From positions 736,001 to 800,000 of the forward strand of contig CAWCKY010000006.1 of the NCBI GenBank assembly GCA_963796275.1: a DNA stretch of 64,000 nt, given 5' to 3'. The notes below the pieces were generated by a model that saw nothing but the letters and a program-made list of their open reading frames with translations, did not search any database and had not been told where the DNA came from. The translations under genes were made by a program, and so were the position numbers. Source of the stretch: an uncultured Acidobacteriota bacterium. Lineage in GTDB: Bacteria; Acidobacteriota; Blastocatellia; RBC074. This document shows, piece by piece, positions 1 to 64,000 of the stretch (its first letter is position 1; every line of letters starts with the position of its first letter).

Positions 1-134
1 GTCTTTTGTCTTTTTATATTTGCCTGAATATAATGGTATGATACGGCTTCTCAGTTAAGCGGTCAGGAGAAGTCAAATTCGGAAAATATTCCACACTGAA
101 GCAAGAACCAGGGAGCAGAAAATCTACAAAGGGC

Positions 135-1178
135 ATGGTGTCTCTCAATAACACTCATTGCCGAATGTATGCACAGAAAACACTGGCGCTAATCTTTGCG
201 CTGGCCTTGATCTTTGTATTGTCGGCTTGCCGCCGCAAATCGGATGTAGCGAAGGAGGCCACGGTCACCGTTTACGGGTTTAGCGTGGTGAAAGAGCCGC
301 TCGAGGGGGAAATCTTCCCGGCATACGAGAAGCTCTGGTTAGAAAAGACAGGACAGCAACTGACTTTCACTCCTTCCTATGCGGGATCCGAACTTGTGAC
401 GAACCAGATCATCTCCGGGGTCGAAGCTGACGTGGCGATCCTCGCGATCGAGCGGAATGCCGATCGTCTGGTGGAAAGTCACGTGACGAATCACAACTGG
501 CGCAGTCTGCCCTACGGAGGGATCGTCAATAAGACGCCGATGGTGATTCTCGTGCGGCAGGGCAATCCGAAACGCATCCGCGACTTCAGCGACCTCGCTA
601 AGCCGGGTGTGAATTTGATACATTGCGATCCCATTTCATCAGGCGCCGGCCAATGGTCGCTGCTTGCCGTTTATGGATCGGAACTGATCAAGTCCGAGAA
701 GCGGACCGGCAGGCGCGACAAGAAGAAGGCGTTCGAACTGCTGCAACAGGTCTGGAAAAATGTGATCACGCGGCCGCTCTCGGCGCGCGAAGCCCGGACG
801 CAGTTTGAGAGGCGCGAAGGGGATGCTCTTATCACATACGAACTGGAGGCGTTGCAACTCCTCGAAAAGAACTTGGGAGATGTAATGATAGTTCCGCCTG
901 CTACGATCTTCAGTGAGCATCCGGTGGTGATCATCGACGACCATATGCCGGCGGCCAAATTCGCCATTGTCGAATTGTTTGTACGTTACCTTTGGGAGAG
1001 ACCGGCGCAGGAGGCTTGGGTGAAGTCGAGATTCCGGTCGGTGACCGATGAGAGTCTGAATGCCAAATTTGCCAAGATTGAGATGCCATTTTATGTGAAA
1101 GACCTGGGCGGGTGGGAACACGCATATCCGGAGATCGTGGATGGCGTGTGGAAGCGGGATATCCAGAAAGAGAAGTAA
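135..1178 (+). CDS. sbp: Sulfate/thiosulfate ABC transporter substrate-binding lipoprotein
   Basis: Lipobox-like LSAC; motifs VRQGNPKRIRDFSDL, PISSGAGQW, GDALITYE typical of Sbp/CysP; true start may be 165. Confidence 0.85.
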   Translation: MVSLNNTHCRMYAQKTLALIFALALIFVLSACRRKSDVAKEATVTVYGFSVVKEPLEGEIFPAYEKLWLEKTGQQLTFTPSYAGSELVTNQIISGVEADVAILAIERNADRLVESHVTNHNWRSLPYGGIVNKTPMVILVRQGNPKRIRDFSDLAKPGVNLIHCDPISSGAGQWSLLAVYGSELIKSEKRTGRRDKKKAFELLQQVWKNVITRPLSAREARTQFERREGDALITYELEALQLLEKNLGDVMIVPPATIFSEHPVVIIDDHMPAAKFAIVELFVRYLWERPAQEAWVKSRFRSVTDESLNAKFAKIEMPFYVKDLGGWEHAYPEIVDGVWKRDIQKEK

Positions 1179-1187
1179 ATTGCGCTT

Positions 1188-2018
1188 ATGAGTAGTAAGG
1201 TAATGACTCCGCCGGGGGTTGGTGTCGACCTGGCCCGTCCTCTGGGAATCAGCTTCATTATTGCGGCGATGATGCCGCTCGTCATCTTGCCGCTCGCCTC
1301 GATCTTCATCTTCGGTTTCAGTAAGGGGCCGGCACACTTCTTCGAGGCGTTGATGGCGCCGGCGGCGCTCTCGTCGCTCCGGTTGAGCCTGCTGACGAGC
1401 AGCATCGCGACGGTCTGTAACGTGATCTTCGGGTTGATCGCGGCTTACGTCATGAGCAGGCATGATTTTAGAGGCAGTTCGGCATTGATGATCATCATCA
1501 GCCTGCCGACAGCGATACCGACGGCGGTTGCGGGGTTCGCTCTCCTTTTATTATGGGGTCGTAGTGGATTGCTCGGACAGTTCCTCGAACATACCGACTA
1601 CCATATTATGTTTACGACCTCGGCTATCATTCTGGCCAATATCTTCGTGACCTTCCCTCTGGCTTTCGGGGTGATCAAGCCGGTGCTCGATAATCTCGAT
1701 ACGACATACGAATATGCGGCGGAGACGATGGGCGCATCGCGCTGGCAGACGTTTCGTTTTGTGGTTCTGCCGAGCCTGCGCGGCGCAATCTATACGGGCG
1801 CGTTGCTGACCTTCGCGCGGTCGATCGGAGAGTTCGGATCGACGATTATGGTGAGCGGCAATCTGGCGATGAAAACGCAGACCGCGCCGCTTTATATCTA
1901 CTCGAAATTCAATGAAGGCGATGTCGAAAGCGCGAATGCGATCGCGGCAGTGCTCGCCATTATTTCGTTAGCCATATTTTCACTGATTATTTTTTCGCGT
2001 AAGAGACTGGAAAAATGA
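1188..2018 (+). CDS. Sulfate/molybdate-type ABC permease (CysT/CysW-like)
   Basis: Multiple TM segments, LPTAIPTAVAG, EAA-like loop (YEYAAETMGASRWQTF), FARSIGEFG. Confidence 0.85.
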   Translation: MSSKVMTPPGVGVDLARPLGISFIIAAMMPLVILPLASIFIFGFSKGPAHFFEALMAPAALSSLRLSLLTSSIATVCNVIFGLIAAYVMSRHDFRGSSALMIIISLPTAIPTAVAGFALLLLWGRSGLLGQFLEHTDYHIMFTTSAIILANIFVTFPLAFGVIKPVLDNLDTTYEYAAETMGASRWQTFRFVVLPSLRGAIYTGALLTFARSIGEFGSTIMVSGNLAMKTQTAPLYIYSKFNEGDVESANAIAAVLAIISLAIFSLIIFSRKRLEK

Positions 2019-2133
2019 TTGACCACAGAACAATACGAACTGAAACACATAAAGCGCAAAAGGAGCAATTTGCGTTTGTTGTCGCACTATTTGTGATTTT
2101 TGTGGTGAGTTATTCCCACAGAGGAGGAACGAG

Positions 2134-3312
2134 ATGGCGAGAGAAATGGTAGCTCCCTTACACGAAACTCATGCCTCTATCGATCCCAAAGCCGGAAAGC
2201 GCGAAGCACTGCGAGTTGTCGGCTTGAGCAAATGGTTCGGTTCTGAAAGAGTCCTCGACGATGTGAGTTTTTCCATAGCCGAGGGCGGCAGCCTGGTCCT
2301 GCTGGGACATTCGGGAAGCGGAAAAAGCACGACCCTGCGCATCATCGCCGGTTTGATCGAACCTGACGCGGGAGAGGTCTATTTGCACGGAAGACATATC
2401 GAGCATCTCCGTGCGCGCGAGCGCAATATGGGTATTATCTTCCAGAACTATGCGCTCTTTCCGCGCATGACGGTGGAGGAGAATATCGGCTTCGGATTGC
2501 GCATTCGTGGCATGAACAAAGAAAAACGAAAAGTGATAGTCGATGAATTGTTGGGGATGACGGGGTTGTACGAGCAACGAGACAAGTACCCGGCGCAGCT
2601 CTCCGGAGGCCAGCAGCAGCGCGTGGCGATCGCTCGTGCGCTGGCCTACAAGCCCGAGCTGCTCCTCTTCGATGAATCGTTCAGCGCCCTCGACCCGCAC
2701 ACCCGAGTCAGCCTGCGACGCGAAATAAGGGCCTTGCTGCGGAGACTGCGCGTGCCCTCTCTTTTCATTACCCACGACCAGGAAGAGGCGATGGAACTGG
2801 GCGATGAAATAGCCATCCTTAACGGCGGGCGATTGGAGCAGATCGGCGCTCCCGATGAGGTCTACAACAGCCCGCAGACCGAATTCGTCGCTACTTTCCT
2901 CGGAACTGCGAATGTCGTCGAGGGGAGCTGGCGCGATGGTTTGATCGCGCTTGACTGCAATCGGGTCCTCTCTCCGCCCAGGCCCGCGCCGCCGAAGGTG
3001 TCGGAGAGAGTCAAAATCGTCTTTCGGCCCGAGGACATCACGCTTGGCCCGCCGACCGGCCTCGTCGAAACCCCTTATCATCTGGGCGGCGGCGAAGTGA
3101 TCGATGTATCCTTCACGGGCGCATCGGAGAACGTTATGATTCGATTGCTGCCCAAAGGCGAGAAAGAACTATCGCCGAATGCCGTCTCCGACAAGAAATG
3201 CGACTTTGTCATCAAAGTATTACGGACGAAGTGGGATTCCCGGAAATTGAAGCTCGCCCCGGGCGAGGTGGTTTCGGTCGGTCTCAAGTCGTATAAGATC
3301 TTAAGGGGCTGA
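2134..3312 (+). CDS. ABC transporter ATP-binding subunit (CysA/PotA-like)
   Basis: Walker A GHSGSGKST, signature LSGGQQQR, Walker B LLLFDE, THDQEEA; GAGGAGG RBS. Confidence 0.9.
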   Translation: MAREMVAPLHETHASIDPKAGKREALRVVGLSKWFGSERVLDDVSFSIAEGGSLVLLGHSGSGKSTTLRIIAGLIEPDAGEVYLHGRHIEHLRARERNMGIIFQNYALFPRMTVEENIGFGLRIRGMNKEKRKVIVDELLGMTGLYEQRDKYPAQLSGGQQQRVAIARALAYKPELLLFDESFSALDPHTRVSLRREIRALLRRLRVPSLFITHDQEEAMELGDEIAILNGGRLEQIGAPDEVYNSPQTEFVATFLGTANVVEGSWRDGLIALDCNRVLSPPRPAPPKVSERVKIVFRPEDITLGPPTGLVETPYHLGGGEVIDVSFTGASENVMIRLLPKGEKELSPNAVSDKKCDFVIKVLRTKWDSRKLKLAPGEVVSVGLKSYKILRG

Positions 3313-3333
3313 TACTGGATTCGCCCTTTTGGG

Positions 3334-3423
3334 GTAGCAAAAAGCAAAAAGGGCAAAAGAAGGGGACAAAAAGGGCAAAAATCATGCTTGTCCTTTTTGT
3401 CCCTTTTTGTCTTTTTCGCTTAC
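3334..3423. repeat. Inverted 9-10-mer tandem arrays (GGGCAAAAA / TTTTTGTCC) forming an intergenic hairpin
   Basis: gcaaaaagcaaaaagggcaaaag...gggacaaaaagggcaaaaa followed by complementary cttgtcctttttgtccctttttgtcttttt. Confidence 0.75.
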
Positions 3424-3448
3424 ATAGTTAAAATCAACACGCACAAAA

Positions 3449-3874
3449 ATGAATCAGACTAACGTAAATCTAAAACTCGATTACACCATACTTTGTGAAG
3501 ACGTGCGCGTTGAGGCGGCGAACCATCTGAGCCTTATGGGGGTGACACATCAAATCGTCGTACCGCAATTACCCATAACGCTGATTAAGTTTGCAGTAGT
3601 CAACCACTGGCATGGCGAGGGGCAATATTTAAGCGAGGTTCGTATTCTGACACCCGATTATTCGCAGCCCGTTGCTGTATCACAACCGTCCAGCTTTGTC
3701 GTGCCGCCCGATGGGTACGCCGACAACGTCACGATCTTCGTAAACACAAGTTTCTTTCAACCCGGCAATTACATCGTGCAGACTCTGATCAACTCGTCTC
3801 TGTTTGCCGAGCGCGTCTTGCCGGTTATGCTCATCGACCAACAACCGGTCAATCAGAGTGAGCGAGTCCACTGA
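3449..3874 (+). CDS. Hypothetical small beta-rich protein (DUF6941-like)
   Basis: LCEDVRVE...LSLMGV N-terminus and PGNY C-terminal motif; co-oriented with tkt. Confidence 0.6.
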   Translation: MNQTNVNLKLDYTILCEDVRVEAANHLSLMGVTHQIVVPQLPITLIKFAVVNHWHGEGQYLSEVRILTPDYSQPVAVSQPSSFVVPPDGYADNVTIFVNTSFFQPGNYIVQTLINSSLFAERVLPVMLIDQQPVNQSERVH

Positions 3875-3899
3875 ATTTTTTATATCGGCAGGAGATTGA

Positions 3900-5903
3900 A
3901 TGTCAGAAAAAATCGATAACCTTGCAATCAATACAATCCGCACGCTCGCAATGGATGGCGTCCAGAAGGCGAATTCCGGTCACCCTGGTATGCCTATGGG
4001 GATGGCGCCGGCCGCCTACGTGCTTTGGACCAAGTTCCTACGGCATAACCCGAAAAATCCCCGGTGGGCGAATCGCGATCGCTTCGTGCTTTCCGCGGGT
4101 CACGGCTCGATGCTTCTATACAGCCTGCTGTTTCTGACCGGATATGAGGACTATCCGCTCGATCAATTGAAGCAGTTCCGCCAATATGGAAGTTTAACCC
4201 CGGGCCATCCGGAGTCCGAGCTCTCGCAGGCGATCGAAACCACCACCGGCCCGCTCGGACAGGGTTTCGCCAATGGCGTCGGAATGGCCATAGGAGCCGA
4301 ATATCTCGCATCTTATTTCAATCGCCCGGGCCATAATCTCTTTGATTATTATATTTACGCAATCGTCTCAGACGGAGACCTGATGGAGGGAGTGGCATCG
4401 GAGGCCGCGTCAATGGCCGGTCATTTGAAACTCGGTCGCTTAATCTACCTCTACGACGACAACCATATATCGATCGATGGGACCACGGAATTCGCTTTCA
4501 CGGAAGACAGGGCCAAACGGTTTGAAGCTTACAATTGGCACGTGCAGACGGTGAGCGATGGCAACGATCTGGCCGCCATCGAAAAGGCCATCCGCAACGC
4601 GCAGGCTGATCCTCGCCCTTCTATCATTTGCGTTAGAACCATCATCGGCTACGGCAGTCCGAACAAAGCGGGCACGGCAAAAGCGCACGGCGAGCCGCTC
4701 GGCGTCGAGGAGGTGAAGCTGAGCAAGCAAAACTTAGGCTGGCCGTACGAAGAGCCGTTCTACGTGCCTGAAGAATCATTGAAGAAATTCCGCCAGGCGA
4801 TCGATCGCGGCGCGCAACTGGAAAGTGAATGGAACGCGAGGTTCGAAGCCTATGCGAAAGAGCATCTCGAACTGGCCGCATCCTGGCGCGCGTGGTACGG
4901 CGGCCATTTGCCCGAGGGATGGCAATCCAAGATGCCGGTTTTCCCGACAGATAAGCCTATGGCGACGCGCGAGGCGTCAGGTAAGGCGCTCAACGCCTTC
5001 GCCAATGCGCTGCCGATGCTCATCGGCGGTTCGGCAGATTTGCGCCCATCCAACAATACGTTCCTCGAAGGAATGGGAGAATTCCAGCCGGGCAATTACT
5101 CGGGTCGCAATTTCCATTTCGGCGTGCGCGAACACGCGATGGGATCGGTCATGAACGGAATCGCGCTGACCAGACCCCTGATTCCATTCGGCGGCACTTT
5201 CCTGGTCTTCTATGACTATATGCGCCCGCCGGTGCGGCTGGCCTCTATGATGGGTATTCAGGTAATCTATGTTTACACACATGACAGCATAGGACTCGGT
5301 GAGGACGGCCCGACGCATCAACCGGTCGAGCATCTGATGGGACTGCGGGCCGTGCCGAATCTGACGCTGATCCGTCCGGCTGATGCGAATGAGACTGCGG
5401 TAGCGTGGCGCGTGGCGCTGGAGAATAGCCATGGACCCACCGCGCTCGCTTTGACCCGGCAGAAGCTCCCGGTATTCGACCGCACGAAATATGCTTCCGC
5501 AGAGGGATTGGCCAGAGGCGCTTACATCTTGAGCGAATCGCCGGGGGGTAGGTTGGATGCGATCCTCATCGCCACGGGTTCCGAGGTGTCAGTGGCCATC
5601 GAAGCGCAAGATAAGCTTGCGGCGCAGGGCATAAACGCCCGCGTGGTGAGCATGCCTAGCTGGGAGTTATTCGATAAACAACCGCGCTCTTATCGCGATG
5701 AGGTGCTGCCGTCCCGTATAAAAGCGCGCCTTGCGATTGAGGCGGGCGTGACGCTCGGTTGGAGTAAATATGTCGGCGAAACGGGTGAGGTGATCGGGCT
5801 CGATCGGTATGGAGCTTCATCGCCATATCAGGTAGCGATGGAGAAATTGGGGTTTACGGCGGAGAATGCGGTCGTGCGTGTGAAAGCGATGATTGGAAAA
5901 TAG
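3900..5903 (+). CDS. tkt: Transketolase
   Basis: [23 protein letters not shown], ThDP motif [30 protein letters not shown]. Confidence 0.98.
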
Positions 5904-5999
5904 GGCCCTGATCATTGTTCTTGCCACCGGAGATTATATGTAAGACGGAAAATCATTTCCTGTCTTACACTCTAGTGGCAGAGACGGAAGAGGAGTTTG

Positions 6000-7346
6000 A
6001 TGGCAACAGCAGCTAATCGTTTACCTCCCGGTCCGAGACCGCTTCTCCCCACCTCGAATATCATCGCTATGCGCCGCGACCGTTGTGGGTTTTTGACCAG
6101 GCTCGCGCGCGAATATGGAGATCTGGTCTATTTTAAACTCGGACAGCAGCCTGTTTTTCTGCTCAACCATCCCGACTACATTCGAGACGTACTCGTCACG
6201 CACAATAAAAATTTCATGAAGGGCGAGGGGCTTCAGCGGGCAAAACGGCTGCTGGGAGAAGGTTTGTTGACGAGCGAGGGAGAGTTTCATCTGCGCCAGC
6301 GCCGGTTATCGCAGCCAGCTTTCCACCGGCAACAGATCGCCGGGTACGCCGCGACGATGGTCGATTACGCTGAGCGGATGCGCGACGGCTGGAAAGAGGG
6401 AGAGACGGTCGAGATGTCCCGCGAGATGATGCGTCTGACGCTCGCGATCGCGGGCAAGACTCTCTTCGATGCCGATGTTGAGTCCGAGGCCGATGAAATA
6501 GGCGATGCGTTGAGCCGGGCGATGGCATTATTCAATAATCTGACGGTGCCGTTCTCACATTTGCTCGAAAAGTTGCCTCTGCCTGCAGTGCGCCGGTTTC
6601 ATAAAGCCAGGGAGCGGCTCGATGCCACCATCTATCGAATGATAGATGAGCGGCGCAGAAGCGGCGATGCCGGGGGTGATCTGCTCTCCATTTTGATACA
6701 AGCGCGCGACGAGGAAGGTGACGGAACAGGGATGACCGATGAGCAATTGCGCGACGAGATGATGACCATTTTCCTGGCGGGTCACGAAACGACGGCCAAC
6801 GCTCTCACGTGGACGTGGTATCTGTTATCGCAAAACCCCGATATCGAAGCCAAGTTGCACCGTGAGGTTGATGATGTGTTACGGGGACGTTTGCCGATCG
6901 CTGATGACTATCCGAATTTGAGTTACACCGAAATGGTCTTCGCCGAGTCGATGCGATTGTACCCGCCCGCATGGATCATCGGACGCCGGGCGCTCAATGA
7001 TTATCAGATCGGTGATTATTTCATTCCGGCACGTTCGATTCTGCTGATGAGCCAGTACCTGATGCATCGCAATGAGAAGTACTTCGCCGATCCGCTGAAA
7101 TTCGATCCCGAAAGATGGAGACCGGAAGCTAGAGAGTCGCGTCCCAAATTCTCATACTTTCCTTTCGGCGGCGGCCCGCGCCTCTGCATCGGCGAACACT
7201 TCGCCTGGATGGAAGGAGTGCTGGTGATAGCGACTGTGGCGCGGCGATGGAAGTTGAGGCTTATGCAAGGGCATCCGGTGGAGCCGCAACCGATTGTGAC
7301 ACTCCGGCCGAAGTACGGGATGAAGATGATCGTTGGGCGGCGGTGA
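6000..7346 (+). CDS. Cytochrome P450
   Basis: I-helix AGHETT, ESMR (ExxR), DPERW, heme motif [10 protein letters not shown]; GAGGAG RBS. Confidence 0.96.
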
Positions 7347-7393
7347 GCGTAGGTAAACGGGTGACTGCCTTGACTCATGTTCCAACTGCTTTT

Positions 7394-7990
<597 letters not shown>

Positions 7991-8027
7991 TGATTGAATG
8001 GCATTGTCATGTTATGTAGGTGTATAT

Positions 8028-10199
8028 CTATGGCTTCATCGCCACATCCATCTTCAGCACACCCACCAGAAATCCCCACCGATCGGCAATCTCTTCAATG
8101 ATCTTCGACGTCGGTTTACCCGCGCCGTGCCCCGCTTTGGTCTCGATCCGGATCAACACCGGAGCCGGCCCCGCTTGCGCAGCTTGCAGGGTCGCTGCGA
8201 ATTTGAAGCTGTGCGCCGGAACTACCCGATCGTCGTGGTCGGCCGTCGTAATGAACGTCGCCGGATACTTCATTCCCGGTTTGATGTTATGCAGAGGCGA
8301 ATAGGCATACAGGGCCTTGAACTCCCCGGGATTATCCGATGAGCCGTAATCGGACACCCAGGCCCAGCCGATGGTGAATTTTTGGAAACGCAGCATATCC
8401 ATCACGCCGACTTGAGGGAGAGCTGCACCGAACAGATCGGGCCGTTGCGTTATCGAAGCGCCGACGAGCAGGCCGCCGTTGCTGCCGCCGCCGATGGCCA
8501 GTTTCGGCGTCGACGTGTATTTATTTGCGATCAACCATTCGGCCGCCGCTATGAAGTCATCGAAGACGTTCTGCTTCTTCGATTTCGTTCCCGCCAGATG
8601 CCATTCTTCCCCGTATTCGCCGCCGCCGCGCAGGTTGGGTTGCGCGAAAACGCCGCCCATCTCCATCCAGACAAGATTCGCGATTGAGAATGCCGGAGTC
8701 AGCGAAACGCTGAATCCTCCGTAGCCGTATAGATAGGTAGGATTGTTCCCATCGAGTTTCAGCCCCTTCTTGTGCGTGATGAACATCGGCACGCGCGTGC
8801 CGTCCTTGCTCTTGTAAAAGACCTGCTTCGTCTCGTAATCGTTCGGTTTAAAGTCGACTTTCGGTTGGCGATAAATGGTGCTCTTGCCTGTCTTCAGATC
8901 GTAGCGATAGACAGTCGCCGGAGCGGTGAAGCCGGTGAACGCATAGAATGTCTCCGCGTCTTTGCGTTTGCCGCCGAACCCGGCGGCCGTGCCGATGCCT
9001 GGCAACTCCACTTCGCGTACGAACTTTCCTTTCAGGTCGAAAAGCTTGATTTGTGTGCGCGCGTCTTTCAAATACGAGGCGATGAAATGATCGCCGACCA
9101 GGCTGACGCCTTCGAGAGTCTCGCGCGCCTGTGGGATGAGCTCTTTCCAGTTCTTGCGGTCAGGATTGAGCGTATCGATGGCGATGACGCGGCCGCGCGT
9201 GGCATCGAGATCCGTGCGGAACCAGAAGAGCGGGCCGTCATTTCCTATGAAGGTGTATGCCGCTTCGAGTTCTGAAATCAGTTCAACTACCTGGGCGTCG
9301 CTCTTCTGCAGGTCTTTGTAAAATATTCGATTCTTAGGGTCGGTGCCCTGCCAGACGTTGACGATCAGATAGGCCCCATCCTCGGTGACATCGCCGATGA
9401 ATCCCCACTCTTTTTGGTCTTTGCGCTCATAGATCAGTACATCTTCGGACTGAGGAGTGCCCAGGCGATGGTAATAAAGTTTCTGGAAATAGTTAACATC
9501 TTCCAGCTTGGTCTTTTCGTTCGGCTCATCGTAGCGGCTGTAGAAGAATCCCTTGCCGTCCTTCGTCCAGGAAGCGCCGGAAAATTTCACCCACTTGAGA
9601 TGATCGGTTAGGTCCTTGCCGGTTGCGATATCGCGGACTTTCCAATCCGTCCAATCCGAGCCTGAAGTGGAAAGACCGTATGCCAGGTGACGGCCATCGT
9701 GACTGACGGCCAGGCTGGACAATGCGACGGTGCCGTCTTTCGTCAGCGTGTTCGGATCGAAAAGAACGCGCGGCTGATCATTGAGTGATTCAATCGTGTA
9801 CATTACGCTCTGGTTTTGCAGGCCGTCGTTTTTGAAATAGAAATAACGCCCGCCTTCTTTGAACGGAGTGCTGTACTTTTCGTAGTTCCAGAGTTTTGTC
9901 AATCGCTCTTCGATCTTGGCTCGCTCGGGAATCTTCTCCAGAAAACCGAACGTCAACTTGTTCTCGGCATCGATCCACGCGCGCGATTCATCCGAATCGG
10001 GGTTTTCGAGCCATCTGTATGGATCGGAGATCTTCGTCCCGTGGTAGTTGTCGATCTGATCCACTTTCCTTGGTTTCGGGTAATCAAAAGATTCTTCCAT
10101 TTGGTTCTTGCTTTGCGATGATACGGCGTGGTTTGTATAAACGAGCGACGCGATGCTTATGGCGGCGATGAGCGCGAGAAAGAATTTGAAGTTTTGCAT
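8028..10199 (-). CDS. Prolyl oligopeptidase (S9A), secreted
   Basis: Signal peptide from MQNFKFF (ATG 10199); DPYRWLE, GGSNGG, DHDDRV, AGHGAGK catalytic motifs. Confidence 0.96.
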   Translation of the reverse strand: MQNFKFFLALIAAISIASLVYTNHAVSSQSKNQMEESFDYPKPRKVDQIDNYHGTKISDPYRWLENPDSDESRAWIDAENKLTFGFLEKIPERAKIEERLTKLWNYEKYSTPFKEGGRYFYFKNDGLQNQSVMYTIESLNDQPRVLFDPNTLTKDGTVALSSLAVSHDGRHLAYGLSTSGSDWTDWKVRDIATGKDLTDHLKWVKFSGASWTKDGKGFFYSRYDEPNEKTKLEDVNYFQKLYYHRLGTPQSEDVLIYERKDQKEWGFIGDVTEDGAYLIVNVWQGTDPKNRIFYKDLQKSDAQVVELISELEAAYTFIGNDGPLFWFRTDLDATRGRVIAIDTLNPDRKNWKELIPQARETLEGVSLVGDHFIASYLKDARTQIKLFDLKGKFVREVELPGIGTAAGFGGKRKDAETFYAFTGFTAPATVYRYDLKTGKSTIYRQPKVDFKPNDYETKQVFYKSKDGTRVPMFITHKKGLKLDGNNPTYLYGYGGFSVSLTPAFSIANLVWMEMGGVFAQPNLRGGGEYGEEWHLAGTKSKKQNVFDDFIAAAEWLIANKYTSTPKLAIGGGSNGGLLVGASITQRPDLFGAALPQVGVMDMLRFQKFTIGWAWVSDYGSSDNPGEFKALYAYSPLHNIKPGMKYPATFITTADHDDRVVPAHSFKFAATLQAAQAGPAPVLIRIETKAGHGAGKPTSKIIEEIADRWGFLVGVLKMDVAMKP

Positions 10200-10242
10200 C
10201 GATTTTCCTAATCTCAATGTTGGGGAATACGCGACAATCATT

Positions 10243-10300
10243 ACCGCGGGCGGTAGCGAGAGAAGCTTATTTATAGAAGCTCGTTCGCTACCGCTCGCGC
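10243..10300. repeat. REP-like inverted pair
   Basis: cgcgggcggtagcga ... tcgctaccgctcgcg. Confidence 0.65.
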
Positions 10301-10309
10301 GATACTGTT

Positions 10310-10735
10310 TTAAACAAGTTTCGCAGTTAGTTTGATCTCTACGCCGGCGAGGGCTTTTGAGACGGGGCAATTCTTCTTGGCTGTCTCCGCCAATTCCTGA
10401 AACTTCGCCGCATCGATGCCAGGTACCGATGCGTCTGTATCGAGATCTATAGCCGTAATGGCGAATCCGCTATCCTTTTTGAGCAGATGGACTTTGGCTG
10501 AAGTTCTTATGCTCTTCGGTTCGAACCCTGAACTGCTGAGCGTCGCTGCAAATGCCATTGAAAAACATCCAGCGTGTGCAGCGCCGATCAGCTCTTCGGG
10601 ATTGGTCCCGACGCCATCTTCGAATCGTGAAGCGAAAGAAAATTGTCCTTCGAATGCGCCGCTGCCAAGCGACATTTTTCCTTTTCCCGCTTGAAGATTG
10701 CCTTCCCAGATTGCTTTTGCTGTACGAACTGCCAT
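10310..10735 (-). CDS. osmC: OsmC family peroxiredoxin
   Basis: TNPEELIGAAHAGCF and NCPVSKAL; GGAGGGAG RBS. Confidence 0.95.
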   Translation of the reverse strand: MAVRTAKAIWEGNLQAGKGKMSLGSGAFEGQFSFASRFEDGVGTNPEELIGAAHAGCFSMAFAATLSSSGFEPKSIRTSAKVHLLKKDSGFAITAIDLDTDASVPGIDAAKFQELAETAKKNCPVSKALAGVEIKLTAKLV

Positions 10736-10863
10736 TTCTCCCTCCAGTTGTTGAATTTTCTAGTTGATTTTTTTATCTAAAATCAAAGCTTAGCATAGGG
10801 ACGCGATCTATGTCTTTCACGAGTTGTTGCTCACATCATTCGAACGTGGCACTATGCGGATAA

Positions 10864-11019
10864 GGTAGTTGGTCGGTAGTCGGTAGTTGGTTGTCAGTGA
10901 AAGGTAGTCGGTAGTCGGGTGCCGGCTGTTGTTTCGCAAATTGGACGTAATAATTACACAACTAAACTATTCAAAACCGGCAACCGGCAACCGGCAACTG
11001 ACCGAATACCGCCAACCGT
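10864..11019. repeat. Inverted heptamer arrays (GTCGGTA / ACCGGCA)
   Basis: gtcggtagtcggtagttgg... and accggcaaccggcaaccggcaactgaccg immediately before the tex RBS. Confidence 0.75.
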
Positions 11020-11038
11020 TTAAGAGGAGCAATCAATT

Positions 11039-13447
11039 TTGAATTTTGAGATATGGTTTCAAAATATTCACCCTGAAATACCCGTATTATCAGCCACATC
11101 CGTCCTGGGTTTAGTGGCCGAAGGCGGGACGGTCCCGTTCATTGCGCGGTATCGCAAGGAACAGACGGGTAACCTCGACGAAGTCGCAATCCAAAATGTT
11201 ATCGATGCCGACGAGCGATGGAATGAGATAATCAAGCGCCAATCGTTCATCCTGGAGGAGATCGAGCGGCAAGGAAAACTCACCCAAGAGTTGAAAGATA
11301 AGATACAGAGCACCTTCAATCTCGAGCAGCTCGAAGACCTATACCTACCATACAAGCAAAAACGCAAAACGAAGGCCACAATCGCGAAAGAAGCGGGGCT
11401 CGAACCGCTGGCCGTTTGGATCTGGGATTGCGGTCACGGCGCGCAGTCTGCCGAGCCAGGCCAGACACTCGAATCCTATGCCGGGCAATTCCTTAATGAA
11501 GAGAAGGGAATCAAATATCCATCCGCGGCGATTCAAGGCGCGCAGGACATCCTCACTGAGCGTTTGAGTGAAATCGCAGAATTGCGTGAGACGGTGCGCC
11601 GCCTGATCTTCGAGCGCGGAGCAGTGAAGACCGTAAAAGCCGAAAAGGCCAAACCGAACAGCAAGTTCGAACGCTACTTCGAATATCACGAAGCTATCCA
11701 GTCGCTACTCCAACCGCAGAACTCACATCGTTACCTGGCAATGCGGCGCGGCTGGATGGAAGAGGAATTGACGCTCACTCTGGGCGCCGCACCTGAAGAT
11801 GCCGAGTTTGACGAGATATTGCTCAGGGCTTTTGAGAATGCCGCCTGCACCGTCTCCGATTCGCCGGGCGCGGACGTATTGCTCAAGTCAGCGAAGCTTG
11901 CCTTAAAGGCCTATGTCGCGCCGAGCATCGAGACGGAAGCGCATCGCTCACTCAAAGACATAGCTGATGAGGCTGCGATCAAAGTCTTTGCAGAAAACGT
12001 CAGAAAATTGCTGCTCGCCGCGCCGTTCGGATCGAAAGCCGTGCTCGGCGTAGATCCGGGGATACGCACTGGATGCAAACTCGCCATCGTCGACGACTCA
12101 GGGAAGTATCTCGCGAGCAATGTGATCTTTCTGCAGAGCAAGCATGAACAGGAGCAGGCGAAGAGCCTTTTAACCAATATTATGGGCACCAATTCAATTC
12201 GCGCGATCGCGGTGGGCAACGGCACGGCTGGGCGCGAGACTGAGAGCTTCATCAGAGAATCTTTGAAGGAGTTGAACCAGCCGCCCCCGGTAGTGATGGT
12301 TAACGAATCGGGAGCGAGCATATACAGCGCGAGCGAGGTTGCGCGCGAGGAGTTTCCCGACCTCGATCTGACCGTACGCGGAGCCATCTCGATAGCGCGG
12401 CGATTGCAGGATCCGCTGGCCGAGCTCGTCAAAGTCGATCCAAAGAGCATTGGCGTCGGACAGTATCAACACGACGTCAACCAATCTGCGCTGAAGAAGA
12501 GCCTGGACCTGGTGGTCGATTCCTGCGTCAACTCGGTCGGCGTGAACCTCAATACTGCGTCGTATCATCTGCTGGCGCGGGTATCGGGAATTGGACCTGC
12601 GCTGGCGAAAAAGATCGTCGACCATCGCGCGGTGAACGGCCTGTTCCGTTCGCGCGATCAACTGCTCGAGATACCGCGGTTCAGCAAAAAGACGTTCGAG
12701 CAGGCCGCGGGCTTCTTGCGCATACAGGGCGGCGACCAACCTCTCGATAATACCGGGGTTCATCCGGAGCGCTATCCGATGCTGGAGAAATTGGCGAGCG
12801 AGAGCGGCAAGAGCGTCTCAGATTTGCTCGGCCAGGGCGTCGAATTTGTAAAGCAGGCGCAGTCATTGCGGGAAGAGTTAGGCGGATATACTTTTGAAGA
12901 CATAGTCAAAGAACTCGAGAAGCCGGGGCGCGACCCGCGCGAGGAGTTCGCGTCTTTCGCGTACCGTGAAGACATTCACGAGATATCCGATCTGATACCC
13001 GGGATGGTCTGTCCGGGCATTGTAACTAACGTGACGAATTTCGGGGCCTTCGTCGATATCGGCGTGCATCAGGACGGGCTGGTTCACATCTCACAATTGA
13101 GCAACCGGTTCGTCAAAGACCCACGAGAGGTCGTCAGCCCAGGCGACCGCGTCAAAGTGAAGATACTCGAAATAAACCTGGAGAAAAATCAGATCGCCCT
13201 CTCGATGAAGACTGATGAACAGAGGGCGAGGCGTGAAGAAAAAAATGCCGGCGCACAGGTAGATACTCAAGAGGCGCCTCGCGATCGGAGAGACCGGGAG
13301 AAGAAAGATCCTGGCCAAAGTCGGGGCAAACCGGGCAAACAGGGCAAACGTGATAATCAGGACCAGCAGAAGCGCGGCCCATCGAAAGGTGCTTTCAATA
13401 ACCCGTTCGCCTCACTTGCCGACTGGCGCGATAAAGACAGGTCCTGA
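11039..13447 (+). CDS. tex: Tex family RNA-binding transcriptional accessory protein
   Basis: TVPFIARYRKE, DPGIRTGCK, ESGASIYSAS, SIGVGQYQHDV, C-terminal S1 domain (FGAFVDIG). Confidence 0.96.
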   Translation: MNFEIWFQNIHPEIPVLSATSVLGLVAEGGTVPFIARYRKEQTGNLDEVAIQNVIDADERWNEIIKRQSFILEEIERQGKLTQELKDKIQSTFNLEQLEDLYLPYKQKRKTKATIAKEAGLEPLAVWIWDCGHGAQSAEPGQTLESYAGQFLNEEKGIKYPSAAIQGAQDILTERLSEIAELRETVRRLIFERGAVKTVKAEKAKPNSKFERYFEYHEAIQSLLQPQNSHRYLAMRRGWMEEELTLTLGAAPEDAEFDEILLRAFENAACTVSDSPGADVLLKSAKLALKAYVAPSIETEAHRSLKDIADEAAIKVFAENVRKLLLAAPFGSKAVLGVDPGIRTGCKLAIVDDSGKYLASNVIFLQSKHEQEQAKSLLTNIMGTNSIRAIAVGNGTAGRETESFIRESLKELNQPPPVVMVNESGASIYSASEVAREEFPDLDLTVRGAISIARRLQDPLAELVKVDPKSIGVGQYQHDVNQSALKKSLDLVVDSCVNSVGVNLNTASYHLLARVSGIGPALAKKIVDHRAVNGLFRSRDQLLEIPRFSKKTFEQAAGFLRIQGGDQPLDNTGVHPERYPMLEKLASESGKSVSDLLGQGVEFVKQAQSLREELGGYTFEDIVKELEKPGRDPREEFASFAYREDIHEISDLIPGMVCPGIVTNVTNFGAFVDIGVHQDGLVHISQLSNRFVKDPREVVSPGDRVKVKILEINLEKNQIALSMKTDEQRARREEKNAGAQVDTQEAPRDRRDREKKDPGQSRGKPGKQGKRDNQDQQKRGPSKGAFNNPFASLADWRDKDRS

Positions 13448-13462
13448 CCGAAAGTTTGTGAT

Positions 13463-13939
13463 ATGGGTGAAGTATTATCGCTCGAACGAATGATCTCTCA
13501 GAGAGAACGATTGCGCACGCAAGATCGCAAGGTGGTCTTTACCAATGGCTGCTTCGACCTGATCCATTTGGGCCACGTTCGTATGTTGACCGAAGCCAAG
13601 AGCCTTGGCGATGTCTTGATTGTCGCAATCAATAGCGACCGATCGGTACGCGAGCTGAAGGGCCCTAACCGGCCGATATTGAATGAGCATGAGCGCGCCG
13701 AGTTATTGGCCGCATTGGCCTGCGTGGATTACGTCATTATTTTCGATGACCTGTTGCCGCGGGAAACTATCATGGCAATCCAGCCGGATGTCCTGGTCAA
13801 GGGCGGAGATTATACTCCAGACACGATCGTGGGACGTGATGAGGTCGAAGCCATAGGTGGCGTTGTCAAAAGCCTTTCATACGTCGGGGGATTCTCCACG
13901 ACCGATTTGATTGAACGAATTAAAAAAGTTCATCGTTGA
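13463..13939 (+). CDS. rfaE2: D-glycero-beta-D-manno-heptose 1-phosphate adenylyltransferase
   Basis: [38 protein letters not shown]. Confidence 0.93.
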
Positions 13940-13942
13940 ATT

Positions 13943-13964
13943 TTGATAGTTGATCAACTATCAA
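13943..13964. terminator. Perfect 22-bp palindrome between convergent genes, possible bidirectional terminator
   Basis: ttgatagttga|tcaactatcaa overlapping the stop codon at 13954. Confidence 0.45.
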
Positions 13965-15180
13965 CTATTTTTCTTACCCCGCTCAACAACCGCTCGATCT
14001 CCTCGTCCGTCGTATAACAGACGCAGCCGGCGCGGACCAGGCCCTGTTCGGTTTTGCCCAATCTTTCAGCCACCGATTGCGCGTAAAAATCACCGTGGGA
14101 CGCGAAGATGCCGCGTTCAGCGAGACTGCGCGCCACATCGATCGATGGGATGTCTCCGACGATGAACGAAACAGTCGGCGTGCGCGGTGAATCCGGATCG
14201 GGTCCGAAGACGGTTACTCCATCGATCGATTGCAGCCCATCCCATAATTTCCTGAACAATTGATCGCCGCGCACGTGCAATCCCGCGAAGGCGTTGCGCA
14301 ATTTATCGCGGAGCGTTGCTCCCTCAGCCAGCGAAGCGAGGAATTTTACCGCTGCCGCCGCGCCGACTATGCCCTCGTGAACTTGCGTGCCGGTCTCCAG
14401 ATGTTCCGGCGGTTCGTTGGGCGCCGGCTGCAGTTTCGGAACGTCGAGCGATTGCAACAGGTCGTGGCGGCCGTAGAGAATGCCGATGTGCGGACCGTAG
14501 AATTTGTAAGCTGAACAGGCGAGCAGATCGCATTCGAACGCGCCCACATCGATGAGTGCGTGCGGCGCATAATGCACGGCGTCAACGAAGACGAGAGCGC
14601 CGGCATCATGAGCCAGACGGGCGGCCCGTTGAACTTCGTTGATCGTTCCGAGCACGTTCGATGCCGCGCCGATGGCCAGAACCTTGGTTTTGCGGTTGAT
14701 CGCCGATTCGAGGTCATCCCAGTTGAGCTGGCCGGTCTCCGTCAGCATTCTTACAGTTCGAACGGTTAACCCTCGATCCTTCGCGAGCTCGCGCCAGGTG
14801 TCAACGTTGGCGTGGTGATCGAGTTCGGTGACGACGATCTCGTCGCCCGGATGGAATCTCCGGCCCAATGTCCGTGAGAGATGAAAAGTGATCGTCGTCA
14901 TATTCGCGCCAAATGAGATTTCGTTCGACGCACAGTTGAAAAAATCGGCGAACGTCCTGCGCGCATCATCCAGTAGCCAATCAGTCTCGGCGCTGGTTGG
15001 ATATGCCCAGTGTGTATTCGCGTTGTGGTTGATCAGATAATCGCTGACCGATTCCACGACCGCCCGCGGGACTTGTGTGCCGCCCGGACCATCAAAGTAG
15101 GCAACGGGAAAACCCTCATGTTTGCGCGCGAGGGCAGGAAAGTGCGATCGGATTTCAGATGTTGAAATGATTGAGGTCAT
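13954..15180 (-). CDS. Cysteine desulfurase-like PLP enzyme (aminotransferase class V, subfamily lacking the catalytic Cys)
   Basis: YFDGPGGTQVP, DHHANV, DAVHYAPH, SAYKF (PLP Lys), HGDFYA in place of GxHCA; likely start MTSII at 15180. Confidence 0.9.
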   Translation of the reverse strand: MTSIISTSEIRSHFPALARKHEGFPVAYFDGPGGTQVPRAVVESVSDYLINHNANTHWAYPTSAETDWLLDDARRTFADFFNCASNEISFGANMTTITFHLSRTLGRRFHPGDEIVVTELDHHANVDTWRELAKDRGLTVRTVRMLTETGQLNWDDLESAINRKTKVLAIGAASNVLGTINEVQRAARLAHDAGALVFVDAVHYAPHALIDVGAFECDLLACSAYKFYGPHIGILYGRHDLLQSLDVPKLQPAPNEPPEHLETGTQVHEGIVGAAAAVKFLASLAEGATLRDKLRNAFAGLHVRGDQLFRKLWDGLQSIDGVTVFGPDPDSPRTPTVSFIVGDIPSIDVARSLAERGIFASHGDFYAQSVAERLGKTEQGLVRAGCVCYTTDEEIERLLSGVRKIVDS

Positions 15181-15268
15181 GATAATTGATAATTGAGAAA
15201 GTTGATTAGCGAACAACTGCTATTTTAATCAGCGCAATTATCAATTATCAATTATCAATTATCAATTA
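15181..15268. repeat. Inverted heptamer arrays (GATAATT / AATTATC)
   Basis: gataattgataattgag ... caattatcaattatcaattatcaattatcaatta; arms touch the upstream stop and the downstream ATG. Confidence 0.85.
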
Positions 15269-16526
15269 CCCAGATAAGGTATAGTCATTGGCCCTTCGGG
15301 CAAGACGGCGATCGGTGAATCCTTATCAATTCTATTCAACTCGCCGGATAAGAAAGACGCAATATCGCCGATCGGTTCAAGATGCGCGCGGTGGATCTGT
15401 TCGGGCGGAATATCGCTGAACAGTCCGACGCGGGCTTTCAATCGAATCATAGCCAGAAGTTGCGCTTCCCACTGGTCATACATTGAAAATCCCGGCGCGA
15501 GAATCGTATCGAGAATCGCCTGTGGTGAGTCGTGATCGAAGAGAAGCTTCCGGAAATTTCCGTGATCTGGAAACCCATCATTGCACTTCGAAGCCGCAAC
15601 GATCAAACCGCCGTGTTCGATTATCTGCGCGGCAGCTGACATTCCCTTGACTGCCTGATAAAGATTTTGATCGAGCGGGTAACCGCTGTTCGTCGTGATG
15701 ACGATCGGGAAAGACTCGGGGCAGGGAATCATTACTGTCGATTTGGAGAACTCGCATCCCTGCTTGTGCGCGGACATCACCTCGCCGCAGAAATAGCCGG
15801 TGATCTGGCGCTGCCGGTTGAGAGTGACGTTGATGCAGAAGTCCAATGGGAGCAAGGAACCATTCGCGCGAATCTGCTCCTGTGTGGGATTCTCTTCGAG
15901 CACACCCCAGGTGCTCCGCGGATGGCCGATTACCTCGGCGCGGTGGTAATGCATTATCGCATCGATATCGGCGATAGCCGGGAAGATGCCTTTATAGCCG
16001 CCCGAAAATCCGGCCATGAAATGCGGTTCGATGAAACCGAGCGCGATGCGCTTGCTGGCTTCGACGTATTCTTTATTCATGAAAACGTCATGGCCGTCAG
16101 CTGTCTTTCCCGCGAATTTGAGCGTCGCCGGGTCGTGCGAGTCGTGATTGACGACGCGGAAGCGCGAAAAAATCTCCTGGCCCACCATCGCCGCCAGCTC
16201 ATCCGCCGTATTGACGCGATGTGAGCCGGTGCCGTTGATGATGACGAAGTTTTCGGCGGGCACGTGCGGCAACTCGGCGAACAACCAGGGCAACAATCGG
16301 TCGGACGGCAGCGGGCGCGTGATATCGGGGATAACTATGGCGACTCGATCGGTCGCGCCGATTAATTCGCGCAGCGGTTTGGAATCGATGGGAGCGCGCA
16401 CGGCGCGGCGGAAGGTCTCCGCTTCATCGGGGATCCCGGAATGAAACGCGGCGCGAGGATGGTCACGTTGTTTGACGGGATATCGATTGCTAGTCCGTCT
16501 TTACCGTATTGTAGATGGGTGTGCAT
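15262..16526 (-). pseudogene. larA: LarA-family (nickel-pincer-dependent lactate racemase-like) gene with a single-base frameshift near 16435
   Basis: DITRP, GTGSHR, EPHFMAGFSGGYK, GYPLDQNLYQAVKG. The N-terminus MHTHLQYGKDGL... (ATG 16526) is one base out of frame with the body. Confidence 0.8.
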
Positions 16527-16553
16527 GGTTTTTTAGAAATTCTTATTCTCTCT

Positions 16554-17849
16554 TCACGAAGCCTCAGTATTTTGATCCAGCGAGCCGTATCGGCGCAATT
16601 GCGGTGAGAGCCGGGCCACTAATGCGACGACGATCAAAGTCCCGAATCCGCCGCTAACTACCGAAAAGACCGTGCCAAAGAAGTATGCAATCGTCCCCGA
16701 TTCAAACCGCCCCAACTCGTTGGAGGCGCTGATGAACATTCCGTTGACCGCTGAAACACGACCGCGCATCTCATCGGGAGTCAAGATAGTCACGAGCGTT
16801 TGGCGCACGACGACGCTGATGTTATCGAATGCGCCGGTCATGAACAACATGACTAGCGATAGCCAGAAGTTGCGCGATAGCCCGAAGATGATCGTCGCAA
16901 CGCCGAATCCTGCGACCGCAAATAACAGCGATCTGCCTGCTTTTTTGAGCGGTGGCAGATGCGTAGTTATGATGGCCGTCGTGACCGCTCCCAGCGAAGG
17001 TGCGGCCTGCAACCAGCCCAATCCTGTCGGTCCCACCTGTAGTATGTCTCTGGCATACACCGGCAAGAGGGCCACGGCGCCGCCGAAAAGAACGGCAAAC
17101 ATATCGAGCATCATCGCTGCCAGCAGGATACTCGTTTGACGGACGTACCCGAATCCAGCGAGGAGCGATTGCAGGTTTCTGCTGCCGGGTTTCGCTGTAG
17201 CGGAGGGCTCCGCGACATAAGGCCGCTTCGTCATGCGGGCGAGCATCGCTAGATAGAAGAGTCCCGCCAATCCGGCGCTGATATATACCAGAGTTGTTCC
17301 TTTCATCAATGCGATCAATGCGCCGCCGAGCGCGGGACCGATCATTGCGCTGAGCTCAAAACCGCTGACCGACCATCTGACTGCGTTGCCGAATATCGGA
17401 GGAGGCACGAGTTGCGGCATGAGCGATGATCTGGCGGGACCCTGAAAAGAGCGTGCCACACCGTTCAGAAACAGAAAGGTATAGATGAGCAGGACGTTGC
17501 CGCCCCGGAACGAGAGCGAAGCGAGACCGAAAGAGCTGATGGCTGCCAGGGTTGTTGCCGCCATGAGAACTTTACGGCGGTCGAAGCGATCGGCTATCTG
17601 GCCGGCAAAAAGCGCCAGTCCGATTATCGGGATCACCTGGACGAGCCCGACCATTCCCAGAGCCATCGCTGAAGATGTCTTTTCGTAAAGCTGCCAACCG
17701 ACGCCGACCGTCTGCATCTGCACGCCCAGCACAGAGACCAGATGACCCGCGAGGAGCCGCCGAAAATCTCGCACGCGTAATGCGGCATATGCGTCGTGTT
17801 TTGTGATGGATCGTTCAGTGGGTTCGCTGGCGGAATTGACAGAAGACAT
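16554..17849 (-). CDS. MFS transporter (MFS_3/EntS-like)
   Basis: About 12 TM segments, motif A GQIADRFDRR, PDEMRGRV; likely start MSSVN at 17849. Confidence 0.9.
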   Translation of the reverse strand: MSSVNSASEPTERSITKHDAYAALRVRDFRRLLAGHLVSVLGVQMQTVGVGWQLYEKTSSAMALGMVGLVQVIPIIGLALFAGQIADRFDRRKVLMAATTLAAISSFGLASLSFRGGNVLLIYTFLFLNGVARSFQGPARSSLMPQLVPPPIFGNAVRWSVSGFELSAMIGPALGGALIALMKGTTLVYISAGLAGLFYLAMLARMTKRPYVAEPSATAKPGSRNLQSLLAGFGYVRQTSILLAAMMLDMFAVLFGGAVALLPVYARDILQVGPTGLGWLQAAPSLGAVTTAIITTHLPPLKKAGRSLLFAVAGFGVATIIFGLSRNFWLSLVMLFMTGAFDNISVVVRQTLVTILTPDEMRGRVSAVNGMFISASNELGRFESGTIAYFFGTVFSVVSGGFGTLIVVALVARLSPQLRRYGSLDQNTEAS

Positions 17850-17874
17850 TGCGATAGTTTGGTGAAATGCGAAA

Positions 17875-17896
17875 GGGCGACCGATCGCGGTCGCCC
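17875..17896 (-). terminator. Hairpin downstream of tRNA, probable intrinsic terminator
   Basis: gggcgaccg-atcg-cggtcgccc followed on the minus strand by tttcgcattt. Confidence 0.6.
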
Positions 17897-17911
17897 CATT
17901 CATTTATTCGA

Positions 17912-17995
17912 TGCGGATGAGAGGACTCGAACCTCCACAGAATTGCTTCTATAGCGTCCTGAGCGCTACGCGTCTACCAGTTCCGCCACATCCGC
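17912..17995 (-). tRNA. tRNA-Leu(CAG)
   Basis: GCGGATG/CATCCGC acceptor stem, D-loop GGAACTGGTAGAC, anticodon arm TAGCG-CTCAGGA-CGCTA, long variable arm, GGTTCGAGTCC; CCA not encoded. Confidence 0.96.
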
Positions 17996-18008
17996 GTTGA
18001 CGAAAAGC

Positions 18009-18037
18009 ATACTACAGAGTGGATGAGAGGGTGTCAA
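18009..18037 (-). promoter_or_regulatory. Sigma70-type promoter of the tRNA gene
   Basis: TTGACA-17 nt-TAGTAT on the minus strand, ending 13 nt before the tRNA. Confidence 0.75.
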
Positions 18038-18120
18038 GTTTATGTCCCGGAAGCGCGGGTCTGCTTGAGTCATCGGGCACTTCTCGAAGACCTGGAGGCC
18101 ACTCCGGACGGCCGCTGGTG

Positions 18121-18206
18121 AATAGTTTTCAGGTTTCAGTTCTTAGTTTTCAGTTTCAGTTTGATGATCTCGATCAGCAACTGAAAACTAAAAACTGAAA
18201 ACTATT
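18121..18206. repeat. Inverted heptamer arrays (GTTTTCA / TGAAAAC)
   Basis: aatagttttcag... ctgaaaactaaaaactgaaaactatt; same unit at 21803-21889 and 36690-36803. Confidence 0.85.
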
Positions 18207-18267
18207 TTTGAGGGCATATGCGAACCACGTGCCTCGAAAAATGCCGGTTTGCCATAATACCGATGGG

Positions 18268-18846
18268 TCAAGTTCCCCGGACTTGTAACCCCAACTCCTC
18301 TTGAATCTCACGAAGCGAGGCGATCACAAAAGCGCAATGTTCGTCGAAGCTCACGCCCAGTTCTTCGGCGCCGCTCCAGAGGTCGTTGCGGTTGACGGTG
18401 CGAGCGAACGCTTTGTCCTTTATTCGTTTTTTGACGGACGAGACTTCTAGCGTATCGAAGCTCTTATCGGGCCTGACCAGCGCGCACGCGACCAGGAATC
18501 CGCAGAGTTCATCGGTGGCGAAGATGGCATGCTCCATCAGGCTCTCGCGGTTGACCCCCGTGTAATCGGCATGCGAGAGGATCGCCCTGATTACATCACC
18601 CGGATAATTACGTTCGCGTAATACTTCAGAGCCCAGTTGCGGATGGCGCTCATCCGGATAACGCTCGTAGTCGAAGTCGTGCAGCATACCGACCAGCCCC
18701 CATCTCTCTTCGTCCTCGCCATATTTGCGAGCGTAGGCGCGCATCGCATATTCGACGGCGCGCGCATGTTTACGCAGGCTCTCGCCGGCCGTCCATTCGC
18801 ACAACAGTGCCCAGGCCTCTTCACGTGTTGGTATTCTCTCGGACAT
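18268..18846 (-). CDS. HD-superfamily metal-dependent hydrolase
   Basis: SLRKH, LHDFDYE, AILSHA, DELCGF, KDKAFAR. Confidence 0.9.
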   Translation of the reverse strand: MSERIPTREEAWALLCEWTAGESLRKHARAVEYAMRAYARKYGEDEERWGLVGMLHDFDYERYPDERHPQLGSEVLRERNYPGDVIRAILSHADYTGVNRESLMEHAIFATDELCGFLVACALVRPDKSFDTLEVSSVKKRIKDKAFARTVNRNDLWSGAEELGVSFDEHCAFVIASLREIQEELGLQVRGT

Positions 18847-18856
18847 GGATATAATT

Positions 18857-18936
18857 CACCACAAATAACGCGAAAAGACAAAAGACACAAAGTAAAGAAG
18901 TTTTTGTGTCCTTTGTCTTTCTTCGTCTGTGATTTG
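18857..18936. repeat. Inverted nonamer-like arrays (AAGACAAA / TTTGTCTT)
   Basis: aaaagacaaaagacacaaag ... tttgtgtcctttgtcttt; similar to 1-20, 2022-2106 and 3334-3423. Confidence 0.6.
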
Positions 18937-18945
18937 ATTGTCTAG

Positions 18946-19359
18946 TTACTTTTTCGCGGCTCTGCGTGCTTTGAGCTCATCCCTCGTAATTTCACCGTCA
19001 TTGTTGGCGTCTATTTTGACGAATTGTTTCGGTTTCCCTTTCCACTCCTCGCGCGAAATTTTCCCATCATTATTCGCGTCCATCTCTTTCATTCTATTCT
19101 GTCGCGCGGCCAGCTCATCGCCTGTGAGACTGCTGTCACCGTTCGCGTCGAGCTTGTCGAAAGCCTGAGGCTTGCCTTTCCACTCTTCTCGTGAAATTTG
19201 ACCGTCGTTGTTTGTGTCCATTCGCTTCATTGCGCCGCCCTTGCCATTCTGCCCTCTTCCGCCCTTCCTGCTTGTACTCGTATTTGTATCCTGAGCAAAT
19301 GATAGACCTGTTACAATTAGTGTGAATAAACAAACGGCAAAAAACGATAATCGTGTCAT
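18946..19359 (-). CDS. Secreted EF-hand domain protein (4 EF loops)
   Basis: Signal peptide (SFA-Q); DTNNDGQISREE, DANGDSSLTGDE, DANNDGKISREE, DANNDGEITRDE. Confidence 0.9.
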   Translation of the reverse strand: MTRLSFFAVCLFTLIVTGLSFAQDTNTSTSRKGGRGQNGKGGAMKRMDTNNDGQISREEWKGKPQAFDKLDANGDSSLTGDELAARQNRMKEMDANNDGKISREEWKGKPKQFVKIDANNDGEITRDELKARRAAKK

Positions 19360-19466
19360 TTAAATTTTCCCCTTCTTGAGTAAAAGTTTTAATATTGTGA
19401 CGGAGCGATCTTCTACTTGGCACAAATAAGAGGAGAGGGTCCGGCAGAAAGTCGGAAAAAATATCG

Positions 19467-20399
19467 GTGGTAATAAATATAAATGGAAAATCATCCGGCT
19501 TCGCTATAGAAGCACAGGACTTATTGAAAAAGTATGAAGATCTGGCCGCCGTTAATGGAGTCAGTTTCAGCGTTCGAAACGGCGAAGCATTCGGCTTGCT
19601 GGGGCCGAATGGGGCTGGGAAATCGACCATTATGCGGATGATCTATTGCCGTACGCCACTCACATCGGGCACGCTGCGGGTGGTGGGGTTCGACGTGGCG
19701 CAAGGGCCGCGTTCGATAAAAGAGAGGGTGGGAGTCGTACCGCAGGAGAACAATCTCGACCCCGATCTCAGCGTACGCGATAACCTGCTCGTTTATGCGA
19801 GGTTTTTCCGCATCCCCAGAAAGATTGCCGAACAACGCGCCGATGAGTTGATGGAGTTCATCGAGCTCAATGACAAACGCGACGCCCGGATCGAATCGTT
19901 ATCCGGGGGTATGAAAAGGCGACTGATGATCGGGCGCGCGTTGATAAACGATCCCTCCCTTCTGATCCTCGACGAACCTACGACCGGTCTCGATCCGCAC
20001 GTGCGGCTCGCCATCTGGGATAAACTGCGCGAGCTTCGCGATCAGGGGCTGACTGTCCTGCTTTCGACGCATTATATGGACGAGGCGGAAAAGCTTTGTG
20101 ATCGTCTGTTGATTATCGATCAGGGGCAAATCCTCGTCAGCGGCACGCCGCGGGAATTGATCGAACGTCACGCTCTACATTTCGCGCTCGAGGCTCGTGG
20201 TTGTAACGGCAGAGTGTTAAAATCTTCTCTCCCACAGATCATCGCCGAACGGCGCGGATCGACCCATTTTTATTTCGCCTCCTCGCCAGAACAGCTCGCG
20301 TCCCTCATGCGCGATTATGAGGATTGTGAGGCGTTTCTGCGCCCATCGAACCTCGAGGATGTTTTCTTACGATTAACTGATCGTGACCATTTGACCTGA
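19467..20399 (+). CDS. NodI-like ABC exporter ATP-binding protein
   Basis: GPNGAGKST, GVVPQENNLD, LSGGMKRR, DEPTTGLDP, LEDVFL. Confidence 0.9.
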   Translation: MVININGKSSGFAIEAQDLLKKYEDLAAVNGVSFSVRNGEAFGLLGPNGAGKSTIMRMIYCRTPLTSGTLRVVGFDVAQGPRSIKERVGVVPQENNLDPDLSVRDNLLVYARFFRIPRKIAEQRADELMEFIELNDKRDARIESLSGGMKRRLMIGRALINDPSLLILDEPTTGLDPHVRLAIWDKLRELRDQGLTVLLSTHYMDEAEKLCDRLLIIDQGQILVSGTPRELIERHALHFALEARGCNGRVLKSSLPQIIAERRGSTHFYFASSPEQLASLMRDYEDCEAFLRPSNLEDVFLRLTDRDHLT

Positions 20400-20405
20400 A
20401 TAATT

Positions 20406-21794
20406 ATGATAAACGAAATTGAACACAATGAGTTGCAGGACTTTGAATATGAGATGAGACGCGATTGGGACGATCGCGCGCGGAGGAATGCCAAGTGGTT
20501 TATCAATACGTTCAAGCTTGAACAATCGGAGGCGGAATTCGATGAGACCGGGCGGCGCGATGTCGCAAGGGCGGTCCTGGACAAGCTCGACCAGATGGCG
20601 CCGAAACGCGATCCGAAGGAGTTGCGCTTCCTCGAGATCGGATGCGGCATCGGGCGGATGACCAAGTTTCTCGCCCATGCTTTCGGCGAGGTCTACGCCA
20701 CCGATGTCTCGCCCGAGATGATCGAACGGGCGCGGCAGCGTCTGACGGGGCTGCCGAATGTTCGCCTCTACGCCACAAACGGCGTCGATCTGACTGACCT
20801 TCCCGATGACTATTTCGATATAGTTTTTTCGGTCCGCGTCTTTCAACACGTTCCGAGTGCAGCGGTCATCCGCGCCAACCTCGACCACGCCTATCGCAAA
20901 CTCAAGCCGGGCGGGGTGCTGCGTTTTCAGACGAACAGCATCACGACATTCGACTTCGGAGAAATTGAAAAAGATACCTGGACGGGCGCGTCGTTCCCGG
21001 AATACGAGTTGCGTCGATTCGCCGCCGAAAACGCCGCTCATCTCATCAGCATCCTCGATGCCGGTAGCCAATATTGCTGGACGATGGTGCGGAAACCGTC
21101 CGGCCATTCCGGCAGCTACTCGCTCGCGCCACCCAAGATCGTCTGGTACGGGCGCGCCGATGATCCGCGGATCAAAAAGATCCCGACCATCGGCGATCGC
21201 GCGCACTTGACATTGATCGTCTCGGGGTTGGCCTGCGATGAGATCGACATCAATCATTTGAGCGTCGAGATCGGGGGCGAAGAGGTATTACCACAGTATG
21301 TCGGCCCTCTCCGAAAAAATTACCGCGATGCGCTTGCTTCCCAGTTTGGCGCGGCGGTCGATGAACTGACGCAGGTCAACCAGCACATCCCGACAGGCCA
21401 GATGAGCGGCACCGCCGGTGTTCAATTGCGTGTGATCAGCGGATCTGTCTCCGACCCAATCGACATCGAGTTTCACGATCCGGAACCGGTCCCACCCAGG
21501 ATCACCTCGATCTGCAATGCGTGCGATGATGGCGTCGATGTTTGCACACACGGGCCCAAGTCGGCGGTCAAAATTTTCGTTGAAGGATTGGATTTGACGG
21601 CCGACCGCGGCAATGTGCGGGTCACGTTCGGCGATCGAGTGGTGCGGCCGAGCTATGTCGGCCCCGTGCCAGCCCAACGTTTTTACCTTGTCGACGCGCA
21701 GCTTCCTTCCGATATCAAGCCTGGCCGTTTGGAGGTAAAGGTCTATTTCGGCAATCTCGCCTCAGTGGGCGTCCCGCTGGAAATTAGGCAGTAG
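20406..21794 (+). CDS. Class I SAM methyltransferase with C-terminal Ig/TIG-like beta domains
   Basis: LEIGCGIGR, DVSPEM, LKPGG; C-terminal V..SYVGP....Y.V...LP repeats. Confidence 0.8.
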   Translation: MINEIEHNELQDFEYEMRRDWDDRARRNAKWFINTFKLEQSEAEFDETGRRDVARAVLDKLDQMAPKRDPKELRFLEIGCGIGRMTKFLAHAFGEVYATDVSPEMIERARQRLTGLPNVRLYATNGVDLTDLPDDYFDIVFSVRVFQHVPSAAVIRANLDHAYRKLKPGGVLRFQTNSITTFDFGEIEKDTWTGASFPEYELRRFAAENAAHLISILDAGSQYCWTMVRKPSGHSGSYSLAPPKIVWYGRADDPRIKKIPTIGDRAHLTLIVSGLACDEIDINHLSVEIGGEEVLPQYVGPLRKNYRDALASQFGAAVDELTQVNQHIPTGQMSGTAGVQLRVISGSVSDPIDIEFHDPEPVPPRITSICNACDDGVDVCTHGPKSAVKIFVEGLDLTADRGNVRVTFGDRVVRPSYVGPVPAQRFYLVDAQLPSDIKPGRLEVKVYFGNLASVGVPLEIRQ

Positions 21795-21802
21795 GCGGTA
21801 AG

Positions 21803-21889
21803 AAGTTTTCAGTTTTCAGATTACAGATTCCAGATCACCCTCCACTAAAAACTAAAAATTAAAAACTGAAAACTGAAAACTGAAAACTA
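21803..21889. repeat. Inverted heptamer arrays (GTTTTCA / TGAAAAC)
   Basis: agttttcagttttcag ... ctgaaaactgaaaactgaaaact, ending a few nt before the next ATG. Confidence 0.85.
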
Positions 21890-21894
21890 ATCTG

Positions 21895-22671
21895 ATGCTC
21901 GCATTGGCCAACATCAATTTCGGTGATCTTACACGTGTCTGGCAGCGGAACTACGATGTCTTCATTCGTCTCTGGCGGACCGAAGTGATCGCGCCGCTGT
22001 TCGAACCGGTCTTTTCCGTGATTGGTTTCGGCTGGGGGGTAGGTTCGCTCGTCGCGGGGAAGGTGATGGGCATGCCTTATTTGACCTTCGTCGGCGCAGG
22101 ATTGCTGGCCTTCACGGCATTGCTGAGAGCTTTATTCGAATGCACCTACGGCTCATATTTTCGTATGGTCTATCAATCGACATTCGATGCCGTATTGTGT
22201 ACACCGGTCGAGGTGGAAAGCCTGGCTATGGGCGAGATCGTTTCGGGCGCGTCGAAAGCCCTGTTTAGCGGCTTATTCGTGTTAGTGGTGCTGATAGCTG
22301 TCGGCGCAGTTCAATCGCCTTATGGGATCTTGATTCCCATTATTTTGGGAATCGGCGCTTTGTGGGTCGCGGCCTTATCTCTGCTCGTAACCTCGAGAAT
22401 TCGCGACATCGATTACTTCAATTTCTACATGGCCTTCTTCTTTTCCTATCTCTGGATCTCCGGCGCCTACTTTCCGCTCGAGAGTCTGCCAAAGTTCGTT
22501 CAGCTGATTGCCTGGCTGGTGCCCATGACGAGCACGGTCGACATACTTCGACGGTTGATGATCGGGAACATCGAATGGCCGATACTCTTCGAATTGCTCT
22601 ACGTTATTTTGGCTTTTCTGGTGACAGCCGAATTCGCCTTACGGAGTCTGCGAAGGCGGTTGGTCAGTTGA
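21895..22671 (+). CDS. NodJ-like ABC-2 permease
   Basis: About 6 TM segments, FECTYGSYFRM, SGAYFPLESLP. Confidence 0.88.
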   Translation: MLALANINFGDLTRVWQRNYDVFIRLWRTEVIAPLFEPVFSVIGFGWGVGSLVAGKVMGMPYLTFVGAGLLAFTALLRALFECTYGSYFRMVYQSTFDAVLCTPVEVESLAMGEIVSGASKALFSGLFVLVVLIAVGAVQSPYGILIPIILGIGALWVAALSLLVTSRIRDIDYFNFYMAFFFSYLWISGAYFPLESLPKFVQLIAWLVPMTSTVDILRRLMIGNIEWPILFELLYVILAFLVTAEFALRSLRRRLVS

Positions 22672-22700
22672 ATGCTCGAGATACCAAGCCAGTGCAGAAC

Positions 22701-22782
22701 ATTGTTCATTTTAGATTTTAGATTGGTTGAACGGCATTTCTTCAATGACAAATCTAAAAATCTAGAATCTAAAATGAATAAT
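22701..22782. repeat. Inverted heptamer hairpin (ATTTTAG / CTAAAAT), empty counterpart of the four-helix-bundle element
   Basis: attgttcattttagattttagattggttgaacggcatttcttcaatgacaaatctaaaaatctagaatctaaaatgaataat. Confidence 0.8.
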
Positions 22783-23701
22783 GCCCGGGCTCTTTTCCCT
22801 GATACTTTGGATACGCTGCTCGAGTTCTTCCCGCACCGTGGGATCGATTTTTGTCGAGGTATTGAAATCTCGCTCGGCCATATCATGCTTGCCGAGCCTT
22901 AAATATGTCAGGCCACGGTTCCCATAAGCTAAAGCCATTTTCGGGTCAAGCTCGATTGCACGGTTGAATTCGACGATTGCGGGTTCCAACTCATTTTTGT
23001 CGAAATAGATCAATCCGACACCGTAATAGCCGGATGCCGTTCGAGGTTCGAGCGCGATAACTCTTTTGAAGTCGCTTATGGCGCCTTCGTGCTCTCCCAT
23101 CTTTCGCCGCGCCAGCCCACGATTGTAATAGGTTATTGCAAGGCTCGGTTCGATTTTGATGGCCTGATCGAAATCGGCCACGGCTCGATCGAATTTCCGC
23201 ACTTCCATGTAATAACTGCCGCGATTGTTAAACGCATCCACAAATTGCGAGTTTAGCGCTATTGCGCGGTCGAAATCATTCTTCGCAGTGTCCGCGTCTT
23301 TCAACCTGAGCCGGGATATGCCGCGATAGTTGTACGCTTCGGCCAGTCGCGGGTTGATCTTTAGTGCGGCCGTGCAATCTTCGATGGCGGCTTCAAAATC
23401 TTGCTGTAAATAATGGAGCAATCCGCGAAATGCATAAGCCGCGGAAGTGAAAGGATCGATGACCTTGATCTCTTCGCTACTCGGTGCGAGCGGATTGACG
23501 CCCGGTTTTTTCGTATTCCATGGTTGTGAGCTTAGACCGATCGCCCTGGTCAGATCGGAGGTCGCTCCATCGAGATCGCCCTTAAGATAGCGTTCATGTG
23601 CGCGACCGAAATATTCCGGGGCGGTACGCCGGGATCTGCGCTTCAATGTGAATGGCGAGGCTGAGGATAAGTAGAATCGTAAGGATAATGATTCTCCGCA
23701 T
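22762..23701 (-). pseudogene. Secreted TPR-repeat protein with a +1 frameshift just after the signal peptide
   Basis: Multiple TPRs (AYNYRG, AFNNRG, AYGNRG). GGAGAAG-ATG(23701) MRRIIILTILLILSLAIHIEA-Q is out of frame with the TPR body by one base at about 23630. Confidence 0.75.
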
Positions 23702-24006
23702 AATGCTTCTCCGTTGCTACTCATATCTACTTATTTTTACGTTAGAACGTTCACAATATTTGTAGTAAAGATGCGCGGAATGGGCCGGCCGAGACAACAT
23801 TTTTTCGCTCAGATCAAAAATTCGCGATTAATTATTATGGCGTGGATGTGTTTGTTCGGTTATGAGATAGAACGATCACAAAAGCGGGCAGTCGTTTTGC
23901 GATTTTGAAGCAACGAGCGCTGCGATCAAGACGAGAGTATCTGAAATCACAATTTGTCTACACACTCACAGCACCGACAGTCGAAACATACAAGTAGATG
24001 AATAAA

Positions 24007-25669
24007 TTATTCTTGCGCGCGTTCGATCAGTGGATTTCCCCCGTCTTTCTCCTCGGTCCCGTCTTTCCCGCCCAGCCAATTCACCTTAATTGAGGGTCTT
24101 CCGGTCACTTCCGGCGATTCCCGCCGCCCAATCAGATCTTGCCGGCCGAAGGCCAGATTTATCGCTTCCGTCAGACCGGCGTGAAAGAAAAATACCCCGC
24201 GGATGGTACCCGGCAAACCTCGAAAAACGAATTCGGCTCCGGGAGGCGGGGATGGTTCCAGTTGTTTCAACTCCATCAGGAATCTATGGGTATGCTCGCT
24301 GGTCCATTGCCATGCGCGCAGGTTATGGAACAGACCAAGGCTGAAGAGCAGGACTAAAAACAACTTGGCGCCCTCTCGTATCCTGGCATTGTCGATCCCG
24401 GCAAGTAACAGGGCGATGAAGATAGCCGCGCCAACGGAACTCAGATAGAGGACTCGTGAATTGGTCAGGCCCGAGTCTACTAAAAGCATGAAATGAACCG
24501 GGAGAGCGGCAAGTGCGATCCAGGATAGGCTGAACCAGATCACTCTCTGACCCCCCTGATTCGACGTCTTTGGCTTTCCTCCCAGTGCAACCATCAGGAG
24601 AACAGCGGCCGTCAGCGAAGCCAGAATGATAGGGACGGCGGACTGTGGCTGAAGCCAGTTGTAACCGAGTATCAGTTGAGCGGGGGCCCGAACGAACAAG
24701 CCTTCAAATGTCCCGAGACCGATGCCTAAGGCCGCAGATTGCCCATTCGAATCCTGATATCCACCGATTCCTCCCAGTACAGCCAACCGATAGCCGAAGA
24801 CCATAGCCGTGAGCACGAAAAACCCGATCGCCGGTTTGATTCGCCGATCCGGCAACACGAAGAGTTCGAGTGGAATCAGCAGTAACGGAAGCGCATATGC
24901 GCTCTCTTTGGAGAGCAGCGCGAGCGTGAAGAGGGCTAACGCGCCGAGATAAAATGCGATACGCCTGGACTTCCGAAATTTTATGTAGAGAACGATCGCC
25001 CATATCGTTAGCGGCGTGGCCAGCAGGTCGAATCTGGCCGCTATCCAAACCACGGATTCCGGATGGATCGGGAGGATAGAGAAGATGAGCGAGGCCGTGG
25101 CGGATGTTTCCAGATCGAGTCCCAGATTCTTACAAAAGAAATAGATACCCGAGGACAGCCGAAAGGTGAAGCAGGAGATTCACCATATGATATGCGGGCG
25201 GCCAGTGATGCCAGAGGCGGTAATCGAAAAATAGACTGGCAAATCCGAGCGGGCGTAGGAAGAGCCCATCCTGCCCCTGAGTCAGCAGACCCCATACGGT
25301 ATCCAGAAGAGGCCGGCGGGCGACGAACAGATGAGCGAAATCATCGCTCACAAAATAGAACGAAAGGGCAATAGCATAAATGGCGCCGCAGATAGCAGGC
25401 GCAATCAGCAACTCATACCGAGTGCACCATGCTCCAGGTCGCTCCGGTTGAGTCGATCTGTCGGCTCGCCCGTAACGCACGATTACAACCAGGAAGAACA
25501 GGGAAGAAACTATTTGAATGACATTCAGACGTGCTTTGGGGGTTTGTGCGAGAAAGAACAGGGACGTGCAAATTACTGAAGCTAATCCGGCAATCCCGAT
25601 CGAAAATTTCCCTACACTTCCTCTCCACCATGATGTAGATAGTCGATGTGAATAAACGTAGTTTGGCAA
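24007..25669 (-). pseudogene. GT-C-fold membrane glycosyltransferase-like gene split by a frameshift at about 25149
   Basis: SDDF, FLRPL, YHMVNLLLH in one frame; HPESVVWIAAR, LLSKESA in the next; removing one G at 25148-25150 joins them; 5' end degenerate. Confidence 0.7.
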
Positions 25670-25830
25670 TGGGAATATCCAAAATTATAACCAGCATAAG
25701 TATATGAAAATCAGGCCGGCTCAATATACCTCAATCGATCACCTTCAGCCAGCTTGGAGTGAGTACTCCCGTTTGGGATTCCCCATCGGGCGGCGCTACT
25801 CCGACCGACCGATGGCCCCGGAGCATTCGA

Positions 25831-26002
25831 TCATTCGTGCCTTATAGCGTCTACCGGATCTACTTTGGTTGCGCGGCAGGCGGGAATGAAGCAGGCCACT
25901 GCGGAGACCACGCCGAGCAGTATAGCCACGCCCAGATATGAGATGGTGTCGGCAGCGGTCACATCGAACAATTCCAACTGACTGCTCATCAGGCGCGCCA
26001 CG
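25831..26002 (-). pseudogene. 3' remnant of an ADOP ABC permease
   Basis: ARLMSSQLELFDVTAAD...ACFIPACRATKVDPVDAIRHE matches the C-termini of the intact permeases in this window. Confidence 0.8.
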
Positions 26003-26214
26003 CTGGGATAGATACCGATAGTCCTGAGCTTCAACATCGCCTGAATTACAAAACTCATCTCCGCCATTTACAAAAATTCCTGGTGGGAGAAGCGAAAGAG
26101 CTATCAGATGAGAAACAGGATATCGCCAAACTTCTTGGAATCAGCCGCCAAACCCTGTTTCAGTGGGAGAATGAGTGGGAAAGTGAAAACAAAAAGAGTG
26201 AGGATGAATCTTGA
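26003..26214 (+). pseudogene. 3' remnant encoding a C-terminal helix-turn-helix (Fis/resolvase-like)
   Basis: Open frame ...QDIAKLLGISRQTLFQWENEW...* without a convincing start. Confidence 0.5.
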
Positions 26215-26304
26215 ACTTATCGGGTTTTGATGTTGTAGTGTATGACAAGTTCATATTCGATTTTGCTGACCCAGGCCGGATTTTGTGGGTTAGGCATCTG
26301 GGAA

Positions 26305-26445
26305 GCGCCAGCGGCGCGGAATATTTATAGTTTTAGCAAGAAATAGCTCTCAATCTCCGCGAGGAGCGGCATCTGTGCGTGCATGCGCCGCTCGTCGAAG
26401 CTGAGACAACTTTCTATAAACGAGCATCTATAGACATTAGACATT
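26305..26445. repeat. About 150-bp double-palindrome element, degenerate copy
   Basis: gcgccagcggcgcggaatatttatag...gaggagcggcat...atgcgccgctc...ctatagacatt; homologous to 47925-48073 and 54604-54755. Confidence 0.7.
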
Positions 26446-26599
26446 CCCCCTGCTGGGCGATGGCATTGAATTAAGGCCACCAATAAACCCTTCCGGGGTG
26501 GTAGGCCTTAATTCAAAGCGATTACCCGCCGGAGCATAGCTACAAAATCCGTGGGATAGCGGTCTTCAAATTTTTCTCAACTCATCATAGGAGGCGCCT

Positions 26600-28231
<1,632 letters not shown>

Positions 28232-28241
28232 AAATCCCCAA

Positions 28242-28377
28242 TCATTTTACATTTGTCATTTTAGATTTGTAATTTTACATTGGAAGAACGTACCAGAAAT
28301 TATCTTTTATTGGGCGAGCTGTCTTTAGAGAAGAAATCGAAGCAGGAGGCACCGGATCTCACGATCTGGGCAATATG
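28242..28377 (-). pseudogene. Internally deleted, degenerate copy of the adjacent four-helix-bundle element
   Basis: 28242-28334 matches 28393-28486; 28335-28377 matches 28666-28714. Confidence 0.8.
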
Positions 28378-28392
28378 AAGTGAGAATGCAAC

Positions 28393-28912
28393 TCATTTTA
28401 CATTTGTCATTTTAGATTTGTAATTTTACATTGGAAGAACGCACCAGAAATTATCTTTTATTGGCACGAGCTGTCTTTAGAGAAGAGATAAATATTCGGC
28501 AGAGTTCTCTATTCTCTTCAAGTATACTTTTCAGCAATTTTTCATTGATCATATGGCTGCGCTCGATAATGCGAAGCCAGATAAATGTTTCATTTAACTC
28601 CTTCAGAACAATTCCGAGCTTATGGATAAAGTCGGAGTGACTTTCAGCGCCTCTCGCTTCCCCATAATTCGAAGCAGGAGAGGTACCCGATCTCACTATC
28701 TGCCCGGCAATGTGTTTTCCTGCAATTGTTTTGGGTAGACTGGCTGAAAGTTTTAGAGTGCGGACAGCGAAATTGATTAGCCGCTCTTCGAGAGCGTCGG
28801 CTTTGGTCATTCGTTCAATTTCCATTTTCTATAACTGTGGTAGGTGATAATGGGCTGGGTGGCATATTCTTCAATCTCAAATGATATATTACAAATGTAA
28901 AATGATAAATGT
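28393..28912. mobile_element. Candidate element: four-helix-bundle gene between inverted heptamer arrays
   Basis: Left arm attttac-atttgtc-attttag-atttgta-attttac-attggaagaa; right arm ttcttcaat...acaaatg-taaaatg-ataaatg; AT-rich; gene antisense to its neighbours. Confidence 0.6.
28451..28825 (-). CDS. Four-helix-bundle protein (23S rRNA IVS protein / bAvd-like family)
   Basis: QIVRSGTSPASNYGEA, ES..DFIHKL.I.LKEL.ET..WL motif pattern. Confidence 0.92.
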   Translation of the reverse strand: MEIERMTKADALEERLINFAVRTLKLSASLPKTIAGKHIAGQIVRSGTSPASNYGEARGAESHSDFIHKLGIVLKELNETFIWLRIIERSHMINEKLLKSILEENRELCRIFISSLKTARANKR

Positions 28913-30890
28913 TTCTGTTTTTAGCCTACTTCTCGCCGTTTCGATAACAACGGTGGCGCAGACAGCGGAGCGTGATATTGCAGAGTGGGTGATCCGCCAG
29001 GGCGGTGGTGTGATTCTCGCTGGCGACCGCGGGTCCATTCGAGATGTCGAGCAGCTGCCCGCCGGCGAAGTACGTATCACCGGCATCGACTTGGTTGGGA
29101 CGCTGATGGTGCCCGAGGATCTGGGAAAGATCGGCGGGCTCACCAATCTGAAGGAGCTTTACCTGCCGGGGCCCATATGGAATCCGGGAGCGGGCAGCCG
29201 CCTCGATGCAAACGAGCAATTGAAGCTCCTGGCCGGGTTGAAAAACCTCGAAAAGCTTCACTTCAGCCTTCATTTCCTGACCAACGTCAATGTGCAGGAT
29301 AAAGGGTTGGCTCACCTCACCGTGTTGGCGCAATTGCGAGAGCTGCGTTGCGCGCAATGCCGGATATCGAAGCTCAGCCTGGCGCCGCTGGCGAAATTGG
29401 AGTCGCTCGATCTTAGCCTCACCCCATTCACCGACGAGGGGATGAGGGGGCTGGGAGAATTGAAGGAGTTGCGGCGGCTCAACCTGCGCGACACGCTGGT
29501 GACTGACGATGGACTCAAGTACCTGAGCGGCCTCACGAAGCTGGAAGAGCTGGATCTCGGCGGACTGAAGCTCACTGATGCGGGATTGGCGCATCTGGCA
29601 GGTCTAACCGCGATGCGAAAGCTGAATCTGCTCAGCGCGGTGATCACGGATGTATCGGCGAATGCGTTGGCGGGTATGGTGCATTTGCGAGAGCTGAACC
29701 TTTATCGAAGCCGGCTCACGAATGCGGGCCTGGCGAAGCTCGGAACCCTGAAGGAGCTGACTAGCCTTGATCTGCGCTACAGCCGGGTGACCGGCACCGG
29801 GGTAGACACATTTCGATCTGCAGTACCGAACTGCAAGGTCAATTTCGTGAACTCGCGCATGGCCACGACGAGGAGCGCGGCGACGGACCGCCCAACGGGC
29901 ACAAGCGAAGCGGCCATTGCTGCCTGGGTGAAGTCCCTCGGAGGAAGCGTTGAGCTTTCCGGCGGACAATTGCGGGCTGTTTCTCTGTCAACGACTGGCA
30001 TCAGCGATGCCGATCTCTCATATCTCGGATCAGCCCCCAGGCTCGAGAAACTCGATCTCGAAGCGACGGAGATCGGCGATCTGGGGTTGAATGCGCTCAA
30101 GGGGCTGGCTGGCCTGAAAGTATTGAACCTCAGCAACACGACAGTATCCGACAACGGGCTGGAGAGCCTGGCCAGTCTCCAGCTGCTTCAAGAGCTGCGG
30201 CTAGCAGGCACTCTCGTTCGCGGACCCGGATTGGCCAACCTGAAGGGACTGTCCGCGCTCGTCAAGATAGATCTCACGGGAGCGCCCATCGGAAACGAAG
30301 GACTTAGGCAGATCGCCGAGATCTCAAACATCGAGCATTTAATGCTGAGTTCGACTGATATAAGCAATGACGGTTTGAAGCATCTCAGCAAGCTCGCGCA
30401 CCTAGAGACACTCGACCTGGATAGCACGGACACGAGCAACGAGGGATTGCAGTATCTGGGAGCGATTACAGGATTGAAGGAGCTTTCGCTCAACTTTGTA
30501 AGGGTTACCGACAAGGGGCTCGATCATCTGCGGCCGCTCGCAAACCTGGAACGGCTGGAACTGTTTCGCACCCGCACGAGCGGCGCCGGGGCAGCAGTCA
30601 TCGCATCGCTCAAGAATCTCACCAGTATTAATCTGGACTACACTTCGGTAAACGATCAGGCCCTGGAACTGCTTAAGGCTCTTCCTCGCCTGCAGGAATT
30701 GCGGCTTGATTCAACCGACATTACGGACGCCGGTGTCGCGGCTCTGCAGTCGATGAAGAATCTCAAGTCGCTCAATCTCTACCACACTATGATTTCGGAA
30801 AAGGGATACGAGCAGTTGAAAGCCGCTCTGCCTGCCTGCCGGATCATATTCGACCGCGATTCGTCGCAGTCGAACCGTAGAAAGAGTTAG
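28902..30890 (+). CDS. Secreted leucine-rich-repeat protein with two LRR blocks
   Basis: 24-aa repeats LxxLxLxxTxxTDxGLxxL; signal peptide (TVA-Q); start probably the second ATG (28902). Confidence 0.88.
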
Positions 30891-31864
30891 TGATGGTCGC
30901 CATGAAACTGGTAAATAAGACAAAAAGTTTTGGCATCTTTTGCTATTTTTTGGCCGTGTTGCCCCTTTTGACAATGTTTCCCATTTTGCCGCGTTCGCTT
31001 CCATCGACATTTAAACAAAACACTCACAAGAGCACGGACTGGGTCACTGAAGCGGGGGGCACGGTCACGCGTGACCGGATGGGACGCATCACCGGCGTAG
31101 ATCTGCGATCCAGCTGGGTTACCGATTCGGACCTGTTTCAGCTCGTCGATCTGCCTCATCTCACGCATCTCGATCTATCGTTAACGCGCATTACGGATCA
31201 TGGCATGCAGCAATTGAAGAACGCGCCGGGGATTGTGAATCTGAATCTCTACTATGCTGAGCAGATCACGGATGAAGGGCTGGCGGCGGTTAGAAGCTGG
31301 AAGAAGCTGAGGCGGCTGAATCTGCGCGGGACAAAGATCACCGACACGACGTTGGAGCACCTTGCAAATGTGACGACGCTCGAGTCCCTGGATGCCGGAT
31401 TCGCGCAGATTACCGACGTCGGATTGGATCGTCTCACCCCGCTCGTGAACCTCAAAGAGTTGGTGATTGGCGGCAACAAGCTCACGGACGCCGGTCTGCA
31501 ATCTTTGCGGCAATTTCCGGGATTGACCTCGCTGAGTCTCGGTGGATCACAGCGCACTGATTCGGGGCTGTGGTCGATCAGCCTGACCGAGTCGGGGCTG
31601 GATGCTGTCACCACGTTGAAGGAAATGCACGAGCTCAGGCTCGACGGGATGCCGGTATCGTCAAGATGGCTGGAGAAGCTGAAGTCCCTCGATAAGCTCG
31701 AGCGCCTGAGTGTGCAGGAATGCAAGCGATTGGGTGATGATGCCGCGCCGCTTCTGGCTTCCTGGCCGGCGCTGCGCATTCTGGATTTGAAGGGAACCGC
31801 CATGACGGAGAAGGGGCTGGGCGAGCTACGACGGGCGATGCCGAATGCGCGAATCTTTCATTGA
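30890..31864 (+). CDS. Leucine-rich-repeat protein
   Basis: [26 protein letters not shown] repeats; N-terminal hydrophobic segment; exact start uncertain. Confidence 0.85.
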
Positions 31865-31957
31865 TTTTTTCAGCGAATGAAATCCTCACCAGGCTCCAAC
31901 CCCTTCTGTGTAAAGAGCCGGAAATTTTGGGTTTAATCAGCCTGCGTTTCGTCACAG

Positions 31958-34624
31958 TCATTCCTGGCGAAGCAATTGCGACGGCTCGATCCTCAGAACG
32001 CGTCGCGCGGGCATATAACACGTCACCATTGTCACGAACAACAAACCAAGGGCGGCGGCCAGGAGCGTAAGCGGATCGGAAGGCGAAACGCCGACGAGCA
32101 GGCCGCGAATCAGGCGACTAGCGATATAGATGCCCGGCGCACCGATCAGCAGTCCCGCTATCACTAGCAGCGCGCCTTCTTTCATTACGAGGCGGAGGAC
32201 GTGGCCATGATCGGCGCCGAGCGCTAACCTTACAGCCAACTCGTGGCGCCGCCGTGTCACAGATCCTGCTACCACACCGAATAAACCCATCGCCGAGAGG
32301 AAAAGCGCACCGACCGCGAATGCGCTGATCAGGGTCCCACCGATCGCCTGTGGGCTGAGCGATGCTTGGACTATGTCGTCCATGGACCGGGGATCGCCGG
32401 CCGAAACCCGCGGTTCAATACGGTGAATGGCGGATTGGACCTCGGGCAGGAGCGAGTGCGGTTCGCGGGTTGTCCGAATGACATAGAAAAGAGGGCCGCC
32501 AATGTCCTCGGCTCGTGCCAGCATCTGCGGCCGTCCTTCGGCATGAATTTCATAGAGTCGAGCTTGCTGGACGACGCCGATGATCGTAAACGATCGTTCA
32601 TCCCAACGGATGGTTGCGCCGATAGCATTGCCGTCCGGAAAGAAACGCCTGGCGATCGTGGTGTCGATCATTGCTTCGGTCACGCCATTTTGACGGTACT
32701 CCGTGAAGGTACGGCCTTCTATCAGTCGCATGCCCATGACCTCGATGTAGTTCGGGCGCACGGCGATGATGTCGGTGAGCACCCTGTCCCGCTCGGGATC
32801 GCCGGTGTTTCCGGGCGCGCTGGGAATTGTGATCGTCTCCTGAAACGCTGTCGCCGTAAGAGGCAGCGTCGAGGTTGCGCTCGCTCCGGTGACACCGGGA
32901 ATCGCGGCCAGCGCCTGCTGGAGGCGATCTTGAAATGTGATGACGTCGGTCATTTTGGGAATAAATTCCGGCGGCACCCGTACCCGAACGGTAAATACGC
33001 CATCCGATCGGAAGCCCGGATCTGCCCGCAGCAGCCGCTCGAAGCTGCGCATGACGAGTGCGCCACTGCTCAACAGAACGAGCGAGAGTGCCACCTGCGC
33101 CACGATCAAGCCGCGGCGCCAACGGCTCGGTCCGCCGCCGCCGCGGACCGAGCTGCCGGCCAGAAGCGACGATAATGACACGCGCGCCCCCCACGCCGAC
33201 GGTGCCGCCGCAGCGAGCACACCGAGCAAACCACCAACGGCGACGACGGCGGCAGCGATGCGCCAGTCGATTGCGATCGCTTCGCGGCGCGGCAAGTCGA
33301 GCGGAGCGAGGGCAACGAGCGCACGCGTGCCCCAGATCGCGACGAGGGCGCCGAGCGCACCGCCGGCGAGGCCGAGCAAGCCGCCCTCAAGCAGGGTCGA
33401 GCGCACGATGGCGATCGTGTTAGCACCGAGCGCGCGCGAAACGGCCACCTCATGCTCACGCTGTGCAGCGCGTGCGAGCAACACCGACGCGAGATTCAGC
33501 ATCAGCATGAACAAGAGGACGAGGCCAGCGGCGCCGAGCACGATGAGCGCTGGTCGAATCCGCGATATGACGTCGGCCTTCAATCCAATCGAATACAGCT
33601 TCAAGCCGCGGCCGTTGAATTCGCGCGCATCGATGGCGCGGCCGGCAGCGTCGACTGCGGCGGCCACCGCGCCCGGCGATGCGCCGCGACGAGCGCGGAT
33701 GAGCCCCGCATATCCACCCCGCCGATCCGGCTCCGTGAGATTTACTACGAGCGGAATATACGCGTCCACACGCTGTGGAGGCGCGGCCACGTCGTTTCGC
33801 ACGAAGGTGAAATCCCGTGGCAACACGCCGATCACTCTAAACGGCCGTCCCTGCAGGCGTACGTCCCTGCCGACGATACCGGGATCGGCGCCGAGCCGGT
33901 TCCACAAGTGGTGCGTCAAAACCATCACTTGCTCGCTCGACCTCCCGATCTCATCCGGAGCAAAGCTGCGGCCCAGCGCTGGCGCAACGCCGAGCAGGTC
34001 AAACAGGTTCGGCGACGTCCGCGTCACGGCGATCTCCATGGGCTCGGCGCCTTCCCGTAATGCGAAAACTCCGCCCAGGAACGGTTGCAGAGCCGCGGCG
34101 TCCTCGATAACGGTATTGGATTTCTGCAACTCCAAGATATCTGTCCCGGGCAGTGAGCCGCGTTTGACATCACGGATGAGGCCGTAGTCTCGCCAGACGT
34201 AGTACAGATCGCCGGGGTCCTTATAGGGCATCGGGTCAATCAGAACCTTCTGCACCGCGGTGTAAACGACGGCGAACATGCCGAGACCGATGGTCAATGT
34301 GCCGATCGTCGTTCCAGCAAAGATCGGAGAGCGCACCAGCCTCCGTCTGACGATCTCGGCATCGCGACCCCAGTTGCCGGCGCGCCGCCATACGGCCGCC
34401 GGACGCACTCGCTCGGCAGCGCCGTTGCGAAGCGAGTCGATAAGCGCGCGGAACCAAAGCGCTACGAGAAGGATACCTCCGCCGTTTTTCAGCGCGTCGC
34501 GGGCCCGATCCAGGTATGCCTCGACCACCGCGTTGCCCATTTCCTCGCGGAAATCGGGCGGATAGAGACAGAGCAGGAGCCGGAACCAGCGCTCCGAAAG
34601 GCTGAGCATGCGATTTCGCGTCAT
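31958..34624 (-). CDS. ADOP-type duplicated MacB/FtsX ABC permease
   Basis: Two MacB-PCD+FtsX units, REHEVAVSRALGA, ELAVRLALGA; N-terminal LYPPDFREEMG extension. Confidence 0.9.
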   Translation of the reverse strand: MTRNRMLSLSERWFRLLLCLYPPDFREEMGNAVVEAYLDRARDALKNGGGILLVALWFRALIDSLRNGAAERVRPAAVWRRAGNWGRDAEIVRRRLVRSPIFAGTTIGTLTIGLGMFAVVYTAVQKVLIDPMPYKDPGDLYYVWRDYGLIRDVKRGSLPGTDILELQKSNTVIEDAAALQPFLGGVFALREGAEPMEIAVTRTSPNLFDLLGVAPALGRSFAPDEIGRSSEQVMVLTHHLWNRLGADPGIVGRDVRLQGRPFRVIGVLPRDFTFVRNDVAAPPQRVDAYIPLVVNLTEPDRRGGYAGLIRARRGASPGAVAAAVDAAGRAIDAREFNGRGLKLYSIGLKADVISRIRPALIVLGAAGLVLLFMLMLNLASVLLARAAQREHEVAVSRALGANTIAIVRSTLLEGGLLGLAGGALGALVAIWGTRALVALAPLDLPRREAIAIDWRIAAAVVAVGGLLGVLAAAAPSAWGARVSLSSLLAGSSVRGGGGPSRWRRGLIVAQVALSLVLLSSGALVMRSFERLLRADPGFRSDGVFTVRVRVPPEFIPKMTDVITFQDRLQQALAAIPGVTGASATSTLPLTATAFQETITIPSAPGNTGDPERDRVLTDIIAVRPNYIEVMGMRLIEGRTFTEYRQNGVTEAMIDTTIARRFFPDGNAIGATIRWDERSFTIIGVVQQARLYEIHAEGRPQMLARAEDIGGPLFYVIRTTREPHSLLPEVQSAIHRIEPRVSAGDPRSMDDIVQASLSPQAIGGTLISAFAVGALFLSAMGLFGVVAGSVTRRRHELAVRLALGADHGHVLRLVMKEGALLVIAGLLIGAPGIYIASRLIRGLLVGVSPSDPLTLLAAALGLLFVTMVTCYMPARRVLRIEPSQLLRQE

Positions 34625-34986
34625 TTGACCTCCTTCGGTAGCAGGCCTCCCAGGCGCGCTGCCCGCGTCAGCTGTTCTAGCCGTCGCGCCTCTGCCTGCG
34701 CAACGCGCCTGCCCGCACCTGTGATGCGGTAGTAGTTTCGGCGTTCGTCGCCCCTATCAGGCGCAGGCCGGCGGGCCGCGGCCTCTATCAGCCCGGCCTC
34801 CGCCATGCGTGCCAGCGCGCGGTACATCGTCCCGACGTCGGGGACCGACGCTTCGCCGCGCGCCTCGATGTCCTGAATGATTCCGTAGCCGTGCCGTTCG
34901 CCCGACACGAGACTAAGTAGGATGTGAAACTCGACCCGCCGCAATGGCAGGTGCTTGTCTATCCCGCGGTCACGATCCATTGCCAT
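34621..34986 (-). CDS. PadR family transcriptional regulator
   Basis: ILLSL..GERHGYGI, GTMYRAL.RM, RRNYYRIT..G; 4-nt overlap with the permease. Confidence 0.93.
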   Translation of the reverse strand: MAMDRDRGIDKHLPLRRVEFHILLSLVSGERHGYGIIQDIEARGEASVPDVGTMYRALARMAEAGLIEAAARRPAPDRGDERRNYYRITGAGRRVAQAEARRLEQLTRAARLGGLLPKEVK

Positions 34987-35016
34987 GAGCTACCTCTCCA
35001 GTTGAGTGTGTCGCAC

Positions 35017-35065
35017 TACTTGTGCGGCACATATAGTATATGTGCAACGCATGTATTATTGTCAA
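35017..35065 (-). promoter_or_regulatory. Probable PadR operator overlapping the padR promoter
   Basis: Perfect palindrome gcacatata-g-tatatgtgc (35027-35045); TTGACA (35060-65) 19 nt from TATACT (35035-40). Confidence 0.55.
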
Positions 35066-35197
35066 TATCCGGAGGTAGGTTTCGATTGGTTTTTTCCGCT
35101 GTACCAGGGACCAACTGGTGGCGACCAGACAATCTTAGTAAGGCTGAAATGCTTAAGATATGCTTGGTAGAGGTTCAAGCAACATGTGAGTTTATGA

Positions 35198-35307
35198 TAG
35201 GTCGGATACTTAACGATCCCCCAACTACCGTTGGGGGGATTGGAGAGAGTCTTAGCCGCTAGGTAGGGAGGACTTTAACGATCGTCCAACTACCGTTGGG
35301 GGAATTC
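35198..35307. repeat. Two REP-like hairpins homologous to 7527-7689
   Basis: gatacttaacgatcccccaactaccgttggggggat and ggactttaacgatcgtccaactaccgttgggggaat. Confidence 0.8.
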
Positions 35308-35340
35308 GGGTTGAGTGGCTTAGTTACGCTAATAACCGGC

Positions 35341-36669
35341 TTACGCCAATAACCCGCTCAGCTTCTTTGTCGCGGTCGGGAATTTGCCGAGACCGGCCTT
35401 CATCACATCATCGGCCAGCGTCAGATACAGATCGCCAAAGGTCCCCTCCATTTTGGAGTGTTGGCCCATGGCCAATCGTCCCGCGTGGCCCGCGACGATC
35501 AATCCGAGACCGTGATTCTTGTGCGGATTGGCTTCGGCGTGCTCGTGCACGTAGACCAGGCAACTGTGATCGAACAGAGTGCCTTCCCCCTCCGGAATGG
35601 ATTTCAGCCTCGCTATCAGGTAGGCGAACTCTTCGACGTGCCATCGGCAGATGTCACGCAGTATCCGCTGCCCGTCTACGCCGTCAGCGCCCGGAGCTTT
35701 GCCGTCGGCGTGCGTGTAATCGTGATGGCGGGCCGCCGTGTAACCGAGCCACGGGAAGCGGGTCAGTCCCTGGCACTTCGTCAGCATGTAGGAGGCGACG
35801 CGCGTCTGGCAGCTGGCGAATGCCTGTACCAGCAGTTCGCTCTGAAGCTTGGCGATGCGTGGCCAGTCTTTCATATCGCCGTCGAAATCGAGCGGATCGA
35901 CCCGCCGATACTCGGGCGGCAATCCGGCAATAGCGCGCTCGAGGTCGCGGATGCCCGCCAGGTGCTCCTCCACGCGAGTCTGATCGTCTTTGGGCAATTG
36001 CTTCTTCAAATCGGCTGCATCTTTGCGAACCGCATCCAGGATACTGCGTTTGCGATTGACCCAGCCTTCTTCGCGCGATCCGAAGAGCCGGTCGAAAAGT
36101 TTGTGCGGGATCATCTCCGGCGGCAGGGCGCGTTCGTAACCGGCCCAGCTCATGTTGCGCTGAATGCTCTCGCCGAAGGACTCCTGCGAAACGCCGATCT
36201 GCAACGATCGGAAGCGCGATTCGCCGTCGAGTTTCGCGGCGATGGCCTGATCGATCGAGGGACCGGAAGTGCCGCGGCCCGAAAAAGGCGTGCAACTCAT
36301 CAGCGCGCTCATCGATTTGTGATGGCCGTTGCCGGGACCGCGCACTGCGGCGGCGGCATTGTCCAACCCGCTGATGATGTGAACATCGCGGCGGAATGGT
36401 GCGAGCGGCGCCAGGCACGGCGTCACCCGGTAGTCCGGTCCGGTCTCAGACGGAATCCAATACCGCTCCGGAATGCCATTGCCGTTGAACCAGAGGAGGA
36501 AGCGGCTTTCAATATCCTTCTTGTCTGTGGCCGCATAAGCCGTGCCATGCAGGTTGAACATCGAAACGAGCGGCGGTAGTCCCACACTGATGCTAGCGCC
36601 AGTTAGTGTGAAGCCTTTCAAAAAAGTGCGACGAGACAACCTTACGCGTTTGGTGATAACGTGTGACAC
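35341..36669 (-). CDS. DUF1552 (HxxSHH-domain-like) protein with Tat-like leader
   Basis: [37 protein letters not shown]; GAGGAGG-GTG start. Confidence 0.85.
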
Positions 36670-36689
36670 GGTAGTTCCTCCTCGGAAGA

Positions 36690-36803
36690 CTAGTTTTCAG
36701 TTTTTAGTTTTTAGTTTTCAGTTCGCATTCCACAGTCCGAGTTACATCAATTAGGTAATGCGAACCTTGGAAAGCGAACTAAAAACTAAAAACTGAAAAC
36801 TGA
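36690..36803. repeat. Inverted heptamer arrays (GTTTT(C/T)A / T(G/A)AAAAC)
   Basis: tagttttcagtttttagtttttagttttcagttcgc ... gcgaactaaaaactaaaaactgaaaact. Confidence 0.85.
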
Positions 36804-36806
36804 ATA

Positions 36807-38810
<2,004 letters not shown>

Positions 38811-39037
38811 TTCGGCATCCTTCAGATCCTCAATCAGATACCTATATCAGACCGTAAATTAGACAGAAAATTTTCCAGGTTGTATTGGAAGACAGAAATT
38901 TAATGCAGGTGAGCGATAAGTACAATGCCAATGGCTCTGATCACGCTCGATTTTTTTCATGGGATTTTCGGGCAGCGATTGATTTTGAATGAGTATGAGT
39001 GTATATGTGGCGTCACTATATATGGAGTCGCATTCCT

Positions 39038-41782
39038 ATGATTGAGGAAAAAGACAATCACGGCGGCCCCGATTGGAGACGCTATGTTCGCGACCATCTG
39101 CCGCATCTCGCGATCGACCCCGAGCGCGAGATGGAGATCGTCGAGGAACTGGCTGAGCATCTCGACGCGGTCTATCAGGACGCATTGGCGAAGGGCGCGT
39201 CCGAAAGGGATTCGTGGAAATCGGCGGCGGCATTATTCGCCGACTGGCGATTGCTGGAGTGCGAGCTGGCAGTGGCAGAGCGCGGCGGCGCAGGAGCGCG
39301 CCTCGATCGGGCAATCGAAGAAATGGATCGATCACAAAAGAGTCAGGGAGGACGGCTGATTATGGAATCGTTGTTGCAAGACCTGCGTTACGGGCTACGA
39401 ATGTTGCTGAAGAACCCCGGCTTTGCGGCCGTCGCCGTTATCACGCTCGCGTTGGGTATCGGCGCGAATACAGCGATCTTTACGGTCATCAATGCTGTGC
39501 TGTTGCGCCCGCTGCCGTTGCCGGAGTCGGAGCGATTGATGAAGCTCGGGCGTGATTACCCCGGAGCCAATCAGGTTGGTGATGTCGACGATCCCAGGTT
39601 CCTGTTCTGGCAAGAGCAGAGCCAATCGTTCGAGGCAATAGGCGCACAACTGGGCTGGAACGCCGCTCTCACCGTCGGCGAGCCGGAAATAGTTGCGGGG
39701 CGCAAAGTCTCGCGGGATTTCTTTCGCGCGCTCGGCATGGTGCCGGCCATCGGTCGCGAATTCACTAAAGAGGAGGCCAGCGCGGGTGGCGAGCGAGTAG
39801 CCATCTTGAGCGACGGCTTGTGGAGGCGGCGCTTCGAGGCGGATCCGGGTTTGATCGGCAAAACGATCACATTGAACGGCGAGAGCCACGCGGTCGTGGG
39901 CATAATGCCCGGCGATTTCCGGTTCGCTATTCCCGCCGATGTTTTCGTTCCGCTTCGCCCTGGCCCTGCCAGCGGTAACAAGGGATTCAACCTCAGTGTG
40001 TTGGCCCGTTTGAAATCCGGCGTGACGCGTGATCAGGCGCTGGCTGAGATGAAACTGGTTGCCGAGAGGTTGCGGGCAAAAGAGCCCAAACTCATGCACG
40101 GGGACGAGATCGTCAACGTCGCGCCTTATCTGAGCGTACTGACGGCGGATTCGCGGCAGTTGTTGTGGTTGCTATTCGGCGCGGTGAGCTTTGTGCTGCT
40201 GATCGCCTGCGCAAATGTCGCCAATCTCCAACTGACTCGTGCGGCGGCGCGTGAGCGGGAGATCGCTGTAAGGCTGGCAGTGGGCGCCGGGTGGCGGCGC
40301 GTTGTCCGGCAGTTGCTCGTTGAAGGTCTGGTGCTGGCGCTCGCTGGCGGCGCGGCGGGATTGCTGTTGGCGTTTTGGGGAACCTGGCTGTTGATAGCTC
40401 TGATGCCCGGCAACCTGATTCCCAGAGCTGATGAGATCGGCATTGATTGGCGCGTGATGGTCTTCACGTTGGCTGCGGCGGTCGTCACGGGATTGCTCTT
40501 CAGCCTTGCTCCGTCGCTCCAGGCCGGGCGCGTCGATTTGAATGCAGCGCTGAAAGAAGGGGGAGGCAAAGGCGCCGTTGGGGCAGGACGAGGGAAGCTG
40601 CGAAGCCTGTTGGTGGCGATCGAGGTGGCGCTGGCGCTGGTCTTGCTGATCGGCGCGACTTTGCTCATCCGCACTTTCGCCAAATTGAATGGTGTCGATC
40701 CGGGCTTCGATCCGCAGAACGTTCTGACATTCCGTGTAACGGCGCGCGGCGCCCGATACGCGACGCCGGCGCAGTTAGCAGAGTTCTGTCGCCTGACGGA
40801 AGAGAGGATCAAAATCCTGGCGGGTGTCGAGAGCGTCGCCGCCACCAGCATGTTGCCGCTTGATGGACAGCACAACCTGCCCGTCGAGTTGGAAGGCAAA
40901 CTCGGTCAATTCGAGACTGTACAAGTTCGCCTCATTACGCCGGACTATTTTCGCGCGATGAAGATCAGCTTGAAACGGGGGAGGGAATTGACTGCTGGAG
41001 ACACCGCGGGAGCAGGAAACGTCGCGATCGTCAACGAAGCCTTTGTCCGCCTCTACCTGGCAAATACAGATCCGATTGGCCGGCAAATCTACGTCGGACG
41101 CACCTTCTTCAACTCGCCCGACCCTTTGCTCATAGCTGGCGTGGTCGGTGACACAAAAGGGGAGACTCTGACTGAACCCGCGCCGCCAACGGTCTACTTT
41201 TCCCTATCACAAATGCAGGAAGGGATGGGCAAGCTGATTAAACCGACGATGCGATTCGTTGTGCGGACGACGAACGAATCTTACGATCTGGGTGCGACCA
41301 TCAGGGGCGAGCTTTATAAACTAGATTCGACGCTGCCGGTGACCCATATTCGCTCGATGTCGGAGATCGCGTCGATCTCGACCTCACATCTGAGATTCAA
41401 CATGCTGCTGTTGGTGGTTTTCGCGGGCATCGGCCTGGCGCTTGCCGCAGTCGGGATCTACGGGGTGATGTCTTACGTGGTCACTCAGGGCACGCACGAA
41501 ATCGGAGTCCGTATGGCTTTGGGTGCGCAGGCCCGTGACGTGATGAGACTGATTGTCATGCAGGGAATGGTGCTTGTGCTGGCGGGCGTGGCGATCGGGT
41601 TGGCGGCGTCGCTGGCGCTGACGCGGTTTTTGAAAGGTATGTTGTTCGGTGTGAGCGAGAATGACCCTGCGACGTTTTCGATCATTGCGTTGACGCTGGC
41701 CGGCGTCGCATTGGTTGCCTGCTTGTTCCCGGCGCGACGCGCCACGCAGGTCGATCCGATCGTCGCGCTACGCCAGGATTGA
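39038..41782 (+). CDS. ADOP-type duplicated ABC permease with permease-prefix domain
   Basis: EIVEELAEHL prefix, [51 protein letters not shown]. Confidence 0.92.
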   Translation: MIEEKDNHGGPDWRRYVRDHLPHLAIDPEREMEIVEELAEHLDAVYQDALAKGASERDSWKSAAALFADWRLLECELAVAERGGAGARLDRAIEEMDRSQKSQGGRLIMESLLQDLRYGLRMLLKNPGFAAVAVITLALGIGANTAIFTVINAVLLRPLPLPESERLMKLGRDYPGANQVGDVDDPRFLFWQEQSQSFEAIGAQLGWNAALTVGEPEIVAGRKVSRDFFRALGMVPAIGREFTKEEASAGGERVAILSDGLWRRRFEADPGLIGKTITLNGESHAVVGIMPGDFRFAIPADVFVPLRPGPASGNKGFNLSVLARLKSGVTRDQALAEMKLVAERLRAKEPKLMHGDEIVNVAPYLSVLTADSRQLLWLLFGAVSFVLLIACANVANLQLTRAAAREREIAVRLAVGAGWRRVVRQLLVEGLVLALAGGAAGLLLAFWGTWLLIALMPGNLIPRADEIGIDWRVMVFTLAAAVVTGLLFSLAPSLQAGRVDLNAALKEGGGKGAVGAGRGKLRSLLVAIEVALALVLLIGATLLIRTFAKLNGVDPGFDPQNVLTFRVTARGARYATPAQLAEFCRLTEERIKILAGVESVAATSMLPLDGQHNLPVELEGKLGQFETVQVRLITPDYFRAMKISLKRGRELTAGDTAGAGNVAIVNEAFVRLYLANTDPIGRQIYVGRTFFNSPDPLLIAGVVGDTKGETLTEPAPPTVYFSLSQMQEGMGKLIKPTMRFVVRTTNESYDLGATIRGELYKLDSTLPVTHIRSMSEIASISTSHLRFNMLLLVVFAGIGLALAAVGIYGVMSYVVTQGTHEIGVRMALGAQARDVMRLIVMQGMVLVLAGVAIGLAASLALTRFLKGMLFGVSENDPATFSIIALTLAGVALVACLFPARRATQVDPIVALRQD

Positions 41783-41797
41783 AAGAAAGTTTGGGCT

Positions 41798-42000
41798 GGA
41801 TGGCGGAGCCCTTGGAGTGCGGTTTCTTGAAACCGCTTTGGTAGTTGATTCCTTGAACCGGGAATCCTATGAAACTCTCCGATTGACAATCCACAGCGGC
41901 AGTGGGTCGGGGAATTGCACAGTTGTGCCGGAAACGGTGAGTGAAACAATCGACTACTAAAGCGGTTTCGAGAAACCGCACTCCAAAGGCTCCGCCATCC
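41798..42000. repeat. About 200-bp REP doublet with about 54-bp inverted arms between convergent genes
   Basis: ggatggcggagcccttggagtgcggtttcttgaaaccgctttggtagttgatt / aatcgactactaaagcggtttcgagaaaccgcactccaaaggctccgccatcc. Confidence 0.9.
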
Positions 42001-42082
42001 CATGTTTTCAGATTCATAAAAACGAAGTTGGGGCAAATTCAGGAAATCAACTTACTACTGCTTTTCGCGATAAAGATGCGCG

Positions 42083-44521
42083 TCATTCATTTTTCAAGGC
42101 AACCATCGGATCGATCTTGGTCGCCTGGCGCGCAGGCAGATAACAGGCCACCAGCGCCATAAACAAAAGCAACATAGCGGTGATTACAAAGGTCGGCGGA
42201 TCGGTAGCCGTAACGCCGTACAACAGACTCGTGAGCACGCGGCCGAGTGCCAGCGCCGCGATCAGCCCGATGACGGAACCGATGGCTACGGGTTTCAACC
42301 CTTGCGTAAGTATCAATCGCAGCACATCCTTGCCTTGCGCGCCGAGCGCTATCCGAATGCCGATCTCCGGCCGGCGCTGCGCGACCGTATAGGAGACCAC
42401 GCCGTAGACACCCATCATTGCGAGTAGCAAGGCCAGCGCGCTGAATCCCCCGATCAACATCAGACTGAAGCGCTGAGTGGAGACCGAGTCGGAGAGCAGA
42501 TCATCCATTGAAAAGATGGTCATGATCGGTTGGTTTTTATCGACCGCCGCGACCGCCTGCCGGATGGCTCCGGCGATCTCTGCCTGAGCCAGGGATGAGC
42601 GCACGAATAGCAGGTACGCGGGCCAAGGCTCCTGATCGACTGAAAGATAGACCTCAGGCCAGGGCTCTTGAACAAGACCGCTGTGATGCGTGTTTTTGAC
42701 GACACCGACGACTTCGCGCCATACTTCCTGCCCTTCCGGTTTGGCGTTACTTAAACTGAAGCGTTTGCCGATAGGGTCTTGACCATCCCAGAAGCGTTTT
42801 GCGGCCATTTCGTTGATCACTGCCACAGGGACCGTAGTGGCAATATCGCCGGGGGTCAGTGCCCGGCCTCGCAGCAAGGGCACACCGAGTGTGCGTAAAT
42901 AGTCTGAGCTGACGATATGTATTCTGGTTATTGGGGAATCATTGGGTGCGGTTTGTGGGCGGCCCTCTATTATGAGGTTATTTCCGGCTCCCGCCCCGGC
43001 AATCGGCAATCCGTTGCTCGATCCGGCGGCTTCGACGCCCGGTATACTCTCCAGGCGTTCAATTACCTGGCGGAAGAATGAGTAATTTGAAGGAATGACC
43101 GCCGCCGTCACCCCCTTTGTGCGCAGGCCCGAATCGACCATCATCAGACGTGCAAAGCTATTGAGCAATAGGCCGGCTCCCATAGTCAGCACGAGCGCTA
43201 GAGTAATTTCGAAAATCACCAGCAAATTGCCGGGCGCAGCGAGCGAACTACGCCATGCGGCGGCGCGGCCGGCCGCCTGTTTCAGAGCCTCATTCAAATC
43301 GACGCGTGCGGAACGCCACGCCGGTAAGGCGCCGAAGAGCAGCCCGGCGATCACCGTTACAGCCAACGTAAAGGCGAGCGCGCCGGCGTCTATCCGCGAT
43401 TCGCCAAGCCGCGCAATGTAGTGCGGGCTCATCTTAATCAGCAGCTCGAGCGACCAGGCAGCGAGCAGGGTTCCCGCCGCTCCTCCTGCCAAAGCGAGCA
43501 ACATGCTCTCCGTCAACGCCTGCCGCACGAGCCTGAAGCGGCTCGCGCCGAGCGATTGTCGAATCGCCATCTCCTTGCGGCGCCGGTCGGCGCGCGCCAG
43601 CAGCAGGTTGGCGATGTTGGCACAGACCATTAAAACAACCAGGCCGATGGCGCCGAACAGGAGCGGCAGCACCGTGCCAGCCTCGCCTACCGTATGGTCT
43701 TTCAGTGAAACCAGCCTGACGCCATTCATAAGACTGTCATTTGTGCGCGGATTGTCGTGAGCGCGTTGCGCAAAGAGAGTTCCCAATTCAACCTGCGCCT
43801 GCTCGGACTGAACGCCGGGTTTGAGTTGCAGAACCACGTTATACTGTCTTGTGTCTTGGATCTCTCTGATCAGATCGTCGTCCGAAAGCGCCCAGAATCC
43901 TCCATTTCCGGAAGGCATCCGCACGTCCTTTCTCTGTTTGAGAGGGAAATTGAAGCCAGGTGGCATCACTCCCACAACGACGTAAGTACCCCCAATCGCG
44001 CGAATCGTTTGTCCGATGATCCCGGGATCGGCTCCGAAGCGGCTTCGCCATAGACCGTCGCTCAAAATGATCAAGCGTTCGCTGCCCGGCCTGGCTTCTT
44101 CCGGCAGGAAATATCGCCCGAGCGCCGGCCTTATGCCGAGCGCAGGTAATAGATCGGATGTGACGCTGACTCCTCGGATGATCTCCGGCAACCCCTCACC
44201 GCGGAGAGTGAGATCATGATTCCAATAGCCTCCGATCCGCTCGAAACTACGGCTTCGCGTTCGCCAATCGGTCAGGTCACCGCGGTCGATCCAGCTCAGT
44301 ACATCATCCTGCGGAACGCCGAAACTCGGCTTTGGGCGGTACTGCGCCTGCATCAAGCGATCGGGCTGCGCAAAAGGCAAAGGCCGAATCAGAACCGATA
44401 TGACAATACTGAATATCGCCGTGTTCGCTCCGATGCCGAGCGCCAGTGTGATGATCGCGATTAAAGCGAAGCCGGGGTTTTTCACCAGCATTCGTATGCC
44501 ATAACGTAAATCTTGAAACAT
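42083..44521 (-). CDS. ADOP-type duplicated ABC permease
   Basis: [53 protein letters not shown]. Confidence 0.92.
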
Positions 44522-44522
44522 C

Positions 44523-45420
44523 TCATCCTCCAAGAAGCGATTTGTAACCACCCTGCCGGGGTTGCAGCGCGAAGAGCAGCAGGTTCTCCTGATTGAAGCC
44601 GAGGTTGACCCGCTGCCGGTTGTAGAGTGTGCGGATGAACAGCCCCGCGCCGACCAACAACAGCAGCGACAGCGCTACCTGCGCGACTACCAGCCCGTGG
44701 CTCAGCCGCGACACTGCGCCCGTACTGCGCCGGCCCTGCTTAAGTGCTATCGTCAAATCCAGGCTAGTCGCGCGATAGGCTGGCGCCAGCCCGAACAATA
44801 CGCCGGTCAGCAACGAGGTGGCGATAGTGAACGCCAGCACGCGCCAATTCAGGTTGAGTTCAATCCCAGTGGGCAAAAAAGGAGTATCTCGGTCGGCCAA
44901 CGCCGCCAGTGCGCGCTTGCCCCAGAACGCGAAGAGTATGCCGAGCGCTCCGCCCAGGGATGCGAGCAGGATGCTTTCGGTCAACAATTGCCGGATCAGG
45001 CGCCAGCGCCCCGCGCCGACCGCCAGCCGCACGCTGATCTCCGGGCCGCGCAGAGAAGCTCTCGCCAGCAGAAGGTTCGCCACATTGGCGCACGCGATCA
45101 ACAGGATGGGCACAACGACGTCGAATAGTCCGTAAATCGTGGCTGAATAGCGCTGGCGACCCTCCATCAGTCCCTGGCTGCCGGATCGCGCGACCAGGCG
45201 CGGGTAATCTTTCGTGTCGAGTTTCGCCGGTTCATTTCGCGGCGCGGCGGAGGCATCACCTCCAGCGCCATCGCTTGAAATGCTCCGTTCAGGCTCTCTC
45301 GCGCCTGTTCGAGGCGCGCCCCAGGTTTCAGCCTGCCCATCAAATTTATCCACCATATATCCGGCTTGCCGGCTCTGGCCATCCCACTGCCGAGCAGCAC
45401 CGTCTCAAACGCCAGTGCTT
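44523..45420 (-). pseudogene. Internal, frameshifted fragment of an ADOP permease
   Basis: WWINLMGRLKPG in one frame, LLIACANVANLLLAR...QENLLLF in another; no N- or C-terminal parts. Confidence 0.85.
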
Positions 45421-45457
45421 GAGGCCGGACCGTGCAGTACGTCTTCCTCCCATCAAA

Positions 45458-47890
45458 TCAGTCGCGTCGTAATGCGTCCAACGGATTAATCCTCGTCGCG
45501 CGGCGGGCCGGCAGATAGCAGGCTAGCGCAGCAACGCACGTGAGCAAGACAGCAGTCATCACCAACGTGATCGGATCGGTCGCGCTCACACCATAAAGCA
45601 GGCTTGCCATCAACCGCGTCAATGCAACCGTGACAACCAGCCCGGCGGCAACCCCTGCCAACGCCAGTTTCAGTCCCTGCCGGAGCACCAGATGCAGTAC
45701 GTCTGCGGGCCGCGCGCCGAGCGCCATCCGGATTCCCAGTTCTTGTGTGCGCCGCGTGACCGAGTAGGTCATCAGGCCGTAAAGGCCGGTCATCGCCAGC
45801 AGCAGCGTAATTCCACCCAACAGACCGGCAAACGTGACAATCAGACGCGTCTGCGAGAGAGCTGCTTCGATCTGTCCATTTATCGTGCTGGCTTCGCCGA
45901 TGAACACATTACGATCCACTTCGCGCAGAGCCTGGCGCACCGCGCTCACAGACAGCATCGGGTCATAAGACGTGCGAGCTTGCAGCGTCGCCGAGCTATT
46001 CAGTTGCTGGAAGAGCGGCAGGTAGAAGTAAGGTTTAGGCGTATCGAGCAGGGAGCGGTATTTGATGTCCGGCGCGACTCCGATCACCGTCAACGGCTCT
46101 TTTTCACGCGCCACCTTGATGCGCCGGCCCACCGCATCCTGGTCGGGCCAGAGACGCCGGGCCAGCGTTTGGTTGATGATCACAGTTGGCGGCGCGCCTG
46201 GGACATCCTGGACTCCAAATTCGCGCCCGCCGGTCAGGCGCATGCCGAGCGTGCGGAAATAACCGGGAGATACGAAATCGGGGCTGGCCTGCACTCTATC
46301 CTGCTCGCGCTGCGCCGGGGCGTCTTCAGCCTCGACAGGACGTGGCGAATTTCCCACGATGCTGAGTGGAACATTATGGGTCAGGCTCACCGCTTCGATT
46401 CCAGGCAGGGCGGCTACACGTTCCAGCGCCTGGCGATAGAACGCCAGTGTTTTCACATCGTCATAATCGCGCGGGTCGAGGTCGAGACCGACAAGCAATA
46501 CTTGATCGGGGTTGAATCCGGGATCGATGGCCCGCAATTGCCACAAGCTGCGTACGAGCAATCCCGAGCCGGCGAGCAGCGCCAGCGCCAACGCCACCTG
46601 GGCTACGACCAGCGCACTGCGCAGCCCGGCCCGTTCTGAAGTCTGACCGCGGCCTGTCTCCTTGAGTGCATTGGCTAGACCGATCTTGGCCGACTGCCAG
46701 GCCGGAGCCAAGCCGAAAATGACGCTGGTCAGAATCGTGATCAAAAGCGTGAAGCCGAGCGCGCGGTCATCCAGGCGCGGATCGATCGCCAGTGCGATCT
46801 TGAAGGGTGATTGAAAACTTACCGGCAACCTCATCAGCCAAACGGTAATCAGCAGCCCCGCTCCTGCGCTCAAGAGCGCCAGCAGCAGGCTCTCGGTCAG
46901 CCACTGACGCACTAGTCGCCAGCGTCCGGCGCCGAGCGCCAGCCGAATGCTCGTCTCCTTACGGCGCGCCGCCGCCCGCACCAACAACAGGTTGGCCACG
47001 TTGAAACAGGCTACGCTCAGCGCAAGCGCGGCTATCGTTTCGAGCAGCGCCAGCACGCGCACGACTTCATCACGACGCCCCGGCCAGAATCTGGTCTGCG
47101 CCGTCGGAAAGAGGACCACCGAACGGCCCTCATCGTTTTGCGGGAACGATGCGGCAAGCTGTCCGGCAAGGTTTTTGGTCTCAGCCTCCGCCTGTTCGAT
47201 AGCGACGCCGTTCTTCAGCCGCCCGACTACCATCAGCCAGCGGTTATCGCGTTTGAAAAGCAAATCGGTGCCGCGGAATGCCGTCAGATGATGCGCCAGG
47301 GGAATCCACACCTGAGGCTGTTTCCCCCAGTCGAGCAGAATACTCCTGAAACCTTCCGGAGTTATGCCGACTACCTTGAACTCCTGACCGTTCAAATTGA
47401 CGTTTCGTCCGATCAGCTGGGGGTCGCCACCGAACCGCTCGCGCCACATTCGATGGCTGACGACCGCGACTGCGGCGGCCATCCTGTCGTCATCAGCGGT
47501 CAATAGCCGCCCTGCAGCCGCGCCGACGCCGAGCGTCGTAAAGAAGTCGCCGGTGACCAGCTCCGCGCCGATCTCTTCGGCGTCATCGCCGGCGCGCATC
47601 TTCAAAGGCACGCGACCGTAAGCCGCCAGACCGATGTAGGACTGTAACCGGTCGCGATAGTCAATGTAATCGGGAAAAGAGGTGCCGCCGTAATTGCCCT
47701 TGATAGTCCCATAGATTGATATCAGTCGCTGCGGTTCAGTAACCGGAAGCGGCGGGTAGAGCACCGAGCCGATGATGCTGAAGACGGCAGTGTTCGCGCC
47801 TATTCCCAGCGCAAGTGTGAGCACGGCCACAAAAGTAAAACCGGGGCTCTTCACCAGCATTCGTGCACAATAGCGTAAATCTTGAAGCAT
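45458..47890 (-). CDS. ADOP-type duplicated ABC permease
   Basis: [47 protein letters not shown]. Confidence 0.92.
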   Translation of the reverse strand: MLQDLRYCARMLVKSPGFTFVAVLTLALGIGANTAVFSIIGSVLYPPLPVTEPQRLISIYGTIKGNYGGTSFPDYIDYRDRLQSYIGLAAYGRVPLKMRAGDDAEEIGAELVTGDFFTTLGVGAAAGRLLTADDDRMAAAVAVVSHRMWRERFGGDPQLIGRNVNLNGQEFKVVGITPEGFRSILLDWGKQPQVWIPLAHHLTAFRGTDLLFKRDNRWLMVVGRLKNGVAIEQAEAETKNLAGQLAASFPQNDEGRSVVLFPTAQTRFWPGRRDEVVRVLALLETIAALALSVACFNVANLLLVRAAARRKETSIRLALGAGRWRLVRQWLTESLLLALLSAGAGLLITVWLMRLPVSFQSPFKIALAIDPRLDDRALGFTLLITILTSVIFGLAPAWQSAKIGLANALKETGRGQTSERAGLRSALVVAQVALALALLAGSGLLVRSLWQLRAIDPGFNPDQVLLVGLDLDPRDYDDVKTLAFYRQALERVAALPGIEAVSLTHNVPLSIVGNSPRPVEAEDAPAQREQDRVQASPDFVSPGYFRTLGMRLTGGREFGVQDVPGAPPTVIINQTLARRLWPDQDAVGRRIKVAREKEPLTVIGVAPDIKYRSLLDTPKPYFYLPLFQQLNSSATLQARTSYDPMLSVSAVRQALREVDRNVFIGEASTINGQIEAALSQTRLIVTFAGLLGGITLLLAMTGLYGLMTYSVTRRTQELGIRMALGARPADVLHLVLRQGLKLALAGVAAGLVVTVALTRLMASLLYGVSATDPITLVMTAVLLTCVAALACYLPARRATRINPLDALRRD

Positions 47891-47924
47891 CTCATCATCC
47901 TCCTCATCGCGAAACGATGGTTTA

Positions 47925-48073
47925 GCAGCCCCCGGCGGGTGGATGTTTATAGATTCACGTTCTCACTTGATTCCAGCCGGCGGGGCGACATATAACGCAT
48001 CACATTTCGCTCTTCACGGACCTCAAAGCATTGCTCTATCGAATATTATAAATAGTCCGACCGGTGGGGCTGC
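47925..48073. repeat. About 150-bp double-palindrome element, degenerate copy
   Basis: gcagcccccggcgggtggatgtttatag...gcgacat...tataaatagtccgaccggtggggctgc. Confidence 0.65.
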
Positions 48074-48164
48074 GGGCGCAAAATCCGCTGCACCAACAAT
48101 TCTTAATTTCTCGTTTTCATTTACTAAATGACCAGTAAATACTTGTGAAGATAAAAAAAGCATG

Positions 48165-50675
48165 TCATTCCTGCCTGAGCGCGACCAGCGGATCAACCCG
48201 AGTCGCTCTACGGGCCGGCAGCCAACCGGAAACCGCCGCTACAGCCAGCAACAACAATGTCACCATGGCTATTGTCAGTGGATCGGTTGCGATCGACACG
48301 TACAACATGCCGGCAATCCAGCGCATCGTCGCAAAGGCTGCCGCCAATCCGATCAGCGAACCGGTCGAGACCAGCAGCATCGATTCACCAAGCACCATCC
48401 GTAGAATCTCAGCGCTTTGCGCGCCGAGCGCCATCCGCACGCCGATCTCGTGCGTGCGCCGCGCGACGGTGTAGGACATCACTCCGTACAGCCCGATGCA
48501 GACCAATGCGAGCGCCAGCAACCCGAAGAAGCTGGACAAAACGGCAAAGAGCCGTTCCTTCGCCAACATGCGCGCGATCATCTCGTTCTGTGTTCCGATA
48601 TTTGAAATCGGCAGGTTGCGATCAATTGACTGCACGGCTTGCCTAATTGCGGCTATTACGGTGCTAGGATCGCTCTCGGTGCGCACAGTGAAACTCATCT
48701 CTTCCGGAGGCCCGGGCTGGTTTTGCAGATAAGGTATGTATACCACCGGTCGGATGGCCCCGCGCAAATCGCCGTACTTTGCATCTCGAGCCACGCCGAT
48801 GATCTGAACCTCCCTCATCTCCAAAATTTTGAGGCGCCGGCCGAGCGGGTTTTGATTGGGGAAGAATCGCTGCGCCAGCGCCTGGCTGACGACAGCCACT
48901 TTAGGTGTTTCCTGGATATCCTGCGGCGTCGATTCACGGCCCGACAGCAAGTGAATCCCCATTGTGGCGAGAAACTCGGGGGCGACCGATGCAAGACCTA
49001 CGGACATATTTTCGCCGGCACGCGGCGTGTAGCCTGGTACCTCGACGCGGGGTGTAGAATGATCGCCGGCCACCAGCGGAGCGCGCGAGGAGCTCACGGC
49101 GCGCACGCCGGGCAGGGCGGCGATGTGTTCGGTAATCTGCCGATACAGATTCGCCAATCGCGCCGTTTCATACCCGCTCGAGCCCGGATGTACACTGAAG
49201 ATCAACAGGTTCTCCCGATCGAAACCCGCGTCAATCTGATTGAGGTTGTGTAGTGTGCGGACAAATTGCCCTGCGCCGGCGAGCAACAAGAGCGACATTG
49301 CCACCTGCGCTACGACCAGAGCTTTGCTCAAACGCGACTGCACAGGGCCACTGCTGCCGGGGTTCTCTTTTAGCATCGGCGTCAGATCAATCCGCGTCGC
49401 ACGCAACGCCGGAACCAGGCCGAAGAGAATGCCGGTCAGCATGGAGACTACGGCGGTGAAACCGAGGACGCGCCAATCCAACCTGAGGTCAACGGCAAAC
49501 TCATTCCAGTTCGCAGTCAGCAGCGCGAGCAGCACATCCTTGCCCCAGTCAGCGAAGAGCAGTCCCAGGGCGCCACCCAAAACAGCCAGCAGCAGGCCTT
49601 CGGTCAGTAATTGCTGGATCAATCGAATGCGACTGGCGCCGACAGAGGCGCGGAGGGCCAGCTCTTTCTGCCGGGTTGCGCCGCGGGCCAGCAGCAGATT
49701 GGCCAGATTGATGCAGGCGATCAGAAGTACCAGCCCGACAATCGCCATCAAAATGGCTAACTGACTGGAAAATACCCCGCGCGCGTACATCAACCCTTGA
49801 CTGCCCGAATCCAGCCTGATCTGAGGAGCAGTGCGTTGCTCACTTGCGGCGGGCAGCTCCAGCACATGTCGTTGCAGAATAGCGGTAAGCTCGGCCTGCG
49901 CCTGCGCAGCGCTCACTCCCGGTTTCAGCCGTCCCATAATGTGCAGCCACCAGTTGGACGCCGAATGCTGTCTCTCAGCGTTGCCCGGCGAAACCTGTGC
50001 GAACAGCGCTATCGGCACGGTTATGTTCGGCGCTGAGCCAACATCGAACGTCCCAAAAAATCCCCTTCGTGTAACGCCGACAATTGTGAAGGCCGTACCG
50101 CTGAGATAGACGACCTTTCCGATTACTGCCGGATCGCTATTAAACCTGCGTTGCCAGTAACGATAGCTGATGACCGCTGCCGGTTCTGTGCTTACTTTGT
50201 CGTCATCGTTTGTTAGAACACGACCCAGCAAAGCGGACACGCCAAGATCGGTAAAGTAGCTCCCGGAAACAGCCTGCCAGTGCACCATCTCCGCCTGCCC
50301 ATTCGCGCGCAGATTCAGTCGCTCCAACGACGCAAATGCGAAGACCGAGGCCAGGGTTTGATTCTGATCGCGGAGCCGTTCAAAAGCTGGATAAGAGATC
50401 GAAGTGCTGGTCTGCAGCCCCGTCGCCTCGTCTTTTTCCATTACACCGTTGAAACCGCGTACAACCCCCTGACCGCCCAACCAGCGGAACAAGACCAGTT
50501 GCCCTGGACGACTGACCGGCAGCTCTTTTAACAGCAACGCATCAACCACGCTGAAGATCGCAGTGTTGGCGCCGATGCCGAGGGCCAGCATCAGTACGGC
50601 GATCAGTGTGAAGCCGGGGTTCTTGCGCATAATTCGAAATGCAAAGCGCAGGTCTTGACGAAATCCACCTAACAT
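48165..50675 (-). CDS. ADOP-type duplicated ABC permease
   Basis: RQDLRFAFRIMRKNPGF, LLIACINLANL, EIGVRMALGA, RRATRVDPLVALR; AGGGG RBS before ATG 50675. Confidence 0.92.
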   Translation of the reverse strand: MLGGFRQDLRFAFRIMRKNPGFTLIAVLMLALGIGANTAIFSVVDALLLKELPVSRPGQLVLFRWLGGQGVVRGFNGVMEKDEATGLQTSTSISYPAFERLRDQNQTLASVFAFASLERLNLRANGQAEMVHWQAVSGSYFTDLGVSALLGRVLTNDDDKVSTEPAAVISYRYWQRRFNSDPAVIGKVVYLSGTAFTIVGVTRRGFFGTFDVGSAPNITVPIALFAQVSPGNAERQHSASNWWLHIMGRLKPGVSAAQAQAELTAILQRHVLELPAASEQRTAPQIRLDSGSQGLMYARGVFSSQLAILMAIVGLVLLIACINLANLLLARGATRQKELALRASVGASRIRLIQQLLTEGLLLAVLGGALGLLFADWGKDVLLALLTANWNEFAVDLRLDWRVLGFTAVVSMLTGILFGLVPALRATRIDLTPMLKENPGSSGPVQSRLSKALVVAQVAMSLLLLAGAGQFVRTLHNLNQIDAGFDRENLLIFSVHPGSSGYETARLANLYRQITEHIAALPGVRAVSSSRAPLVAGDHSTPRVEVPGYTPRAGENMSVGLASVAPEFLATMGIHLLSGRESTPQDIQETPKVAVVSQALAQRFFPNQNPLGRRLKILEMREVQIIGVARDAKYGDLRGAIRPVVYIPYLQNQPGPPEEMSFTVRTESDPSTVIAAIRQAVQSIDRNLPISNIGTQNEMIARMLAKERLFAVLSSFFGLLALALVCIGLYGVMSYTVARRTHEIGVRMALGAQSAEILRMVLGESMLLVSTGSLIGLAAAFATMRWIAGMLYVSIATDPLTIAMVTLLLLAVAAVSGWLPARRATRVDPLVALRQE

Positions 50676-50717
50676 ATTCTTCCCCCTATTTTGCACGTGT
50701 GAGGTATACACCATTTC

Positions 50718-50732
50718 TCAATTGCTGTGCCA
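50718..50732 (-). promoter_or_regulatory. Possible sigma54 (-24/-12) promoter
   Basis: TGGCAC-AGCAA-TTGA, one mismatch to TGGCAC-N5-TTGC, about 40 nt upstream of the permease start. Confidence 0.4.
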
Positions 50733-50982
50733 TAAACGTGGCGAAGTAAGTCATTTATTGACGCGGTTTGACCATCATTTCTGAGTAGATTTAAATCGCG
50801 GATGTTCGCTTCTGGGAAAGAGTTTTCCCAATACCGGAAGCGATCCAATCACAAAGCCACATAAAAAGGATTTCACCCTAACCGTTTTTCCAGGCCTTGC
50901 CCTATGCAATTGGCCGATACCGCAGGTGTTTACCATCTGGCATTCTTTGAGTAGTCAGGGCACCTGGCCCTGCTAATTTTTC

Positions 50983-51052
50983 AGACGGATTAACAGGATA
51001 TTCTAGATTTACAGCTCTCCCTCAATCCTGATGAATCCTGATAATCCTGTCT
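50983..51052. repeat. Inverted nonamer arrays (CAGGATT / AATCCTG)
   Basis: agacggattaacaggatattctagatt ... aatcctgatgaatcctgataatcctgtct. Confidence 0.7.
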
Positions 51053-51072
51053 ATGTATATCGGAGGAAGACA

Positions 51073-52011
51073 ATGGCAAATTCATCGGCAACGGCCAGCA
51101 CACTGCTGGCTCTCTCGAATGAACTGGCCGACGCCGTCGCGCGGGCCGGCCAGTCGATCGTCGCAGTCAACGCGCGCCCTCGCATTCCGTCTAGCGGAGT
51201 TCACTGGCGGCAGGGTCTCATCGTAACTGCAGAACATACCGTTCAGCGTGATGAAGAGATCACACTCACTCTGCCGGACGGACAGACGGTGAAGCCGGAA
51301 TTGGTGGGCCGTGATTCGAGTACAGATTTGGCTGTGCTCAGACTCCCGAGCGCGAACATTGCCAATCAGCCAGTGGCGGAGGTCGGGGATGCGACTGATC
51401 TGAAGATCGGGCACCTGGCGCTCGCCGTTGCGCGTCCCGGTGAGCGCGGCCTGAGCGCGAGCCTGGGCGTGGTCAGCGCGCTCAGCGGATCCTGGCGCAC
51501 CTGGGGCGGTAGTCGCATCGATCAATTTATTCGTCTCGACCTGTCGATCTATCCCGGTTTCTCGGGAGGAGCGCTGGTAGACGCGCGCGGCCGCGTGGCC
51601 GGCATCATTACCTCGGGTCCGCGTAACTCCGTGATGGCGATCCCCGCCGCGACCGTCAACCGGGTGGTTGAGCAATTGTCGTCGAAGGGGCGCATCACGC
51701 GCGGCTTCCTCGGATTGGGTATGCAACCGGTTCGATTGCCCGATGCGCTCAAACAATCGCTCAATCTCGAAGGGCACGGGGGCGTCATCATTGTGGAGGT
51801 TAAACACGGCGGTCCGGCAGATCGGGCCGGCGCATTAATCGGCGATGTCCTGGTCGAACTCGATGGTCGAGCGATCGGCGAGCCGGGCGACGTGCAGGCT
51901 GCGCTCGATCCGGAGCAGGTGGGGAAGACCGTTAAGGCCAAATTTGTGCGCGCTGGCGCGCGGATCGAGTTATCTATCGTAGTGGGCGAGCGACCGCCCA
52001 GGGAGGAGTAG
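51073..52011 (+). CDS. S1C/HtrA-like trypsin protease with PDZ domain, no signal peptide
   Basis: TAEH, DLAVL, PGFSGG; C-terminal PDZ; GGAGG RBS. Confidence 0.88.
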   Translation: MANSSATASTLLALSNELADAVARAGQSIVAVNARPRIPSSGVHWRQGLIVTAEHTVQRDEEITLTLPDGQTVKPELVGRDSSTDLAVLRLPSANIANQPVAEVGDATDLKIGHLALAVARPGERGLSASLGVVSALSGSWRTWGGSRIDQFIRLDLSIYPGFSGGALVDARGRVAGIITSGPRNSVMAIPAATVNRVVEQLSSKGRITRGFLGLGMQPVRLPDALKQSLNLEGHGGVIIVEVKHGGPADRAGALIGDVLVELDGRAIGEPGDVQAALDPEQVGKTVKAKFVRAGARIELSIVVGERPPREE

Positions 52012-52012
52012 A

Positions 52013-52909
52013 ATGTCTGTGGTGGAATCATTGATCGCAGGGACCAACTCCTTATTCGCCGAAGAGTCCGCAGCTCTGGCCGAGCGATTGCGACGCTCTA
52101 CGGTGCAGGTGAGAGATGGCTATCGTGGAGGCGGCTCGGGCATTATCTGGCGCCCCGACGGTCTCATCGTTACAAACGCCCACGTCGTGCGGGGCCGTGG
52201 CGCGCACGTCGAACTTTCAGATGGCCGAGCGTTCGACTCCGTCGTAGTCGCGCGGGACACAAGGCGCGATCTCGCATCCTTGAAGATTCAAGCTGATAAC
52301 CTGCCTGCGGCGGAGATCGGCAATTCCGATGGCCTGCGCGCAGGCGACCTCGTTTTTGCGATGGGCAACCCACTGGGCATTCCAGGCGCGCTGACGGCTG
52401 GAATTATGCAAGCGCATAGTCTCGTCGATGGCCGCCGCGGGCCCCAATGGATTCAAGCGGATGTGCGAATTGCGCCCGGCAACTCGGGCGGCCCGCTGGC
52501 TGATGCGCGAGGGCGCGTCATCGGCGTCAACAGTATGATCGTCAACGGTCTCGCCCTGGCTGTACCGAGCAATGCGGTCGAGCGGTTCCTGCTACGGCGG
52601 CATGAGAAGGCCTATCTTGGCATCACATTTCAACCTGTCCGTATCCCAGGCCGGGGACAATCGGGTCAGGAGCATAACGGATTGCTGGTTTTAAAAGTCG
52701 AGGCCGACAGTCCGGCGGATGAAGCGGGTTTGATGCTTGGTGATGTTTTACACGGAGCAAATGGCAGGGAGCTGGATGATCCCGCCGATTTGGCCGATGC
52801 GCTGGCTGATGTCACCTCGGATCGGACACTGCGCCTCGTTCTCACGCGCGGCGGCAGACAGGTCCATTGTGATGTAACTGTGCGCGCTATTATGGCGGAG
52901 GCCGCGTGA
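52013..52909 (+). CDS. S1C/HtrA-like trypsin protease with PDZ domain
   Basis: TNAHV, DLA, PGNSGGPL; C-terminal PDZ. Confidence 0.92.
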   Translation: MSVVESLIAGTNSLFAEESAALAERLRRSTVQVRDGYRGGGSGIIWRPDGLIVTNAHVVRGRGAHVELSDGRAFDSVVVARDTRRDLASLKIQADNLPAAEIGNSDGLRAGDLVFAMGNPLGIPGALTAGIMQAHSLVDGRRGPQWIQADVRIAPGNSGGPLADARGRVIGVNSMIVNGLALAVPSNAVERFLLRRHEKAYLGITFQPVRIPGRGQSGQEHNGLLVLKVEADSPADEAGLMLGDVLHGANGRELDDPADLADALADVTSDRTLRLVLTRGGRQVHCDVTVRAIMAEAA

Positions 52910-53550
52910 TTCGTGTCCTGATAGCAGCCAACGCCCTGCTCGTACGAGCCGGGTTGGAGGCGCTGCTCAAAGAGAGCACAGGGTCGGAGGTCGTAGGGAG
53001 TATTCCCTCTGCGCAGCTCGCGCGCCAAATCATTGACCTGAGGCCGGATGTAGTGGTGCTGGAATGGGAGCGTCACGACGAAGGATTCTCGCCATCGTCG
53101 ATAGCTTTGGGGGTTTTCGGCGACGAGCCGCGCAGGCCTGAGTTCGTCCTGCTGACCGATGAATCTCACGCCCCCTGGGTATTTAATGCCTTACGGGCGG
53201 GTGTGCGCGCTGTCCTGCCGCGCGACGCCACGACGGAAGAGCTGGAGGCGGCAATTATTGCGGCCGCTGCCGGTCTTGTAACGATGCATCCGGATACGGC
53301 CGACTCGCTGCTCAACAGCGCGCCCTCTCCCGCGCACACGCTCACAGCCACGCAATCCCTCACGCCGCGGGAGGTCGAGGTGCTGCGAATGCTGGCCGAA
53401 GGCCTGGGCAACAAAGAGATCGCGTTGCAGCTCGGCATTTCCGAACACACGGTCAAATTTCACGTCGGCTCGATCTTCACCAAGCTCGATGCGACGAGCC
53501 GCACAGAAGCGGTGATGACCGGTGTCAGGTTGGGCTTGATTATTCTTTGA
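52906..53550 (+). CDS. NarL/LuxR-type regulator with atypical receiver domain
   Basis: LTPREVEVL..LAEGLGNKEIA..LGISEHTVKFH; receiver lacks the conserved Asp residues. Confidence 0.9.
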   Translation: MIRVLIAANALLVRAGLEALLKESTGSEVVGSIPSAQLARQIIDLRPDVVVLEWERHDEGFSPSSIALGVFGDEPRRPEFVLLTDESHAPWVFNALRAGVRAVLPRDATTEELEAAIIAAAAGLVTMHPDTADSLLNSAPSPAHTLTATQSLTPREVEVLRMLAEGLGNKEIALQLGISEHTVKFHVGSIFTKLDATSRTEAVMTGVRLGLIIL

Positions 53551-53639
53551 AAGATTACGAAAGAATATCCACCGGTGGACGTCCTCGTCGCTTGAGCGCG
53601 CCACCGGCTGAAAGACTATTGAGATAAAGTGCCCCGCCG

Positions 53640-54512
53640 CTATGTCGAATAGATCGGATTGGACAAGAGAAAACTGATGGCGGCGACGCGAGCCGGATCG
53701 GGCTCTTCATCTGGGATGGCGGCCATTATGGCATCGCATCTGGATTTTATTCCATCGCGGAATTCCGGATGAGTGAAGATATAGAGGTCGTTCCGTAAAA
53801 TGCCTTCCAAAACTCTCTCTCCGACTTTCATCGGATCCATATAGACAGAGGAGACTGAGTGCACCTGGCGCATCTTGTCCGTCTCGGCATACCCCGTGTT
53901 CGAGAGATGAGTCGGACGCGTCAGGCCGCTCTCGGCGATGTTTGTCTGAACGGGGCCCGGGCAAAGGACTGATACGCCGATATTCTCCGCGACCAGTTCC
54001 GTTCGTAACGCCTCCGACAGACCGACGACAGCGAACTTCGCGGTAATATATAAACCAGCCCCGAGTGTCGGAAGGAAGCCGGACATCGACGAGGTGGTGA
54101 CGATGTGTCCGCCCTCGCCATGCGCGAGAATGCGAGGGAGGAAAGTCTGGACGCCGTTGATCACGCCTCCGAGATTGACGTTCATGACCCAGTCCCAATC
54201 GTCGTAAGTCGCGAGCTTCATCGGCCCTCCGAGCCCGATTCCCGCGTTGTTGCACAGCACGTGGACCTTACCGAAGACGCTCTCGGTCTCGTCGGCCGCG
54301 CGATACATCGCCTCGCGGTCAGAGACGTCGAGTTCTATGGCATGAACCGCGCCCGTCCCATTGAACGAAGCCATCGCCTCATCCAGGTGGTCGCGCCGGA
54401 TGTCGGCGATCACTACCTTGATGCCCTCGCGGACGAAGACCCTCGCCATAGCAAGGCCGATGCCGCTGGCCCCGCCGGTAATAAATGCGACTTTGTCTTT
54501 CACGTCTTTCAT
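53640..54512 (-). CDS. SDR family oxidoreductase (LigD/N/O-like clade)
   Basis: TGGASGIG, ADIRRDHLD, NNAG, TYDDWDW, YITAK; GGAG RBS before ATG 54512. Confidence 0.9.
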   Translation of the reverse strand: MKDVKDKVAFITGGASGIGLAMARVFVREGIKVVIADIRRDHLDEAMASFNGTGAVHAIELDVSDREAMYRAADETESVFGKVHVLCNNAGIGLGGPMKLATYDDWDWVMNVNLGGVINGVQTFLPRILAHGEGGHIVTTSSMSGFLPTLGAGLYITAKFAVVGLSEALRTELVAENIGVSVLCPGPVQTNIAESGLTRPTHLSNTGYAETDKMRQVHSVSSVYMDPMKVGERVLEGILRNDLYIFTHPEFRDGIKSRCDAIMAAIPDEEPDPARVAAISFLLSNPIYST

Positions 54513-54556
54513 CGATTTCTCCACTCATATGCCCATATGGTCTTTGAGAATTAAAT

Positions 54557-54802
54557 GAAGACTGTGCAAATAAAAGTTAATTGGAATCAGCATTTTCGGA
54601 CCTGAGCGCCAGAGGCGCGGGATGTTTATAGTATTCGATCACCAAAGTCTCACGAGCTCCGGAGGAGCGACATGTAGGCATTCATATGTCGCTCCTCCGG
54701 AGCTCAGGTTATGGTTAAGATCGTGAGCTATAGACATTACGCGCCCCCGGCGCTGAGACGCGAGACTATTGATTCTGTTGGATTTTAATTTGCACATGCT
54801 TC
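54557..54802. mobile_element. MITE with about 20-bp imperfect TIRs and 8-bp target-site duplication, containing a double-palindrome element
   Basis: AATTAAAT | gaagactgtgcaaataaaa ... ttttaatttgcacatgcttc | AATTAAAT; internal gagctccggaggagcgacat / atgtcgctcctccggagctc. Confidence 0.75.
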
Positions 54803-54863
54803 AATTAAATGTAACAGTTCCGGCCCAATCCACTGACAACACTTGGTGCATCACTTCCTGCTC

Positions 54864-55086
54864 TTTACCCCGAAGGGGTTATTGAAGGTAGCCAGGGTTG
54901 GAGTGCAGCGGAAACCCTGGTGGATATGTAATATGGATCCGCATCCTGAAGGGATGCGAGAGCAGTCAGATGTGATAACGATCGATTTCTCGCATCCCTT
55001 CAGGATGCGAAACTATTGGGGACGGTTCCAGGGGTTTCCGCTGCGCTCCAACCCCTGGCTACCTTCAATAACCCCTTCGGGGTAAA
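54864..55086. repeat. About 220-bp near-perfect inverted repeat (REP doublet)
   Basis: tttaccccgaaggggttattgaaggtagccaggg... / ...ccctggctaccttcaataaccccttcggggtaaa; inner cgcatcctgaagggatgcgaga pair. Confidence 0.92.
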
Positions 55087-55185
55087 AGCTTATATTTCAA
55101 TCCCCGAGCATCACCATTTTATGAGATTGATTGCGATCCATTTGTGATATTTATTTTCAAAGACCATATGGCATATGTGCTTGAT

Positions 55186-56583
55186 TCAAGCCCATTCTCT
55201 CGATTCCGCTACGCTGCGGCCGTATGGCTTCATGCCGAGCCAGATGACGAGCGTGCCCAGCGGACCCAGTAAGAGACCGGTTAAAGAGAGCGAAAGCCCG
55301 ATTTGACTCTCGGACTGGAAGACATAATCCGTAAAGACCGCCACAATGGTCGGCCCTATTCCGACTCCGATCACGTTGAAGACGAACAGGAAGAGAGCCG
55401 TGATCTGCCCGCGCATCTGATTGGGCGTAATGATTTGAAGCGCGGCATTGAGCGGGGCTGCGGTACACGCCAGCCAAAAGAGGCTGAATGTCGATACGGC
55501 GATGGCCAGATAAGCGTTCGGCATGAACGGGAACATTATCCCAAACGGCAGCGCCACCAGCTTGGCCAGAAAAACTACGCGCAGGTTCGCGTCGTCGCGT
55601 CCAGCTTTGGCGAAGCGCTCGGCGAGTATGCTTCCGAGCAGCGCTCCGATCGGCAAAACGGCGATGATAATCAGTCCCTGGATCAGCCCGTATTCTTTAG
55701 GCGTCCAACCGAAAGTCCGCATGTAAAAGGCGGGAGCCCAACTGGCGCCGCCGATGGACATGACGATTTGAATGCCCATCCCAATGAATATCGGTGCGAA
55801 GGTAGCTCTGTTCTTGCCTAGGAAAGCGAACACGTCTCTGATCGGAATAGGCTTTGTTGAATCATTCGTGTTAGCGCTGATACGCCCTCTCCTCTTAGGC
55901 TCGCGAACCGTAGCCAGCAGAGCGGCCACGATCAGTCCGGGTAGTCCGACGACGACGAACGTCAGTTGCCAGCCACGCATTGTCGCGCCGATCAGAGGGA
56001 GAGTTACCGGAGGCAAGTTTAAAAACATTTGCGTGATAGCGCCGCCGATGATCAGAGCCAGGCCGGTTCCGGCATAGAATCCGAAGTTGAGAAATGCGAT
56101 AGCTCTCGGCAGTTTTTCTCTGGGAAAAAGATCTGCGAGCATCGAATAAGTCGCCGGCCCGCTGCACGCTTCACCAGACCCGACACCAACTCGGCAAATA
56201 AAGAGCTGCCAGAAGCTCTGAGCCAGGCCGCACAACGCGGTCATGAAACTCCAGATCGCGACTCCGATGCCGAGGATGGCTCGCCGGCTCTTATAATCCG
56301 CCATCCTCGCGATGGGAAGACCGAGAATCACGTAGAAGCAGGAGAACGCGAACCCCATCACCAGACTCATCTGGAAATCGCTCAGTCCCAGGTCGCGTTT
56401 GATCGGCTCGACGAGCAGGGAGACGATCCCGCGGTCGAGAAAGTTGATCATGAGCGCGAGGGCGAAAACGAAAACCGCATACCAGGCCCGGGCCGGGCTG
56501 GGCCAGGGTTCGCTCGTTGCGTCTCGCGCAATTCTCTCATCAGCCAAAGAATCGGCGGAGATTTTAGTCGCTTCAGTGCTCAT
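55186..56583 (-). CDS. MFS transporter (spinster-like)
   Basis: NFLDRGI, IKRDLGLSD, ARMADYKSRR, VGSGEA, LADLFP, PNQMRG. Confidence 0.92.
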   Translation of the reverse strand: MSTEATKISADSLADERIARDATSEPWPSPARAWYAVFVFALALMINFLDRGIVSLLVEPIKRDLGLSDFQMSLVMGFAFSCFYVILGLPIARMADYKSRRAILGIGVAIWSFMTALCGLAQSFWQLFICRVGVGSGEACSGPATYSMLADLFPREKLPRAIAFLNFGFYAGTGLALIIGGAITQMFLNLPPVTLPLIGATMRGWQLTFVVVGLPGLIVAALLATVREPKRRGRISANTNDSTKPIPIRDVFAFLGKNRATFAPIFIGMGIQIVMSIGGASWAPAFYMRTFGWTPKEYGLIQGLIIIAVLPIGALLGSILAERFAKAGRDDANLRVVFLAKLVALPFGIMFPFMPNAYLAIAVSTFSLFWLACTAAPLNAALQIITPNQMRGQITALFLFVFNVIGVGIGPTIVAVFTDYVFQSESQIGLSLSLTGLLLGPLGTLVIWLGMKPYGRSVAESREWA

Positions 56584-56623
56584 CCAATACTCCTTCGGAC
56601 ATTCGCTGCTTCGTGGTTGATCT

Positions 56624-57523
56624 TCATTCCAAGACCAGCTGGCTTGCCCTGGCTTTGGCGTTCATTTGGCGGCGGCCCTCTTCGATCGCCAATCGCCTGG
56701 GATCGGCTTCGCCTTCGGGCAGAGCCGCCAGGATTTCGTCGAAGAGCGCCTTCAACTCTTCCTTGAATTCGGGGTGGGTGAAGATATAGAGGTCATTGCG
56801 TCGGATGCCGCGCAGAACTTTCTCGCCCATCTCTTCTGGCTCCATTCCGAATTGATGTATCTCCGGCAGCCTGGCCATAAACTCCTGATTGGCGGGCCCG
56901 ATGTCGGTGGAGAACTGCGGCGGGCGGATCTTGTCGCTCTCGTATATGGCGGACTTGACAAGCCCCGGACATACCACGGAAACGCCGATGCCATAAGGCA
57001 TCAGGCTCCAGCGCAGCGATTCGCTCAGCCCGCGCACGGCGAACTTCGCGGTCGTATAAACGCCCGCACCGGGCCCGGTGATGAACGAAGCCATCGAGGC
57101 CGTGTTCACGATCTGGCCCCCTTCGCCGTGTTTCTTGATCCGGGGGACGAAGGTCCGGATGCCGTTGATCACTCCGCCGAGATTGACGCCGAGCAACCAG
57201 TCCCAATCTTCATACGTGCATTCATCCATCGGCGCGAAAAAATTGACGCCGGCGTTATTGCAGACTACGTGAACCTTGCCGAACACCCGTTCCGCCTCGT
57301 CCGCCGCGCGATTGAAGGCCGCGCGATCGGTCACGTCCAACCGGATCGGATGCGCGCTTCGGCCCGTCTCACCGAAATGAGCCATCGTGCGATCGAGATG
57401 ATCCTGCCGGATGTCGGCGATAACTACCTTCATGCCGGCGTCATGAAAAACCTTGGCCATACCGAATCCGACGCCGCTGCCGCCGCCGGTGATAAAAGCA
57501 ACTTTTCCCTGTACGTCTTTCAT
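56624..57523 (-). CDS. SDR family oxidoreductase resembling sphingomonad Calpha-dehydrogenases (LigN/LigO/LigD)
   Basis: TGGGSGVG, ADIRQDHLD, NNAGVN, DWDWLLGVNL, NTASMA, YTTAKFAVRGLSESL, CPGLVKS; start MKDV at 57523. Confidence 0.88.
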   Translation of the reverse strand: MKDVQGKVAFITGGGSGVGFGMAKVFHDAGMKVVIADIRQDHLDRTMAHFGETGRSAHPIRLDVTDRAAFNRAADEAERVFGKVHVVCNNAGVNFFAPMDECTYEDWDWLLGVNLGGVINGIRTFVPRIKKHGEGGQIVNTASMASFITGPGAGVYTTAKFAVRGLSESLRWSLMPYGIGVSVVCPGLVKSAIYESDKIRPPQFSTDIGPANQEFMARLPEIHQFGMEPEEMGEKVLRGIRRNDLYIFTHPEFKEELKALFDEILAALPEGEADPRRLAIEEGRRQMNAKARASQLVLE

Positions 57524-57566
57524 AGCGGACCTTTCAATCAAGACTGCCCTTCTACGCGTCCCGACA

Positions 57567-59354
57567 TTAGAGCGGACACCCGCAGTCTTCATCACTCTCC
57601 TTATTTTCCGGAAGCGGGCAGCCGCAGTCTTCCTCGCTCTCTATTTTTTCGGGTGCAGGGAAGAAGTAATGCCGAACATCGTAGCTCGGACGGATCGCAG
57701 TCTGCGGCCGCCATTTGTCAATGGATGCGGATGTCGTATGAGCGAGATCGGTCGTCAGCCAGAGCGGGTTCGTTTCGCCGCCGACGATGACGACATTGAT
57801 GTTTTCCGGCTCGTTCCATGGCGCGATCAACGTGTCATCCGGGACTTTAGCCCAGGTGGCGTACGGTTCGACTCCCCGCCGCGCGAGCGGAACCATAAGG
57901 TTGCTCACGACATCAGCTTCCCAATATTGTTTCGCGGGTATCTTGACGTTCTCCGAGAGCCACCGGGCCAGAGATTCTTTCGTCTCGAAGCCGTGATTTT
58001 CTTTAAGACCTTTCGCCACCAGCGGGTCCATGACCAGCGTGGCCATTGAACGAAGCGCCTGAAACGCTTTCAGCATAATTGCGGTCTCTTCGTGCGCGCC
58101 GCGGCGGTTGGGGGCGCCCATGGCGTTGATGAAGCTCCAACCTCTGAAGAGACTGACGACGCTCTCTTCGGGGCGGAAGCCCTTTTGGACGTGGAACGAT
58201 CCCCAGACGCTCTTCTCTTCATTCTCGGCGACGCACATATTGTTATAGTTGAGATTGTTCCCCTGTGAACCGAGGAAAGTCTCTCCTACTTTGGTGTTCC
58301 CGAGCGTCAGGGTCATCAAAGTCCAGGCCCTGCCGATCGCCGAATTGGCCAGATTCACTGGACTCAGCGCGCCGACCCCGCAATTCATACCTATTTCATG
58401 CCGGATCGGGCCGTTGACGACCATCATTCTGCCGAATGAAGTCGTCGAACTCGGGATGGCGGGTTCACCGGTCGAGGCGATCGCCAGTAACACCGGAAGA
58501 TGCTCCGGTCTGGCGCCCGCCATTACCGCATTGATGGCGACCTTCTCGACGGTGTATTGCGTCCCCCGCTCTTTCTTGGTCGTGATGGTCATCTCGCCGA
58601 TAACCTCATCGGGAGGATGGCCTGTTCCCGTTAGCATTTCAGCCACTTTCTCTTCCGTGGGAAGAATGATCGGCAGTCCATCCGTCCAGCCGTTCTCATA
58701 AAAGAGGCGGCGAAGATTGTCTTCAGTATCCCGTTCCAACAGTCGCGGCTGTTCTGAGAAGGTCGAACTTAATGAAACCTGTTCAAAATTCTCCTGGGTG
58801 AGCGTGTCGATCACGCGCCGCATAATCGGAACGCCGGACACCGGGTCGTCCCCTTCGACATATCGGCGGAGGGTTGAGATGGGCATTCCCACGAGCGGAT
58901 GCGGAGTGAAGGTGAACGGCAGGACCATCCCGTGTATGCGCTGCTCCTTCGCCAGAAAATCGGCGAACCTCATCGTCGCCATCGGAGCTGTGGGGATTCC
59001 GTAATCTTTTTCCAGTCTTCTGCAGTATTCGGCGACCGCCGAAGAGCAGCCGTCTCAGCCGCCGACGCCGAAGATCACGGCATCGCACCTCCGCTTCAAT
59101 TCAGTCCAAAACTCCGGTTCATCCGTAAACATGTTTCCCGGCTTCCTCATAACTTCGGTCTTCACCGAAGGCATCCGTCTGGAAAACCATCCCTTCATCT
59201 CCTCCAGAAATTCATAAGCCCCGCCAAATCCGACATCCACCAGATAAACAGTTTTGCCTTCGATCTCACCAAGTCGGGGAGCCAATGGGGCCGGCTTTGT
59301 CGTATGAGTCGGCCGGCCCACCGGGTTCAAAACCGTATAAAGTGTTTTGGTCAT
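57567..59354 (-). CDS. UGSC-family selenoprotein (Sec100, UxxC) fused to an uncharacterised domain, 595 aa
   Basis: GAGGAG-ATG 59354; in-frame TGA at 59057-59055 in GVGG-U-DGC; the frame continues into ORF 57567-58982; SECIS hairpin follows. Confidence 0.88.
59020..59049 (-). promoter_or_regulatory. Bacterial SECIS element
   Basis: TTCGGC-GGTC-GCCGAA upper stem-loop begins 11 nt after UGA, loop starts with G; lower stem CTGC/GCAG. Confidence 0.8.
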
Positions 59355-59440
59355 TGAGTTCTCCTCAGCGGCACAGCGCCGTGCGCGTGCAACCAAACAG
59401 GTGATTGCAGCGCGCGGTGCCGATCGCGGTATTGATCGGA

Positions 59441-62400
59441 TCAAAAGATGAACTTCAACCCGAACTGAATCTGCCGGGACGAATTGACCGTGTTGAGAAA
59501 TCGCCCGACGTTCGGATTCGGATTCGGCGTCGGGGCAGCGGCCGTTCCAGTGAAAAGAGTAAATTGTGAAGGTGTCTGGAAATTCGGATGATTGGTGGCG
59601 TTGAAAACCTCCGTCCGGAACTGTATGTCCAATTTCTCTGAGATCTTCGTATTCTTCAACATAGCGAGATCGACATTGAAGAAGCCCGGCCCCCTGATCG
59701 AGTTCCTCGGCACATTGCCCAGCATGCCGAGAGGCTGCAAGACATAGCAGCTCGGATCGAACCACTGATTCGGATCGCCTATCAGCCGATCAGAATTACA
59801 ACCCGGGGCGCCGGAATAGTTCGGACGATCTCCGACGATACCGCCCAACCTCGACCGGGCGGGGAAAGTGAAGCCTGTCTGGATATTGATCGGAGTACCG
59901 TCGTAGGTGCGCAGGATTCCGCTCAATTGCCATCCTTCGATCAACTTGTTTCCGCGGAAGGGTAATGGATAGACGGCGTTGGCGCTGAAAGTGTGGGGGA
60001 TATCGAACGAGCAGAGTCCGCGATCGTAGGCTTGATTCAGCGCGTATGTTATCGGAAATGCCCCTTGTTCGAGACCGGAGCTGACCGAGCCGTCGTCGAT
60101 ACACTTCGACCACGTGTAGGCCGCCCCAAGGACAAATCCCTGACTGAACTGCCGATTGAGGCTCGTCTGCATAGAATGGTAAGTCGAGTGGCTGCTCGGC
60201 GCGACGTTGTTCAGTGAGCCGAAGTTGGGATTGGTCGCCATCCCCGAAAAAGGATTGCCCGGCGTGCCAGGCGAGCCTATGCCGCCAAGAGTCCCCATGG
60301 GCAGGTTCTGGTCGCGAATGGAGAACAGATGGACGCCACTCGAGCCGACATAGCCTACTGATGCGATGAAGCTGCCGGGAAGCTCACGCTGGATCGTCAG
60401 GTTGTATTGCATCGCATAAGGCGCGGTGTCTGTCGAATAGTCGAGCCCCGCGAACGCGGTATAGTTCGCGGCGAAGACGGATCCCGGCGGCAGCCCAATG
60501 CCATAGGGGTTTGAAAGAAGCAGTGGCGGAGCCGTAGGATTGCCCGTGGCTAGCCGCAGATTGACCAGAATGTTGGCGCCAGATGGCGGAGCCAGATAAA
60601 AGGCTGGCGCGTATGTGCGAGGGGCTACTGGCTCGTGGAAGATTCCGAAGCCGGCGCGTATCGATGTCTTGTGATCCTTGAACGGATCCCAGGCCAGGCC
60701 GATTCGCGGATCGAGATTCCAGAGGTTCGGATTTTTCGCCAGCACGCGATCGACTGTTGTGAATCCAGTCGATGTCAAGGGATCGAGGATCACGTTGAGA
60801 GGAATCCCTCCGGCTCCCTTGGCGTTCGTCGCGAACGCATATCGCAAACCCAGATTGAGCGTCAGTCGCGGCGTCACCTTCCAATCGTCCTGGATGTAGG
60901 GGAAGATGTCGATTTCGCGGAAATAGCGGGCAGTGGAGAAATCCGGTGACGGCGCCGCCATTCCCAACATATTGAGCGGCGTTCCATTCAGGAAATTCTC
61001 GAGCGTGCCAAAGGTGAAATTTCCGCCGACATAGGCCGGTGCGGAGAGGTTGGTTTGAACCCGCGTCACCGTAGCGCCTATCTTGAGGCTGTGTGATCCG
61101 CTGTTCAATATAAGGTCGTCTCCCACAGTGAACTTGTTCTGTACGAGGACAAACGGCACCGTGCCGCTGGCGCCGATCGGTGTGACCGGCCCGAGAGCCC
61201 CGGTGGCGAAGATCGCGCCGTCCTGCCGCCCTCCGCCGATTATCTGGAGCGCAGGCGTAGAGCCGTCGGTGCGGCCGCGCTCGTTGGTTCGCGTGAAGCT
61301 GAATCGAATCGAGTTGACCACCTTTGGCGAAAAGATCCGTTTCTCTTCGATGGTGAAAAACTGGTTTTTCGTATTGTCAACTTCCGGCCATAAAGCGAGT
61401 TCAGAGAGCGGAAAAGGGATGCGACGGAACGCCCTGTTAACAATATACCGCCCGAAGAGAGAATCCTTCTGCGAGAACGCGTAATCCATACGTCCGAGAA
61501 CATAGTCCTCGTTGATGATCTCATCGGCGACGGATGTATATAGCCCCACGCCGGTTCGACGGCCTTGAGCATCGAGCAGGTCGGCGCCTATCGGCAATCC
61601 CGGCGCGGCGGAGGCGTTTGGAAACGGATAGAGGTCCAATATCTTCGCTATCATCGCCTTGTCGGGATTCGGATCATTGGGATTCGGGACGCCTAAGTTT
61701 ATGTCGGGAGTGGAAGCCGTGCAGGCGGCAGTACTGTTGAGCGCGGCGCAAGGCAATATTCCCTGATGTACGTTCGCGTTCGGAACGAACAGGCGGCCGG
61801 TCTGGCCCTGCGACTGGCGAAGGCCTTCGTAAGTTCCGAAGAAGAAGAGCTTGTCTTGCTTGATCGGTCCTCCGAGCGCGCCTCCGAACTGATTCCTGCG
61901 AAACGTGGGTATGTCCGCCACCGGATCGTCGAAGTAATTCTTCGCGTCGAATACGCTGTTGCGCAGAAATTCGAACGCCGAACCGTGCAGCGCGTTCGAG
62001 CCGGATCTACTCACAGCGTTGACGACTGCGCCGGTTCCTCCATATTCGGCGCTGTAGGTGTTGGTCAATACGCGGAACTCCAGAATCGCCTCGACTCCGA
62101 GAGAATTGCCGGTGACCGACGATCCCGCCCCGTGATTGAAAAATCCCTGCAACTCAGTGTTGTCGAGCAGGAACGATTGTCCGACCGGCCTCGAACCGGA
62201 GACCGAATAGTTTGTTCCCTGACCGTAGAAAGTGGCCGATCCGCCTCCCCCGGCCGGGCTTTGGGGGACGGCCTGCACACCGGGCGACAGCGTCATCAGC
62301 GCCGTAAAATTTCGCCCATTCAGCGGTAGATCGCGCATCTGGGTTGGGGTGATGAGGGTAGAGACCGAGGCGGTACGTACCTCCACTTGCGCTGCCTCGC

Positions 62401-62794
62401 CTACCACGGTAACCGTCTCAGTCGTCGCGCCGGGTGACAGCGTCAGATCCGCGACAGGCTGGCTGCCGACCGTCAGAGTGATCCCCGTGCGGACTACCGT
62501 CTGGAACCCGGTGGCCGAAGCCCGAACTTCATATTCGCCGACGGGCAGATTCGGTATGTTGTATCGCCCCTGTGAATCTGTTATGGCAGATTGTGTGATT
62601 GAGGTTCCGAGGTTCTTCACCTCGATCTTCGCGCCGACCAACACCGCCCCTGAACTATCCGCAACTGTGCCTGAGATGGTCGCCGTTCTGACCTGCGCCT
62701 CGATACGAATCACGCCCACTATGACGATCAGAATAAAGGCGTATATCGAAGCGTTGCAGAACAGCTTCAACTTCCACATTTCCATTCTTGGCAT
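59441..62794 (-). CDS. TonB-dependent receptor with N-terminal carboxypeptidase-regulatory-like domain (Oar-like)
   Basis: ISGTVADSSGAV, LPLNGRNF, YSAEYG, QDDWKVTPRLTLNLGLRY, C-terminal RQIQFGLKFIF; AAAGGAG before ATG 62794. Confidence 0.93.
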   Translation of the reverse strand: MPRMEMWKLKLFCNASIYAFILIVIVGVIRIEAQVRTATISGTVADSSGAVLVGAKIEVKNLGTSITQSAITDSQGRYNIPNLPVGEYEVRASATGFQTVVRTGITLTVGSQPVADLTLSPGATTETVTVVGEAAQVEVRTASVSTLITPTQMRDLPLNGRNFTALMTLSPGVQAVPQSPAGGGGSATFYGQGTNYSVSGSRPVGQSFLLDNTELQGFFNHGAGSSVTGNSLGVEAILEFRVLTNTYSAEYGGTGAVVNAVSRSGSNALHGSAFEFLRNSVFDAKNYFDDPVADIPTFRRNQFGGALGGPIKQDKLFFFGTYEGLRQSQGQTGRLFVPNANVHQGILPCAALNSTAACTASTPDINLGVPNPNDPNPDKAMIAKILDLYPFPNASAAPGLPIGADLLDAQGRRTGVGLYTSVADEIINEDYVLGRMDYAFSQKDSLFGRYIVNRAFRRIPFPLSELALWPEVDNTKNQFFTIEEKRIFSPKVVNSIRFSFTRTNERGRTDGSTPALQIIGGGRQDGAIFATGALGPVTPIGASGTVPFVLVQNKFTVGDDLILNSGSHSLKIGATVTRVQTNLSAPAYVGGNFTFGTLENFLNGTPLNMLGMAAPSPDFSTARYFREIDIFPYIQDDWKVTPRLTLNLGLRYAFATNAKGAGGIPLNVILDPLTSTGFTTVDRVLAKNPNLWNLDPRIGLAWDPFKDHKTSIRAGFGIFHEPVAPRTYAPAFYLAPPSGANILVNLRLATGNPTAPPLLLSNPYGIGLPPGSVFAANYTAFAGLDYSTDTAPYAMQYNLTIQRELPGSFIASVGYVGSSGVHLFSIRDQNLPMGTLGGIGSPGTPGNPFSGMATNPNFGSLNNVAPSSHSTYHSMQTSLNRQFSQGFVLGAAYTWSKCIDDGSVSSGLEQGAFPITYALNQAYDRGLCSFDIPHTFSANAVYPLPFRGNKLIEGWQLSGILRTYDGTPINIQTGFTFPARSRLGGIVGDRPNYSGAPGCNSDRLIGDPNQWFDPSCYVLQPLGMLGNVPRNSIRGPGFFNVDLAMLKNTKISEKLDIQFRTEVFNATNHPNFQTPSQFTLFTGTAAAPTPNPNPNVGRFLNTVNSSRQIQFGLKFIF

Positions 62795-62959
62795 TCTTTC
62801 TCCTTTCATTATTCATCGCCTGCGTTAAGTAAGGAATCGATAGCGATTAATCCGCATGCGCCGCATTTGGTGGATGGCGCAACGGACTGCAAGAACGGAG
62901 ATCAATTTAGACTTCAGAGAAATGGGCTCTGATATTTATGAAAGCCGAATACGAGAGCC

Positions 62960-62988
62960 TATATATGCCCTTGTCCTTCTGCTGTCAA
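62960..62988 (-). promoter_or_regulatory. Possible sigma70 promoter for the TonB receptor cluster
   Basis: TTGACA-17 nt-TATATA. Confidence 0.35.
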
Positions 62989-63220
62989 CTCTGTTATATC
63001 AGTTTTGAAAGATTACATTCAGATTCGCGACGATTCAGAGGGTTCAGGCGATTCATATGACCGATGCACAAAAATGGGAGACAGTATCCGACCCCCAAAA
63101 GGTCTCCCAAAGGGAGAATTTCCGGTTCTGAATCATGCACACACCTGTGATAGAGTAGCTCTTCAGTTTTATCCTCCTTCAAATTCAATAACTTATTAAC
63201 CAAGATTGAAGGGAGGATCT

Positions 63221-64000
63221 ATGCATCGAACAGAAACCTTACTCTTCTCTTTCGTCGTTCTCCTTCTCCTCTCCATCATTTATGCGCCTTCATTCGGGCA
63301 GTCGACATCCGATCAACGGGTTTTAAAGGTACGAACCGAGCTGGTGAACGTTGATGTTCTGGCCAAGCAAAAAAAGACCGGGCGCATCGTCAATAATTTG
63401 GATAAGGATGATTTCACCGTCCTCGAAGATGGCATCAAGCAGACGATTTCGCATTTCGGTCAGGAGCGGCTCCCGCTCTCGATAATCCTGCTCGTAGACC
63501 GCGCCGGATGCATCAACGCCTTCAATGATCGGATTCGGGGGGCGACGATCGATGCGTTCAGCCGGCTCAAGAGCGAGGACGAGGTCGCGATCATGACCTT
63601 CTCCAGCAAAGTGAGCCTTGCTCAGCCGTTCACCCGCGATCGCCAGTTGATCGCCGACCAGATCATGGCCGTCGAGAGGCAGCATCGGAGCGAGCAACAT
63701 TATTTCAACGCCGGCATATACGAAGCCTCGACCTATATGAGCAAGGCGGCCAATCCCCTGGGCAGGCGGGCGATCATCGTGCTGACCAGTCTCGAGGCGA
63801 GCATCGATTTTTCCAAGATATCGGAGAAGGAAGCGCTCGAAGCCTTGCTTGAATCAGGCGCTGTCGTCTCGGGCGTTCTCGTGAAGACGCTCGGCGCGCG
63901 CCTGGAGCAGGGGGTACGCGGGAAGCCGACCAGCATCCTGCGCCACGTCGGGTTGCGATCTGGCAGTCTGAAGATGTTCGTCGAGGAGACAGGAGGTGAG
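63221..64000 (+). CDS. VWA-domain protein, acidobacterial type (partial, runs off the window)
   Basis: Not in the ORF track. GGAGG-ATG, signal peptide, VRTELVNVDV, DFTVLEDG.KQ.I..F, PLSIILLVDRAG, RRAIIVLT. Confidence 0.85.
   Translation, partial: MHRTETLLFSFVVLLLLSIIYAPSFGQSTSDQRVLKVRTELVNVDVLAKQKKTGRIVNNLDKDDFTVLEDGIKQTISHFGQERLPLSIILLVDRAGCINAFNDRIRGATIDAFSRLKSEDEVAIMTFSSKVSLAQPFTRDRQLIADQIMAVERQHRSEQHYFNAGIYEASTYMSKAANPLGRRAIIVLTSLEASIDFSKISEKEALEALLESGAVVSGVLVKTLGARLEQGVRGKPTSILRHVGLRSGSLKMFVEETGGE

Follow-up and report, generated by a model that had tools for sequence, protein, structure and literature searches.

We propose that five genes in the window, a 64,000-nucleotide stretch from the genome of a soil bacterium (9.46 Mb, 7 contigs, 94.7% complete), are best explained as an operon for uptake and catabolism whose conserved core is one or more Lig-type SDRs and a two-domain selenoenzyme. 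The catalysis that we predict is an SDR-coupled, selenol- or thiol-dependent reductive step on an imported alcohol, a reading that we prefer but hold tentatively. The recurrence of the SDR pairing in distant bacteria gives a widespread orphan selenoenzyme family a testable job. All five genes lie on the minus strand, and the features of the locus are as follows:

59441..62809, minus strand: TonB-dependent-receptor-like outer-membrane protein, 1122 aa, the first cluster gene
57567..59354, minus strand: selenoprotein gene, 595 codons plus stop, ATG at 59354, one UGA read through
56624..57523, minus strand: SDR1, 299 aa, a classical NAD-type SDR of the LigD/O/L-3ioy subfamily (adh_short, 164.7 bits)
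55186..56583, minus strand: spinster-like MFS transporter, 465 aa (Pfam MFS_1, 146.7 bits)
54864..55086, unstranded: second palindromic repeat, matching itself in reverse complement as well as a few further sites
54549..54808, unstranded: MITE-like palindromic repeat copy 1, with 90-95% identical copies elsewhere in both orientations
53640..54524, minus strand: SDR2, 294 aa, a paralogue of SDR1 with 58% identity (Pfam adh_short, 169 bits)
52906..53550, plus strand: LuxR-family (GerE) regulator, convergent with SDR2 (Pfam GerE, 81.8 bits)

The first-pass annotation had described a co-oriented series of receptor, selenoprotein, SDR and MFS genes with gaps of 40-90 nt, and we found this order with gaps of 86, 43 and 40 nt. 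It had also stated that a second SDR is set apart only by repeat or MITE insertions. This is correct, because the spacer of 660 nt that separates the MFS and SDR2 genes contains two palindromic elements, and in relatives of about 90% identity SDR2 comes only about 200-290 nt after the MFS gene. The repeat family occurs at 82 places, with every one of the 7 contigs represented; a search with the spacer returned 138 HSPs there, and 12 HSPs begin in its second half. Rfam microRNA matches at repeat copy 1 were chance matches to its hairpin. The term 'spinster-like' is likewise justified, because among solved structures the MFS protein is closest to 6e8j (6.7e-38) and then to SPNS1 and SPNS2. The receptor matched the Pfam families OMP_b-brl_4 (617 bits, residues 266-1115), CarboxypepD_reg (80.7 bits) and TonB_dep_Rec_b-barrel (35.7 bits).

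The selenoprotein gene is the sole copy in the genome. When TGA is read as U, its frame is open throughout and contains U just once, at residue 100, and the following parts can be distinguished:

59055..59057, minus strand: Sec codon UGA, codon 100, in the motif GVGG-U-DGC (Sec100-D-G-Cys103)
59020..59049, minus strand: SECIS-like hairpin, starting 6-13 nt past the UGA, upper stem UUCGGC / GCCGAA, loop GGUC
58863..59333, minus strand: UGSC redox domain, residues 8-164 (Pfam PF24696, 71.6-75.3 bits against a cutoff of 25)
57687..58772, minus strand: 'X domain', residues 195-556, conserved, without family assignment or convincing solved fold
57570..57686, minus strand: C-terminal tail with two EDCGCPL repeats (four Cys), pLDDT below 60

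It could be argued that there is no selenoprotein here, the UGA ending a 99-aa peptide and a 471-aa ORF being translated separately from ATG 58982. In the annotations of all 120 best database relatives, the protein begins past the UGA and is 356-479 aa long, and the hairpin of the window, taken alone, folds no better than shuffled sequences (z 0.27). However, the UGA lies inside a conserved stretch: in the 30-sequence full-length alignment A2, conservation continues across it, and just two Cys-type positions, C100(U) and C103, are invariant. At the aligned position in 80 genome loci, we found TGA in 61, Cys in 17 and Leu in 1, with 1 locus truncated, and the 17 Cys forms are single uninterrupted ORFs. 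A Shine-Dalgarno-like GAGGAG lies six bases upstream of ATG 59354, while none was seen before the internal ATG 58982. The SECIS hairpin covaries among 37 homologues, as seven of its eight pairs have changed on both sides and the score of 0.254 (0.153 for shuffles) was equalled by none of 500 shuffles. Its register is shifted by 3 nt in the nearest relatives, and RNAalifold gave no single consensus for the homologues. Finally, selA, selB, selD and tRNA-Sec are all encoded in the genome. Thus, that the gene encodes a genuine selenoprotein is well supported, and we regard separate translation as extremely improbable.

The first-pass annotation was right about a UxxC selenoprotein with a real Sec, but took it for a small UGSC protein and overlooked the 430-aa C-terminal part. 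The Pfam UGSC match spans only residues 8-164 of the 595 and is followed by a domain of about 360 aa and a Cys-rich tail; NCBIfam NF041046 scored 55.6 bits, under its cutoff of 125. In the AF2 model the UGSC domain has a flavodoxin/CheY-like three-layer fold with pLDDT mostly above 90, and the best VIA alignment of residues 30-192 (Z 9.8, rmsd 3.1 over 122 residues) was to generic alpha/beta folds. The X domain gave no match to PDB sequences and, in Pfam at E values up to 10, nothing but a chance match of 14.8 bits. Modelled alone it is predicted with confidence (pLDDT 86.1, pTM 0.87), and structure searches returned at best a VIA Z of 5.3 over 75 residues and a Foldseek E of 1.2e-3 with a TM of 0.20. 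The C-terminal part is probably the substrate-binding region. At least two Cys were found in 27 of 60 readable C-termini of the U-x-G-C clade, to which the window's protein belongs, mostly as C-x-D-G-x-C, and in 6 of 63 in its sister, the U/C-S-x-C clade.

The likeness of both SDRs to Lig enzymes, claimed in the first-pass annotation, is real. The solved C-alpha-dehydrogenases 4ya6, 4y98 and 4yae were matched by SDR1 (2.3e-83, 2e-76 and 2e-65) and SDR2 (1.8e-77, 5e-73 and 1.6e-69) far above the next family (2e-43 and 4.3e-50), and LigO, LigD and LigL are the best named-structure matches for both. SDR2 is about 47% identical to 4ya6, as counted from the alignment, and SDR1 shows TGGGSGVG and YTTAK. 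The closest solved relative of SDR1 is 3ioy (7.4e-94; 7.9e-70 for SDR2), an uncharacterised Novosphingobium SDR. The four motifs that had been named as Lig motifs are all present in SDR1, but SDR2 has variants only, and three of them (DWDWLLGVNL, KFAVRGLSESL and CPGLVKS) match 3ioy and not LigD/O/L. The suggestion that the two SDRs cover both C-alpha stereoisomers finds no sign in the similarity scores, because the alpha-R enzymes LigO and LigD outscore the alpha-S enzyme LigL for both.

Conservation of the neighbourhood had been set beforehand as a test of the earlier proposal, and it divides the cluster. Of 159 homologous loci, 16 have a Lig-like SDR no more than 600 nt from the selenoprotein gene, but no receptor homologue was found in 80 genome loci and an MFS homologue in only one (L044, 34% identity). 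The receptor is kept beside the selenoprotein only in relatives of about 90% identity (L103, L104, L165, L167 and L172); in L105 and L106 the receptor matched only as three separate pieces. The MFS gene, too, is kept in relatives of about 90% identity. The 16 SDR-paired loci, from four phyla, are all in or near the U-x-G-C clade. Pairs occur in Acidobacteriota, Chloroflexota and Bacillota, with two further cases at 6-7 kb in Actinomycetota, and in the tree of X domains they appear in separate sub-lineages.

Might this adjacency have no functional meaning, the selenoprotein being a general antioxidant or thiol-disulfide protein? In the passages that deal with them, two reviews list UGSC proteins only as uncharacterised redox-motif proteins (PMC13188914, PMC9312934), and most homologous loci do not have SDRs. 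In the U-x-G-C clade itself 63 of 76 loci have none within 600 nt; many of these are on short contigs, and they include a 60-67%-identical Terriglobia group, the nearest to the window's lineage. Because the family as a whole functions without SDRs, the link may be a specialization of a few lineages. Nevertheless, the pairing recurs across phyla and is clade-specific (13/76 loci vs 0/66 in the U/C-S-x-C clade), and SDR is the commonest Pfam family among 93 neighbouring ORFs of 30 dereplicated loci, with 8 members against 3 for the next families. The reverse test, starting from the SDRs, agrees: of 401 genomes sampled from the phylum, only 3 contain Lig-like SDRs at E<=1e-60, and in two of these (G000 and G327) two SDRs adjoin an X gene; 40 other relatives that we searched contained neither the fused X protein nor a Lig-like SDR. 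In the window's own genome, two of the three Lig-like SDR genes lie less than 4 kb from the single X gene, for which simple arithmetic gives a chance of about 2e-6 in 9.46 Mb, and the 43-nt gap between the selenoprotein and SDR1 genes is operon-like. We therefore consider a meaningless adjacency very unlikely.

Our model of the SDR-coupled selenoenzyme begins with import. The TonB-type receptor would pass the substrate, likely a plant-derived aromatic alcohol, across the outer membrane, and the spinster-like MFS transporter would carry it across the inner one. In the cytoplasm, the two NAD-dependent SDRs would oxidize its secondary alcohol, probably benzylic, to a ketone. This ketone would be held by the X domain, apparently a new fold, while Sec100 and Cys103 of the UGSC domain carry out a two-electron reductive step at the carbon adjoining the carbonyl. 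The selenolate would attack, the leaving group would depart, and Cys103 would resolve the adduct, leaving an Se-S bond that could be re-reduced by the thiol systems of the cell, possibly through the Cys-rich tail. The order of events, the assignment of Sec as the nucleophile and the substrate itself are points that we infer. The same logic is followed by the Lig beta-etherases with LigG, by 2-ketopropyl-CoM reductase/carboxylase and by glycine and proline reductases, although the proteins are unrelated. In favour of the model we count the Sec evidence, the pattern of redox partners, the clade-specific SDR link, the reverse test, the clustering in the window's own genome, the two recurring SDR types, the aromatic neighbours and the lack of GST, gshA and gshB in the genome. 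Against it are a clade that is mostly SDR-less, no dedicated reductase nearby, no downstream aromatic genes in the window, the uncharacterised state of 3ioy and the known promiscuity of Lig dehydrogenases (PMC8612281).

Sec may instead act as an electron relay, and the enzymes may work in either order. The UGSC domain would then be a built-in thioredoxin-type carrier for an X domain that acts as a reductase or lyase at an Asp/Glu/His site of its own, possibly with a metal. Its substrate need not be the alpha-bond of an SDR product, the SDRs may act afterwards or reductively, and the family would comprise thioredoxin-reductase-driven, Stickland-like terminal reductases for many substrates. The invariant residues of the X domain, which include D225, E377, E379 and H388, could form such a site, and this would speak against Sec-centred chemistry. 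In the U/C-S-x-C clade, 25 of 66 loci encode a 310-aa thioredoxin-reductase-like flavoprotein no more than 600 nt away, compared with 1 of 76 loci of the U-x-G-C clade that has a TrxR-like gene at this distance. In the window's own taxonomic family, an X domain fused to an AhpC/TSA CxxC domain is followed by a stand-alone U-G-S-C selenoprotein, which shows that the redox module is exchangeable. From these two patterns, we conclude that a dithiol or selenothiol module always accompanies the X domain. Two small genomes gave 29 and 15 X matches, as is typical of substrate-diversified catabolic or respiratory enzymes. In its fold, the X domain also faintly resembles class-I fumarate hydratase and Toblerone-fold ring-opening amidohydrolases, matches that might favour a carrier but are too weak to count. 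On the other side, U/C100 and C103 are the sole universally invariant redox residues and sit on the same chain as the X domain, and the full-length model (pTM 0.86) would also fit a catalytic role. A carrier leaves unexplained the Lig-type SDR neighbour in its two conserved types, which repeatedly occur as a pair: in the window's lineage and in L029, L030, L076/L081 and G327. Thus, we consider the carrier role doubtful and retain the SDR-coupled selenoenzyme.

For the latter, beta-O-4 dimers of lignin are the leading concrete candidate substrate. SDR1 and SDR2 would make an MPHPV-type C-alpha ketone, Sec100 would displace the C-beta phenolate and Cys103 would release hydroxypropiovanillone, so that the SDR and Sec/Cys steps replace LigE/F/P, LigG and glutathione. 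An alpha-keto ether is chemically suited to attack by a thiolate or selenolate, as is established for LigE/F, and the matches of the two SDRs to LigO, LigD and LigL range from 2e-65 to 2e-83. The absence of a GST from the window, noted in the first-pass annotation, extends to the whole 94.7%-complete genome, where GST_N and GST_C each gave 0 matches, GST_N_3 gave one of 24 bits in an 82-aa frame on another contig, and neither gshA nor gshB was found. The genome thus looks free of glutathione and GSTs, and although Lig-type SDRs are present, the canonical etherase route is therefore unavailable. The neighbourhoods of X clusters appear to have an aromatic flavour: the X-SDR clusters of L030 and L040 include a tannase/feruloyl esterase gene, and URO-D-like genes occur in three X loci. 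One LigB-type and one intradiol dioxygenase gene are found elsewhere in the genome. X clusters with several SDR paralogues (2 to 4) would suit a racemic substrate, which is also what the Lig pathway handles (PMC4858972).

Aryl-ether chemistry with a Sec nucleophile and a resolving Cys is nevertheless a proposal by analogy, and our full-text literature search returned no earlier case of a bacterial etherase outside the GSTs. X-SDR pairs were also seen in Dehalococcoidales, Desulfobacteraceae-like and Bacillota MAGs, groups in which we know of no beta-etherase pathway. No ring-cleavage or other downstream aromatic genes, including those for HPV or vanillate processing, lie in the window. Both SDRs are nearer to the alpha-R enzymes, a similarity of about 45-50% does not fix their substrate, and a spinster-like transporter suggests an amphipathic or lipid-like cargo. 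We therefore regard beta-O-4 cleavage as unlikely in this specific form. The earlier interpretation is thus supported in part: the gene order, the selenoprotein, the Lig-like SDRs and the lack of GST and glutathione stand, but conservation of the TonB receptor and MFS transporter does not.

The LuxR-family regulator, an uncertain member of the cluster, shares sequence cluster c30 with two regulators at the X-SDR pair of a Dehalococcoidales locus (L037). The flanks of the window code for MacB/FtsX permeases, HtrA-like proteases and a VWA protein.

The five genes of the unit share the minus strand (53640..62809), and the first four are separated by gaps of 86, 43 and 40 nt. Their arrangement, together with that of the repeats, is as follows.

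Genes and repeats of the unit, in order of reading
62809..59441, minus strand: TonB-type receptor, 1122 aa
59354..57567, minus strand: selenoprotein gene
57523..56624, minus strand: SDR1
56583..55186, minus strand: MFS transporter
54864-55086: MITE-like palindromic repeat 2
54549-54808: MITE-like palindromic repeat 1, ~260 nt, copies 90-95% identical
54524..53640, minus strand: SDR2

The spacer upstream of SDR2 measures 660 nt and consists of the two palindromic repeats. In metagenomic relatives, which are ~90% identical, the distance from the MFS gene to SDR2 is ~200-290 nt. Thus, the coordinates, the repeat spacer and the spacing in relatives confirm the layout described in the first-pass annotation, in which a TonB receptor, a selenoprotein, an SDR and an MFS transporter are followed, beyond repeat insertions, by a second SDR. 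The description of the transporter as spinster-like also holds: its best solved relative is 6e8j (6.7e-38, 134 bits), which we take to be a Hyphomonas spinster homologue, and SPNS1 and SPNS2 come next (38-44 bits).

In the genome as a whole, repeats from this spacer were located at 82 places, with all seven contigs represented, and one copy adjoins the third Lig-like SDR gene of this genome (contig C6, about 1981267-1981516). An Rfam scan found no SECIS family and returned only microRNA matches on the MITE hairpins, which we regard as spurious chance hits. A promoter and terminator scan performed no better than on shuffled sequence. In two of the ~90% identical relatives (L105, 1976-3580, and L106, 6245-7849), the TonB receptor is matched in three pieces only, corresponding to query residues 1-200, 505-736 and 1018-1122. 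The receptor gene at these loci seems to have undergone internal deletions, with X-SDR1-MFS(-SDR2) left intact.

The selenoprotein gene contains one in-frame TGA (59057..59055) which, taken as selenocysteine, gives a 595-aa protein with the motif U100-D-G-C103. A GAGGAG box lies six bases upstream of its ATG; no box of this type was found upstream of the internal ATG used in public gene calls. When the Sec codon was aligned across homologous loci of species genomes, it was TGA in 61 of 80, Cys in 17 and Leu in 1, the remaining locus being truncated. The Cys forms are single ORFs without interruption, and in a full-length alignment of 30 sequences neither U/C100 nor C103 varies. A hairpin that follows soon 3' of the UGA is unremarkable in the window sequence alone. 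Across 37 homologues, both sides change in seven of its eight pairs, and the covariation score exceeds those of all 500 shuffles. RNAalifold gave no consensus SECIS because two hairpin registers coexist. The genome also has selA, selB, a Sec-containing selD and tRNA-Sec. The codon distribution, the covarying stem and the Sec machinery together bear out the earlier reading of this gene as a selenoprotein gene. The selD match (G000:C7:302299-303228) has an in-frame TGA, and its product appears to be a selenoprotein itself.

The N-terminal part of the protein (residues 8-164) matches the Pfam UGSC domain PF24696 at 71.6 bits against a cutoff of 25. The selenoprotein shares with the UGSC family this Pfam match, the position of the U-x-x-C motif, which follows a beta-strand, its UGA-encoded Sec (or Cys) and the SECIS directly downstream. 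It differs in having U-D-G-C and not U-G-S-C, and in its length, which includes a 430-aa extension. With the stricter UGSC model, NCBIfam NF041046, it reaches 55.6 bits, short of the cutoff of 125; the small stand-alone form (~150-180 aa, with literal UGSC) is not matched by a protein of 595 aa with the tetrapeptide UDGC. The Sec:Cys ratio is high in both, 255:21 in the GOS data (PMC2398784, in excerpt) and 61:17 here. A 'UGSC/Unknown_1 fusion' is noted in the same study by Zhang and Gladyshev (2008; PMC2398784). According to excerpts of the literature, few predicted selenoproteins are as abundant in aquatic metagenomes as the UGSC proteins (PMC2398784, PMC13188914), and they are listed as uncharacterised in reviews from 2022 and 2026 (PMC9312934, PMC13188914).

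The AlphaFold2 model of the full protein has a pLDDT of 87.0 and a pTM of 0.86; the corresponding values for the X domain alone (residues 195-556) are 86.1 and 0.87. When residues 30-192 of the model were compared with VIA-align, flavodoxin-, CheY- or Rossmann-like structures made up the top 50 matches (Z 7.6-9.8), with no thioredoxin among them. The modelled UGSC domain would thus be flavodoxin/CheY-like, in contrast to the thioredoxin-like fold guessed in 2008 (PMC2398784, in excerpt). The B12-binding domains of 7te2, 8j2w and 8ssd were among the many flavodoxin-like matches, and cobalamin binding by this domain was considered and dropped because the sequence has no DxHxxG.

No family could be assigned to the X domain, nor does any solved fold match it convincingly. 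When residues 1-190 and 195-556 were scanned against Pfam at E values up to 10, the scan returned UGSC and one chance hit, which was the only match to the X domain; GRDB (PF07355) was absent. Searching the PDB with the whole selenoprotein sequence gave nothing below E 0.64, the best TM of Foldseek with the full model was 0.18, to generic alpha/beta proteins, and the ESM Atlas contributed only unnamed clusters from the selenoprotein's own family. The best VIA-align match to the X domain alone reached Z 5.3 over 75 residues. Matches to three folds were too weak to be taken as an assignment for this domain: a phage capsid or encapsulin fold, for which only pieces aligned (Z about 5 over 75-80 residues); a class-I fumarate hydratase fold, with a Foldseek E of 1.2e-3 but a best TM of 0.20; and a Toblerone-fold amidohydrolase, which was weak (E 0.03).

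Relatives of this protein are numerous. A word-indexed search scored 8000 candidates, and 5367 of them were at E<=1e-3. The best 120 relatives are all 356-479 aa long, cover 60-79% of the query, and represent post-UGA halves labelled 'hypothetical' or 'UGSC family (seleno)protein'. The long UGSC form is therefore a widespread, enzyme-sized protein that gene callers break at the UGA. At least 595 loci encode a relative when one genome per species is counted, in hosts from the Acidobacteriota, Chloroflexota, Actinomycetota, Desulfobacterota, Binatia, Rokubacteria, and Alpha- and Gammaproteobacteria. Two small genomes from a single genus of Acidobacteriota, G318 (3.9 Mb) and G327 (2.9 Mb), have 29 and 15 selenoprotein matches, a paralogue expansion that is unusual for a selenoenzyme. 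Most of these matches (see also L188, 5396-7096) have one in-frame TGA; several also contain TAG or TAA, or are split in two frames.

No fused form turned up in the 40 other genomes searched from the window's taxonomic family. In 18 of these, a distant X domain (34-41% identity) occupies a separate frame, and 15 of those 18 also have a stand-alone UGSC frame that contains an in-frame TGA, in most cases beside the X gene (both counts include the unpublished genome G004). At L007, the single locus examined, the X domain is fused to an AhpC/TSA CxxC domain (982-2577, 532 aa) and is followed by a classical 176-aa U-G-S-C selenoprotein (2599-3126). Judged from sequence, the arrangement in this family is a split or alternative form of the same two functions. 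Thus, across loci, the X domain always occurs with a dithiol or selenothiol module, be it UGSC, an AhpC-like domain, or UGSC plus a thioredoxin-reductase-like (TrxR-like) enzyme.

When a 112-member tree of the family is combined with the motifs at the Sec site, two groups emerge: a U-(D/P/N)-G-C clade, to which the window protein belongs, and U/C-S-x-C clades. These groups keep different company. A TrxR-like flavoprotein lies within 600 nt at 25 of the 66 U/C-S-x-C loci and at 1 of the 76 U-x-G-C loci, whereas a Lig-like SDR lies within this distance at 0 and 13 loci, respectively; in this tally, three GT-U-PGC loci that the tree places inside the U/C-S-x-C clades were counted by motif with U-x-G-C. 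This flavoprotein, a pyridine-nucleotide-disulphide oxidoreductase, is 310 aa long and thus the size of a thioredoxin reductase. The long UGSC form is accompanied either by such a dedicated thioredoxin-reductase-like partner or by dehydrogenases of the Lig type. The C-terminal tails also vary. Many proteins of the U-x-G-C clade end in R-M-P-x4-C-x-D-G-x-C-G and others in a basic tail finishing with SGYD; the window's lineage has CGC repeats (residues 557-595), and U/C-S-x-C proteins mostly end directly after D-x-W-R. In the window protein, two EDCGCPL repeats lie within the final 39 residues, a stretch that the model shows as disordered. The Cys tail may be a mobile redox arm that replaces the dedicated reductase partner.

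SDR1 and SDR2 are intact, with the features of classical SDRs (TGxxxGxG as TGGGSGVG and TGGASGIG, a catalytic Ser, and YxxxK as YTTAK and YITAK; Pfam adh_short at 165 and 169 bits), and the segment VIADIR predicts an Asp-type preference for NAD. Among solved structures, they match LigO (4ya6), LigD (4y98) and LigL (4yae) at 224-283 bits, names we assigned from the order of Table 1 and the text of PMC4858972; the next family reaches 174 bits at best. The top structure match of SDR1 is 3ioy, an uncharacterised Novosphingobium SDR that is 35% identical to LigD (PMC4858972, in excerpt). For each of the two window SDRs, the alpha-R enzymes give better scores than LigL does. The suggestion that these SDRs resemble the Lig dehydrogenases is thus well founded, as LigO, LigD and LigL are their nearest characterised relatives among solved structures.

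The statement that no GST occurs in the window could be extended to the genome, which is 94.7% complete. GST_N and GST_C had no matches, and GST_N_3 had one marginal match (24 bits in an 82-aa frame). Genome-wide, gshB (TIGR01380) had no matches, nor did gshA (TIGR01434), a model of narrow reach that matched in only 1 of 14 control genomes. The canonical GST route therefore seems to be unavailable to the Lig-type SDRs of this genome.

How conserved is the pairing of selenoprotein and Lig-like SDR? When a Lig-like SDR was defined by an identity of 40% or more across 150 aa or more, one was present in 18 of 159 loci, and within 600 nt of the X gene in 16. The expected neighbourhood conservation therefore holds for a subset, and most loci are without such an SDR. 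The SDR-bearing loci are spread over separate sub-lineages and phyla: the window's lineage; an Acidobacteriaceae MAG (L030), with the order X-SDR-tannase-SDR-SDR-SDR-X; Dehalococcoidales (L029 and L036-L038); a Bacillota MAG (L035); and two actinomycete MAGs, in which the SDRs are 6-7 kb away. An unbiased Pfam tally of 93 ORFs within 2.5 kb of X at 30 dereplicated U-x-G-C loci gave adh_short 8 times, URO-D 3, Fer4 3, tannase/feruloyl esterase 2 and aldo-keto reductase 2. In the SDR tree, the X-associated enzymes form an SDR1-type clade and an SDR2-type group, and both types occur together in the window's lineage, L029, L030, L076/L081 and G327.

The window's genome has three Lig-like SDR genes in 9.46 Mb, and two of them flank the MFS gene less than 4 kb from the sole X gene; among 40 relatives, no Lig-like SDR was found at E<=1e-40. 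In the reverse test, 401 genomes were sampled from the phylum, and only 3 had a match to SDR1 at E<=1e-60. G327 has tandem SDRs, one per type, with a Sec-containing X gene 68 nt on; in G318, the SDR stands alone within a 12-kb stretch. The rhizobial Cys forms have as neighbours malonyl-CoA decarboxylase, an AMP-binding enzyme, X, a TrxR-like protein, GntR and an ABC transporter. The neighbourhoods of these Cys forms, G327 and G318 held no substrate clue. Tannase/feruloyl-esterase genes lie amid X genes in two unrelated MAGs (L030, 7986-17302, and L040, 2006-8366). Ahead of the L030 cluster lie a shikimate-kinase-domain HTH regulator, a thiolase, an enoyl-CoA hydratase/3-hydroxyacyl-CoA dehydrogenase and an ADP-forming acyl-CoA synthetase.

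Our data support a functional unit of Lig-type SDRs and a selenoenzyme inside an import operon. We propose, as the most economical mechanism, that the SDRs would oxidize the substrate to a ketone and that the Sec/Cys pair would then carry out a two-electron reductive step next to the carbonyl. The proposal is drawn by analogy to the Lig etherase/LigG steps, the reductases for glycine and proline, and 2-ketopropyl-CoM reductase, and we hold it tentatively, as something a little short of probable. In the Xanthobacter epoxide pathway, 2-ketopropyl-CoM oxidoreductase/carboxylase works with R- and S-hydroxypropyl-CoM dehydrogenases: two stereocomplementary SDRs make the ketone, and a redox-active Cys pair reductively cleaves the alpha C-S bond. 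That enzyme is an FAD-dependent disulfide oxidoreductase, whereas the selenoprotein chain has no flavin domain, a different fold, and Sec in place of Cys. The glycine, sarcosine, betaine and D-proline reductases contain the selenoproteins GrdB and PrdB, which have a UxxC motif and are supplied by thioredoxin reductase and thioredoxin. The PrdB motif is given in Table 2 of PMC2398784 (in excerpt). Apart from U-x-x-C, the likeness would lie in the reductive breaking of a bond alpha to a carbonyl, by way of a Se-C adduct that a Cys resolves; the thioredoxin-reductase-like neighbour of the sister clade parallels their reductant supply. However, we saw no GRDB sequence match and no pyruvoyl partner subunit, and the window protein is a single chain with another substrate domain.

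A serious rival, which we consider unlikely but not negligible, is that UGSC is a mere electron-donor module and that the invariant Asp, Glu and His residues of the X domain, among them D225, E377, E379 and H388, are the site of other chemistry. Under the ketone mechanism that we prefer, the best concrete candidate for the substrate is a beta-O-4 ether, as the first-pass annotation had suggested. Here, Sec100 would displace the phenolate of an SDR-made alpha-keto aryl ether and Cys103 would release the product. The Lig pathway, with its LigD/L/N/O dehydrogenases, LigE/F/P GST etherases and LigG/Nu-class GST lyase, would share this logic of oxidizing an alcohol and then cleaving beside the ketone with a thiol-type nucleophile in a redox-neutral cycle; it also shares SDRs nearest LigO/LigD/LigL among named solved structures, with several paralogues per cluster (PMC4858972, in excerpt). 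In contrast to it, no GST-fold or glutathione synthesis genes were found here, the candidate cleaver is an unrelated selenoprotein, and the host is a soil acidobacterium and not a sphingomonad. The Lig-like character of both SDRs, the genome without GSTs, the several SDR types per cluster and the tannase and URO-D neighbours speak for a beta-O-4 substrate. However, the pairing also occurs in carriers from anaerobic lineages, the window has no downstream aromatic genes, and Lig dehydrogenases are known to be promiscuous (PMC8612281, in excerpt). Thus, we consider a beta-O-4 substrate improbable as matters stand. The original observation of the cluster is confirmed, and its interpretation as a glutathione-free, selenium-dependent ether-cleavage system is supported in part. 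Our literature searches found no paper on a glutathione-independent beta-etherase and none linking LigD, aryl ether and selenocysteine. The joint proposal, that the U-x-G-C clade comprises glutathione-independent, Sec-dependent one-chain beta-etherases/lyases and the wider family TrxR-driven reductive C-X lyases, would likewise be a long shot.

If the joint proposal were true, it would give UGSC selenoproteins their first function and ether cleavage a new fold; the family at large, with its 595 or more genome loci and as many as 29 matches in one genome, would be a new enzyme class comparable to the Stickland reductases. Ether cleavage would explain the use of lignin-derived dimers by glutathione-less soil Acidobacteriota and sediment Chloroflexota, and would provide lignin valorisation with an enzyme that needs few cofactors. 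Should the ether-cleavage reading fail, a new selenium-dependent catabolic reaction is still indicated by the conserved pairing. The architecture and partners make this orphan family assayable, with SDR and selenoenzyme on alpha-hydroxy and alpha-keto ethers.

Elsewhere in the window, five large MacB_PCD/FtsX permease paralogues (810-927 aa) form an array with a 277-aa FtsX fragment (31958-50714). A planctomycete-type gene pair of DUF1552 (HXXSHH) and DUF1585/1587/1588/1592/1595 (PSD/PSCyt) lies at 35341-38810, and a tandem pair of HtrA-like Trypsin_2/PDZ proteases at 51031-52909.

Follow-up and report, generated by a model that had tools for sequence, protein, structure and literature searches.

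A UGA-interrupted gene of an uncultured Acidobacteriota bacterium encodes a predicted two-domain selenoprotein of the UGSC family

Bacterial SECIS elements of the E. coli fdhF type are hairpins found immediately downstream of the UGA and inside the open reading frame. A UxxC motif also occurs in GrdB/PrdB (PF07355) of the glycine, betaine and proline reductases, where it is part of a substrate-specific reductase with thioredoxin-reductase genes alongside. The UGSC selenoprotein family has been on record since about 2005. Metagenome surveys by Zhang & Gladyshev include this (seleno)protein family (PMC1976440; PMC2398784), and the sections available of the latter place UGSC proteins among the most abundant selenoproteins of aquatic metagenomes and presume a Trx-like fold for them. 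In the available text of PMC1976440, PMC2398784, PMC9312934 and PMC13188914, the function of the family is given as not known. A "UGSC/Unknown_1 fusion" was mentioned in 2008 in the GOS selenoproteome, and the same excerpts attribute conserved Cys residues to the fused domains (PMC2398784, section 9 and legend of Figure S1A).

The locus described here lies in the window, i.e., the whole 64,000-nt stretch of DNA that was analyzed. On the minus strand, direct translation shows a frame from ATG 59354 to TAA 57567 that is open throughout except for the TGA at 59057-59055, and when this TGA is read as U the readthrough product is 595 aa long with the motif U100-D-G-C103. The first-pass annotation had proposed that two called ORFs, one ending ...VIFGVGG at this TGA and the other at 57567-58982, are parts of one selenoprotein gene. 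Translation confirmed that both ORFs share one frame and that the 24 codons separating them (DGCSSAVAEYCRRLEKDYGIPTAP) are free of stops. In 74/76 homologous loci the frame likewise runs through unbroken, with either TGA or TGC/TGT at this codon, and the N-terminus MTKTLYTVLNP lines up with those of L025 and L033 in the family alignment. A promoter/terminator scan found nothing between the two called ORFs. Collectively, these comparisons show that 57567-59354 is a single gene for a predicted selenoprotein of 595 residues, and the locus as a whole is very probably best explained by a single Sec-decoded gene of the long, two-domain UGSC form (Table 1).

Table 1. Coordinates of the predicted selenoprotein gene, its parts and its neighbors in the window.
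Feature	Position	Strand	Description	Basis
Selenoprotein CDS	57567..59354	-	595 codons plus stop TAA 57569-57567; one gene, not two	translation with TGA=U
Shine-Dalgarno-like GAGGAG	59361..59366	-	6 nt upstream of ATG 59354-59352	read from sequence
UGA codon 100	59055..59057	-	predicted Sec (U100 of U-D-G-C)	Sec/Cys column and sel genes
Cys103 codon	59046..59048	-	resolving Cys of the UxxC centre (predicted)	column invariant in alignments A1 and A3
SECIS-like element	59020..59049	-	lower stem CUGC/GCAG, upper stem UUCGGC/GCCGAA, apical loop GGUC	folds and comparative
Upper stem and apical loop	59043-59038 and 59033-59028 (arms); 59037-59034 (loop)	-	apical loop GGUC	
Lower stem	59049-59046 and 59023-59020	-	4 bp, CUGC/GCAG	
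UGSC domain	58863..59333	-	residues 8-164; flavodoxin/CheY-like alpha/beta fold (predicted)	Pfam PF24696 and model
Conserved C-terminal domain	57684..58769	-	residues about 196-557	invariant/near-invariant columns in A1/A2
C-terminal tail	57570..57683	-	residues 558-595; two CGC motifs (EEDCGCPL...DEDCGCPL)	low-confidence model
SDR (short-chain dehydrogenase) gene	56624..57523	-	43 nt past the selenoprotein stop	Pfam adh_short 164.7 bits
MFS transporter gene	55186..56583	-	downstream of SDR	Pfam MFS_1 146.7 bits
Second SDR gene, same subfamily	53640..54524	-	57% identical to first SDR	

The N-terminal part of the protein matches Pfam PF24696 (UGSC) over residues 8-164 with 71.6 bits against a gathering cut-off of 25 (model positions 2-157 of 172), and 26/26 aligned N-domains match the same model. 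The earlier assignment of this part to the UGSC family therefore stands, while its length, given as ~190 aa, is revised to about 165 aa. As in the described family, the protein has U/C-x-x-C at the same column following the end of a G-x-G strand, and Sec and Cys forms coexist; in the family alignments, GVGG-U-DG-C aligns with GMGC-U-GS-C and GVGH-C-ST-C. However, the motif here is U-D-G-C and not U-G-S-C. Judged from its sequence, the protein is a real selenoprotein and a new representative of the known UGSC family. It scores 55.6 bits on the NCBIfam equivalog NF041046 (UGSC_fam), under the cut-off of 125, and thus this long form falls outside the curated model. Other long forms score 52.7 bits (L051) and 49.5 bits (L099) on NF041046, and since L099 reaches only this score despite carrying the literal UGSC motif, the long forms are a branch apart from the short proteins covered by NF041046.

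The full-length AF2 model (pLDDT 88.2, pTM 0.87) predicts an N-domain of five strands alternating with helices, in which U100 comes right after strand 92-98 at the start of helix 101-118. A fold search (VIA) with the full-length model was informative over residues 30-192 only, where the 50 matches listed are flavodoxin/CheY/Rossmann-like folds at Z 8-10, with no thioredoxin-fold chain among them. The modeled N-domain (~165 aa) looks flavodoxin-like and would place its selenol/thiol pair, U100-x-x-C103, where a helix begins, whereas the excerpts of PMC2398784 presume a Trx-like fold. If the Sec domain is flavodoxin-like, its UxxC centre would sit in a structural setting of a new kind.

The fused domain, previously put at ~350 aa, is present, with its size corrected to ~360 aa; a Cys-rich tail of ~38 aa follows it. 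The fused domain is the most conserved part of the protein, with D225, T233, N314, N337, R342, E377 and E379 as invariant polar residues in the 41-sequence alignment A1, and it contains the motifs NGWTDGLPI-LPTEE, EKVAINAVMAGA, VVNGPIRHEIGMN, AN-IGRA, AENEE, FHVQKGF and VVGGET. Three of these had been pointed out before (GWTDGLPI, EKVAINAVMAGA and AN..IGRA), and their columns are indeed conserved or invariant in the family alignment. No Cys of the C-domain proper is invariant among the 41 sequences of A1, and the domain has no cofactor motif that could be recognised. Pfam and NCBIfam gave no family match to the C-domain, and a sequence-profile search of the PDB gave nothing meaningful (best E 0.84). 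The C-domain model has a pLDDT of 89.8; its best Foldseek hit against the PDB was a class I fumarate hydratase (E 7e-3, probability 0.30), and VIA-align reached at best Z 5.2 over 90 residues. Neither method gave a PDB match, and these candidates were rejected as homologues. In the ESM Atlas, the clusters nearest to the table-11 C-terminal ORF are the long-form UGSC family itself, labelled UGSC or hypothetical.

In the tail, residues 558-589 have pLDDT <50. Tails with at least two cysteines are found in 13/17 UDGC/UPGC sequences of A1, compared to 0/22 with U/C-S-x-C and 0/2 with the UGSC motif. The long-form UGSC protein encoded here is thus composed of the N-domain, a strongly conserved domain of ~360 aa and a flexible tail with vicinal cysteines. 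The UGSC/Unknown_1 fusion, as far as it is described in the available text of PMC2398784, likewise joins a UGSC selenoprotein to a conserved domain lacking an assigned function, and the two-domain architecture has therefore probably been recorded already and is not new. Rhodospirillales MAGs (L096, L099, L100), from the type of aquatic alphaproteobacteria that GOS sampled, encode long forms in which the motif reads literally GMGCUGSC. Matched by description, Unknown_1 is likely the C-terminal domain found here, even though the fused domains are credited with conserved Cys in those excerpts while our C-domain has no invariant one.

Gene neighborhoods were scanned in 30 of the 76 homologous loci, with two flanking ORFs per side. 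The SDR directly downstream of the selenoprotein gene is closest to PRK06194 in NCBIfam (233 bits, under its cut-off) and is a probable operon partner; members of the same subfamily (40-81% identity) adjoin the homologue in 7/30 loci in addition to this window. An MFS gene is the neighbor in 4/30 loci, selD or selB in 3/30, and a TrxR-like gene in 7/30, where the three TrxR-like neighbors scanned give ~280-286 bits on TIGR01292. No TrxR-like gene stands beside the selenoprotein gene in this window. The conserved neighbors, which are TrxR-like in a number of clades and belong to a single SDR subfamily at this locus, suggest a redox enzyme, and the co-occurrence of the SDR subfamily and transporters with the gene points to small-molecule metabolism.

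Based on neighborhoods from a minority of the loci, a possible though tentative mechanism is that the U/C redox centre serves a C-domain enzyme coupled to TrxR-like or SDR proteins. The U100/C103 pair would alternate between selenol/thiol and selenenylsulfide states and act as the redox-active site or as the point of electron entry, with the substrate pocket formed by the C-domain. In clades without the Cys tail, the adjacent TrxR-like flavoprotein might provide the reducing equivalents, whereas in the UDGC clade found here the Cys tail might relay them. The PRK06194-like SDRs and the MFS transporter may act on the same small-molecule substrate as the selenoprotein. The large conserved domain without a solved fold, the adjoining TrxR-like/SDR genes and the clade with a Cys-pair tail are handles for a first biochemical characterisation.

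Such a mechanism would resemble GrdB/PrdB in the UxxC motif and the nearby thioredoxin-reductase genes, as an analogy for the working mode only. Membership in that group was rejected, as the PF07355 HMM matched neither the 26 N-domains (E up to 10) nor the full protein (E up to 0.1). The gene here also differs in that no pyruvoyl-subunit or GrdA-like partner is near it, and in that most carriers of long-form UGSC belong to aerobic soil and aquatic lineages. In a wider reading, long-form UGSC would be a very large family of two-domain selenoenzymes, nearly all of them mis-annotated, with a catalytic-domain fold new to the PDB and a Sec domain that is flavodoxin-like, not thioredoxin-like. These enzymes might carry out Sec-dependent small-molecule reduction coupled to the thioredoxin system or to SDRs, Stickland-reductase-like in logic but across aerobic soil and aquatic phyla. 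We regard this wider picture as somewhat doubtful.

A genuine selenoprotein could instead be a general thiol/selenol antioxidant, or a disulfide oxidoreductase of the peroxiredoxin/thioredoxin type in which the C-domain is a scaffold or regulatory module. In the available text of PMC2398784 and PMC13188914, UGSC proteins are classed among the Trx-like redox selenoproteins, and TrxR-like neighbors are typical of peroxidase systems as well. However, the strongest conservation, with its many invariant polar residues, lies in the C-domain, and the N-domain model is flavodoxin/CheY-like. Short stand-alone UGSC-domain proteins of ~180-212 aa seem to exist in the representative library, which agrees with a general role, while the specific SDR subfamily and transporters beside the long form argue for small-molecule metabolism. 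Taken together, a general antioxidant or oxidoreductase role of this kind is rather unlikely.

That the protein is a selenoprotein at all depends on how the TGA is read. Gene callers annotate it as a true stop, in which case the locus would comprise genes for a 99-aa peptide and a 471-aa protein, or represent a pseudogene or an assembly error. An ATG is available at 58982, and the best 120 database matches are all C-terminal pieces of 356-479 aa; this is also what the first-pass annotation had foreseen if gene callers split the gene. However, the homologous loci argue against a stop. These 76 loci are from other species and were found through the C-terminal domain, and 74/76 carry the N-domain. 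The aligned codon, which the first-pass annotation had proposed to check for Cys or Sec in homologues, is TGA in 51/76 and TGC/TGT in 23/76 (2/76 unplaced), although the loci share ancestry and these counts are not independent events. Loci with TGA or Cys span Acidobacteriota, Bacillota, Chloroflexota, Actinomycetes, Latescibacterota and Alpha-/Betaproteobacteria, and positions 100 (C/U) and C103 are invariant in A1. In the locus alignments, the 24-codon interval between the TGA and the gene callers' ATG is conserved at protein level, but the start Met itself varies among homologues (APITTARF in L031, VPVVTARF in L035). The Pfam UGSC match also spans the TGA.

An error in the assembly is made slightly less likely by relatives' contigs from four other sequencing runs (85-99% likeness), which span the TGA and show no difference at 59055-59057 among 40 of 110 difference rows; none of the sequencing runs shares half or more of the words sampled from the stretch. 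Full-length cysteine homologues were sought via the N-terminal region in a word-indexed protein database, which returned only 3 C-terminal pieces; full-length Cys forms were recovered from the DNA search and the representative library. Natural Cys forms include the homologues of Bradyrhizobium sp. C9 (L051) and Aminobacter sp. J41 (L074). In view of these data, and of the covarying hairpin described below, a true stop is very unlikely.

The protein database search gave 5,734 matches at E <= 0.001 among 8,000 candidates scored. Among the best 150 N-domain representatives, 75 stop exactly at the Sec column, and 10/27 of the representatives that read through it are at least 500 aa long. NCBI names 2 of the best 120 matches "UGSC family (seleno)protein". 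By these counts, this gene and thousands of homologues stand in public databases either in two pieces or as a shortened "hypothetical protein"; once the gene is re-joined, the selenoproteomes of Acidobacteriota and of several further soil phyla regain a predicted selenoprotein.

The 6-bp hairpin UUCGGC-GGUC-GCCGAA that the first-pass annotation read as a SECIS element is present 11 nt past the UGA (59043-59028), together with its 4-bp lower stem, and the near-identical locus L033 shows a matching fold including the lower stem. As in fdhF-type elements, the apical loop starts 17 nt past the UGA and begins with G-G (GGUC), but the upper stem is shorter (6 bp). Single-sequence folding did not distinguish the hairpin from shuffled sequences (z = -0.36; 70/200 shuffles fold equally well), which could be taken in favor of a true stop, and in one subwindow the minimum-free-energy structure is an alternative hairpin. 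The evidence beyond chance is therefore comparative. Under a simple rule, i.e., a perfect stem of at least 6 bp located 6-18 nt past the codon, the hairpin is found in 41/52 TGA rows compared to 2/23 Cys rows, leaving 11/52 TGA rows without such a stem. Across TGA loci it starts 9-12 nt downstream of the codon, and the median local dG is -13.6 kcal/mol in TGA rows vs -6.6 kcal/mol in Cys rows.

Additionally, the stem covaries. In alignment A4 both sides change in 7/9 pairs, with a score reached by 0/500 shuffles, and the number of cells with both sides changed is 49, while shuffles average 20.4. The covariation score is 0.446, compared to <=0.173 for slid registers. The family has two types of loop, either GGUC or a triloop (GUG/GUA), with registers 3 nt apart. 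Rfam gave no SECIS family match over the whole window at gathering thresholds, and around the site at E <= 10 its sole row was a chance snoRNA match; this says little, as bacterial SECIS elements are small. The SECIS reading is thus upheld by a hairpin that is common in TGA loci, largely missing from Cys loci and covarying, and these comparisons show a putative SECIS within the CDS, predicted to direct Sec decoding at UGA 100.

The genes proposed as a check on Sec decoding, selA, selB, selD and tRNA-Sec, were all four found in the genome above curated cut-offs. Genome profile searches gave 559.8 bits for selA, 335.9 bits for selB and 358.7 bits for selD, while tRNA-Sec scored 62.6 bits with anticodon tca, and ARAGORN also calls a tRNA-SeC with tca. 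Along with the Sec/Cys column, this shows UGA 100 to be a selenocysteine codon, as predicted from comparative sequence data. Genome-wide reassignment of TGA was rejected on account of the Sec machinery and the Sec/Cys pairing. Readthrough without Sec, through near-cognate insertion of Trp or Cys or a reassigned code, draws on nothing specific. A frame that stays open when TGA is translated as any residue does not by itself reveal the amino acid inserted. Such readthrough is highly improbable given the complete Sec machinery, the presence in homologues of Cys (the analogue of Sec) at this column, the way the SECIS-like hairpin tracks TGA, and the PF24696 search of the whole genome, which met just one stop within its match.

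The minus-strand gene at 57567-59354 encodes a selenocysteine-containing protein, a long form within a selenoprotein family that is already known. The first-pass annotation had proposed that two called ORFs form one frame across an open interval of 24 codons and a U-D-G-C motif, and the sequence agrees with this. With the TGA read as U, translation gives a 595-residue product with the motif GVGG-U100-D-G-C103, and the 24 codons from the TGA to the gene-caller ATG (58982) are open. The gene-caller Met is not conserved in homologous loci from other species (APITTARF in L031, VPVVTARF in L035), while the interval from TGA to Met is kept as protein across the homologues, with P121 invariant. Therefore, the interval is translated.

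Features of the selenoprotein gene and its surroundings (window positions unless residues are stated)
Feature	Position	Strand	Remark
Selenoprotein ORF	ATG 59354-59352 to TAA 57569-57567	minus	TGA 59057-59055 is the sole interruption
Shine-Dalgarno-like GAGGAG	6 nt upstream of ATG 59354-59352	minus	read from the sequence
C-terminal tail	residues 558-595	minus	low model confidence; two CGC motifs
SDR gene	56624-57523	minus	43 nt downstream of the selenoprotein gene
MFS transporter gene	55186-56583	minus	downstream
Second SDR gene	53640-54524	minus	57% identical to the first SDR
LuxR-type regulator	52906-53550		downstream region
Two adjacent HtrA-like trypsin-PDZ protease genes	51031-52011, 52013-52909	plus	downstream region
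Two large MacB/FtsX-type permease genes	45458-47890, 48165-50714	minus	downstream region
tRNA gene	17912-17995	minus	sole Rfam match at the gathering threshold in the window

A scan of one genome per prokaryotic species with the C-terminal ORF gave 76 distinct loci from many phyla, and at each the upstream sequence was read in the same frame. The N-terminal domain is continuous with the matched C-terminal part in 74 loci, and two are unplaced (L095 is frameshifted, and L098 is without an in-frame N-domain). The first-pass annotation had asked whether homologues carry Cys or Sec at position 100; 51 of the 76 loci have TGA at the aligned codon, and 23 have TGC or TGT. The Sec loci have the motifs GVGG-U-DGC, GV(A/G)x-U-PGC, GVG(L/H)-U-S(S/T)C and GMGC-U-GSC, and all Cys forms have GVGH-C-S(T/N)C. 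Positions 100 and 103 are invariant in the 41-sequence full-length alignment. At six loci from long-read MAGs (L076, L082, L084, L089, L091 and L095) the homologue is broken after about 200-280 codons or frame-shifted, and these breaks look less like biology than like indels of the assembly.

The proposed SECIS hairpin, which starts 11 nt past the UGA and has 6 bp and a GGUC loop (UUCGGC-GGUC-GCCGAA) with a flanking 4-bp lower stem, is present as described. Alone, it is no more stable than shuffled sequences (z = -0.36; 70 of 200 shuffles fold equally well), and no Rfam family matches it, so the case for the hairpin must be comparative. Perfectly paired stems of 6 bp or more that start 6-18 nt after codon 100 occur in 41 of 52 TGA rows, the window included, versus 2 of 23 Cys rows, and local folding energies have medians of -13.6 and -6.6 kcal/mol, respectively. 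The stems vary by clade with pairing retained (UUCGGC/GCCGAA, AGCCCGAC/GUCGGGCU, GCCCCAC/GUGGGGU, GCCGGA/UCCGGC, GCAGC/GCUGC and UCGGCGA/UCGCCGA). When 32 TGA loci were aligned without gaps in the GGUC-loop register, both sides changed in 7 of 9 stem pairs, and two-sided changes filled 49 cells (shuffled mean 20.4). None of 500 shuffles attained the covariation score of 0.446; this count is not a probability because the sequences are related. Sliding the register by 1-3 columns, a control which keeps the relatedness, gave scores of at most 0.173 and agrees in direction with the shuffle test.

The source genome (9.46 Mb, 7 contigs; judged by its nearest relatives, probably an acidobacterium of the class Blastocatellia), in which a search for selA, selB, selC and selD had been advised, encodes selA (559.8 bits), selB (335.9 bits), selD (358.7 bits) and tRNA-Sec (62.6 bits; called tRNA-SeC with anticodon tca by ARAGORN). 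Collectively, three independent lines support TGA 59057-59055 as a selenocysteine codon, i.e., the Sec/Cys pairing, the covarying hairpin specific to TGA loci and the Sec machinery, and the first-pass interpretation is correct in each part that could be tested. The window's own sequence was absent from the public runs searched. In four runs (three DNA libraries and one metatranscriptome), contigs from relatives cover the TGA, show no difference at 59055-59057 among the 40 differences listed of 110, and lend the reading weak support. One soil-metatranscriptome contig of 151 nt (run X15, record 9; 3 differing letters) matches window 58918-59068, spanning the TGA and both called ORFs; it is not proof of transcription, as such a library may contain DNA. 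The selD match, outside the window at G000:C7:302299-303228 (L012), has one in-frame TGA, and the selenophosphate synthetase of this genome is probably a selenoprotein too.

The N-terminal part had been said to resemble the UGSC family, and residues 8-164 match Pfam PF24696 with 71.6 bits (cut-off 25). This family is matched by all 26 aligned N-domains and is single-copy in the source genome. The window protein scores 55.6 bits with the NCBIfam equivalog NF041046, whose cut-off is 125; L051, a long form with Cys, and L099, a long form in which the motif is literally UGSC, likewise fall short with 52.7 and 49.5 bits. NF041046 thus describes the short proteins, with the long forms as a sister branch. 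In the literature, the 'UGSC-containing protein' is a recognised family of selenoproteins whose function is unknown (PMC1976440, PMC2398784, PMC9312934, PMC13188914). The family was recorded in Hyphomonas neptunium and an Olavius symbiont metagenome (PMC1976440), was among the most abundant GOS selenoprotein families with 255 Sec and 21 Cys sequences, a UxxC motif and, at that time, no Pfam or COG domain (PMC2398784), and is listed in two reviews (PMC9312934, PMC13188914). Our literature search on the UGSC family, PF24696 and NF041046 found no functional study. Since long forms from Rhodospirillales MAGs (L096, L099, L100) carry the literal UGSC motif, Unknown_1 of the UGSC/Unknown_1 fusion, as it appears in PMC2398784, is likely the C-terminal domain found here.

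The full-length AlphaFold2 model, built with the family alignment, has pLDDT 88.2 and pTM 0.87. In this model, U100 directly follows strand 92-98 and opens helix 101-118. The N-domain resembles flavodoxin/CheY/B12-binding-type alpha/beta domains (e.g., Z 10.0, rmsd 3.4, 126 residues; Z 9.8, rmsd 2.5, 113 residues), and the matches listed for the full-length model all cover residues 30-192; as these folds are generic, they show architecture and not function. The C-terminal domain of about 360 aa (residues ~196-557) is the best-conserved part of the protein, with the motifs NGWTDxLPIxLPTEERV, EKVAxNAVMAGA, VVNGPIRxEIGMN, ANxxIGRA, AENEE, FHVQKGF and VVGGET and invariant D225, T233, N314, N337, R342, E377 and E379. 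Modelled alone it reaches pLDDT 89.8 and pTM 0.90. No Pfam or NCBIfam family was found for it, Foldseek gave no match at E <= 0.001 (best 7e-3, probability 0.30), one of 48,161 representative chains reached Z >= 5 (Z 5.2, 90 residues), and a PDB sequence-profile search found nothing. The analysis thereby shows that a large conserved domain of no known fold belongs to the long form.

Gene callers were expected to split such a gene, and the databases bear this out. A word-indexed protein search gave 5,734 matches at E <= 0.001 among 8,000 candidates scored, and the best 120 are all pieces downstream of the TGA (356-479 aa, 60-79% query cover). NCBI names two of these 120 'UGSC family (seleno)protein' and the other named ones 'hypothetical protein'. 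The N-domain profile matched 1,788 of 1.84 billion representatives at E <= 0.001 and 680 at <= 1e-10. Among the best 150, 75 end exactly at the Sec column and are therefore caller-truncated, while 27 continue through it, 10 of them full-length long forms of at least 500 aa. Several of the remaining representatives (160-335 aa) look like fragments or frameshifted calls, and a few, about 180-212 aa long, are possibly true short UGSC proteins. An Atlas search with the table-11 ORF returned the same UGSC family. The finding corrects a systematic annotation error. In a Bacillota MAG (L039:733-2445), the matched gene is immediately preceded by a second copy, made up of a 141-aa ORF matching PF24696 positions 3-91 and a 416-aa ORF without a family; the copy resembles a tandem paralogue likewise split at its TGA.

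The neighbourhood gives clues to UGSC function, which has been obscure for twenty years. In the window, the end of a gene for a TonB-dependent-type outer-membrane protein lies 87 nt upstream of the selenoprotein gene, and the genes in 45458-53550 are ordinary with no obvious link to it. A scan of the two nearest ORFs per side, made at 30 of 76 loci, covered 113 ORFs. SDRs adjoin seven loci (Acidobacteriota, Bacillota, Dehalococcoidales, Chloroflexia and Actinomycetes), MFS transporters four and acyl-CoA-synthetase-type genes three. Across phyla, the neighbouring SDRs share 36-81% identity along almost the full length, and the first SDR of the window has 66% identity with an SDR at an actinomycete locus. 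They are one specific subfamily (closest NCBIfam model PRK06194). Thioredoxin-reductase-like flavoproteins (~310 aa) adjoin seven loci, mainly in U/C-S-x-C clades; for the three of these seven that were scanned, TIGR01292 scores 279-286 bits, below the equivalog cut-off of 343. Cys-pair tails track the redox-motif clade: at least two tail cysteines occur in 13 of 17 UDGC/UPGC-type sequences, 0 of 22 U/C-S-x-C-type and 0 of 2 UGSC-motif sequences of the 41-sequence alignment. The tail consensus is C-x-D-G-x-C-G-(L/I)-P, the window protein instead having CGC twice.

From neighbourhood, tails and conservation, we tentatively propose that U100/C103 would be a redox centre, cycling between selenol/thiol and selenenylsulfide, which serves the C-terminal domain, the putative module for substrate binding or catalysis. 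The electron donor would be a dedicated TrxR-like enzyme at loci that encode one nearby; in the clade of the window protein, electrons would arrive via the flexible Cys tail. The SDRs and transporter may act on the same small molecule. The logic would resemble that of the thioredoxin-linked GrdB/PrdB reductases, although a search with the 26 aligned N-domains gave no sequence evidence of kinship. The main rival, that the long form is a general antioxidant or disulfide-oxidoreductase, seems rather unlikely to us.

Three of the 30 scanned loci, all proteobacterial, adjoin selD and/or selB (L055:4530-7163, L075:4228-6159 and L079:4252-5376), as identified by AIRS/AIRS_C and SelB-specific domains. 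Outside the window, the source genome also has three neighbouring fragments that match SelB/EF-Tu-type factors in their N-terminal GTPase part (L006 and L021, G000:C6:1279509-1280719). An in-frame TGA is present in one fragment, and a weak tRNA-like match lies about 400 nt off; the fragments may be a broken translation-factor gene.
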